From Octopus vulgaris (Eukaryota), in NCBI GenBank assembly GCA_951406725.2, contig OX597824.1, forward strand, positions 55,490,001-55,554,000: a stretch of 64,000 nucleotides of DNA. The letters run 5' to 3'. The notes under the pieces are model-generated. The model searched no databases. It saw nothing but the letters and a program-made list of their open reading frames with translations, and was not told where the DNA came from. The position numbers were made by a program, and so were the translations under genes. This document shows, in pieces, positions 1-64,000 of this stretch. The stretch's first letter is position 1. The number at the start of each line of letters is the position of its first letter.

Positions 1-826
<826 letters not shown>

Positions 827-1020
827 CTCCCTTTGCAAATACCTTAAGGGCACAGAAAGTATGCCTGGGGCTACAAGCTACAGTAACTCCCACCCTTAGT
901 GGTTAGCCATATTGAGATGGCTAGTATACCTCACATTGTCGTGCAGTTACTGTTTACATCTCGTTCAGAGATTTAATATTGCTTATATATATGAATATAT
1001 AAATAAATATATATATATAT

Positions 1021-1745
1021 CATCATCATCATCATCATTTAACGCCCGTTTTCCATGCTAGCATGGGTTGGACGGTTCGACTGGGGTCTGGTAAGCCATG
1101 GAGGCTGCACCAGGCTCCAGTCTTATTTGGCAGTGTTTCTACAGCTGGATGCCCTTCCTAACACCAAACACTCCATGAGTGTAGTGAGTGTTTGTCATGT
1201 GCTACTGGCACAGGAGCCAGCGCAGGCTGGCAAACAGCTACGATCGGTCGGTGCTTTTACATGTCACTGACATGGATGCCAGTCAGGCGACACTAGTAAC
1301 TGCCACACTCGAACTGTGCTTTTACGTGTCACCAGCACTGGTGTCTTAACTACAATTACCATTCGAATTTTTGATGTTGACGAACGTGACTCAACAGGTC
1401 TCCTCAAGAACTGCGAGTCACCCTACGATCCAAGGTTAGCAGAGTAGGCTGTCCTGCAAGCATGAACTCACTTCATATGTTGGGTCTTCGAATCCTCAAG
1501 AACTGCGAGTCACTCTACGATCCAAGGTTTGCATAGCAGGCCGTCCTGCAAGCCATGAATTCACTTCATTTGTCGGGTCTTTGAAGTCACAGCATATCTC
1601 CAGAGGTCTCGGTCTTTCGTCATAGCCTCTGTGAGGCTCAAAGTGGTCATGCTTGACCACCTCGTTCCATGTCTTCCTGGGTCTACCTCTACCCCGGGTT
1701 CCTTCAACAGTTTGGGAGTGGCACTTCTTCACACATCTCTCCTCA
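1021..1745 (-). mobile_element. 5'-truncated RTE LINE (3' UTR plus last ORF2 codons, (GAT)n tail)
   Basis: (CAT)n at 1021; minus strand encodes VEGTRGRGRPRKTWNEVVKHD, matching the C-terminus of the RTE ORF at 47672-49066. Confidence 0.85.
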
Positions 1746-1819
1746 GATATATATAAATATATATATATATGTATAAATATATATAAATATATATAAATAT
1801 ATAAATATATATATATAAA

Positions 1820-3035
1820 TGTAATGGGGTCATGCACCAATTCAAATACAGAGTCAGAAAATTTAAAAAAAAAAGTGGAAAGGTTGTTCCCTGATGTTTT
1901 CTTGGATGAGTTGGGTCAATGCAGTTTTTCAAAGTGACCTGAAGTGAGTAAGTGCAAAAAACCGACATCTGTGGTTACAGTAAGTTTTTTACACAAATTG
2001 TTTGCTAGATATGGTATTCCTGATACCATTGTGTTTGATGATGGAACTCAGTTTACTTCAGACAAGTTTAAATCATTTTGTAAAATGTTCATTATCAAAC
2101 TTTGACGTATCATCCTATGTCAAATGGACAAACAGAGTACTTTTGTTGATACTTTTAAGAGAGCTTTAAAAAAAGGCGAACAATGAAGTAATGGATGACC
2201 TAGGACTTTAACAATTTCTAAGAGTGCACCGAGCAATACCTAATCCGAATACACCAGCTGGAATGTCACCTGTAGAATTAATGTTTGCTAGAAAGATCGG
2301 ATCCATTTTTCATAAGTAAAAATAGAAAAATGGCGAACAACAAATATACTTCAAAATTCTTCAAGTTAGGTGACAAAGTTTTTTTATAAATCATATAGAT
2401 ATGATAAAGAAAGCTGGGAGGATGGTTTAATTATTAAACAAATTGGGAAAATATTCCTCTCAAAAGGAAAAAATTTTGAACATATAAAAAAATAGAAATA
2501 TATATCTAAAAAATATATAAATATATAAACCAACTTAGAAAAGGATGTATGGAAGAAACAGTCATGAGAGATGAAATCTCCATGGGAGTATTGTACAACA
2601 CTCAAACAAACTGAAACTACATGCTCAAGTTCTAGAAAAAAGAAAAGAATAGAAATACTGGAATTAAACCTTGAGTGTAAGAGATATAAAAACTCTGGAC
2701 GGAGTTTAATTCTCAAAAAGGGGAGAGGTTATGGGAAGCTAATTCCCCAAAAAGGGGAGGTGTTGAGGAAGGATCCTGACCACCCACATGTGACCATAAG
2801 TGACTGAGACCCATTTCAATAAAACAAAGAAACAGTGTGAACTGTCAGTAGTTGACAGCATTGATCATTCGTATTGGATTACTGTGTTAGTTTAATATTG
2901 TACCTACATTTGGTGTAGTATGGAATATGTTCTGCGTGAACATATTAATTCTGTGAAAGGCTGTTCTAGATAACTATATTTATTTGGGTAATACTATTCC
3001 TACACCCTTGTGCATACCCCAGCATCATCATAACA
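1820..3035 (+). mobile_element. Gypsy-type LTR retrotransposon remnant (integrase, PPT, 3' LTR)
   Basis: FARYGIPDTIVFDDGTQFTS (~2001-2060), YHPMSNGQTE, GMSPVELMFARKI integrase motifs with stops; purine tract AAAAAGGGGAGG followed by TGTTG...TAACA (2761-3035). Confidence 0.75.
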
Positions 3036-3119
3036 TTATTAGCAATGAGATATTCAAATCCATGACATAACAAGGGAACATGCCTATATTCAAGGACAAC
3101 TATGATTTTACTTAGCTTG

Positions 3120-3620
3120 ATGCATCTTCTCAAGCACAGCAAACCACCAGGAATCTTGGTCCCCTGTCATCCCCACTGTGAAGCCCAACATCTGAAGATT
3201 CTTTCTCATCACTTCGTCCCACATCTTCATGGGTCTACTCCTTCCATATATTCCCTCTATAATTAGAGACTGGCACTTCTTGATGCAACTATCTTCATTA
3301 GATGGTCATACCAGTGCAATCTTCTCTCTTGCACACTATATCTGATACCTTGTATACCCAGTTTTTCTCTCAAATCACTTACACTCTGTCATATGTACAC
3401 ACTGACATTACCCATCTAGCAGAACATGCTGGCTTCATTTGTCACTGGTGCCAAGCTGTATTGGCCTTTGCCTTTCATTTGGATAACATCATAGGGTGGA
3501 GAGGGTAAGCTTGTATGCATGTAGTATAGCTGTTCATACACAGGCATCTTACAATCTGCCTTTCACTCTGAGGGAGAGGCCCTTTATTACTAACAGAGGC
3601 AGTAGCTCTCTGAACGTTGC
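3120..3620 (-). mobile_element. Degraded RTE LINE ORF2 C-terminal fragment
   Basis: Reverse complement gives GLSLRVKGRL and similarity to 47700-48170. Confidence 0.7.
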
Positions 3621-4039
3621 CCTTTCCATTAACTATATATCAGCTGTGCTGATTCTGCCCATAAGAAAGGAGCAAATAATTCAATGTGCTTATAGGTCAT
3701 AACACCCAAGCAACGCCAGGATGCATTGCTAGTATATATATATCACCACTATTTTATTATCTCCCCTTCTTCCTAGCTCTCCTGTGTGACCCTCTATTCG
3801 GTATTCACCATGATAGATCACTAGCCACTACACATACTTTATTCTTTCTTTGTTTCTTACTGTGTTCCTTTCTGTGGAAGAGTATAGGCTTGAAATGTTA
3901 AAGACATTTTTACTTCCTGAGCGTTAAACTAATACATCTGTTTGTTGTCTACACCACCTGTCTTCGTCTTTTGTTTGAATTCTCCCCCTGTATATATATA
4001 TATATATATGTATATCTATATATATATATATATATATAA

Positions 4040-4378
4040 TAGTGTAAAGACCCCATTGCTCATAATGACCATGGGTTGCACCTAGAAAGTTCCCCTCCAA
4101 AGCATAAGTCCAGGCAAGATTGTTTATAGAAGATCAGCAGTCGCCCTTGCATACCACCCTCCTCTCTCCAAACCACCAATATTATCCAAGGGAAAGGCAA
4201 AAGCCAATAGAACTCGGGACCTGTGACATTGCAACTCATTTCTACAGATGAGTCAACTGGAACAATGTGAAATAAAGTGTCTTGCTGAAGAACACAACAC
4301 ACAGCCTGGTCTGGGAATCAAATTCACTACCTCATTCTTGTGAGCTCAATGCTCTAACCACTGAGTCATGTGCCTTAT
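4040..4378 (-). mobile_element. tRNA-derived SINE
   Basis: Minus-strand head GCACATGACTCAGTGGTTAGAGC (A-box-like), followed by a ...GCAAGACACTTTATTTCAC core. Confidence 0.6.
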
Positions 4379-4576
4379 ATACATTATATATATTTATTTA
4401 TTTATTTCTGTGTGAGTTAGAGGTTGAGAAAAAACTAAGGGTATACTACCTATCCAATATACTGCTGGTAGTTTACCCAATTATTCATAGTCAAGTCCTA
4501 GTTATTGCATGGCAATCTTGCAATTGAGTATTATATCTGGGCGGAGGTAAAAGAGTGATTTATATGATTTATATGG

Positions 4577-4941
4577 CAAATAAGAAAACGGAGAGGATAT
4601 AAAATCGACAGACATTAGCCAGTAAACATGTAAATATGTCTATTTATTCAATAGTAAAAGATGAATACACACACATGTATGAGTTATACAGATTAGCAAG
4701 TGGAAAAAGCTGGTAACTGCATAGACAAGGGTGTGAAAACATATAAATATATAGAAACAAATGAGCAAAAATATAAATGGGTGTGGAGGTACCTCCACAC
4801 CCATTTGTATTTTGCCACTTGCTAATCTGTATAACTCATACATGTGTGTGTATTCATCTTTTACTATTGAATAAATAGACATACTTACAAGTTTACTGGC
4901 TAATATCTGTCAATTTTATATCCTCTCCGTTTTCTTATTTG
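4577..4941. repeat. Long inverted repeat with a perfect 32-bp central palindrome (4775-4806)
   Basis: 4577-~4708 is the reverse complement of ~4810-4941; centre AAATGGGTGTGGAGGT|ACCTCCACACCCATTT. Confidence 0.9.
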
Positions 4942-4970
4942 TTATATATATATATGTGTGTGTGTGTATA

Positions 4971-6149
4971 CGAGGAATTTTTAAGAAATTAATTTATTTT
5001 ACAAAAACAACATATATACGTGAGCTTATTTCTCAACATAGTTGCTATTCAGGTCAATGCACTCCTCAAGTCGATGTTTCCAGGTTCGAAGACCGTCTTT
5101 GAAGAATTCTGGAGGATGTTTTTGGAGCCAAGTAGTGGCACGCACTTCCCATTGAAATTCTCGAAGGACATCTTGCGAAATCCTCGAAGAATGCGCTGGT
5201 GCATTGTCATGATGAAACAGGACCCCACCATGAATTTTCCCTTTCCGTTTTTTAATCAAAGCATCCTTTAGCTTCCTTAAAACCTTAGCATACTAAACTC
5301 CTGTTACTGTTCTTTGATTTTCAAGGTAATCTATCAGTATCACACCCTCTGAATCCCAGAAAACCATGGCCATCACTTTTTGAGCCGACTTTTGAGATTT
5401 GAACTTGATGGGTCCTGAAGATCCACGTGGGAGCCATTGCTTTGACTGTTTTTTGGACTCAGGATCATACTGGTGAATCCAAGTTTCCTCTCCGGTGATA
5501 ATTTTCACCAGAAATTGCTCTTCATCTGCTTCGATTTTGTTCAATAATGTTAAGGAGAGATCACTTAGAAGATTCTGCTGATAAGGCCGCAATGCTTTTG
5601 GGATCCATCATGCTGAAAGCTTGCTCAGTCCCAAATTATCATGAAGAATTGAATTTGCCAACCCATAGGAAATCTCTAGGGACATAGCTATCTGATTGAC
5701 AGTTATTCGCCAATCTTCTTCAATTAAATTTCGAGCAGCCTCGATGTTTTCGTCATTTTTTGAGGTTCCTGGTCTTCCCGAGTGTTCAAAGTCTTCAAAG
5801 TCGTCTCTTCCTTCTTTGAATCGCTGAATCCACTTGTAGACTGTAGTCTTTTTTGGAGCACGAGTTCCATAAACTTTTTCCAAAGCCTCAATGATCTGTG
5901 TTCCTTTCCATTTGAGTTTTACCAAAAATTTGATATTCGACCTTATCTCAAAATACCTGTTTTCCATGGTTGAAAAAGTAGCTTCTCTTTTAGAGGGTCT
6001 GAACAATACAGAGGCTTGTATGAAACTGATTGCAGGTAACTAAAAGCCAGGTAAACACCAAGTGATGTGTTCTGACATGTTTTAACTTGTTTAAACTTGA
6101 TAATTTTACTGCTATTAAAAAATTCCACGTACTTTTTGATCCACCCTCG
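4971..6149 (-). mobile_element. mariner DNA transposon, defective
   Basis: TA-flanked TIR ends (TA CGAGG... / ...CCCTCG TA); transposase from ATG 5967 with HTH, WIPKAL, ITGEETWIHQYDPE, FHHDNAPAH; stops present and the YSPDLAPSD region is deleted. Confidence 0.92.
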
Positions 6150-7789
6150 TATATATATATATATGTAAGAAAGAGAAGAGGTATAAGACGAAAAAATTTA
6201 ATCCTCCTGTTGACATCCATAGTGATGATTGTTTCACAGCTTTTATCATATAAAAACAATTTATTTTATTGCATAATGAATAAATAAATAATTATTTGAA
6301 TGCCTGTAACTAACAACCAACTAACTGTTCAATTAACACATTAAAAAAAAACCTATGAGTAGTTGGTGAAATAAAGAAGGGGTTTTGAACCAATTTATAT
6401 GTTTATTTTAATTTCTATAGGTATAATGACCTGCCTTAATTTTCAAAGATGCAGTTTCCATAGCTCAAATTGGGTACCATAGGAAGTACAGTTTAATGTG
6501 ATTATTAGGGAAGGGACAATCAAGAATTTTCAGAATTAAAGGACTAGTAATATGCTGCATTGCAGAATTGTCCAACCCATACTAGTAAGGAAAAAAAAAG
6601 TGATGACAATAGTGGTGATGTTGGCAGCAGCACTGGTAGTGATAATAGTAGCATGATAAACTGTTAACATGCAGTACTGTACAAATCCACATCTGGAAAA
6701 ATCAGATATTGTTTTAGAGTATATTCTCCTAAAAATTGACAAATGATCACAAACCAGTAGATACAAAACTTTTTGGTCGCCAATTTCTTGGTTATTTATG
6801 ACTACTCTCCCCATCTCTTGTCATGGCATTTAATAATTCTTTATTGTTTGTTTAGTATCAAATGCCTCATTTTATATATTTTCTTTCATTTTAGAATATT
6901 TATCACTTCATAAGAGAATGAAGGAAAACTACTGTAAAATTAGCTTTTAGTTTTTTACTGGATTGGTGTGAAGAAAGAGACTGTACATAAAGCTTTTGCT
7001 GGTTCTCCAAGACTGGTGAGATCTACAGTTAACATTCCTATTTAACAGTTGCAAGTTGACAATTGAAAAAAAAAACAAGCAGAGAGGAAGTTTCAGATAG
7101 CCAACATACTGGGGTGGTGAGACACAGTATAATGGCTAATGTAGACTTATGTAGGGGATAACAAGAAGAGGATGGTGGTGGCATGAGATGAGCCAGTGGC
7201 AAACAGAAAGAAGAGGCAGAGAGAAAAGACAACACATTTATCAATGAGAGAGTGGAGTGTGTTGGTATGGAGCTTCATTCCAATCACTCAGGTAGCCTTT
7301 CTATGAATGCAATCTATGTAGCAATGCACTGTTCCAGTTGCGGGAGTGGTATTTAATTGTGAGGATCACCTGATTAGTAGTTGATGGGGGCTCAACCTGA
7401 AGAAAAAGGCCAGACTTTGTGTTGCAGTTTTGTTAAATCTGAGGACACATTTTTCAAGTGTGATCCTCTCTGGTGGTGGAGTTAAGAATTTGTAGCAGCC
7501 TAGATGATTCTGATTGCATATTGTTCAAGTTCAAGGGTAGGAGAAATAATGTTGTCATAAGTGGAGTGGTTGTGAGACAAGATTGGTATGATTTCATTGG
7601 AATATGCTTTTGAGTCAGAGTAGATTTAGTGCAATGATATATGTAGATTACATTTAGGTGTAGAAAGTTAGGGAAAATGACAGGTAATGTCATCTGTGTA
7701 AGAGTGGGTATTGCTGGAGGCTGATAACAATTAAAATCACAATATTTTTTAATGATATTAGAGTAAAAAAACATTTAAGTATAGCAAAC

Positions 7790-7949
7790 CTAAAAGGCCT
7801 GGTGTAGCATGTCCTTGAACTAGATGCTGTGGTTCATCTCGTTTGCCAGGTTCACCTCGCCATCCAACTAGAAGTAACATTGGAATACTGTAGACACTAA
7901 TTGAAGCTAGTGACATCAAAGGGTTTACTATATTTCCAAGACCAGAATT
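7790..7949 (-). CDS. ppd: ppd exon (160 bp): [53 protein letters not shown]
   Basis: Acceptor ttatttcatgtctag at 7950, donor gt at 7789; GWRGEPG..DEPQH is the Ppd family motif; too short for the ORF track. Confidence 0.93.
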
Positions 7950-8564
7950 CTAGACATGAAATAAAAACAATAATATCAATGTAAAAATTCAATATTATTC
8001 ACATTTTTTTAAAGTCTTACTATAATTTTCGTTCTCATTTTATATCTATATTTCAATAATGGTTGATAATAAAATGTTAGATGTAGTGTTAGATATCATA
8101 AGCACCAACTTGAGACAGAAAAAGGAAAACAGGCCACAGTACTTGAGCCTGATTCCAGTTGTTTGTTGGGTGACCATGATACTGATTACAACAACACTTC
8201 TTACATTTTTCAAGCTTTGTACTATATGTATTTTTTCTGCTGTTTATTTTATTTCTACACAGTACCTTAATTGTTTCACAGGTAATTGCCAGCCACTTAG
8301 TGTCAGTAGGAGAGGCTGGTCATCTCTGAGTGATTCATTCTATTATTGTATTATATCTTCACACAAAGTATATCAAGTGTTTTCCCACCTGGAAAGGCAG
8401 TTGCAGTCAAAAAGCTGACATTTGTGAGCATGATGTAAACTAAAAGAAGTTGAATATCAGTTCATTTTAATTCATATACTTTGTGCATGTAACACTTAAC
8501 ATCCTAGGATTGCTACCCTGAAACCATATTAACTGAACAATTTTTAAAAATATATATATAAATG

Positions 8565-8600
<36 letters not shown>

Positions 8601-11600
8601 GACATGACTGAAGTAAATAAATACAGTTATAATAGTTAAAATTCATTTAAATCTGAAATTATACATTCAAATTATTTATTAATTGTTCTAATGTGAATAT
8701 TTGATATTTAGTAGACATGCCCTTTGCATTGAAAAATGCAAGGACCCTATTAGGCATATTTAATGATCGGCTGATGAATATTCTCTCGAAGAATTTCTTG
8801 CCAAGTTTCATCCACTAATCTCAAAAGATCTGGCTTTCAAGATGCTTTCTTATTCTTTTTATGAAATGTCTTGTCCATTATGCCCCAGATGTGTTCAATA
8901 GGGTTCATATCTGGTGACTGGCTTGGCTATGGAAGCTTTTTAATGCCAGGAGCCCCATCTTCCATAAATAGTCTTCTTTAATCATATCACCACTGGAAAA
9001 GATTGAAAGGAATCCTTTCTACAATATGGACACATATCTATCTGAGTTTATGTTTCCCTCCCACTCCATCAGCTCTGATTGACTATTGCTCCAAATTGCT
9101 TTCCAGACCATCACAGAATAGCTGCCATGTTTCATTGTTGGCTGCAATTTTTTTACATCAAACTCTTGATCACAGCCTCCAGACCCACGTTCAGCCACTG
9201 TTAGAAAATACTGCAAATCTGGACTCATTGGAGAATATGACAGTGTCCCAAAATGCTAGTGACCTCTCCACTATTTCACTGGCCCAATCTTTTCTCCATT
9301 TGATATTGGCTGGTCAAAGAAGTGGCTTCCTTCTTGCTGCTATGCTATAGTAACCAAGTTTGTGGAGATACCTGACATTTCTTCTGGGACTAACATCTAT
9401 GTGCTCTGCTATGTCAGAGGCTTTGCAATGAGGATTATCCTCTACACTTCTCTTAACAAAGAGAAGGGTCGTGTCAGAGAGCCCTGGTCAACCTGAGCAA
9501 GGTGATGTGGACTCCTTCCCGTCTCTGGTGAATTGCACTATCACTCTAGAAAGCGGGATCCCAAGGTTTTCTGCAATTTTATGCTACGTCCACCTTCAAG
9601 TTGACCAACAATATGGCCTCTTTGATATTCAGACAGTTCCAAGGCTTCTTTTGTACATGGCATGATTAAACCATATAGAACCTAAAACATAAAAGTGCCA
9701 ATTAATGAAAAATATAAAACACTGCAACTTAGAATAAACATAAAACAATGTTTTATGGAGTGTCCATTTACTTCTGTCATGTGTGTGAGTGTGTGTATAG
9801 AGTTGGCATGAAAGTAATTTCGGTTTTTTAGTGTGAAAGTCGTTTTTTTTTCATACAAAGAATGAACTTTAATCAATTGTATATTTTCCATTTTGTTTGA
9901 TGACCTTTTGCCATCTTTCTAGCAACTTCATGATTCTGCACTCAAAACTTCTAGTCTTTATCAGCCAAAGACTGAAGCAAGTGCAATTTCAGGTCATCAT
10001 CATTATTGAAAGTTTTACCATTCAAAGAATTTTGCAAACTTCGAAATCTGATGTGCAACGTCAGGACTATATGGTGGATGTGACATCACTTCCCAACCAA
10101 GCTCCAATAATTTTTCACGAGTTAATAAAGACATGTGTGGTCTAATGCTGTCATGGTGAAACACAATTCCTTTATGATTTGCAATTCTGGCTGTTTTTCT
10201 TTCATTGCTTCCTCCAGTTTCATTAGTTGGTGACAGTAAACATCTGAATTGGTTGGTTGGTTCTTTGGAAGCAGCTCAAAATACACAACACCTTTGTAAT
10301 CCCACCAAATTGACAGTATTCTTTTATTCTTTTACTTGTTTCAGTCATTTGACTGTGGCCATGCTGGAGCACTGCCTTTTAGTCAAACAAATCAACCCCA
10401 GGACTTATTCTTTGTAAGCCTATCGGTCACTTTTGCCAAATTGCTAAGTTACGGGGACGTAAACACACCAGTATTGGTTGTCAAGCAATGGTGGGAGGAC
10501 AAACACAGACACACAAATATATACACACACACATATACATACATACATATATATATGACGGGCTTCTTTCAGTTTCTGTCTACCAAATCCACTCACAAGG
10601 CTTTGGTCGGCCTGAGGCTATAGTAGAAGACACTTGCCCAAGGTGCCACACAGTGGGACTGAACCCAGAACCATATAGTTGGTAAGAAAGCTACTTACCA
10701 CACAGCCACTCATGACGTTTTTTTTATGCAATTCAGCTTTCAGTGTGGTTTGTGCTGGTTCATTACGCTTGGACCATAATCAATTTTGATTGATACTATT
10801 ATACACAGTCCATTTTTCATCACCAGTGATAATTCATTTAAAAAAAAGGTTGATTTCATTGTGTTTGAGAGGCATATCGCAAATATTGATTCACTGTGTT
10901 AAGGGAACCTCTTTCAATTTATGTGGAACCCAAATATTGAGGTTTTTAACAAGTCCAAGGCATTTTAAGTGATTTTCAATTGTTGTGTGTGATACATTTA
11001 ACCTCTCAGCAATCTCTTGCACAGTTATATGACAATCAGATTAACTTCAGTAGGTTGACCATTTTTGAGCGAAAAATCTCCAGAACAGAATTTTTAAAAC
11101 CATTCCTGACATGTGCATTCTCTTAAGCAATCAACACCATAAACTTCACATATCTTTTTGTGAGCCTCAGTAGCTTTCTTGCCTTTATGGAAAGCAAAAT
11201 GTGGTGAAAATGTTTGTTTTTGTACTCCATGTTAAAATTGACACTGAACTAACAGCTGTAAACAAAATTATGCACAATTTATTTCTATAGTCAGCTAAAA
11301 GTAATGGCTATCAAATGTCAAAAGTCATTAAAAAAAAATCGCAACTCTATCTATTTGCAAAAAATAAAATTACTTTCTTGCCAACCCAATATATATATAT
11401 GAACATATATATTTTAAGCACATATATAAACAGTATGCCTGAAGAGCATGAACTATCTTTTCTTCTCAAATCAAATCTTGATACTTGTATAAAAATATTT
11501 CCACAGCTCCATTTTATTTCTTTATTCTGACATACACTGGTTTCATATTTGTGACAGAACTTTAATTTGGACTGCTTTTTGTCTCATCCACTCCCACACA

Positions 11601-14548
11601 TTAAATCTATTTTATAATCAAAGCAACAAACATTGTGCTGTTTCTTTTAACAAGACAAAATTGCCTTATATTATCGTATAACTTTGGAGAATTTTCTTCA
11701 GTAAAGAATTTTCAAATATTTTGTGTCACATACTCTTTTAGCAAGAAATTCACCTCCTACAAGATACATTGTTGAATGTCCTTTCTTAGGAAAAATAAAA
11801 TAAACACAATAGGTGAGAATTTTTAACAGAATCTTTTTCAATGAATTTTTAAGATTTTAACCATTTCCATGAACTGCCTTTTGTTACATTAAATTTTCTT
11901 TTTTCTTTCATTTTAATTATCTTTTTCCCTCTCTCTCTTTTGGTGAGGCACTGAGCAGCTATACGCACACATACACACACGGCAGTAACTTCCACCTACC
12001 GAATTCAATCACAAAGCTCCGGTTGGCTCGGGGCTATAGTGGAAGACACCTACCCAAAGTGCCACGCAGTGGGACTTTTTGTTTCTTATTAATCATTTTT
12101 GTAAAAAAGACAGACGAACAGAAAATTAATGTTTATTTACAACCTTGTATGTTTCTTTAATTTCATTTCCAATTCAAAATGTTTAATTAAAATTTTTTCA
12201 TTTTAGTCTATTTTAATTCATATACTTTGTGTGCATGACACAACATATTTATTGTATTTATATGTGTATATCATAGGATCACTGCCCTCAAACCAAATTA
12301 ACAGAAAAGTTATTCGTTTATTCTTTTACTTGTTTCAGTCATCTGACTGCAGCCATACTGGAACACTGCCTTTAGTCGAACAAATCAGCCCCAGGACTTA
12401 TTCTTTGTAAGCCTAGTACTTATTCTATTGGTCTCTTTTGCAGAACTACTAAGTTACAGGGATATAAACACACTAACACCGGTTGTCACACAAGTATATA
12501 CATACATATATATGATGGACTTCTTCAGTTTCCATGTCCAAAGGCTTTGGTTGACCCAAGACTGTAGTAGAAGACACTTGCCCAAGGTGTCATGCAGTGA
12601 GACTGAACACAGAACCATGTGGTTGGGAAGCAAGATCCTTCCCACACAGCCACTCCTATGCCTATTTATTAAACAAGCACACACACATAAACAAATAACA
12701 ACAGATGGATTGTGATTCACTACAGCTGTTTCAGACATGTTTTCTTATATTGGTGAATAGAATTATTACATCATGCGAGAAAAAAAAACAAAAAAGCTGT
12801 TTTCTTCAGGTGAATATATACAAGAATTAAACATTTAAAACATTCCAATTTTGAAACAAAATTGCTAATTTTTGACTCCTCCAACCAAATTTTGGCCAGA
12901 GAGTGATTAAAATACTTTTTTTATATACTTATGATATTGACATAATATTGATATTTATATTGTACTAGCGTAAAAGCTGCACTCCATGCAGACTTTTAAG
13001 CTTGCACCTATGAAGGGATAATTGGGCCTCTAGTCCAAAACTAAAGAGAGCTAAATAATATGATCATAATATGTCTATAATAACTATATGCTGCAGCGGT
13101 GTTTGATCAGAGGTTAAGAAAGGATTAGAATTAATTTTGTAAGGATTACATTAATTTTGTAATGTAATCATTCTATTGTACCAGTACCAAGTTGAATTCC
13201 AGCTGTTGCCAATTTGTCCCAAAGTTCTTAACTCAACATAAAATTAACAAAGTGAATATTATTTATCTCTCCCTTGATCTCTGACAAATGCCAACCAAGA
13301 TGGCATGAACCAACCAAGCTTTACCTGCTAGAAATAGCAACCCAGATGCTTTTAAATCAGAACCCATGGCTGGATGTTCAAGAACCAAATGAAGGGCAGA
13401 TGTTCGATCCTGAGATCATTCTGATTCCAAAAAAGTATATGTCTATGTAGAACAAATGTAGACAGATACAGGGGTCCCAAACAGACAGAATTTTGATTTT
13501 ATTACTATAGATTATATATTATGTATTTTATATTCTACATCTTATACACAATCCCTATACTTTTTATATTTTCTGATATTTTTTATATTCTTATCACATT
13601 CTTAAAAGCTTTATCATATTTTATGATTTATCTTATACATATATCTCAAATTGTTGTTGGCCTTTTATCCTTTAAATCCTATACCCTTATTATGTCTTTA
13701 TTTTTTAATACTTTTATATTTTATGTTTTCTTATTTTTACTTTTTTTACTTTATTTATTTCCTTTGTTTTAAATTTGTTATTCTAGTTTATCTTGGTTTG
13801 TCCCTAAATTGTTAATCTCTTATGCTTATGTAAACGTGTATGCACATGTGGGGATGGATATAAATGTATTAGCAGTGTGTGTTTGTGTGTATGTAAATGT
13901 ATACATACGTGTGTGAATATACATGTGTTTAATGCTGTTATTGTGCACATAGATAAATACATGTATGCATACTTTTGCTGAGTACACAAATGAGTGCAGT
14001 TAGGTGGAAATGATGCATATGTGCTAGTACAAGAGTGTAGAGGTTATGAGTATGTAAGTATAGGTTGGTAATAATTATATATTTAAGTATATGCGAGCTG
14101 ATATAAATCTCTCTATATATAAAGCTGAAGTTGTCTGTGTAAGGCAGGTTTGGTAGCCTTCAACTAACACTATCTTCTCCGAGACCCTGCAACGCAAGTT
14201 GACCAAAATTGAGAGTATGATAGAAGAAGGCTTGCTCTTCCTTCCGTAGAAGAAAAAAATTCAAATCGGATCATGTTAACACCAAAAATTATTTACATCA
14301 AAAAGGTGCTTTTTTTCTATGAAAATCCCTATTTTTTACGATTTTTTTACTGCTGTGTTGCTTTTTTGGGGTGTATTTCAACTAGAAAAATGTTCACTTA
14401 AAGAGAATAACAAGCTACATAATGCAAAATCTTTACTTTTCAAAATTTCCAATTCTAAAGGGTCGAAACAAACCCAAGTAACACCGGGCGATACTGCTAG
14501 TATTATATATATGTGTGTTGCTTGTGTGTGTGTGTGTGTGTATATATT

Positions 14549-14585
<37 letters not shown>

Positions 14586-15241
14586 ATGTATGTATGTATG
14601 TATGTATATATATTAGTGTGTGTATGTGTGTGTGTGTGTGTGAATATGTGTGGTTGTATATGTGAATATATATATATGCGTGTGTGTATGTATATAGATG
14701 TATGTGTAGGTATGGGTGCAAATATGTGTATGTAGGTGTGCCTTTTTATGTATGTGTTATTATTGTACGTATAGTATGATAAATATGTGTCTAAGTGCAT
14801 GTAAGTAGATTTATTATTCTGTTTCCTTGTATGTATCTTTGTACACAAATGTATGAGTGCATATAAAGCTCTGTTCCCCTGCCTTCTATTTTTATCACCT
14901 TTTATTGAGTTTTGTGTCAGAACCCTGTCGTCTAACTATATATAGATTAAATTAAAATAAAATAACCTTAACTTATTTATAACACTTAATGAGGTAGAAC
15001 ATGATGGTACACTTTTCCTTATCTCTTCTCTCTTCTGCAACTCTCCATCCATGTGCAACCTTGAGGCTCATTCAATATTCAGTTGGACATTTGTGATTTT
15101 ACACACAACCAGAGTATAAATCTGTGTTTACTTTAGTAAGTACATATTTGTTCTTCAAATATTGTTCACACACATTTTACTATTTAAGGACCTAATTTGC
15201 TTGAATCCTAAATTACAAATATATATATATATATATATATA

Positions 15242-15284
<43 letters not shown>

Positions 15285-15520
15285 TAAATTTCCAAATTAT
15301 GTTGGTAGAGATATACAATCCCAGCAGGTACTTTATTCAGTTTTAATAACACCTTGAAGTGGCAATTAGCACCAAAATGCACATCAAGATGCAAAATTTT
15401 GCAGTGTGCACAAAATTAGAGCAGAAACATATGTAAGTGCATAAATGGAAAGATGTGATTGACTGCAGAATAAAGCTGGATATATAAATCTCTGTCTGTT
15501 TGTTTGTTTGTTTGTTTGTT

Positions 15521-15581
<61 letters not shown>

Positions 15582-15604
15582 ATGTATGTATGTATGTATG
15601 TATG

Positions 15605-15635
<31 letters not shown>

Positions 15636-15779
15636 CATAGTTAAAATGGTACTTCAGCATGGCCACAGTCAAATGACTGAAATAAGTAAAGGAGTATATA
15701 TATTTTAAGGAAATACATAGTCATGGCTTTGGATATGTCTACGCCTCCTCCAGACACACACATATATATGTAATTTTAA

Positions 15780-15822
<43 letters not shown>

Positions 15823-18800
15823 TGGCTCTAGTTATGCTCAAGCCTTTCCCATGTATATCAACTCCCCTGACCTCCACAATGTAGGAAGCTGAACAATGTC
15901 ACATCTGTAATCTGCACAATAGGTGGAAGAAGGAAAGGTAGTGTTCTAACAGTAACAATTTCTTGCATCTCTTTTGTGTCAAACTCACTTGATGCACCTC
16001 AGAATCCTTGCACCAGTGGAGTGATATCTCTCTCAATACTAGAGGTGAACACAAAGGTGCAACCCAGATGAAGTCTTGGCATTGGAAAATCCTAATTAGG
16101 ATCCCCAACGCTACCCACACTTTTGTGGAAGTACCTGGTCATCTATAAACCAGGCACTTGCTTCCAAGACTGGAAAAAATTATTCAGTTTTACAATGTTT
16201 GTTCTTGGGCTCCCAATGGCAAGTGAGAGTTCAGTTCCCTTCATGACTTTGAGGCTCAGATGCATTGTCTTTTCTTTCAGCCAATTCTCTTCAACTAGCC
16301 TCTCACTTCTCTCAGGTTGCCCACTATAGGACTGACATCATGCATGAGGTCTCTTCTGATTGTACAAGAAAACCTTGAGTCTAGATCAACTGCAAACTAA
16401 TTGAGGGTGACGTTTCTACTGTGGTCCCTGCACTGGCCTCAAGCAACACTGTGCTTGAATCCACACTAGATGTTTTGGTCACTCTCCATCTCAAGCCTAC
16501 AGATCACTTGCAGATATCAGAGATTTTTAAATTCCTGACAGTGACATGGCCTTTACTGCATCCAGTGATGATGTGGCTGCTGCCCTGAGATCCTTCCCTG
16601 TGAGCAGCAATGGTGGAGTAGATGGCCTGTAACCTGGCCATTTCAGATATTTGATTTCACCACACTCAGCTGAGGCAGGAGCACATTTGCTCTGATCAAT
16701 TACTGTTCTGACAGAGTCTTCTGCATGCAGACCTCCACTGCTATACCCAAGATCTCTTCTCAGCCAACCTTACTGCACTGAAGAAGGATGCAGGTATCCA
16801 TCCAATAGTGGTGGACAACATCTTTCATTGACTTGTCGTCAGGATAGCATGTAGTTTGAGAATACCTAAACAAGGCACTGAGCCCTTCCCAGCTGGGGGT
16901 AGAAGTGAATGTGAGGCTACTGCCCATGTTGTTCGACACTAACATACATCACACACTTTCCTTGTCAGCTTGCCTCCTTCTGAAGTTGGACATAAAAAAA
17001 ACATCAGCAGCATTATCCAATACCACATCTTTGAGACATGTCTAACATGTGCTCTCTCATTATACCCACTTGCATAACTCTCCTACAGGACACCCAGCAC
17101 ACTCATGGCTGCGACAACAGGATTGTTTCTGCAACAGATGTCCAGCAAGATGACCCTCTTGGCCTGCTCTTTTTTGTGTTGGCAGTCAATGATCTTGCCT
17201 GATTAGTCAGCTCACCCTTTAATGTCTGGTACTGGGTGGCTTAGCTGAGTCTATAGTTGGGGACTTTCAGCGGGTCATCCCAACCTTAAAGCTCCTTGGG
17301 CTTGAGATCAACCCATACAAGTCAGAGGTGAGAAATATGAGTTATGGTGAGGCTGAATTCTAGGATATTGTATTATATCAGAGTGGCTCAGTGCCTCAGT
17401 CACCACATGTGTGAACCACATAAATGCCATCATGGAGATGTAGTCAATGAATTCAGCCTGCATTTGTTATCCTGCACCCATAGTGCGGGCAGGCTTTCCT
17501 GACATGTCACTCTGAATTCCATCATCAGAAAGGGCCTTGTTACAGTTGGTTTTCTGTCACAATTGGAACCAATAGGTCTTGATCATGGGGATGGTAAGTG
17601 TCCTGACAGAATGACTGACTTCCCATATGTAGGAAGTAAATCCCTAATTTGGGATATAATGTGCTGCAACATGTTCTCCATCTGAAATCTTGCTGCACTA
17701 GCTGCAGACTTGGGCATTGCTGCCTGTAATGTAGAGGATAGGAAGTTAAACAAATACCAGAGCCTGACTGGCCACTATCTGTTTGTACTTGTTGCTGTTG
17801 AAGCCTTAAGTGCTTTCGGACCCTGCACTGGTGATTTCCTCTGCAAAATTGGGATGATAGTGATCTATCCAAGAAATGAGCATTGTGAGGTGGGTGGCTG
17901 TTGTAGTGAGTGCTGCTGGCCATTCTCAGTAACAACACCTTTGTGAGGCACAACTAAACACACTATTTGGACTGGGGTGTACAACTTGTTACTTCCGCCT
18001 AACATCTTTTGTTGCTTAATTACCTTTTTTTATTTTTTGTTTGTTTCTTTCTTGAAATAATACTGGGATTTTTTTCTTGATGATATGACCTTTTATACTT
18101 AGATTTTTTTTCTTTCTTTTCTTCTTGTAAAAATATGTTACTAAATAAAAATTTCAATATTTCAAGAAAATCAGAAAATATTAACACCATAAATATGAAT
18201 TAGTTACAAATTAATGAAAATAGAGAATTTTTTTTCTCATTGCAAAGAAACAACCAAAATGGAACATCTTGCTACATTGGACAGTAGTACAACATCCAAA
18301 GCCTTATACAATAGCTAATTTCAGAAAAGGAAATATTTATCTTATCATTAAAGTACCTGACAAACAATAGATACATGGTTTGAGTCCTGTCAATGGTCCT
18401 GTTTCTCTCTTCCTCTTAGTAGAACAGGCTATCCTGGTCACACTAAGTAGCCGATAAATTGTCTGTGAAACAAGTGAGAATTCTTCTTCACACATTCTCG
18501 TCATAATCATTGTTGTTGTCATCTAATGTCCATGCTCCACGCTGGCATGAGTTGAATGGTTTGACAGAATCCAATAGATCCAATGACTGCACTGTGCTCT
18601 AGTGTCTACTTTGGCATGACTTTTATGGTTAGATATTCTTCCTAATGCCAATCTCTTTACAGCATGCACTGGGTGTATTTTTCATGGCACCAGCTATGGT
18701 ATAGTAAGGTAGCTATGCAGTTTACAACACTACAAATCTCAAGAGGAAGGCAGCTTTATGCTAGATGAGTGGTTTAAGTATGAGTGAACATGACATAGCA

Positions 18801-21800
18801 GGTTTCTTGCAGTAGAGGAGCTACATGGCTTTTCGCACTTAAGAAGCAAAGGTGGGAGTGGTTTGGTGGAGCTGGAAAGAGATAAAATAGTGGTGGTGAG
18901 GTGTCCAGGTGCTCCTCAAGATACAAGGAGGGTAGAAATGAATGAGGACAGAAGAACTAGATGTATGGGTGAGTTTGACTTGCAAGAGTATATGGGAGAG
19001 TGAGAAATTGAGAAAATGGTGAGGGGAAGGCAAGAACTATGAATATTGGGTAAAATTGAAGGGTAGATGTTATGAATGATGGATAAGGGAGGAGGGGGAT
19101 GACTGATGATGAATTTGTTGGGAGAAGTAAAGGGCTACAGATGATACAGTACAGTAGTAAATAAGAGAAGGCTGAGAGAGAGAGAGATAACATGAGGTTG
19201 GGAAGATTGTAGAAGTGTTAGAGAGAAAGAGAGTCAGGCATAGTGAATGAAGAGTGAGGAAAATATGTTGGAATGAGGAAGATAATTTGTGGGTTCAGTG
19301 GAGGCATGTGATCAATGTAAAGTATGGATGGAAAGAACAGTATTAAAAGATGAAAAATGAATAACATGTGAAATGCTTCTGTGTAGTACGAAAAATAATT
19401 GGTATGAAGGGATAGCTGTAGTGAGAGAGAGGATGAGTGGTAGTGTTGGTGATTTCAGAGGGAGATTGAGTAAATGGCTAATTTGTGTATATTTATAAAA
19501 CTACATACATGCACACACACAGTGTTTTCAGTACTCAGTTTCAATGAGGTAAGTGGGTCTTCTTGAGAACCTCATGTCACCAGTCATCCCAGTCTTTTGT
19601 CATCTCCTTCTTGAGGGTCAGGATCCTGAAGTTAGCCCTTACCACTTCATCTATTGTCTTCTTGTGCCTCCCTCTTCTGTAAACTCCATCCACATTAAGT
19701 GATCAGCACTTCTTTATAAGGCTGCCCTCATCACATATCCAGATCAGCACAGTCTTCTTTCTTATACACTAAATCTGATTCCTCTTTTTCCCAGTTCTTC
19801 TCTCAGCACTTTTGTACTAATTCTTTCATTCACACTCACATTACACATCTCTCTAAGGCATCTCTTTCATCTTTGTAGCAGTTTATTATGCTATTGCTAA
19901 GCTAGTCATTGGGCATGACTCCTTGTATAACTTGATTAACTATACTGTACCTCACCAGATATTTTGAGCATCTCCGCAACTATTCCTTATGGACCTGCAG
20001 CTGCCTCTCTCTTTATGCCATTAATTGCTAGTCCTTCTATAGTGTCAGCATGAAGTAGCCCCTATTTGTCCTATACATTCTCAACATTCAACAGCCTCTC
20101 ATAAAAGAACTTCCACACTACTTTCTTGTCTTCTATATCAATGGTGAGTGCATGTTCATTATTCTGAATATATTTGTCACCAATGAGAGCTTGGTTCTCT
20201 ATTACACACTGTCTCTTGATCCTGAACATCTTGCCTCTGATCCTCATGCTGCAAGATATGTGCAAATCGTTTCACCCTTAGCTAAGCATACTTGCCACCT
20301 AGCTGCCCTTCTGGCCATTTGGTAATGCTCCCTACAACACACTTTCTTCCAGATTTTTGAAGTCTTTCTTTTAGTCTTTACTGCTATCAGATGTATCATT
20401 CCACCACCATATTTCTTTTGTCTTGGTTTTGCTCCAGCCATGTCTGATGTGTAGCCCTAAACAGGTTATTTCTAAGAAATCCTCAGGTATCTAAATCTTC
20501 CTCCCTACAGTTATGTGCATAATTAGAATTTCTCAAAATATGTTCCAAACTGCAGAATCTTTTAGTTTCTAAATTTTCCTTCTCTATGTCATAGTTTATT
20601 TTTGTGTCTGCCTGGTTCTGACTTTGAAGTCACTTGTTACTAATGTTGAATAAAGCATTCTTAGTCAGAAAAGGTTTTGGCATTTACAATCACTCCTCTG
20701 TCCATTTTCCTAGTTAGAATGTAATCTCTCTGACTTGTGGGTTTACCAGACTGGTAAGTGATGAGGTGGTTGGCTTGCTTCTTGAAGTGTTTTATATTCC
20801 ATCATAAATTATGACATCTTCAGAGGTTCATCTTTACTGTGATCTGAACAAACAATTCAACAAGGTAACTATATCACATACAAACAGAAAAGAAAACTAT
20901 TATGGAATTATCTACCAGTCCTAAATCTTATAATTTACTTACTAAATCAATTAACTCAACAAGACAGTTACTTGATCAGTACCATTTAAAATGACTACCA
21001 TTTTGATGTTCCAGAATTTGTTATTTAGTTGAGTATATCTCTTACAAAAATTTATTCAACTGAATAATAGTCAATAAAAAAACCATTGTGAAACCAGACA
21101 ATTTGATGGAAATTTTTCAATAATAACAGATGGTAGTAGTGGTAGACTGTATTCAATAATTCTTCTTCCACACTCCCTAATAATTATTAGAGATGCTAAC
21201 AAAGTACAAATTTTGATAAATCAAATTACTCTGTAGTGTAAGTTTTTAATTTCATTGCACAATATATAGACTATAATGAGTCCCTGACCTATTTGGTTCT
21301 ATTTTTGTAAAGATTTGTAATATATAAATTGTTAGATATCTACTTGTCACTAGGATCAAAATGAATTTATAAGTCAGTACACGACAATTGTCTGACATTT
21401 CCATGAGACTGTGCTTTTGAAGTTGAAGAATAAGTTGCTTGGGTATTTTATAATATATTCATTTGTAAACTCATTTCTATAAGCTCTAGACAATCAAATA
21501 ATCTCTCACTTAATTGAGCTGTTACATAAACTATCAATTATGCAAGAGCATCCAAAAATGCTGAAATACTTACAAGATAGTTACAGAAGTAAATTTTACT
21601 TAGTAAACAACAGGAAACACCAAACAGTGCTACTGCTATGAACAAACAGTTGCTAAAAATAACTACAAAAATCTGGAAATATAATCAGAATTTGCTCTAG
21701 GTTTCATGCTGCCTCAAGCTGGAAGACCTGCAACTTTCTTATCAAAATAATTTTCAAAATATGAAAGAAATCCTTTTACTGTTGGATATGAAGATATGAT

Positions 21801-24566
21801 TATCATGGAGACAGTTAGAAAATGTAATGACTACCTTATTGACAAAATATGGATTAACAAGCAATTTCGTATGTGATCAATGTTACACATCATTTTCTTA
21901 CAAAAAGTGACAAAATTATGTGATGGGAGACATGTAAATAATTTTGTTGACTCTCACTCCCATGACTACTATGTATTGGAAATCAAACGAAGCTATTGTA
22001 GGCTATAAATGAAGAATTTTACAATCCCAGTATTTCAAGACCTTCACACTTTATGTAACCTAATCCAAATTTTTATTGTTTAGAACCCACACATCTCATT
22101 ACATTGTAGTAGACCACTTCCAAGATTTGATCTTACAGCACTTCTGTCTGAATTTGGAATTACATTTCATTAATATTACCATATCTGGTAATTTTTATGA
22201 TAGCTAGTCAATATGACAAATGTCAGCAGACATCAAAAGAACCAGTTTCATTACCATGTGAAAATACAAAAAGAACCTTTTTTTGAGATTATATAAACTC
22301 ATGACTTTTAGCACCAGACTGAGATCATCTTGGTTGCAGCTGGAAAGGTCAGCCGAGGCCTTGTTATATGTCTCTCAAATAGCTTCTTCTCTAGATTAAT
22401 TTCTTTTAATGCCCATCAAATACTCTCATCTACAAACAATATCATATAAGTGATTGCTCAAACTTCACCTCTTTCTCAGATAGAAATATGCCATCTAGTG
22501 TATGTTGCAGTCATCGGATAGCATTATAGGATCCATCAAACTAGTGCTAAATACTTTTCTTCAACTCCAAAAAAAATAAGGCTTACCTACACTGACATCT
22601 TCACCATTTTCATTATGATTACAGCAAGGTCAACTAATAAACTAATGTATTTGCCCGTCACATTTACATACATTTAAAAAAACATTTCATCTTTTGCTAC
22701 TGCAAACTATCAGGCCATTATGTTGGATAATCTTTGTGGCAAATGAATAAATTGTTGAACTATGCAACAATGATTTCTTTATGGTCCTTACATCCTACTA
22801 ATAACCAGATATTAATGATTTTTCATTGGTGACCTGCAACTTAGATCACTTATAGAGCCAATTAAAATGCCTACATGTGCTCAGTATAAACATTGTTGAT
22901 GTCTAATCCTGAATATTATGTACTTTATAGTGGTGATTTATCAATCCCAACAGCTGAAAAACGTTGCAGCCTGATGCTTTTGCCCTGAAAGACTACACCA
23001 GGAAAAAAAGAAAAAAAAGAGAGAAGTTTAGTTGGGCAGTTACAGAGTGGCAGCAAGTGTCTGGTTTGTGAATATAAATTAGACTATATCTTCTAGTTAC
23101 AATGTTAATTTTGTCCTCAGCAATTGTATTGATATACCTAATGTAAAACCCCACTTCATCTATTTACGTTTTCATAGCTCATAATAATGCTAATAGGTTA
23201 TCTTACCTGGAGGTAAACCAAACTTGATTTTCCAGTTGCAAGATGGTAGCCTGCTGCTAAAGCTACTGCACTGCCCTCATTGGCTGTAATGATATGTCTA
23301 TCCTTTGGTGATGTTTCAGCAATATATGCACAAAAGTCTAAAAGAATAAAATAACATATAAAAATATGTGTGTAGGTATGTGTGTGTGAGAGAGAAAGAG
23401 AGATTATGTCAATTGCCATAATAATGAGCTAGTGTATGTTGCAGTCATCGGATATATGTGCGAAATATATGTGTTGGCTTACTATATGTGCGAAATATAT
23501 GTGTGCCGATGGTTTTGTAGTGGAATGGTGAAATTAAATGTTGCTAGTAGTTATATTGGTCACAATATTGTGTCTGATAATATAAATTTTTACAACTCTC
23601 AAAGCTTGGTAGCATAAACAATATCAGTAGTTTTTCAATACTCACATTAAATTACATTGTCTTATTCAAATAAGAATCTTTTCATGTTAAACTAAATAAC
23701 TTTAAGAGTTCATGTTCAGTGTTTAAGTTAATTTAGACTTTTTAAATATTAATCATTAGTGACAGAAGCAGCATTAATACCAAAAGGTAATTTCTATATT
23801 CAACTTAGCATGAATGTCTTGTTAGAACACTGAATACTGCATTATTAACCTTGAGAGGTTCTCTCATATAGGTGTTTGGTGCATAAAAGCACACTCATAG
23901 ATTGTAGCAAATGAGAATAATCTGTCAAGGGTGCTGGAACTTCTATATCGCACGCTTTCATTCTACTGGAAATCATCACTAATAATTAATTTTTAATAAG
24001 CCTGCTGGCTATTTGCTGATATTCTGTATATTGTAGCAGTGAGATTTGACTGGCATGCGGTGACCAGATACCTCCAGTAGATTGAAATCACATGATATGG
24101 GAGTTCCACCAACCATGAGATGATTCTCGTCTGCTATGGTATATATATATATGTGTGCTTTTATGCACCAAGTGCCTATATGGCAAGATCTCTCAAGACT
24201 AATAATATAGTATTTGGTGTTCTAACAAGACATCCATGTTAAGTTAGATTTAAAGCTTAATTTAAAATATCACTGTTTGGTCAGTTTCAAACCCAATTTA
24301 TTTAAATCTGGAAAAAAATGTTAATCCAGGTATTGTGTTAATTTGATATTTTCCATGTTATACATCATCAGTAAATGTAATGAGTTCTGAACCCTTTAAA
24401 CAATCAGTTCACTGACATTACAACAGCATTCTCTGGAATCAACAGACCCTTCGTGTGAAACACCCAATAGTTATTCACTATTCCATCTAAAATAGCTACT
24501 GCATTAATTATATTCAAACTTTTACATAGTACATGTAACTGAAACCAAGTATAATCTGAGTTAGTG

Positions 24567-24611
<45 letters not shown>

Positions 24612-27600
24612 CATGCACTGTTTCCACTTCTCTTTGCATTCATAGATGACTTGATTCTAAGACAAGTCCCACAGGGTAAAAAATACAGAGATCAAGAATC
24701 AAGAACATGGTCACTGGACATTGCTTCATGATATTGTAGCATTAGTTGAGACTATGGAAGAACTGCAAGCTCTCAAGTGTACTACAGGGATATAAATTCT
24801 TTAGGAGTGTTTATAAAGAGAAAGATGCAGAAGCATACTTCAAAACAACAAAAACAAAAATTTAGAAGATCTCAACTGCTTTTGAGGAAAAGCATGATCA
24901 GCATTATCCAGACAAATAAGATATAGACAAGTGAAAAAGGTGTTGCTGACTACCGTACTAGATTTCTTTATGGTAATGAGTAATAAGTATTAAGAATTAA
25001 TAAGAAAAGAAAATATATTCTTTGACAGAAAATACTAAATCAAATTATAATCTCCAAAAAGAAAATCATTTAAACAGTGTGTGGTGTCTAAAAATATAAG
25101 GCAAACACACTCTGTGAGATCATCACCAACCAACATTCAGATCCATTAACCTTCTGTCTACCAATGGATCCAATGGTCCCATTTCAGCTTTTACGGTTGC
25201 TTTTACCTACTGTTTATATTATTTGATTTTGTTGATTTCTCGTGACTTATTTTTTCTTGACTATCTCTTATTTGTCAAATGGGAAATTTTCCATATGTTT
25301 ATAAAAGCTATAAAATTTCACTTTATACATTAATTACCGTTTGGGTCCATTGGACCCTTGAATTAAATTCAGACAATACTCTTGTAATTCTAAACAGAAT
25401 AAAATCAGCACCAAATATCATTTTCTTAGATATTTATCAAATATAAAATAGATAAAATTGTATACAATTCATTTGCTGAATTTTAGATAAAATAAGAAAA
25501 ATTATGAAAATATTGCTGCAAATTTGTGTGTTATTGCATCACCTTCAATCTGCTAGGTTATAGGGTGATGTAATATTTCTATGTGATGACACAATTCTTA
25601 CAACATATCGTATCAATATATGTGAGAGAGCAATATCTGCCTTTAGTCTGCTATCAAGTTTCATATAGTTCAGTTGGGCTTTCCATTATGCCTAGATATG
25701 AAAACTTGAGTGAAGACCAAATATCAAAAAGGTTATTGGAATTAGATGAAGAATGGGAAGAACATAGTAGTGATTCCTTCTATTGCTCTGAAGATGATGG
25801 TGAAAGTGATTGTATGCTGGACAGTTTAGGTTCTGTGTCATCAGATGATGAAGATACTCGATAACAATTATCTGCAAGCCACCAAATTATGAATGAGCAA
25901 TATGTTTCTAGAGACAGACAAGAAGTTTAGCATTCTAATCCTCTTATTCAAGCAACAGTAAGAACTTCATCTTGCAATATTGTGTACCAAGAAAGTGGAC
26001 CATCTTGTTTTGCTAAAAGGTCTTGTGATAGCATTGAAATATGTTTTACTATCTTTATGCGCCAGAATCTTCTTGAAGTAATTCTTGAAGGTCAGGTTGT
26101 TTACAAAGATAAATGGAAGGAAATTAATCACTCTGAAGTAAATAAATTTATTAGACTGATTATTCTTAGAAGTGTTTATAAATCTAAACATGAAAATGTC
26201 ACACAGTTATGAAGTCAAGAAGATGGCCGCCTAATATTCAACAAAATTATGAGCCGGGGAAGATTTCAACAGATTTTACAAGTATTGCATTTTGATGATG
26301 CTAGTGGAAAAAGAAAAAGAGAAGTGATGATAAACTGGAGCCATATGAGAAGTATTTGTGGAAATGTGGAATCAGAATTTGCAAGATAGATATGTTCCAA
26401 GTTCATACATGACAGCTGATGAACAATTAGTTTCATTCAGAGTGTGCTGCCCATTTCGGGTATATATTCCTTCAAAACCAGGGAAATATGGAATTAAAAT
26501 TTGGGCAATATGCGACAGTGAAACATCTTATGCCTGAAAAATGCAAATCTATACTGGAAAAAACCCAGTAAAATGGAGAGAGACAAATCAAGGTTCAAGA
26601 GTTGTTGAAGACCTAGTAAAAGAACTTGAAAATGCTGGTCGCAATATAACTTGTGATAATTTTTTTACAATTGTAGGATTGGCTCGAAGGCTACTTAGCA
26701 AGAAAACTACTTTAGTTGGAACAATTAGAAAGAACAGAGTTGAACTTCCAAGTGCTTTCACAAATGGAAAAGAAAGAGAAATCAACAGCACAATATTTGG
26801 ATTTCAAAAGGATTTTATGATCCTATCTTATTGTCCCAAGAAAAATTACGTAGTCAGCCTTCAATTGATTCAAAAAGTGCTGAAAAGAAACCTGAAGTTA
26901 TTACATGTTACAACAAAACAAAAGGAGTAGATACTCAAGATAAGATGGTAAGGACATGCACTTGCAAAAGAATGACTCGAAGATGGCCTATGGTTATATT
27001 CTACAACATGATTGACATAAGTGCAGTAAATGCTTTCATTGTTGCTAAACAGCTTCACTTGCAAAGTTTCAAGGATAAAAGAAGACAGTGCCTAATTCAG
27101 TTAGGAAAGGAATTTTCTGGAGTTAATGCTAAACAAGAACATCTAGTTCCGCTAACATTTCTCAACCAAACAAGAAAAGAAGATGATCTTCAATCTCATT
27201 TGAGATTCCTCAGCCAAAGAAAAAAGGAAGATGTTCTTTGTGTGGCCCTCAAAAAGACAGAAAAACTCATACTACTTATAAGAATTGTAATATCCATGTT
27301 TGCCAAGAACATTCCAATGTTGTCTGCATTCACTGCCATAAAGAGCAGTAATTCTGTATTTTTTTATTAAAATTTGTGAGAAATATTAATTCTTTATTTA
27401 CCTGATAGCATATATAATGTGGGTAAGAAATAGTGGTAGTTTGAATAAAATTTAATTAGAAGTAAAATATTGGGTCTGTTGGACCCAATATTTTACCAAG
27501 GGTTAATGAAGTCTTCCAGAGGGCAGATCTAAAGACAAAATGACTACAGTTATTGAACAGGTATTTTTCAACTCCAAAAAGTGATGAAATAATATAATTC

Positions 27601-29218
27601 AAGATAGCTGCTCATCACACACCCAGCATTTCTCTGAATGTCTCACATTTTTCTAATGTATAAATAAGTTTATTCCTCTTTGACATCTGACTTGTTATTG
27701 AAAAGTCTCAATCAATGAAGTTATGTCAGTCACAATACTGTGTATGATAATATAAATTTTTGCAGTTCTTAAAGCTCAGTAGCGTAAACATATCCATACT
27801 TTTTCGATACTTGCATTAAATATCATTGCTTTGTTCAAATAAGAATCTTTTCATATTAAACTAAATAACTTTAAGAAACTGGAACATGACTCTTTTGCAA
27901 TAAAAATGTGACAGTAGATTATTCCTTAAAATGTCATCATATTACTGGAATCCAAGAATTCCAGGAATATATTAATCCTAATAGCTAGTTCTGAAATCTC
28001 CAAACGAGATATCAGTATTAACAATACTAGACCGACAATTTTTTTGCCACTATATCATGGGTGTTCCATAAAGAACTATGTTACTACATTTTAACCCCAG
28101 GAAAATGTCTTTTCCAGCTGGTTAATGACATACAATCTGTATCCGATATATCGTGGGTAAGGGTGCAAACCACTCCCCACCAGCTGGGCAAGACCAGTAG
28201 ACCATGGTTTCTGGGTCTTTATCCTTCATCAGTACTGGACACCTACCTGCTAGAGATAGCAGTCACTCACCCCTACACACAATATATAAACATAGAAGCA
28301 GCAGACAGTTGCTGATCTCATAGGTTAAAGACTCAGAAACCATGGTTTACTAGTCTTGCCAAGCTGGAGAGGAGTAGTTCACTCCCTTACAATATATAGG
28401 ACACAGTGTGTGTATTGTTAACTTGCTGGAAAAGACATTTTCCTGGGTTAAAATGTAGTAACATAGTTCTTTATAGAACAGCCAGGTTATAGTGGCAAAA
28501 CAAAATGTTACCATGTAGTATTGTTACTACTTATATCTCATTTAGAGATGTTTAAAACTAGTTATTTTTTCTCTTTACAACATCAGTGGCTGTCTATCGC
28601 ATCTCTGTTTATATATTGTGAGTAGGGGTGAATGACAGCTATCTCTAGCAGGCTGGTATCCAGTACCAATGAAGGGTAAAGATCCAGAAACCATGGTCTA
28701 CTGGTCTTGCCAAACTGGAGGGGAGTGGTTTGCTCCCTTACTTACAATATATCGGACACAGTTTGTGTGTCGTTAACCAGCTTGAAAAGACATTTTTCTG
28801 GTGTTAAAATGTAGTAATATAGTTCTTTATAGAACAGCCATATTATAATGGCAAAATATATTGTCCATAATCTTAAGCTTTGTTCACAAGATGACACAAG
28901 ACCTCTGTATAAGTATTGATGCATTTAGTAATACTTGGTAATCCAAGTTCCAAGATGTTGTCTATAAAATGTTATGTCAACAGAATTTACTACACATAAA
29001 CAAACAGCTACATACAAAGTAAATATTTATTTTGGACGACATTAATATTTAAGCATAATTTCATACTTACCTTTTAACAAAGAATCAGGAACACCACAGA
29101 AGTATTCTATACCTATATTATGCAATGCTTTGTAAAAATCAGCAGGATCTAAAAAATCTCTGACTAATTCTGTCATCATGCCAACTTCTTGGTTGCGTAC
29201 TTGTTGTTCAGCTACTTG
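7790..29218 (-). CDS. ppd: Phosphonopyruvate decarboxylase (Ppd/AepY, ThDP-dependent), partial spliced gene model: exons 29071-29218, 23207-23337, 7790-7949
   Basis: Spliced translation ...[16 protein letters not shown]...[42 protein letters not shown]...[23 protein letters not shown]; AG/GT boundaries and phases (1, 0) match exactly. Confidence 0.93.
8660..9665 (-). mobile_element. Tc1-like transposon remnant
   Basis: [22 protein letters not shown] and [14 protein letters not shown] motifs with stops and frameshifts. Confidence 0.85.
9797..11391 (-). mobile_element. Second mariner relic, interrupted by a SINE
   Basis: TIRs GTTGGCATGAAAGTAATT / AATTACTTTCTTGCCAAC; fragments [24 protein letters not shown]. 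Confidence 0.8.
10322..10712 (-). mobile_element. tRNA-derived SINE (family also at 12318, 29570, 31935, 51015)
   Basis: Head GAGTGGCTGTGTGGTAAGTAGC...GGGTTCAGTCCCAC, internal CA/TA microsatellite, tail ...GCATGGCCACAGTCAAATGACTGAAAC. Confidence 0.85.
12318..12662 (-). mobile_element. tRNA-derived SINE
   Basis: Homologous to 10322-10712. Confidence 0.8.
12965..13511 (-). mobile_element. Non-autonomous Helitron-like element
   Basis: Minus strand starts TC(TATAG), ends with a short hairpin and CTAG, in an A/T site. Confidence 0.5.
14108..14500 (+). mobile_element. Non-autonomous Helitron-like element
   Basis: 5' TCTCTCTATATATAAA; 3' CCCAAGTAACACCGGGCGATACTGCTAG; same ends as 55680-56047. Confidence 0.75.
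15850..17960 (+). mobile_element. Degraded CRE-clade non-LTR retrotransposon (RT plus restriction-like endonuclease)
   Basis: Broken motifs [72 protein letters not shown]. Confidence 0.72.
19550..20800 (-). mobile_element. Old RTE LINE fragments
   Basis: [18 protein letters not shown] and C-terminal similarity to the RTE at 47672-49591. Confidence 0.65.
23207..23337 (-). CDS. ppd: ppd exon (131 bp): (D)[43 protein letters not shown]
   Basis: Acceptor ttattcttttag, donor gtaaga; ANEG..A.A.G motif of the ThDP Pyr domain. Confidence 0.95.
23800..24246. repeat. Diverged inverted repeat (MITE/foldback-like), arms ~90 bp
   Basis: ~23800-23893 is the reverse complement of ~24153-24246. Confidence 0.7.
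25150..27502 (+). mobile_element. Full-span piggyBac relic in a ppd intron
   Basis: TTAA at 25146-49 and 27503-06, CC../..GG ends, subterminal GGGTCC.TTGGACCC repeats; transposase from ATG 25688 with [31 protein letters not shown] and a C-terminal Cys-rich domain; multiple stops and frameshifts. Confidence 0.93.
27980..28865. repeat. Three-unit inverted repeat cluster (one forward, two reverse copies of a ~250-330 bp unit)
   Basis: 28040-28315 is the reverse complement of both 28325-28500 and 28580-28855. Confidence 0.85.
29071..29218 (-). CDS. ppd: ppd exon (148 bp): [49 protein letters not shown]
   Basis: Acceptor tttgtattttggtag, donor gtaagt; GVPDSLLK is the Ppd N-terminal motif. Confidence 0.93.
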
Positions 29219-29569
29219 CTACCAAAATACAAAGAAAATTCAAGAGAATTTTACCTATATTTGAAACATTTAAAAGTGAAATGTTTTGATAGAAATATTA
29301 ATGCCACATTGTTCAGCTTACTCACTCTTATACTTCTTCACCACCCTCTACATACATCACCACCACCAATTTGATTTGACAAAAACCACAAGGGTAGAGA
29401 AAATAAGAATCTTCAAATTAGAAAATGAGAATATAGAGAAATCAATAATAGAAGAGGGAAAAAACTAAGAAAAAACATGATGCAAATGTTTGGGGTTAAC
29501 TAAAAAAGCTAAAAAGTGAAAATACACTTATTTTACATATATTGATCTCACCAGAACCTTTATTTTATA

Positions 29570-29925
29570 AGTGCAAGCATTTTTGCAACGATGTGGTTTT
29601 GGTTACATTTCCACTGTGTGATATCTTGGGTCAGTATTTTCTACTATAGACCTGAGCTAACCAATGCCTTGTGAGTGAATTTGGTAGGTGGAAACTGTGT
29701 GGAAGTCTGTTGTGTATGTGTGTATGTTTGTTTTAGCTCTACCACTACTTGACAATCAGTGTTAGTTTGTTTATGTTCCTGTAACTTAGTGGTTCAGCAA
29801 AAGTGGTCGACATAATAAGTACAGACTTTAAAGTAAGTACTGGAGTTGAATTGTTTGACTAAACCTTTCAAGATGGTGCCCCAACATTGCTATAGTCAAA
29901 TGACTGAAACAAGTACAAGATAAAA
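29570..29925 (+). mobile_element. Degenerate tRNA-derived SINE
   Basis: Similar to the reverse complement of 10322-10712, including the tail GTCAAATGACTGAAACAAG. Confidence 0.7.
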
Positions 29926-29999
29926 GAAGATATAAACAGTTAATATCATAAGTAAAACGAAGTGATTCTGTGTCACATAATATTCTAATATTTTTGCAA

Positions 30000-31800
30000 T
30001 GGGTTTCTTACTCAGAACATAAAGAGGTTTTCTTCATCAGCTGTGGATAGTATGCCTCTCTTTTTCAAAGATTAGTCAGGTGAAAAGGTTGTGTCCAAAA
30101 TTTTTAAAGGCTCTTCAAAACTGGTGAAAACGAAACAGTTGGTTTTGATTTTTATTTCTATAAATTGATATTTGCAAGTAAAATGTAGGTGAAAAGGGAA
30201 TTTCAAAGAGTTAACATTGCTTTGGAGAGGAAGAACTGAGCATGGTGTAGGACCTACAGGGAATGGAAGTACACTATATAGGTCATGAGAAAAGATGGGT
30301 GTGCCAGGTAGGCTTGGGTGGTGAATAGGCTATTTTGATACTACTATAATTGCTTCTGTTTCAAGGAATAGAAGCAATTGTAGTAGTTTCAAAATAACCA
30401 AGTTGAGAAGAGAGCATGTTTGTGGGATAAAGGCTGAAGTGCATTATTGAGTGAGATTTTAAAAATTAACTGGATAGCTTGCTTCTGGATGCAGGCTATG
30501 ATTTCTGCATATCTAGCAGCAATCTTTTCTCAGATGTGGGAGCAGTATTTCATTGTAAAGTCTCATCTGAGCTTTGTAAAGAATAATTGTTGTAAAATGA
30601 AGAATTTTCTGGCTCTGAAGATGAAAGCTAGTCCCTGGGAATGCAATTTTATGCAATTTTTGCTTTGTTATGAGATGAATGTAAGATTTCAAGAAAGAGA
30701 ATCAAAGGCTGTGAGGTTGACTTTGAGAATTTGACAGAACAGTCTAAAAAGGGGAGGTAGAAGGTTGTTTTATTGATATTTTGTGGAAACTTCAGGGAAC
30801 ATTTGTGAAATCTGTTTTTGTAGAAGCAGTTCATATATTATGTGAGTTGTCAATATTACATATCAATGATGCCTATGTGCAGAAGATTAAAGAAGAGTGA
30901 AGAATTTTATCATCTGCATAGAAGTATGTATTGCTACAGGTGTCATCAAAAAGGTTGTTCATGTAAAGGAAGAAAAGTGTAAGTGATATAACTGAACCTT
31001 GAGGAACACCAGAGTTGATAGAATGCAGGCCAGGAAGGATTCCATGAATGCATGCTAAGATAGTGCAATTTGATAAGAAACCCAAGAGAAAAAAGATGGA
31101 TAGAGTCCATAGGTGAAGTATTTAGCCAAGAAAATCATGCCAGATATGATGAATTATTTTTCTGATGTTAAGTTCAATAATATTGCTTCCATCTAGGGGA
31201 ACAGGCAACTGGTGAATGACAGGCTTGACTCTAGAGCAATTATACTGGTAATCACTGAAGATTGAAAGAGATTCAACATGTTGGAGAAAATGATTAATAA
31301 TTGTTTCCTTCAGATGAGTTGCTGAAAGTGACAACAATAGCTTCAGAGTGCTTAGGTCAGAAATGCTGCCTTTCCTTGAATGGAAGAAACTATGGCTTGC
31401 TTCCAGTAGATTTTCCTAGAGTGAAAAATTGGAGTGGCTGACAAAAATAATGGTCAGCTCTGTAGTTCAAAAATTGAGGGTAAATTAAGAGACAATAACA
31501 GGGCTGGAGGCTTTGTTGATTTGAAGTGATCAGATATGTTTTCACATTTGGAGTACATAGTGTATTGAGACTTTTGGAGGGGAGAAGGAAGGTTTGGGAA
31601 AAGTCTCATCAAATTTGCATACTGTAGGGATGGAGGCTAAGTGGACTGTAAATATGGAATCTTAGTTAGGTAGTGTAGTACTTTAGCGGCCATCTTGTTT
31701 GAAGACTCATGCATTGAAGGATTCTGCAAAGTTGGTAGACATCTTTTGCATAAAATCCAAATGGACTGACAGATATGTGGGATGCAAAAGAGCTTGTAGG
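30000..31800 (-). mobile_element. Degraded L2/CR1-group LINE RT fragment
   Basis: INSGVPQGSVISLTLF...YADD in ORF 30873-31085. Confidence 0.75.
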
Positions 31801-31934
31801 CTATATGTTGTATAAAAACAGTATGTACATTAATTCATCTGATCATGTAGCATATTCTTTCTGCTTGTAAGGTTTATTATTTTCTATTTTGCATTTTATT
31901 GGTAGATGTGCGAGATGATGAAATTTATTATAGC

Positions 31935-32235
31935 TATGTGGTTGAGAAGGTTGCTTCCCAACCACACAGATTTTGTTTCAGCTCCACCATGAAGCAGGTT
32001 TGCCAAAGCCTTGTGAATGAATACTATAGGCAGAAACTGGAAGAACATTGTGTGTATGTATGTGTGTGTGTGTGCATGTGTGTGTGTGTGTGTTTTTGTG
32101 TGTGTGTGGACAGTGGCCATGCTGGGACACAACCTCAAAAGGTTTAGTCAAACAAAAGTCAACCCGAGTACTTATTTCTTTTAAGTCTGATACTAATTTA
32201 ATTGGTTTCATTTACTGAACTACCAAGTTACAAGA
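31935..32235 (+). mobile_element. Degenerate SINE
   Basis: Head and microsatellite similar to the 10322 family. Confidence 0.55.
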
Positions 32236-33401
32236 ACTAAATTGGTCAGAGCAATATGTGTCAAAGAGCTGATCACATTTTTTTGCAAATAGTTTCTGGA
32301 TCTCTTGGCTATTTTCATCAAACCAGGCCCTGTTCTAGTTTATGGAGAAGCCTTATACTTCTTCAGGGGTTTGCAGGATGGCTCTTTACAAGTATTCTCA
32401 AAGCATTCCAGGGAAGAGGTCTGAGGAGTAACAAGGATCTTCAGACTTGGCGATTTTTTCTCCTTCTTCCTTCTTTCCCTTTATTATATTACTTCTCAAG
32501 TATATATTCATATTGATAAAAGGTTATTAAGGTAATTATATTATCATTTATAGATATAAAAATATGCTTACTGCTTGTGCGATCATTTATGTTCATTTTG
32601 GCATTACTTGGTATTAATATTTATATTTGAATTCAATAATAATGAGAATAATAATAAATTAAAGTATATAAGAGTAAAAGAAAATGATTAAAATATATAA
32701 TAGAATAAAATAAGGATATAAAATTGTAATGCAATTAACTCATTTATTGTATTAAACGGGTGAAGGTAAAGAAATATTTTTAGCATAAATTTATAATACA
32801 AATAAGAAAATGGAGAAACAAATTCAGTTTGTTCATCAACTTTCGGATATTAGAATGCTGGATTATTTATTCATTCAACAAAATGAGAACCTCAATATCA
32901 TACATATATATCTTATAATTCAATACATATAAGAATACAAATTATAAAAATCATAATATAAATTATTGAAATCATTAAAATCAATTCTTACAGCTGTTTC
33001 AGCCTATAGTTAAAAGTAGTTATTTTTATTTTTATTGCCTATAGTTGTCAACATAATGAGGTTGTAGGCATTTAAAAATAGGGTACTTATATATATAACC
33101 ATAGGCCTCGTCAGATGTTATAAGGAACTTTAAAAATATTAATATTAATACATTAAACATGATACATGTGTTATTTAATATATATAAATATATATATTAA
33201 AAAATATGAACAAATATCCATATAGACATATACATATATACACATATATGTACATAAGCAAAGTGTATGTACTTTTACATGTGTAAAATACATAAATAAA
33301 CACAATTAAACAATAGGTCCAAGTAGATATACCATACGTCATATACATATATATACATATATATTGGAACATATATGCTTATGACCAGATAAATAACAAT
33401 C

Positions 33402-34458
33402 ATCATCATCATCATCATCGTTTAACGTCCGTTTTCCGCGCTAGCACGGGTTGGACGGTTTCGACCGGGGTCTGGGGAGCTAGGGACTGCCCCAGGCTCC
33501 AGTCTAGTCTGGCAGTGTTTCTACAGCTGGATGCCCTTCCTAACGCCAACCACTCCGCGAGTGTAGTGGGTGTTTTTTACGTGCCACCTGCACAGGTGCC
33601 AGAGGGGTCTGGCATCGGCCACGTTCGGATGGTGCTTTTTTATTATGTGGGGGGGGGGGCAGAAATATAGGGGAGCACCAGTGGGGAGGGGTGGTTCAGA
33701 GGAATGATGACAGGTTCTTAGGCAAGTAGAACGTAGGATAGAGGGTAATGCATGGTGAAAATAGCGTATTGAGGAGGGGGCATTCGAAGAGTAGACACCT
33801 ATAATGGTGGTGGGAGAAACAACATCCGGTATAGATGGAGCAAAAATATAGAGATATCCGGTATTGGTGGTGGGGGTGGGCAGGGTGGGTGCACGCGAAG
33901 GTTGAAAAAGGATGATAGAGCGAGACTTGGTCGGGCAAGAGTTAATAGAGGAGAAATTAGATACAATAGTTAGATAGATAAATAACAACAGATAGGAAAA
34001 CATGTATGATTGGTCGAGAAGTGAAGTGAAGTGAAAATAAATAAAAATAAGATAAGCATTCAAACTTAGCTGTGCTCGAGATTATAGCCGCTAGGTGAAT
34101 GAATGAGAGAGCAGATGTTGTTGCCTTAAGTAAAGAAATTGACCGGAAAGGAATTTTTGGACAAGGCGGAAGTGTATTAAGGGAACAGGCTTTAAAGATG
34201 GCGGAGATCGATAGACAAATACGCGCGAAGGTTGAAAAAGGATGATAGAGCGAGACTTGGTCGGGCAAGAGTTAATAGAGGAGAAATTAGATACAATAGT
34301 TAGATAGATAAATAACAACAGATAGGAAAACATGTATGATTGGTCGAGAAGTGAAGTGAAGTGAAAATAAATAAAAATAAGATAAGCATTCAAACTTAGC
34401 TGTGCTCGAGATTATAGCCGCTAGGTGAATGAATGAGAGAGCAGATGTTGTTGCCTTA
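33402..34458 (-). mobile_element. RTE-tail insertion carrying a 235-bp direct duplication (33894-34128, 34224-34458)
   Basis: RTE 3' UTR at 33402-33640; the two 235-bp units look identical, period 330 bp. Confidence 0.7.
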
Positions 34459-34905
34459 TTAATAATAATGCTGTTATTATTATCAATATTATTATTATTA
34501 TCATTATTATTATTATTATTATGTTTATTATCAATAATAACAATATTATTATATTTATAGTAATCTTCACTAGACCATACATATTATAATAGATACATAC
34601 GATACAAGATAAACAATCAACAATCCATACAAATAAATATATATATTTTTACAAAACTTTATACTTAACTACAAATGTAAATATATACCAATATACATAT
34701 ACATATGGATATACATACAAACACATACAAGTACATATAGAATATATATATATGTACTTGTATGTGTTTGTATGTATATCCATATGTATATGTATATTGG
34801 TATATATTTACATTTGTAGTTAAGTACAAAGTTTTGTAAACAATATGTGTGCATGTACATACCCACTGAATACACTAGTTTTTGGATTTGTATATGTATA
34901 TGCAG

Positions 34906-34936
<31 letters not shown>

Positions 34937-37900
34937 TATATATATATGTACATCTATGTGTAAGTTTTCAATTATTGTTTTGTTATTAATTATGTATATT
35001 AGATCTGATAGATAGATCATCATGTATATTTGTATATGTGATGGTATGTATATGTATATATATATATATACATGTAGTCTAGCTTATACTTATGTAGATA
35101 TGTGTTTTTATATATTTAAATTAGGATATATAATTACCTGTGTGGTTATCTATACATGCAAATGTGTGTATATATATATATTCTATATGTACTTGTATGT
35201 GTTTGTATGTATATCCATATGTATATGTATATTGGTATATATTTACATTTGTAATTAAGTATAAAGTTTTGTAAAAAGTATGTTTGCATGTACATACCCA
35301 CATGAATACACTAGTTTTGGGATTCATATATGTATATGTGGATATATGTATGTATATTTATGTATATATATATGTACATGTATGTGTAAGTTTTCAATTA
35401 TTGTTTTATGTTATTAATTATGTATATTAGATCCTATAGATGGATCACCGTGTATATTTGTGTATGTGATGATATGTATATGTATGTTTGTATGTGTATA
35501 TATATATATATGTATTTGTATGTATGTGTGTGTGTATGTACATATATATATATATATATACATGTAGTCTAGCTTATACTTATGTAGATATGTGTTTTTT
35601 ATATATTTAAATTAGGATTTATAATTACATGTGTGGTTATCTGTACATACAAATGTGTACAGTTGTATATATTTTTATAAGTATGTGAATATATTTACTC
35701 TTGCATATATATGTGTATGTATGTAGATATACATATAAATATATGTATATGTATGTGTATGTGAATGTGTGTATATATATATATATGTGTGTATGGGTGG
35801 GGTAATATGTAAATATGTATCTGCATATGTATATTTGGAAGTAAATGTATGTATATAAGGGCTCTTACAGAATATATATACATATATGTATATATTTATA
35901 ATAATATGTGGGAGAATATATTATAATATATGTAGATACTAGTTTATGCATGTAGATGTATGGGTATATTTACATATGCATGTGCATATGTGTGTATGTG
36001 TAAATATGTGTTATGTGTGGTTATGTATGGATATGTGTGTTTGTCGAATAGTGGTACATACAGAGAATATAACGTATCTATATGAGTATGCTTGTGGATA
36101 TGGATATGTTTTCGTTTTGTTTACTTATTTAATAAAAATGTTGGGTATATATTTATTTAACTCATAAATAGTTTATTTTTTTATTTGTAGACCTAAACCT
36201 ATTTATAGATTTAATTTTGTAGGTGTTTGTATATGTTGATGTAGGAATGTATGTGTATGTATGTGTGTGTATGTATATATGTATGTTTGGATGTGTATAT
36301 GCGTGCCTGTATGTGGATTGTAGTTAGGACTGTGTATATGTGTACTGTGAGAGTATGTGGGTGCATGTATGTTTGTGTATATGTGAGTGGGTATATACGT
36401 ATATATCTGCATATTTCAACGGACGTATGTTTATGGTGTGTGACGTATGTATATTTGTTTACGTATGCATAGGTATGTGTGTGTGTATGCATACATTACG
36501 ATTGTATAAAATATAGTCAGAGTGTTATATGGTTTATTTTTGTAAATATCTATTCATGTCTTAACTTACAACTCTACTGATTATTGTAGGAACTCTCTGT
36601 TTATGTTTAATATCTAAAAGCTTAATTTAAAGATATATATTGTTAATACAAAAGACTAATACGATTTATTTACTTAATAATTAGACCTTCTATTATTTAA
36701 CAACAGATCAAGCGGAAAAAATTCAAATGGATTAGCCAATTAGAAATAGCTTATAATTTAAAATAATTGCTCCCTAACCCCCAATAATTTTGAAACTCTA
36801 AAATATTAATATAACATAAAGCATTGCTATTGTAGCTATCTATAATATATAACCAAAAGCTTTATTTTTTGAAAAAAGTTTGGTTGAATTATTCTACGAT
36901 ACTATATTATTTAGATGGACATAAATACAAATATAAGTATAATTTTAACTTCAACTTTGACGAAAAGAAAAAAATACTCATTTGGATATTACACTGGAAC
37001 TTGTTTGTATTAAGAGGATGTATATACTGAAAACCATAGTCTAACTATATGTTTTATATATTTATATGCATGTATATTTGTATACATATATATATGTATG
37101 CATATATATTTATTTGTTTGGATTGTTGATTGTTTATCTTGTATCGTATGTATCTGTTATAATATGTATGGTCTAGTGAAGATTACTATAAATATAATAA
37201 TATTGTTATTATTGATAAACATAATAATAATAATACTAATAATAGTGATATGTAGGTCAGTTGAGAAACAGAGTGCTTGTGGCCTGGTTTCATAGTTTGG
37301 AGCCAGGCAGACGGATAAAGCCTTTGTCCTGTCGGTTTCTGGAGAGATTAATGGGTTTGGAAGAGACATCTGACCCTTTTCCGGTCAGGGAAAGTTTAAG
37401 AAACCACCCTTTATAATGCGACGAACCGGGTTTGTTGGTCAGTTCTGCCTGAGACAGTGAGATGGCAACAGGTCAGTTCTGCCTGAGACAGTGAATTGGC
37501 AACAGGGCAGTTTGGCCAGAGACAGACAGTGAATGAGGAGCTGAGGGAGATTACGGTGTGAAGGCATTGGTTATTTGTAGTAGGAGCTTGTAACGGTATG
37601 TTTTGCTTGTTTTGATGTGAAATGTAAAAGAAACGAGATTGTGACGTAAATTGTAATCTGTTGTAAAGAACAAAATAAAGGATTACTGAAAAGAAAAAGA
37701 ATTGTGTCAAAAAAAAGAGAACTGTGAATTGAGGAAAAGAGGAAGAAAAAGGAGGAAGAAAAGAAAGAAGGAGAAAGACTTTAATGTTGAACTGTTTCGA
37801 ACTATATTGCATCAATTTGAACTATTTTGATTGTCTCTGGACTTGGTGTATCGTGCATGCCTTTGATTGTTTTCAAACAATGTGTTATGTTTAAATGCAT

Positions 37901-38221
37901 TGGTTGTTTTTCTTTTTGATTCTGTTGCATGTTATTTTCTTTAATGTATCTGATATGTTTCACATTGTATTTGATGTTGTAATAATTGTTATAAACTGTT
38001 CTTAAATGTAAGCAAATTACCTTCCACTGTCTCTCTATCTCTTCCTCCTCCTGTTGTTGTTGTTGTTATCGCCGGTCGCCGGTTCAAGTTCGCTGCCGTC
38101 CCCCCCACCACCGTTTTCTCTCTGTGTGGTGGATTCCCGTTCGACTGAGCTGGTCAATCGTCGTCGCTCGACTTAGTAGGGTCCCGGGTTCGAGTTTGAG
38201 CGACGGCAGGTTCGTAACAAC

Positions 38222-38240
38222 TGGTGTCAGAAGTGGGATT
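38222..38240 (+). promoter_or_regulatory. Primer-binding site complementary to the tRNA-Leu 3' end
   Basis: TGGTGTCAGAAGTGGGATT immediately after LTR1. Confidence 0.85.
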
Positions 38241-38273
38241 GTCCTGATTGCTGCGGTCGATCGGTTGTTCGCC

Positions 38274-38675
38274 ATGGATTCAGTGGAGGCACGAACTGAT
38301 AGCCAAACTGGAGAGGAAGAGATCTCGCTTGCCTTGATTGTGGAGATGTTGAGGGGCCAGAGGACACAGCTAGACGCATTCATGGGAAGGCTGGATAGGA
38401 GGCAACAGGGCTTACGGGAAGACCAGCAAGAGCTTGAGGTTGCGGATGGGTCAGCTTTGGAGGATCAGTGTTGGACTGGGGATAGGAATGGTCATGTGGG
38501 CGGAGATTGCCCGTCAAATGAAATAGAAAATGAAGAAAGTGAACTGGAGGAACCTTGTGATGCTGGACCTGAAGTGGTTGCTGAGTCTGAAGCTGATGTT
38601 GCTAAGCCCGAAGAGCCTGCTGCGTGTGTGATGGCTGCTGTTGTTGTTCCGTGTCAGGAGCCTTTAGCATCTTGA
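38274..38675 (+). pseudogene. Truncated gag remnant
   Basis: Coiled-coil-like N-terminus plus degenerate zinc knuckle CWTGDRNGHVGGDC. Confidence 0.6.
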
Positions 38676-41374
38676 CCCCTGTCTCTCAGGACTCAAGACG
38701 AACAGTTTACTGAGTCTAAGGTTGCTGAGTCCGAGGAGCCTGCTGTGTGTGTGGTGGTTGCTGCGGTTGATGCTCCGTGTCTGGGTCCTTTTGTATCTGG
38801 ACCCCTGTCTCTCGGGACTCAGGAGGACTGTGTGGTGCCCACCGTGGAGAGGCTACGGGCATGGATGGACTGTCGGCCGAACTTGCGTTTTGTGAAGCCT
38901 TCGGTGCAGAAGCTGGTGACGAAGAGGACCAAGCCTGGTGATGGACTGTGGTGTGCTTCTGTCGGGTCGACAAAGCTTAGGGAGGGGGTAGTGATATGGA
39001 GGTCACTTGAGAAGCAGAGTGCTTGTGGCCTGGTTTTGTGGTTTGGAGCCAGGCAGATGGATAAAGCCTTTGTCCTGTCGGTTACTGGAGAGATTAATGT
39101 GTTTGGAAGAGACATCTGACTCTTTTCCGATCAGGGAAAGTTTAAGAAACCACTCTTTAAAATGCAACGAACCAGGTTTGTTGGTCAGTTCTGCCTGAGA
39201 CAGTGAGATGGCAACAGGTCAGTTCTGCCTGAGACAGTGAATTGGCAACAGGGCAGTTTGGCCAGAGACAGACAGTGAATGAGGAGCTGAGGGAGATTAC
39301 GGCGTGAAGGCATTGGCTATTTGTAGCAGGAGCTTGTAACGGTATGTTTTGTTTATGTTTTGATGTGAAATGTAAAAGAAACGAGATTGTGACGTAAATT
39401 GCAATCTGTTGTAAAGAACAAAAAAAAGAATTACTGAAAAGAAAAAGAATTGTGTCAAAAAAAGAGAACTGTGAATTGAGGAAAAGAGGAAGAAAAAGGA
39501 GAAGGAAAAAGAGGAAGAAAAGAAAGAAGGAGAAAGACTTTAATGTTGAACTGTTTCGAACTATATTGCATCAATTTGAACTGTTTTGATTGTCTCTGGA
39601 CTTGGTGTATCGTGCATGCCTTTGATTGTTTTCGAACGATGTGTTATGTTTAAATGCATTGGTTGTTTTTCTTTTTGATTCTGTTGCATGTTATTTTCTT
39701 TAATGTATCTGATATGTTTCACATTGTATTTGATGTTGTAATAATTGTTATAAACTGTTCTTAATTGTAAGCAAATTACCTTCCGCCGTCTCTCTATCTC
39801 TTCCTCCTCCTGTTGTTGTTATCTCCGGTCGCCGGTTCGAGTTCGCTGCCATCCCTCCACCACCATTTTCTCTCTGTGTGGTGGATTCCCGTTCGACTGA
39901 GCTGGTCAATCGTCATCGCTCGACTTAGTAGGGTTCCAGGTTCGAGTTTGAGCGACAGCAGGTTCGTAACAATATTATTAATAATAATTGATTATTATTT
40001 ATCTGGTCATAAACATAGACTTGTTTATATGTTCCAATATATGTATATATATGTATATGACGTATGGTATATCTACTTGGACCTATTGTTTAATTGTGTT
40101 TATTTATGTATTTTACACATGTAAAAGTACATACACTTTGCTTATGTATGTATATGTGTATATATGTATATGTCTATATGGATATTTGTTCATTTTTTAA
40201 ATATATATATTTATATATATTAAATAATACTTGTATCATGTTTAATGTATTAATATTGATATTTTTAAAGTTCCTTATAACATCTGACAAGGCCTATGGT
40301 TATATATATAAGTACACTATTTTTAAATGCCTACAACCTCATTATGTTGACAACTATAGGCAATAAAATAAAAATAACTACTTTTAACCATAAGCTGAAA
40401 CAGCTGTAAGAAGTGATTTTAAAGATTTCAATAATTCATATTATGATTTTTGTAATTTGTATTCTTATCTTATATATATTGAATTATAAGATATATATGT
40501 ATGATATTGCGGTTCTCATTTTGTTGAATGAATAAATAATCCAGCATTCTAATATCCGAAAGTTGGTGAACAAACTGAATTTGTTTCTCCATTTTCTTAT
40601 TTGTATTTACATACATACATACATACATATATATATATATACGCACACACACATACATATATATATATATAAATACATATATATACACACACATACATTG
40701 TAAATATGAGAGTAATAAATTAAAATAATTTATTACCAGTGGTTAGCAACCATAAATAAAATACATAAGACAACATATTTTTTTTTAAATATGAGTCTAT
40801 AAAATATCTTTATACACAGAGAGGAGTACTTTAATAACTTATCTTAATTTATTACCCTCATATTTACAATAGTAATTCTTATAATTCAGAGGCTATATAG
40901 GGCACAGTTTTAAATTTGTTTATTTAGTGTTGGAGTATATATTTACGTTTGCGCACTAAGTTTGGCTCCATAATGTATAAAGATGTTTTGCACAGGTATT
41001 TTTGGTATGTATTTGCAACTACAAAATTAATAATTAATAAGCGATCTCACTGATGATCTAGAGATTTCAAATTAGTTTATTTGGCAATCAATAGTAAAAC
41101 TTAAGTTCGGGATTACCTAATTCACTTTTTTGTTCATTCTTGTGTTATAAGAACGTGCTGCATAAATACTTTTTTGTAGTTTGGGTTTTAAGCGCTCATT
41201 CTAGCATGTAAGGCTCATGTCAAATGTCTCATCTGTGTATAAAAATATTTTATAGACTCATATATTTTATATATATGTATACACACATACATATATATAT
41301 ATATATATATGTATACACACATATACAAATATACACACACACATATATATATATATACATACATATATATATAA

Positions 41375-42085
41375 GTGCCACACCCTAGCGGTTGAGGGAA
41401 ATTGAAAGAGGTAGACCAGGGAAGACCTGGGATGAGGTGGTGAAGCACGACCTTTGAACATTAGGCATCACCAAAGCAATGACTAGTGACCGAGACCTTT
41501 GGAAATATGCTGTGCTTAAGAAGACTCGGCAAGCCAAGTGAGACCATAACCCGTGGCCTATGCCAGAGGTGTAACCTGACCACTTATGCGTACCTTTCCT
41601 TCATTGGACACTAAACTCTGCTTCAGAAGACCTGTTGAGGCAAGTGAAATTGAAGTCAAATCAAATTCAATGACTGGCACCTGTGCCAGTGGAGTGCTAA
41701 GAGCACCATCCAAGCATGATTGTTGCCAGAGCAGCTAACTGGCTTCCATGCCAGTGACATGTAAAAATGCCGGTGGCAGTTGAAAAAAACATTTGAGCGA
41801 GGTCATTGCCAGTGTCACTGGACTGGCTCCTGTGCAAGTGGCATGTAAGAAACACCATTTGAGAGTAGCTGTTGCCAGTACTGCCTAACTGGCCGTCATG
41901 CTGGTGGCACATAAAAGTAGCCACAACACACTCGGAGTGGTTGGCGTTAGGAAGGGCATCCAGCTGTAGAAACTCTGCCAGATCATATTAGAGCCTGGTG
42001 CAGCCATCTGGTTTACCAGTCTTCAGTCAAATCGTCCAACACATGCCAGTATCGAAAGCAGATGTTATACAATGATGATGATGAT
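41375..42085 (+). mobile_element. 5'-truncated RTE LINE
   Basis: RGRPGKTWDEVVKHDL plus RTE 3' UTR and (GAT)n tail. Confidence 0.85.
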
Positions 42086-42106
42086 AATATATACATACAC
42101 GCATAC

Positions 42107-42139
<33 letters not shown>

Positions 42140-42152
42140 CATACATATATAT

Positions 42153-42283
<131 letters not shown>

Positions 42284-42611
42284 TATATGTATACATATAT
42301 ATATATATACATATATATATAAGTATACATATATATATATACATATATATATAAGTATACATATATATATATATATATGTATACATATATATATATATGT
42401 ATACATATATATATATATGTATACATATATATATATACATATATATATATGTATATATATATACATATATATATATATACATGTACATACATATGTACAT
42501 ATATGTATATATATACACATATACATATATATACATATACATACATACATATACATATACACATACACACACATATATATATACATATACATACATGTAT
42601 ATATATGCATA

Positions 42612-42922
42612 TCACCATGATCACTGTGACCAACCAGGATATCAGATGTTGCTACACATCGCTGGTCACAATGCACTTTGCATTGTTTTAGCCTTCAAAT
42701 GATGCCACCCCACTGGCTAAGTGACCAGGCCAACAGAAGAAAGAGTGAGAGAAAGTTATGGCAAAAGAGTACAGCAGGGATCGCCACCACCCCCTGCCAG
42801 AGCCTCGAGGAGCTTTAGGTGTTTTCGCTCAATAAACACTCACAACGCCTGATCTGGGTATCGAAACCGCGATCCTACGACCTTGAGTCCGCTACCCTAA
42901 CCACTAGGCCATTGCGCCTCCA
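42612..42922 (-). mobile_element. tRNA-derived SINE (second family; 3' part also at 55152-55276 on +)
   Basis: Head GGAGGCGCAATGGCCTAGTGGTTAGGG...GGTTTCGATACCC (A and B boxes). Confidence 0.8.
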
Positions 42923-43412
42923 CATATATGCATATATATATATATACATATATATATATGTACACATATATATGTATATATATATACACACACATTCATA
43001 TACATACACACACACAACACATACATACACACACGTACTTACACGCACACACACACATACACACGCAAACATGAACGCACATATACCCGCGAACACACAC
43101 ATACACACATGCACATACACGTATATGTGCATCTATACATAGATATATGTATACATATATATGTGTGTGTAGTGTGTGTGGACGCATATGTGTATGTGTG
43201 TGTATGTATGTATGTATGAGTGTGTGGGTGTATGCATGTGTGTGTGTAGTGTGTGTGCACGTGAAACTCTGAGTAACAAATTTTGTGATATTTTTGATGC
43301 TTCTTGATAAAGCATATTAGTCTACCTCTGATATTCAAATACTATTTTTTCCACCTTGTTTCACATTTATGTGCTTACTCTGGTATATATAAATGTATAC
43401 ATATCTATATTA

Positions 43413-44330
<918 letters not shown>

Positions 44331-45054
44331 TATCCGTTTTCAGCAGAGAGAGACGTGATTGCCTCTGCTCTGTGAAAAAGTTTGCATAGATCGGCGAAAT
44401 AACCCACTGTAGTAGCAAAACGTAAAACTCTAAGTCATAGAGATCATTACAACACTTTGGTTAAAAAATATTTTTAAAAAATATATATATATATACATAT
44501 ATACAGTAATTTTCATTTTCGCCGAAAACGCACATGGTGGAAAAAACTCACTGACTCACTGAATCAAGTTATCTCCTGCAAGAAGGGAAAAGAAGCATCT
44601 CTCCTGGAAAACAATCCCGTAAACCACAAAAAATCCAGACCACATCGTTGGATTAAGTATCACTTTCATCTTCTATTTCATATTTTGTTTATTATCCTAT
44701 TTTATCCCCCTTAACTTAAGCCCACATCTCCGTTAAAGTTACGATCGCCATTTTTGTTTTGTTTACATCTCAATATCTGTTCTCGAAGGCAGAAATTGGC
44801 TTCAGAATTAAATAACCCTTTCTTCACACTTAATATATATATTTTAATATATTTTCACTCATTTTCTTTTTTTTTCCACCTTCCTTCTCTCCCCGTCTGT
44901 GTATATGTGTGTGTGTATGTGTGTGCACGTGTATGTATGTGTGTGTGCGTGTATGTATATATGTATGCGTATATATGCATGGACGTGAACTTTCACGAAC
45001 TTTAGATAGATAAATAATCTTTCCTCTCTTTCTTACCTCTCATCTCTCCTCTTT

Positions 45055-45792
45055 CAGATACTCTATCTTCTAATTAGCCTTAAGATTATATAACGTTTAA
45101 TATTGTTTAATATTGTTTAACATTGTTAATAATTTTTCAGATACTCTATCTTCTAATTAGCCTTAAGAATAAACAACGTTTTTACCCACACTTTAATATC
45201 TTCTAATTTTTTACCCACACTTTAATATCTTCTAATTAGCCTTTTTACCCACATTTTAAATATTTGTTAATATATTTTCAGATACTCTATCCTCTAATTA
45301 GCCTTAAGATTAAATAACGTTTTTACCCACACTTTAACATTTTCACCCACACTTTAATATATTTTTGAATACTCTATCTTCTAATTAGCCTTAAGATTAA
45401 ATAACGTTTTTATCCACACTTTAATATAATATTAATATTGTTAACATATTTTCAGATACTCTATCTCCTAATTAGCCTTAAGATTAAATAACGTTTTTAC
45501 CCACAAACTTTAATATTGTTAATATTAATAATACTCTATCCTCTAATTAGCCTTAAGATTAAATAACGTTTTTACCCACACTTTAATATATTTTGAATAC
45601 TCTATCTTCTAATTAGCCTTAAGATTAAATAACGTTTTTACCCACACTCTAATATAATATTAATATTGCTAATATATTTTCAGATATTCTATCCCCTAAT
45701 TAGCCTTAAGATTAAATAACGTTTTTACCCACAAACTTTAATAATGTTAATATTTTTTTTTCAAATACTCTATCTTCTAATTAGCCTTAATA
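45055..45792 (+). repeat. Tandem array (~9 units plus partials, core TACTCTATCTTCTAATTAGCCTTAAGATTAAATAACGTTTTTACCCACAC)
   Basis: Variable-length AT-rich units ending ~60 bp before the LINE ORF1 ATG. Confidence 0.9.
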
Positions 45793-45851
45793 TCTTCTTG
45801 TCTTCTCTCGAACATAGTTAGATAGATAAATAAATAGACAGATTATCCAGC

Positions 45852-46951
45852 ATGTCCAGAGCATGGAGACCTGACGAACTAGATTTATTCGTACGAGCCT
45901 GGAAGTGCGCCGACGGAGATAGCCCTAGCAAGGTGATTGCAGCTGCGCTGGAGAACAAAGGCTACAAGAGGACAGCGGCTCAGATGGAGCGAAAGAGACG
46001 GGAATTCGTGCGCTCATATGCGCTTGTACGGTCGCACATTGGCGCACTTGATGCCATCTTTGAGAACGAGCGGGGCAAAGATGGCAAGAATGGAGACGAT
46101 GAAAGAAGTCACCCCCACCTGGTGGACGCCTGGGAGGAGGTTTTGAATGAGAAACCTGCCCGGGAAGTGAACCCAGGTGCAAGTTCTCCAACCGGCAGCA
46201 AGGGCCATGGAGACGGAGAACCCGGTGAAGAGGTAGAGGGACGAGGAAGAACTAAAAGAAGGACTGGAAGAGCTAAAGGAAAAGCTCAAGCAGGACCAAA
46301 GGGTGAAAAACCAGGAATAGAAGTGGAACCGCAAAAGATGGAAACAAACAGCGCACACGGGTGTGTAGGTTCTACCTGAGAGGTTCCTGCTGGCATGGAA
46401 AGGAAGGTGCAGGCTGCCGCTTTGCACATCGGGGACCCTGCCACAGAGACACGAGGCAGATGGACAAACCATCAACACAAAGAAAAGGGATGGACCACGC
46501 ACCACTTGCCCCAAAGCGGAGGTACGCAGATGTTGTGCGTGCCACAAACCGCCAACATGATGTTGTCGAAAGGGCAGCTGCTGAGCAACAATCTTTTTTG
46601 TGCATGGCACAAAAGATTGTACAGCAGCTGACCTGGCTTCATCAAACCCAAGCCCTGCAGGTGGGACTACCCACTATATACCAGACCACCACAGCAAACA
46701 GACCCAGGATGGACACCGCCGGCAACAACGTACACCTCACCTCGATGCTCCTACTGAACATCAGAGGACTGCAAACACTCAGTAACAGGACAAAATCCCG
46801 TTCCTGAGAGACTTTGTTGCATGCAATCAAGCCTTATGCATAGCACTTACGGAAACGCACCTGAAACCGGACATAGCAGATGCGGAGTTACACATACCAC
46901 AGTTATGCTGTACTACGGACCGACAGGAAAAGAAAGGAGTCATGGAGGTGT
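45852..46951 (+). mobile_element. 5' part of a CR1-group LINE: ORF1 (trihelix/Myb-like plus CCCH finger) and start of the APE endonuclease
   Basis: WRPDELDLFVRAW...GYKRTAAQMERK; CRFYLRGSCWHGKEGAGCRFAH; LLLNIRGL, IALTETHL, HGGV; frameshifts; ends at a (TA)n tract and the RTE insertion. Confidence 0.8.
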
Positions 46952-46978
46952 TATATATATATATATATATATATATAT

Positions 46979-49818
46979 CATCATCATCATCATCATCGTT
47001 TAACGTCCGTTCTCCATGCTAGCATGGGTTGGACGGTTCGACCGAGGATCTGGGAAGCCAGAAGGCTGCACCAGGCTCCAGTCTTATCTGGCAATGTTTC
47101 TACAGCTGGATGCCCTTCCTAACGCCAACCACTCCGTGAGTGTAGTGGGTGCTTTTTACGTGCCACCTGCACAGGTGCCAGGCGAGGCTGGCAACGGCCA
47201 CGGTCGGATTGGTGTATTTTATGTGCCACCGGCACGGAAGCCAGTCGAGGCGGTGCTGGCATCGGCCACGAGTCGGATAGTGCTTTTTACGTACCACCAG
47301 ACCAGGGATCCTGGCTGGTTCAATTCGATTTCGATTTCGCTTGCCCCAACATGTCTTCACAAGCAAAGGGGGTTGGCATGGGTGCCTGTCGTACGGTCGC
47401 ATTGGAGTATTTTACGTGCCACCGGCACGGAAGCCAGTCGCGGCGCTGGCATCGGCCACGAGTCGGATAGTGCTTTTTACGTACCACCAGACCAGGGATC
47501 CTGGCTGGTTCAATTCGGTTTCGATTTCGATTTCGCTTGCCCCAACATGTCTTCGCAAGCAAAGGGGGTTGGCATGGGTGCCTGTCGTCGGATGAGGTTC
47601 TATATCGACTTCGCTTGCCTCAACAGGTCTTTGTGTCCAAGGGAGGAAAGGCATTCATAAGTGGGCTGGGCTCACTTGTCCTGCCTGGTCTTCTCACGTA
47701 CAGAATATTTCCAAAGGTCTCGGTCGCTGGTCATTTCCTCAGTGAGGCCTAAAGTTCGAAGGTCGTGCTTCACCACCTCGTCCCAGGTTTTCCTGGGTCT
47801 ACCTCTTCCACGGGTTCCCTCAACTGCTAGGGATTGGCACTTTCTCACACACCTATCTTCATCCATTCTCGCCACATGACCATACCAGCGCAATCGTCTC
47901 TCTTGCACACCACAACTGATGCTTCTTAGGTACAACATTTCTCTCAAGGTGCTAACGCTCTGTCGAGTATGTACACTGACATTACACATCCATCGGAGCA
48001 TACTGGCTTCATTCCTCACGAGCTTACGCATGTCCTCAGCAGTCACGGCCCATGTTTCACTGCCATGTAGCATGGCTGTTCGTACACACGCATCATACAG
48101 TCTGCCTTTTACTCTGAGCGAGAGGCCTTTAGTCACCAGCAGAGGTAAGAGCTCCCTAAACTTTGCCCAGGCTATTCTTATTCTAGCAGTTACACTTTCA
48201 GCGCACCCACCCCCACTACTGACTTGGTCACCTAGATAACGGAAGCTATCAACTACTTCTAGTTTTTCCCCCTGGAAAGTGACGGAAGTTGTTTTCTGCA
48301 GATTTTCGGAGGTTAATGCTCCCGAGCATCTGCCACATACAAAAACTATCTTCCCAGTTAGCCTACCTTTGACATTGCTGCACCTCTTATGTGTCCATAG
48401 CTTACACTGGGTACATCTTATAGAGTTTCTACCTACACCTTTTCTACAGATCGAGCAGGGCCATCTTCCTGAAGACATTTGTGGATTGTCTACCTTCCTA
48501 CTTATTAGTACTTTGGTTTTAGCTAGGTTGACTCTAAGGCCCCTCGATTCTAAACCCTCCTTCCACACCTGGAACTTCTCCTCCAGTTCTGATAGTGACT
48601 CAGCAATAAGAGCAAGGTCGTCAGCGTAGAGGAGCTCCCAGGGACAACCTGTCTTGAATTCCTCCGTAATTGCCTGGAGGACTATGATAAATAGGAGGGG
48701 GCTGAGTACTGAACCCTGGTGGACCCCAACCTCTACTTTGAATTCTTCTGTGTACATGTTGCCAACCCTAACCTTACTTACGGCATCTCTGTACATGGCT
48801 TGCACAGTCCTCACCAGCCATTCATCTATCCCTAGTTTCCTCATTGACCACCAGATAAGGGATCGGGGGACCCTATCAAAAGCTTTCTCAATGTCAACGA
48901 AAGCCAGGTACAGGGGCATATCTTTGGCTAGGTATTTCTCCTGCAGCTGCCTTACCAGGAATATAGCATCAGTGGTACTTTTCCCTGGCACGAACCCAAA
49001 CTGCATCTCATCTAAACTAACTCTCTCTCTAATTAGTTGGGCTATGACACTCTCCGTAACCTTCATTACTTGATCCTACAGCTTGATACCTCTGTAATTA
49101 TTTGTATCTAGGGCATCACCTTTACCTTTGTAGCAGTTGACTAGTATGCTGCTGCACCAGTCATTGGGTATGACTCCTTCGTGTATCACCTGGTTGACTA
49201 TACGGGTGACTAGGTTATAGCCGACACTGCCAGATATTTTGAGCATCTCTGCAGTAATTCCTGATGGGCCTGGGGCTTTCCCTGTCTTCATGCTTCTAAT
49301 TGCCTTAGCTACCACGGAACTATCAACTCGGATAGCTGGTCCCTCTGTTGGGTCAACATTCGGCAGACTCACTTTATCCAAATAATTTTCTTTATTCAGC
49401 AACCTTTCATAGTGGCATCTCGAAACCTCTCTCTTTGCATCCTCATTTAGCGCTAGTGAACCATCATCCATGCAAACACACTTCTCTCCTACCACATATC
49501 GATTCTCTCTCACACACTGTCTTGCAACATCCACTTCCCCTCCGGCTAAATAAACCTGTCTCCTAGCTTCCCTTCTGGCTGTCTGATACAATTCCCTGCT
49601 ACCACCATTCTTCCAGTCCTTTCAAGCCTGTCTCTTTTGTCTAATAGTCCTGTCAACCACAGTGTTCCACCACCACGTTACTCTGGGTCGAGATGGTACT
49701 TTGCTCCATCCACAGATCTGGTCAGTGGCTGTCAGCAGATTGTTCAGCGTAGAAATCTCCAGTTGTCTTCCACATGAAGTGAAGCTATATCCCTTCTATT
49801 TCGTCAAAGGCTCCGAGT
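46979..49818 (-). mobile_element. Young RTE-clade LINE (ORF2 RT region plus 3' UTR), cut by an assembly gap
   Basis: KAPGPSG, YRGIKL, QFGFVPGKST, DIEKAFD, GVHQGSVLSP, YADD, RGRGRPRKTW; ORFs 49076-49591 and 47672-49066 are in frame, separated by one TAG. Confidence 0.96.
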
Positions 49819-49918
49819 NNNNNNNNNNNNNNNNNNNNNNNNNNNNNNNNNNNNNNNNNNNNNNNNNNNNNNNNNNNNNNNNNNNNNNNNNNNNNNNNNN
49901 NNNNNNNNNNNNNNNNNN
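49819..49918. other. Assembly gap (100 N)
   Basis: N run. Confidence 1.
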
Positions 49919-49970
49919 ATGTGTATATATATATGTGTGTGTGTGTATATATATATATGTGTAAAATATA

Positions 49971-50004
<34 letters not shown>

Positions 50005-50030
50005 CATATGTATATATATATATATATATA

Positions 50031-50520
50031 TCATCATCATCATCATCATTTAGCGTCCGTTTTCCATGCTAGCATGGGTTGGACGGTTCAACTGGGGTCT
50101 GTGAAGCCGGAAGGCTTCATCAGGCTCCAGTCTGATCTGGCAGTGTTTCTACGGCTGGATGCCCTTCCTAACGCCAACCACTCCACGAGTGTAGTGGGTG
50201 CTTTTTACGTGCCACCTGCACAGGTGCCAGACAGAGCTGGCAAACGGCCACGAACAGATGGTGTCTTTACGTGCCACCGGCACAGGGGGTAGAAGAGGCT
50301 TGCAATGGACACGAACGGATGGCGCTTTTACGTGCTACCAGCACGGGGGCCAGGCGAGGCTGGCAACGGACACGAGCGGATGGTGCTTTTATGTGCCAAT
50401 GGCACGGGGGCCAGGCGAGGCTGGCAACGGACAAACGATCGGATGGTTCGCTTAACCACAGCTGCAATTTCCACTGATGTTGATTTGGTTTGATTTTGAC
50501 TGTTCTCACTGGTCTTGCCG
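50031..50520 (-). mobile_element. RTE 3' UTR fragment
   Basis: (CAT)n followed by TTTCCATGCTAGCATGGGTTGGACGG and TTTACGTGCCACC repeats. Confidence 0.8.
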
Positions 50521-50541
50521 GGTCTTCTAATAATAATAAAT

Positions 50542-50635
50542 TGCCCTGATGCAGTACCAGGCAGTGGCTCTAATGCCCTGATGCAGTACCAGGCAGTGGC
50601 TCTAATGCCCTGATGCAGTACCAGGCAGTGGCTCT
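50542..50635. repeat. 3 x 32-bp tandem repeat at the end of an unclassified interspersed repeat
   Basis: TGCCCTGATGCAGTACCAGGCAGTGGCTCTAA x3 next to (TAA)n. Confidence 0.85.
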
Positions 50636-51014
50636 CATGGCTTCTGATCCTAACTGATTGGAAGTGTTATCATGTACATTGTTTTGTCTTGGTATAAAAG
50701 ATGGGCTACAGCAAATATTCTGCTCAATACCACAGAGTTACTTGTCAGTTGTTTGACCATAACCAGTTGAGCATGTCCCTTAGTAGCTGACGATATGTGC
50801 ATCTCTGACCACGAGCAGAAGTAGTTGGGGGAACATCATAGCCATGTGTCGAGAGGGATTCTTTGGGGTTTGAATAATTCACCTTTGGAAACATGGGTGG
50901 TTCTTTCAACATCCTTAAACAACCCTTATTCAGGGACCTTTTGAGCAGGATGGGCTACTCGACCAGAAGCTGGTAAACCAAGCCCGGTTTTCTTCAGAAA
51001 TATCCACTTTTTAC

Positions 51015-51397
51015 TCTTTCACATGTTCCAGTCTTTTGACTGCAGCCATGCTGGAGCACCACCTTTAGTCGAACAAATCGACCCCAGGACTTATTATTTT
51101 GTAAGCCTAATACTTATTCTATTGGTTTCTTTTGCTGAACTGCTAAATTTCGGAGACATAGACAAACCAACATCGGTTGTCAAGTTATGGTGAGGGGACA
51201 AACGCAGACACAAACACACACACACACACATACACAACAGGGGTCTTTCAGTTTCCTTCCACCAAATCCACCCACAAGGCATTGGTCGGCCCGGGGCCAC
51301 AGCAGATGACACCTGCCCAAGATGCCACGCAGCGGGACCGAACCCAGAACCATGTGGCTGCCAAACAAGCCACCCACCACACAGCCACTCCTACGCC
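51015..51397 (-). mobile_element. tRNA-derived SINE
   Basis: Homologous to 10322-10712. Confidence 0.8.
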
Positions 51398-51407
51398 TAT
51401 ATATATA

Positions 51408-51764
51408 TCATCATCATCATCATCATCGTTTAACGTCCGTTCTCCATGCTAGCATGGGTTGGACGGTTCGACCAGGGTTCTGGGAAGCCAGAAGGCTGCA
51501 CCAGGCTCCAGTCTAATCTGGCAATGTTTCTACAGCTGGATGCCCTTCCTAACGCCAACCACTCCGTGAGTGTAGTGGGTGCTTTTTACGTGCCACCTGC
51601 ACAGGTGCCAGGCGGGGCTGGCAACGGCCACGGTCAGATTGGAGTATTTTATGTGCCACCGGCACGGAAGCCAGTCGACGCGGTGCTGGCATCGGCCACG
51701 AGTCAGATAGTGCTTTTTACGTACCACCAGACCAGGGATCCTGGCTGGTTCAATTCGATTTCGA
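51408..51764 (-). mobile_element. RTE 3' UTR fragment, near-identical to 46979-47335
   Basis: Direct comparison. Confidence 0.85.
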
Positions 51765-51818
<54 letters not shown>

Positions 51819-51861
51819 GTATATATATATATATATACATATGTATATATATATATATGTG

Positions 51862-51892
<31 letters not shown>

Positions 51893-52021
51893 GTATATAA
51901 ATGTGTATATATAAATATATATATATATATGAATATACAAAGAGTAAATATATGGCACAACGAAGTACCGATATTCTTTACTGGAAAGCAATACACTAGT
52001 ATTGCATTACTAATTTATATA

Positions 52022-52089
<68 letters not shown>

Positions 52090-52199
52090 TATATATATAC
52101 ATATACATATATATATATATATATATTTATATGTATGTATATATATATATATGTATGTATATATATATATGTATGTATATATATATATATATGTATAAA

Positions 52200-55066
52200 T
52201 CCTTAAATCTACACTAATATGTGAATCCACCTCTGATAAGTGGCACTTTGTCAACAAAGGATTTTGATGCCGCTGCCCACATCTGTGTCTCCTGTCGTGA
52301 GGTAGGTTCATCTGGGACCCCCGACAAGAAGAGATCCAGATTAGTTTTAAAGAAACCCACATCCACACCATGCAAGTCTCTCAGGCATTTAGGGAGGATG
52401 TTAAAGAGCTGTGGTCCTCTGAAAGCCAAGCTGTTGCAGTATCTGGTCCTGTATTTTGGTGGCAATGTTGGAATTTTGGCACCATGCAGTGGTGCCTCGT
52501 TCTGCGGTTGGGGTCACTTTGAATGCCAAAGTTTGGGACAAGACTCTCCAGGATTTTCCAGATGTATGTCACTGCACATCTCTCCTGCCTTCGCTCCAGG
52601 GAGAAGTGTTTTAATACATGCAGTCTTTCCCAGTAGTTGATATGTTGCATTGAGACGATCTTCTTAGTGTAGCTTCTTTGAATTGCTTCGAGTTCTGCTG
52701 TTAGCTTTATACTGTGTGGTGACCATAGTTGGGAGTAGTAGTCCAAGCGGCCGAGGATGAAAGTTTTCCAAAGGACCACCAGTGTCTCCTTCTCTCTTGT
52801 TCTGCAGCTAGCTGTCTGCATTTTATCACTAAATTAGTAATATTCACTTGGAAAGATGCATCATTGCTCATGTCAATGCCCAGGTCACACACTGATTTTG
52901 ACTCATTAATTACAATTCTTCCTGGGCCAGTGTATCCAGTCTGCATGTCGTTTACCTTTGTGTGCCAGTAGTTCAGGGCCTGGAACTTACCTGCATTAAA
53001 TTGCATGTTGTTGTCCTCAGACCACCTGTATATTGTATCTAACTCCTGTTGCAGATGTGCAATATTTCCAGAGTTTTGTATTGAGTGGGAGACTTTTGTG
53101 TCATCTGCATAGCTAGCAAGGGTGGCCATCGTAACAACTGAGGGCATATCTGAAAGGGCCACTATGAACAGCAGTGGCCCCAAGACAGTGCCCTGCGGGA
53201 CACCACTTCTAATTTGTGTTTCCTTGGAGGTGGCTCCATTGCTTACAACTGCCTTTTTTCTATCTTTTAGGAAGTTGTGCAGCCACTCTCCAAGTTTTCC
53301 GCCTATGCCGAGACCACGCAGGTTTTTGACATATCATACCATGGTCGACCCTATCAAAGGCCATTGCAAAGTCGAGACACACCACATCCACACCTGAGCC
53401 ATTTAGTAGCTGTTTCAACACCCAGTCATAGTGTTGCAGGAGCTGTGTTAGGCAGCTTCTACCTGGTCGAAATTCATGCTGGGTCTCAGGCAGCAAGTCA
53501 TTTTCTTCAAGGAACATGATTAGTTTCTTACGGACTATTTGTTCCATGACTTTGCTGATGTGTGAGGTCAGAGAGATAGGCCTATAATTTTTAGCATCTG
53601 CTCTGCTTCCTCACTTATGGATAGGGCATATTACCCCCTCCTTCAATTTGACTGGGAGCTTACCACTTGCAAGAAAGCTCTGCAAAAGAAGCTGTAGCGG
53701 TTTTGCAAGGGCTTGTTTGCACTATTTGAGAAGGATCGCTGGAAATCCATCAGGTCCAGCAGCTGAGTTTGTGTCAATCTCATCTATGGCCAGTGTGATA
53801 TCATCATCTTCAATGTTGATGTACTCAATTTTTGCCTCTTTGGCCGCAGGTAAAGTGGCAAAGAATTCTTCTGGGTTGTTTACTTGCCTGTGTCCTAGAG
53901 GTGTAGTGAACACACTTTGGAACTGTTCGTTCAATATTTCACTTATCCTCGTGGGATTTCCTGTAAGGGAGCCATCTTTTTGGAAGAGAGGTCCTATTCT
54001 CTGGTGCACTGTGGCTGTCTCTTTGGCAAACTTCAAGATAGCTTTAAGGTTTGACTTTATATTTTCTATTACCCAAGCTTCTTTATCTGCTCTCTCCTTT
54101 TCATTAGACTGATGCAGACTTTCAAGCCGAGTCTTCTCACCACTTTTGGTGTGTTTGCTCAAGCGGTTCGCAATCCTTGTCCGTCGTCTCATAAGAATCT
54201 TCCTTTCTCTAGGGATCCTATTTTTGTTTATGTGTGTGCTGGCCTTGCACACTGGGACATATTTATCACATATGGCTTGTATTATGGACATGAAACGCTT
54301 GTTTCATGTCAATGTTTGGTGTGGAGAGACTTTTAGGCCAATCCTGTTTGAGGATCTCTTTCTCAATCAATTTCCAATTTGCTTTATGAAGTTTAAGTTG
54401 GAGAGATTGTGGATGCTTCGTATAGGCTTGTGTCTGCGGGGGCTTTTGGTCCATACATAGACAGCTTTATTATGTTGTGATCCAAGATCATTATCAGCAT
54501 CACTTTAACATTATGGATAATATCCATATTGTTTGTGAAGCAGAGATCCAGTATATTATCTGCCCTTGTTGGTTGCAGCACTATTTGCTCCATGAAAGAG
54601 GCATTTGTGAGATGGAGCAGGGACTCTGTCTGTGCCTGCTGATGGTGTGTCATCCCTGGAAGCATCTGCCCCCCAGACCATTCCACATTGGGGAAGTTAA
54701 AGTCACCCATGAAGATTACACTGTTGTGTTGTTCCAGGTTGGTGAGAACTTCTCCTATTTTTGTTAGGCAGTCTTCAAATATGCCTGTGTGATTTGGGAT
54801 ATCCGGTGGGCGATATGTAGTACATATGACGATATTCAGTTGCCTTATGTGTACAATTTGAGTGTCACACAATGAGTTTGAATATGACAACAGGACCTGG
54901 AGTATGAGGTCATCTCGGATGTACACTACAACTCCACCATGACTCCTTCCTTTTCTATGTGAGCGTATGACAACATATTGCAGTGTGTTTATTTCTGCAT
55001 CCCCTATATCAGGTCCAAGATGCGTTTCTATGAGTGCCATGCATATAGCTTGATTGCATGGTTGCA
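52200..55066 (-). mobile_element. CR1-group LINE ORF2 (APE endonuclease plus RT), disrupted
   Basis: ETHL, YRPP, MGDFNFP, NILDLCFTN, AAGPDG, DFAMAFD, GVPQGTVLGPLLF, YADDTK, SLERR; stops and frameshifts. Confidence 0.93.
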
Positions 55067-55273
55067 ATATATATATGTATATATACATATACACACACAT
55101 ATATATGTATATATACATACACACACACAGATGTATATATATATATATATGTTGGCCTGCTCGCTTAGCCAGCGGGGTGGCGTCATTCGAAAGCTAAAAA
55201 ACAATGCGAAGCGCATTGTGACAAGCGATGTGTAACAACATCTGATAGCCTGGTCGGTCACGGTGATCACAGT

Positions 55274-55308
<35 letters not shown>

Positions 55309-55618
55309 GTATATATATACATTTATATACATATATATATATAGAGATATATATACATACATATATATACATATATATATATATACATACATATATACAT
55401 ATATATATACATATATATATATACATACATATATACATATATATATATACATACATATATTTATATATATATATATATATATACATACATATATATATAT
55501 ACATATATATACATACATATATTTATATATACATATATATATATATACATACATATATATATATATACATATATATATACATATATACATATATATATAC
55601 ATATATACATATATATAC

Positions 55619-55663
<45 letters not shown>

Positions 55664-55679
55664 CATATATATACATATA

Positions 55680-56047
55680 TCTCTCTATATATAAACGGCA
55701 GTTTGTCTGTGTGTGTTTCTGTGTGTCTGTTAGGTTGTACCCTCACCCTGACCACGGCTTTCAACAGATTCTGATGAAACTTGACACACACATAGCCCAA
55801 TGTCATAATTCAAAACTAACACAGCGAAAATTTTGAAAAGTTCCCCCAGTTCTGAAAAAAATCGATAAATTCGACATGAGGTCGAGAATCAGAAACACAA
55901 ACCACAGACTGTCTAGGGGACGCAATTCGACCTTTTTAACTAAAAAAAAAATTTACCATCATTTTTTTTCCATTTTTTGGCTCTCTCTAAAAATGCTTTA
56001 TAGTTATTTCCCTTACAAACCCGAGCAACGCCGGGCGATACTGCTAG
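55680..56047 (+). mobile_element. Non-autonomous Helitron-like element
   Basis: 5' TC; 3' hairpin CCCGAGCAACGCCGGG followed by CTAG. Confidence 0.78.
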
Positions 56048-56060
56048 TATACATATATAC

Positions 56061-56118
<58 letters not shown>

Positions 56119-56364
56119 TTATATATATACACACATATATATATACATTTTTTTGTGCATATCTGTATTTTTATACTGGCCTTAATTTTATTTTTATGTA
56201 TATTGATATGTATTTACTTTTGGATTTCAATTGGTCTTTTTATGTATATTGATATGCATTCAGTTTTGGATTTCAGTATATTGTTTTGTACATAGTATGA
56301 GTCAGTGTACTAAACATATGGTGATCACTATTGGATCAGTGTGTGTGTGGATACATGAGTATAG

Positions 56365-56445
<81 letters not shown>

Positions 56446-56579
56446 TACATATATTTATTTGTTCATGTAGGTTTATTTGCATGAATGCATGTGGTGGTCT
56501 TTAGTATTATGCTGTTTTTCTGTATGTACATATTTGTAATTTTTATATTCTGGTACTTGTTCATTATTTACCTTTATAA

Positions 56580-57540
56580 ATCCTTAAAAATGTTTCAGCC
56601 CGAAGGCTGCGGCCATGCTGGGGCACCACTGCCGAATGAGCTACACCAATATGTGAATCCACCCCGATACGTGGCACCCGGTCAACAAGGGAGCCCAATG
56701 CCGCCACCCGCATCCACCTCCCCCGCCGCGAGGCAGGCTCACCCCGGGACCCCCGACAAGAAGAGATCCAGTTTAGCCTCAAAGAAACCCACATCCACAC
56801 CATGTAAGTCTCTCAGGCAACCCTGAATGCCAAAGTCTGGGACAAGACCCTCCAGATGCACATCACAGCCCATCTCTCCCGCCCTCGCTCCAGGGAGAAG
56901 AGTCCCAACACTCAGTCTTTCCCAGCAGCCGACATGTGGCACCGAGACGATCCCCCCTATGTAGCTTCCTCGAATTGCCCCGAGCCCCGCTGTCAGTTCC
57001 ACACTGTGCGGCGACCACAGCTGGGAGCAGCAGCCCAAGCGGCCGAGGACGAAAGTTTTCCACAGGACCATCAGTGTCTCACCCCCACCACCGCTCCGAA
57101 AGCCCGGAGAACCCATCCAGCCAGCCGTCCGCACTCCATCACCAGATCATCACCGCCCATGCCAACGCCCAGATCACGCACCAACCCCGACTGAGGGACC
57201 ACAAGTCCACCCGGGCCAGTGCATCCAGCCCGCATGTCGCCCACCCCTGCGCACCGGCAGCGCAGGGCCTGGAACCCACCTGCATCAAACTGCATGCTGC
57301 CATCCTAAGCCCACTCGCACACTGTATCCAACTCCCGCTGCAGACGCGCAACACCTCCAGGGTCCTGCACTGCGTGGGAGACCCCTGTGCCATCCGTACA
57401 GCCAGCAAGGGCGGCCATCCCAGCAACTGAGGGCATGTCCAAAAGGGCCACCACGAACAGCAGTGGCCACAAGACAGCGCCCTGCGGAACACCGCCTGCC
57501 ACCTGTGCCATCCTGGAGGTGGCTCCATCGTCCACAACCA
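56580..57540 (-). mobile_element. CR1-group LINE 3' fragment with A-to-G hypermutation
   Basis: Collinear with 52214-53250 (with deletions) but dense T>C on the plus strand; YADD has become CTDG. Confidence 0.9.
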
Positions 57541-57851
57541 TCTGCTTATGTTTATTAAGTATTCAATATGGGTTCTCAGTATATGGTTATATGAGTCAAC
57601 ATACTAAACATTGTGATCACTAATAGATTTACATATGTGTGGATGCATGTGTATATGTATATTTATATTTTATTTTTATATTTATTTATTTATATTTTTC
57701 GCATTTTCATGTATGTCTATTTGTGTACATGCATGTGATAGTTTTAAGTATTATTTATGTTATCTTCTTGTATATTAGATATTATATATGGACTTCAGTA
57801 AACTTTTGTATAGGTGATGTTTGTACTGGTCTGTTAGTATGTAGGATTATA

Positions 57852-57915
<64 letters not shown>

Positions 57916-58571
57916 TAGGTGTATTAGAAGGCTACGTATATAGGTGCAGAATTTGCTTATATGTGCATGTATGCATAAATGCGGGATATGGGTGAAAAAT
58001 AATTCGTTGGACTTTGATGTTTATTCACCTAATGTATAATGATATGTAAGCTGATGTTTTCAATCGGTTACTTTTAGTTAACCTTGATAAGTATGTATAT
58101 AATTCGTATGTGTTAATAGGATAATAGATATATAATTATTTTTTTGTTTAATTAGCACGTAACCATATAAACGTATGTTAGTTTGCGTTATAAATCGTTC
58201 GTTTTTGGCTTTATTATACTTTGATGTATATGTATGTATAAATGCATTTACGTTTATGCATAATAGGATAATAGATATAATTATTATTATTATTTTTATT
58301 TTATTTTGGCTACTTTTTATTCAACATTTTATTCAGTTTTGATAAACTATTATGATCTGTTCAATTAACATTCTGAACCCATATTGTTTTGAAACAGGCC
58401 TCACGGATACGATTAAAGAAATTAGCCAATTGGAAATAGATCAGCGGTTTAAGTAAATGCTCCCTGAACCTTAATATTTCTAACATTTAATATGCATAGG
58501 TTAAATAGTCAATATCTTTAATGACTGCTCCCTAACCCCCATTATAATTTTAAATATCGTAATATATTTAA

Positions 58572-60100
58572 CTAGCTGAAGGTGACCCGCTCTAAGCGCG
58601 AGTAAGAGTGTGGTTGTTATTTTCTGTTGCTTCCTTTCAGCACGTAAAAAGCACCATCCGAACGTGACCGATGGCAGCGCCGCCTTGACTGGCTTCTGCG
58701 CCGGTGGCACGTAAAAAGGACCAATCGATCGTGGCCGCTACCAGCCCCCCTGGCACCTGTGCCGGCGGCACGAAAAAAGCACCCAGTACACTCACAGAGT
58801 GGTTGGCATGAGGAAGGGCATCCAGCTGTAGAAACACTGCCAGATCAGACTGGAGTCTGGTGCAGCCTCCTGGCTTCCCAGACCCCAGTCAAACTGTCCA
58901 ACCCGTGCTAGCACGGATCACGGACGTTAAACGATGATGATGATGATGATGATGATGATTCTCCCTCTTTGTTTCTCTCTCCTTTCTCTCTCACTTTCCC
59001 ACTCTCTTACTTTTCTTTTCTCTCGGACTCTCCCTCGCTTTCTCTTACTCTCTATCTATCTCTCTCACATTTATAAACAACAAAAGATCTTGAGTAAGTT
59101 GAGAAAGTAAAATATTTTGAAAGATCAATCATAAATATCAGGCAGTGACAACGGAAAGGTCTGCTTCAAGGCAGACAGCAAAACACTAACATTTAAAAGG
59201 GACAGACGAACTTGCGAGCTGAATAAAAATAATAAAATATTGGAAACCAAAGTTTGAAGGGATAGAATCTGAGGATAGTAGAGTCACCATGGCTGGCATT
59301 TCTTAACGACGGACAGCAACGTATTGACAGTTTAACGGCTGGCGTAAAATTTTGAACTTGATGTAAAAGAAAATTCCTAAACACCAAGTTTTGAAGTGAT
59401 TTTTTCTCACGACAGTAGACTCACTATGGCAAGCATTCAAAACTTCTTCATCATGGACGGCAACACATTGACGATTAAAAGGCTGGCGCAAATTTTTTTA
59501 GCTTGATGTAATAGAGAATTCCTAAACACCCGCTCCTGTAAATTTTAATCCCCTTCCAGCCCCATTTAGACCCCTTTTCACATTTTGGTTAATATAAACC
59601 CGATTTCATTCGGGTCTACTGGGGCCACATTTTATAAGATGAGGAATTTTGTCCTAGAGGTCACGCCTTTCATTTGAGGAAAAAAATAGTTGTCATGCAG
59701 ACTTGCCAGCACTATTAACATAGGTGTGCATATTTTCAGTTCAACCGACCACATAATGCACACATTATATATATATATATATATGTATATATGTGTGTGT
59801 GTGCACGCATTATATATACAAATTATATATATATGTATAAATGAAATTAGAGATAAAACCACTAATAGGCAAATCAAACAGTGAAAAATATAAACCAAAA
59901 CATAAAAATAAAAATATAATATACAAAATATATAAAATATAAAATTGAAAAATTTAAATTTAAAATTAAAATTATTAATTTATATTTATAATTTTTTAAA
60001 AATATATATAACTATCAAAAAGTATTAAAAAGTTTAATATACATAAATACAGATATATACACTTTGTATATATACATTATATATACATATTTATATATAG

Positions 60101-60154
<54 letters not shown>

Positions 60155-60639
60155 AATTAAACCAACAAATAATATTTGTTCTCATGATTGTGTGTTGGTG
60201 GCGATAATAATTCTCTCTATGAATGCAGACAGACGTAGAGAGAGAGTGTGAAAGCGCTGTCGAAGGCGGGAAGGGGGAGATATAGAACGCTGTGAAACGA
60301 CGTTATAAAGAGAAAGTGAAGGTAAGGGAGTTAGACGCTGTGAAACGACGTTATATATATAGAAAGTGATGGGAATGGAGGAAAGCGAATGAGTGATGGA
60401 GGAAGACAGATACATAAAAGAATGAGAGTAGACTTGTCAAAGTGCGTTTTTGGCCCTAGCAACGACACCTTTTAAGATGGGGATTTCTAACCTAGCCCAC
60501 TCGCATCCTCACCTCATTTTACATGTCCCTGTAAATTTTGGAGCCAATCCGACGGGATCTATTGGCCTTTAACCCGTCCTCAATGCCAAAACCATACAGA
60601 CAAACAAACTTTTCGCATTTCAGATTTATAATATAGAGA
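58572..60639 (-). mobile_element. Helitron-like element containing an RTE tail (58636-58958, +)
   Basis: Minus strand starts TCTCTATATTATAA and ends with a hairpin and CTAG; internal ~140-bp duplication near 59270-59530. Confidence 0.6.
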
Positions 60640-60649
60640 TATCCGTACT

Positions 60650-63600
60650 TCAACGCTAACCTTGGACTTAACTTAACTGGGATAGTAGCAACTTAACTTA
60701 GTTGCTACTATCTTTTTTTTTTTAAACTAAATTTATTTGATTTTGCGGATATATACTTTAATATCCATACAATAGGAATGTAAATATTGTGAAATCTAAT
60801 ATACATATAACGGGCTTATATTTTGTGGAATGGACCTTACCCGGATTTGTAATTCGGACTGAATGTTCTGGATACTTGGATATAGCCCTTGCGTGTGGGT
60901 GGATGCGCTAAGTACTATTTGGAAACGAACATGATTATTCATTCGAACAGCGAACGAAATGCAAACAACTTTGGATGCAAGCTGTGCTATAGAACCTTTG
61001 CAACTGAGAGAGGCTTGAAGATACATCAGGGAAAGACTTGTGAGAAGAGGACAGAGCAGTGTGGATCGTCAGATCGTAAAACACGTGGCAAGTCATCCCC
61101 GGACTCAAACCACAGCGGATCGATAAATGCTACAGCAGAGAACTCTTCACGTGATGAAACTACAAGTCATGAAACTGGTGCATCGGATAATACTCAGAGG
61201 AAACCGAGGGTTTTGTGGCCTGCTGCTAATGAGAAAGTGAAATATAAAGAGTTTGAAAACATGGTTTGTGGGGCTCTTTATAAAATGACAGGCTCTACAG
61301 TGGAGAAACTGGGAAAATTATCAAGCTCAATATACGATATAGGAAAAGATTTATTTGGAATAAAAGAGAATATCCGACTAGAGAAAGGAAAGTGTGGACC
61401 AAGCAGGAGGATCAGAAAAATGCAGCAGTTGAGGAAGGAAAAGTCCGACTTAAGAAAGCGATGGAGATGTGCTGCACTAGATGAGAAACCTGGCCTTGCG
61501 TTGCTGTATAACGATTTGAAGAGGAAATGTCGTTATGTGCAACGACATATCCGCCGATATGAGCGTCGAAAAGAAAGTAAAAGGACTCGGGGGCAGTTTC
61601 TGAAGGACCCGTACGGGTTTACTAAGAAGCTGTTCACTGAACCGAAGAGTGGTACTTTATCGTGCACTAAAGAAGAATTGGATGCTCATATCAAGGAAAC
61701 CTACAGCGATCCGCACCGTAACCAGCCGCTGCCACCTCTACATGGGTTAAATCATCTCTCAGGACCTGATATCGAATTCCAGATTAGGGACATCAGGGAG
61801 AGAGAGGTGAATGACTTCGTAAGAAAAGCTAGAGCAAAGAGTGCCCCAGGAGGTGATGGCGTCTCATGTAAAGTCTACAAGTACTGCAATCGTCTGCGAA
61901 AGAAGCTCTTCGTCCTAATCCGACAACTGTGACGCGAGGAGACTATAGTAGAGGATTGGTGTAAGGCAGAAGGTATATACCTGCCGAAAGAGGCCAATGC
62001 AAAGACCATAAAACAGTTTAGGCCGATATCCTTATTGAATGTGAAAGGCAAGATCTTTATGGGAATTCTGTCGAGGAGAACAGTGGCATATTTACAGAGT
62101 AACGGATATGTTGATGAATCTGTTCAAAAGGCCGGAATCCCCGGGATCCCTGGATGCGTTGAACACTGTTTTTCGATTTGGAAAGCGATCCAGGATGCCA
62201 AACAGAACAAGAAAAGTCTGAACGTGGTATGGCTCGACCTAGCTAACGCGTATGGTTCAGTGCCACACAAATTACTAATAACAGCCATGGACCACTTCCA
62301 CATTCCTGACAAAGTGATCAAAATAATGAGGATGTACTATGACAGTTTCGAAATGAGGTTTACAACTGGAAATTTTACAACAAATTGGCACCGATTGGAG
62401 GTTGGCATTGCTGCTGGCTGTACAATATCTGTCACGTGGTTTATCTTAGTGATGGAGTTGATTTTGAAAGGTGTAGATTTTTCGGAACAAATCGCCCATG
62501 TACAATCGCCTAAGAAAGCCTTCATGGATGACGTGACACTTCTAGCTACAGATAAACAAATCATGCAGAATGCCCTTTTGAGATTAGACGAACTTGTAAG
62601 GTGGTCAAGGATGCGATTTAGAGCAAAAAAGTCGCGTAGTCTGACATTTGTTAAGGGAGTGCAGAAAGAATTTAAATTTCGAATATCTGAAGAAAGCATT
62701 CCAACAGTCGTGGGATTGAAATTATGAAACAGGCCGAGGCTGGGTTATCAGCGATTGATGTTTCGAAGTTACCAGGTAAATATAAAATTTGGTGCTTGCA
62801 GTTCGGCTTGTACCCGCGACTTGCGTGGCCACTTTTAATATACGAAGTAGCATTGTCACGAGTTGAAAAGGTTGAACAAAAATGTAATGTGTTCATTAGA
62901 AAGTGGCTAGGTCTACCTCGTATGTTGAACAGCTCAGCTCTTTATCGTAAAAGAGGTTCGTTGCAGTTACCAATAGCATCAATAGTCGAAAAATATAAGT
63001 TGGGGAAGATACGGACGGTTATGATGCTGAGAGAATCGAAGGATATGGAAATCAGGCGTAACCCACCAGAGGTGAAAACAGCCAGGAAGTGGAAAGCAGA
63101 AGCAGAAACTGACAACATCTTGTCTTCTCTTATACACAGAGATATGGTGGGAGCAACGCAGAACCATCGGAAAGGATTTGGTTTTGGCGCAGATCAGTTC
63201 AGACCGTTTGCAAGCATGATGCCGTGTGAACGCAGATCTGTTGTTAGCAACAGCGTCAAAACAAGAGAAGCAGAGAGAAGAGAGCTTCATTTGATCCGAT
63301 GTGTTCATCAAGGTCAGATGACGAGATGGGAAGAACATGTTGTTGAGAGGAAGATAAGTTGGGATGAGATGTGGAAGTGGACGACATCTCGGCTGAGTTT
63401 CCTGATTCGTTCATCTTATGATGTTTTGCCATCACCTACGAATATAGTAAGATGGAACGTCTTAGAGAATGACATCTGCAAATGTGGAAAGATCGGTACA
63501 CTAAAACATATTCTTTCCAACTGTTCATTAGCATTGAACAGGTACACATGGAGGCACAACTTGGTCCTTAAGGTTATCTTCAATGCTATAAAGAACCAAA

Positions 63601-64000
63601 TTCATCTCAACAACACTGAGGAAAAATCGTTAAAAGTACCATCAAGAGAGTTCATTACCTTCGTGCGACTAGGTCAGCAGATCCGTTTCAAGAAGAAGAC
63701 CAAGAAACTTCCTGAGAAAAATGAAAAGTGGAACGGCTATTGGGAGGTAACTGCAGATTTACCTGGGTGCCAGGTTTTCTTTCCCATCCCAGTTTCGAAA
63801 AAACCCAGATATTTTGATGTGGTGTGAAAGAAAGAAAGTTGTAAATATAGTCGAGCTAACGGTTCCCCACGAAGATAATATGGACGCCACTCGAGCTCGA
63901 AAATTAAACCGTTATGAAAACCTCCTCGAGGAATGTGAAGACGCAGGCTGGAAAGCGGAACATTTTCCTATCGAAGTCGGATGTAGAGGGTTTGTAGGAC
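60650..64000 (+). mobile_element. HERO/NeSL-type RLE non-LTR retrotransposon, nearly full length, runs off the window end
   Basis: N-terminal Zn finger CKLC..GLKIHQGKTC, SAPGGDG, WLDLANAYGSVPH, GCTIS, AFMDD, CKCGKIGTLKHILSNC, RHN, KKPDI..VELTVP..IEVGCRGF; in-frame TGA at 61930 and frameshifts near 62710 and 63800. Confidence 0.92.

Follow-up and report, generated by a model that had tools for sequence, protein, structure and literature searches.

The locus described here raises the question of how a single copy of a LINE family in Octopus vulgaris came to read G at so many positions where its relatives read A, on one strand only, and at which stage of the element's life cycle, RNA or DNA, these changes were made. 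For brevity, we call the changes edits and the copy that carries them the hyperedited copy.

The LINE copy and its substitution spectrum

The hyperedited copy lies in a 64-kb stretch of DNA (the window, analysed at its full length) on contig C11 of the genome searched (2.8 Gb, 227 contigs). It occupies positions 56579-57545 on the minus strand and corresponds to the 3ʹ kilobase of a non-LTR element, 5ʹ-truncated and with the 3ʹ tail intact, comprising the 3ʹ part of the reverse transcriptase (RT), the C-terminal region, the 3ʹ end and the tail. The preliminary description had located the copy at 56580-57540; it was indeed found there, and its boundaries had to be corrected, the left edge being ambiguous by a few TATA bases common to the copy and the host repeat. 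The C-rich island noted in that description corresponds to 40% C and 62.5% G+C at 56631-57545.

Copies of the family encode an APE endonuclease followed by an RT, as non-LTR retrotransposons (LINEs) do. The neighbouring longer copy of the same family and orientation (52209-55060, minus strand) gave matches to PF14529 (E 1e-9) and PF00078 (E 7e-13) in frames broken by frameshifts, and another copy (L006) matched PF00078 with E 7e-32, whereas in the two frames of the hyperedited copy the Pfam matches were gone. The 5ʹ ends of the family are variable, with 60 copies starting all along a 2.6-kb reference, the 3ʹ end is constant, and a short repeated tail was observed in copies L008 and L111. The C-terminal motif and the absence of a target-site duplication agree with CR1/L2-type elements, CR1 being the putative clade named in the preliminary description.

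No host gene was identified in the 10 of 81 window frames scanned, which matched either transposon domains or, weakly, a zinc finger, or had no match. At 45834-46955, weak zinc-finger frames (PF16131) precede a sequence that is 73% similar to the neighbouring LINE in its 5ʹ part, and this stretch may represent the first reading frame of an older, related element that other insertions have split. Further mobile elements were recognised by Pfam at 47672-49621, 60886-63827, 5608-6039 and 26538-27370 (two RT-bearing, one mariner-type and one piggyBac/IS4-type transposase fragment), and the segments 37243-38220 and 38989-39972 form a direct duplication of ~1 kb with 94% identity.

An excess of one-stranded A>G relative to the neighbour had been claimed, and our pairwise comparison on the plus strand agreed with it, with 149 T>C, 9 C>T, 11 A>G and 14 G>A (ragged ends included). 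The 39-nt example that had been given (53091-53129 versus 57380-57418) proved exact, eight of its nine differences being sense A>G. The sense strand was also compared with the per-column majority of 30 other family stretches, obtained from 28 search loci (one giving two arms) plus the neighbour; L001, which is the hyperedited copy itself, and L020, which is the same DNA as L008, were left out. Against this majority 148 of 282 A columns (52.5%) read G, in a tract at 56633-57539 (minus strand), as compared with an A>G rate of 0.3-5.6% in the 30 other stretches. Counted by strand, the spectrum was again one-sided (A>G 148 vs T>C 0); C>T amounted to 11 and transversions to 16, and APOBEC-type clusters of sense G>A were not found in the copy (G>A 5 vs A>G 148). 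The family background itself shows more sense A>G (313/42715) than sense T>C (155/30767), in counts for which ancestry is shared and base mutability differs.

Of the 148 G alleles, 102 were absent from all 30 copies and 30 more were present in one. Among 149 codons compared, 61 residues were changed and 13 changes were silent; the commonest residue changes were T>A (8), I>V (8), Y>C (4), K>G (4), N>G (4) and N>D (3), all among those listed beforehand, and the catalytic YADD of the family RT reads CTDG (57389-57400, minus strand), as had been stated. With most of its G alleles private and its catalytic motif destroyed, the hyperedited copy is the derived one, in line with the earlier claim. Private changes other than A>G were found at 19 of 962 positions (2.0%), against a median of 0.4% and a maximum of 2.1% in 66 other copies, and since this load is near the top of the range, the copy is probably among the older ones of the family.

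ADARs prefer the neighbour 5ʹ of the target adenosine in the order U>A>C>G. At 276 scorable sites of the hyperedited copy, the edited fraction was 0.80 after U (32/40), 0.69 after A (58/84), 0.45 after C (40/88) and 0.28 after G (18/64), a highly significant effect of the 5ʹ neighbour (chi-square P 2e-8). The depletion of 5ʹ G, which had been proposed as a check of the ADAR reading, was thus evident (18/64 vs 130/212, P 3.5e-6), whereas ordinary A>G changes in the family lacked it (G 0.0083, A 0.0086, U 0.0072, C 0.0052). According to PMC5625713 and PMC2873906, 5ʹ G depletion is the pan-metazoan ADAR motif. The 3ʹ neighbour had a weaker effect (P 0.048), with edited fractions of 0.64 for G (42/66), 0.57 for C (39/69), 0.54 for A (43/80) and 0.39 for U (24/61). 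In invertebrate hyper-editing a downstream A, not G, is preferred, as summarised in PMC5625713; this preference was not clear in the hyperedited copy, and the measure used in that report may be normalised differently.

Limits of the tract, DNA support and later decay

The edits extend from 57539 to 56633 and thus reach within 6 nt of the 5ʹ junction. The copy sits inside an AT-rich host repeat, the two halves of which (56440-56578 on the left and 57546-57850 on the right) are unedited. In the left half, T>C was found at 0 of 51 positions relative to the repeat copy L032 and at 2-5 of 40-75 relative to five other copies; in the right half, it was found at 3 of 148 relative to L032. The tract therefore ends sharply with the element. 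In four other copies of this repeat, only a single base separates the left half from the right, and therefore the insertion was clean, without target-site duplication.

At the other end of the element, the last ~85 nt with the tail (56577-56661, minus strand) were largely spared: 3 of 19 A were edited, compared with 143 of 250 in the body and ~11 expected from context (Fisher P 5e-4, for a cut-off picked after inspection; four cut-offs gave P 5e-4 to 8e-3). Either the partner strand was short of the tail, or the tail was covered by protein, or only RNAs with a usable tail were primed. Folding of the 3ʹ end was no better than that of shuffled sequences (z 0.4). As a separate observation, contig depth over the last 50 nt of the family 3ʹ end (56577-56629) was, in four runs, ~3x that of the body. 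An unrelated short repeat in L036 terminates in a similar tail, and together these observations suggest a SINE that shares its tail with this LINE family.

Independent DNA was sought in 8 of 24 runs, all as assembled contigs, from five studies with three organism labels; one of them (X1) may be the assembly's own sample. Locus-specific contigs covered 57035-57637 (2 differences) and 56440-56602 (0) in X1, 57051-57637 in X3 (0) and X4 (2), 57060-57637 in X5 (2), 57134-57637 in X6 (3), 57251-57545 in X7 (1), 57384-57637 in X8 (1) and 57078-57327 in X9 (1). The 5ʹ 60% of the copy, with 88 of the 148 edits and the 5ʹ junction, is thus present in the DNA of several samples with 0-3 differences, and the contigs over 57035-57637 include allelic variants. 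The proposed check in independent DNA thereby confirmed the changes over 57035-57637 and left the 3ʹ ~400 bp uncovered. For ~56640-57035 none of the eight runs gave a locus-specific contig, a gap that speaks neither for nor against the changes there, so 60 of the 148 edits (56633-57034) are taken from the assembly only; removal by the assembler of short low-depth paths between high-copy words would explain the gap.

The remaining substitutions of the copy bear on the relative timing of the changes. Of the 11 C>T, eight directly precede an edited G, i.e. they are located at CpGs made by the edits. C>T affected 8 of 39 edit-made CpGs compared with 2 of 159 other non-CpG C (P 4e-5), and 1 of 24 CpGs of the family. 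One of these positions, 57441 (minus strand), is polymorphic, with TG in the assembly, X1 and X3, and CG still in X4, X5, X6, X7 and X8; at 57250 and 57454 an edit-made CpG was lost on the other strand in some runs. Because C>T is concentrated at edit-made CpGs and the CG allele persists in five runs, the A>G changes came first and the CpG decay later. This decay occurred at the DNA level and continues to segregate. If the other strand decayed equally, ~8 edits would be hidden, which would put the original level of editing near 55%. CpG decay explains only part of the raised load of private changes other than A>G.

We also found three deletions in the hyperedited copy, of 129 bp (junction at 56819-56820, minus strand), of 10 bp near 56850 and of 24 bp near 57147, which were present in no full-length alignment row. 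The 10-bp and 129-bp deletions are located at short repeats whose length would increase through A>G changes, which suggests that editing preceded deletion.

Frequency of A>G clusters in the family and the search for a source

The family comprises ~2000 copies, as estimated from a 29-letter motif near the 3ʹ end (one site; 1996 matches at no more than one mismatch). Whether other genomic copies share the G alleles was checked by DNA search with motifs in which the edited letters were forced, and none were found. Five such motifs of sense polarity were used: at two sites only the hyperedited copy was matched, at a third there was no match in the genome, and the two further motifs found a patch in the neighbour and the copy L111; the one motif of antisense polarity had no match in the genome. 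A sister copy carrying the G alleles was likewise not found, the best other match being 72-76% identical among the 40 of 2735 candidates scored in the DNA search.

A screen for clusters covered 146 kb in 105 alignments with identities of 85% or more, taken from 89 loci after seven older, distant alignments had been dropped; 60 of the loci had been picked by position, from the first 100 motif matches listed on contig C1. Ten segments of the screen contained four or more changes belonging to a single class: sense A>G in the two highest-ranking segments and G>A or C>T in the remaining eight, with no case of T>C. The 60 position-picked C1 loci contained no A>G cluster. The most significant patch, at 53350-53394 (minus strand) in the neighbour, consists of eight sense A>G within 45 nt (raw P 5e-10), each of them preceded by A or U; it is private, the motif of the patch having its sole genome match there, and it alters a conserved RT motif. 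In a natural copy the region of this patch folded with z -1.8 (9 of 200 shuffles as stable) and formed no long hairpin. The patch and the full tract are 3 kb apart despite the rarity of edited copies in the family. The second patch, in L015:1501-2166 (contig C14 near 23.40 Mb), comprises seven sense A>G within 30 nt (raw P 3e-6, which becomes marginal once corrected), with 12 sense A>G and 1 T>C over the whole stretch of a rearranged copy that had been chosen by its likeness to the hyperedited one.

The third patch lies in L111:1186-1535 (contig C7 near 124.85 Mb), a 350-bp 5ʹ-truncated copy in which 6 of 20 A in the first 53 nt read G, three of the six being demanded by the search motif, and none of the remaining 73 A does. 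The cluster thus lies directly at the truncation point, and RT may have stopped inside an edited or paired stretch. Small G>A clusters were also noticed in L014 (6 in 51 nt) and L073 (5 in 45 nt). Outside the family, two repeat pairs of the window differ in one direction, towards the copy at 51.0-51.4 kb: 10565-10711 versus 51244-51390 with T>C 15 and C>T 0, and 12317-12669 versus 51010-51404 with T>C 27 and C>T 5. This copy is possibly another edited patch, in a different repeat.

In the family, the scan for other A>G-skewed LINE copies thus added three short candidate patches to the one full tract, all of sense-strand A>G, and no second full tract. The preliminary description had gone further and had seen in the locus a retrotransposon-inactivating system. 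Full hyperediting is not a general defence, since only one such copy was found among ~2000, and this part of the claim was not sustained by the 60 position-picked loci either, none of which had a cluster.

No source copy was found, the nearest copies being 4.6-5% different outside the A>G sites, and a motif of the private changes of the hyperedited copy matched only the copy itself in the genome. Two candidates were rejected: the neighbour, which differs by 7.5% outside A>G sites and lacks ~50 nt of the 3ʹ end, and the fold-back L008, the two arms of which (5.6% and 6.3% different) are no closer than other copies. Inverted family copies, from which a double-stranded partner could arise, were not found within the 64-kb window. 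Inverted pairs do exist in the genome (L008, L051, L084): L008:1125-3496 (contig C16 near 9.50 Mb) has two copies head to head with no spacer and with tails outward, in a 1.1-kb fold-back; an inverted pair is located at 5.51 Mb of C1; and L084:77-9299 (C1 near 70.52 Mb) is a 4-kb inverted duplication of 97.9% identity, with a long family copy per arm. Three opposite-strand family pairs within 7 kb were noticed among the first 100 matches listed on C1, apparently more than even spacing would suggest. As none of the inverted pairs could be tied to the hyperedited copy, we can only infer the double-stranded substrate. Exons with the adenosine-deaminase domain (PF02137), of ADAR or ADAT, were found on four contigs of the genome.

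Origin of the changes and relation to known systems

Taking these results together, we consider it highly probable that the hyperedited copy is a DNA copy of an ADAR-hyperedited LINE RNA that was reverse-transcribed into the germline. This reading, already put forward in the preliminary description, agrees with the one-stranded spectrum, the depletion of 5ʹ G, the lack of a sister copy and the DNA support over 57035-57637; the wider defence role attached to it finds no support. Against the reading count the failure to find a partner strand or source copy, the 3ʹ-neighbour order with its missing preference for a downstream A, the raised load of private changes other than A>G, the 60 edits at 56633-57034 outside locus-specific contigs, and the human L1 RNA reported as unedited by ADAR1 in cell culture (PMC5224506).

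It is very unlikely, in our opinion, that an existing copy was overwritten by cDNA of its own edited transcript, a route in which ADAR would still be the source. Such gene conversion would also yield sense A>G limited to the paired part, and the internal clusters in the neighbour and L015 fit patchy conversion; however, there is no inverted partner within the window, the edits reach the 5ʹ junction and end there, and the spared tail, expected if priming needs the tail, is not required by conversion.

Less likely again is the action of ADAR or a similar deaminase on the sense DNA strand of an RNA:DNA hybrid, during or after insertion. In model substrates, ADARs can act on the DNA strand of such hybrids (Zheng 2017, as cited in PMC12925331), but this activity was at A-C mismatches or with mutant enzymes. 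Moreover, the DNA strand of the retrotransposition hybrid is the antisense cDNA, and deamination of the cDNA strand is excluded, because its polarity would give sense T>C, of which none was counted; half of all A over 900 bp would also have to escape repair.

A burst of RT misincorporation under unbalanced nucleotide pools, with no deaminase involved, would account for changes that are one-off, one-stranded and confined to the element, and for the raised load of other private changes, yet we regard it as scarcely probable. Pool imbalance favours wobble errors (template G>A or U>C) and not C opposite A. Neither 5ʹ G depletion nor a spared tail is predicted. An assembly or RNA-polishing artefact, for which the lack of a locus-specific contig over 56640-57035 in eight runs could be cited, is extremely improbable, as five studies provide DNA-type contigs that match 57035-57637 (88 edits and the flank junction) with 0-3 differences and include allelic variants. 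Finally, membership in a G-rich subfamily, or ordinary divergence under a mutational bias, could explain up to 12 subfamily alleles common to the hyperedited copy and other copies, and can be practically dismissed in view of the 102 of 148 G alleles in none of 30 copies, the forced-G motifs matching only the hyperedited copy, the best other match at 72-76% identity (40 of 2735 candidates scored), and mostly non-synonymous changes that destroy the catalytic motif.

If the copy derives from an ADAR-edited RNA, the events could be envisaged as follows. A sense family RNA would have formed at least 900 bp of dsRNA with an antisense transcript or an inverted copy, and ADAR would have converted ~55% of the adenosines of that RNA to inosine. 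Because the edited RNA encodes a dead RT, its spared 3ʹ end would still have been recognised by an ORF2 protein from another copy, or by one translated before editing. Target-primed reverse transcription would have read inosine as G, halting after ~1.1 kb, and the new CpGs would have been methylated and would have been decaying since. The same route, in a milder form, likely produced the short clusters in the three other copies. More tentatively, and with less than even probability, there may be a standing germline route by which ADAR and LINE RT turn RNA edits into DNA, from 45-nt patches (perhaps 1-2% of copies) to kilobase tracts, with dead RNAs carried in trans via an unedited tail and a second hit delivered by CpG methylation and decay.

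Several known systems resemble this case in part. In avian retroviruses ~50% A>G conversion has been reported (as cited in PMC12925331), so that, as here, about half of A became G in a retro-transcribed RNA and was recorded in DNA. Those, however, are exogenous LTR viruses in which U3, or an inverted repeat carried by the molecule itself, is edited, whereas the octopus copy is non-LTR, inherited, common to several samples and without a partner arm within the copy. APOBEC editing of LTR retrotransposons is fixed in vertebrate genomes (PMC4866542, PMC2873906) and likewise leaves a one-stranded, context-biased germline cluster and a ruined frame after a deaminase burst in one retrotransposition cycle. 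That process gives sense G>A via deamination of C in the cDNA of vertebrate LTR elements, and 19 invertebrates were negative in the APOBEC screen (PMC4866542, PMC2873906); here we observe A>G in a LINE of an invertebrate, presumably introduced at the RNA stage.

According to PMC5625713, octopus has the strongest A-to-I hyper-editing of repeat-derived dsRNA, and this gives dense A>G clusters in repeats with depleted 5ʹ G, as in our copy; it is described from RNA reads against an unchanged genome, whereas here the changes are in DNA and the downstream-base preference differs weakly. A defence role of cephalopod repeat editing was suggested and described as unexplored in PMC9068888. Retroprocessing in plant mitochondria, by which edited RNA is reverse-transcribed back into the genome (PMC4987113, PMC2989974), shares the principle; as outlined there, it concerns site-specific C-to-U editing and the replacement of organelle genes, in contrast to non-specific A-to-I hyper-editing of a nuclear mobile element. 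Human ADAR1 also acts on the LINE life cycle, reportedly restricting LINE-1 in cell culture by a route that does not depend on editing, and more than 2.5 kb of L1 RNA contained no edits (PMC5224506), whereas the octopus copy implies rare editing of the retrotransposing RNA. Our search of the open literature, with subscription papers mostly outside its scope, found no report of ADAR-hyperedited LINE copies fixed in a genome; supplements of the APOBEC screens, which tabulate other mismatches, may bear on this point.

The low frequency of such copies argues for a rare by-product and not a main defence. RNA editing is normally not inherited; here, the A-to-I events of one molecule appear to have entered nuclear DNA in one step. 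This implies that retrotransposing LINE RNA is encountered by ADAR in germ cells, unlike the human L1 result in cell culture, and the link suggested between ADAR and transposons in cephalopods becomes testable from genome sequence alone. The spared tail offers a handle on how the element is primed, and the order of editing and CpG decay a handle on germline methylation. If the standing route proposed above is true, it would also reach SINEs and host mRNAs, and its scars would form a dated record of germline ADAR specificity.
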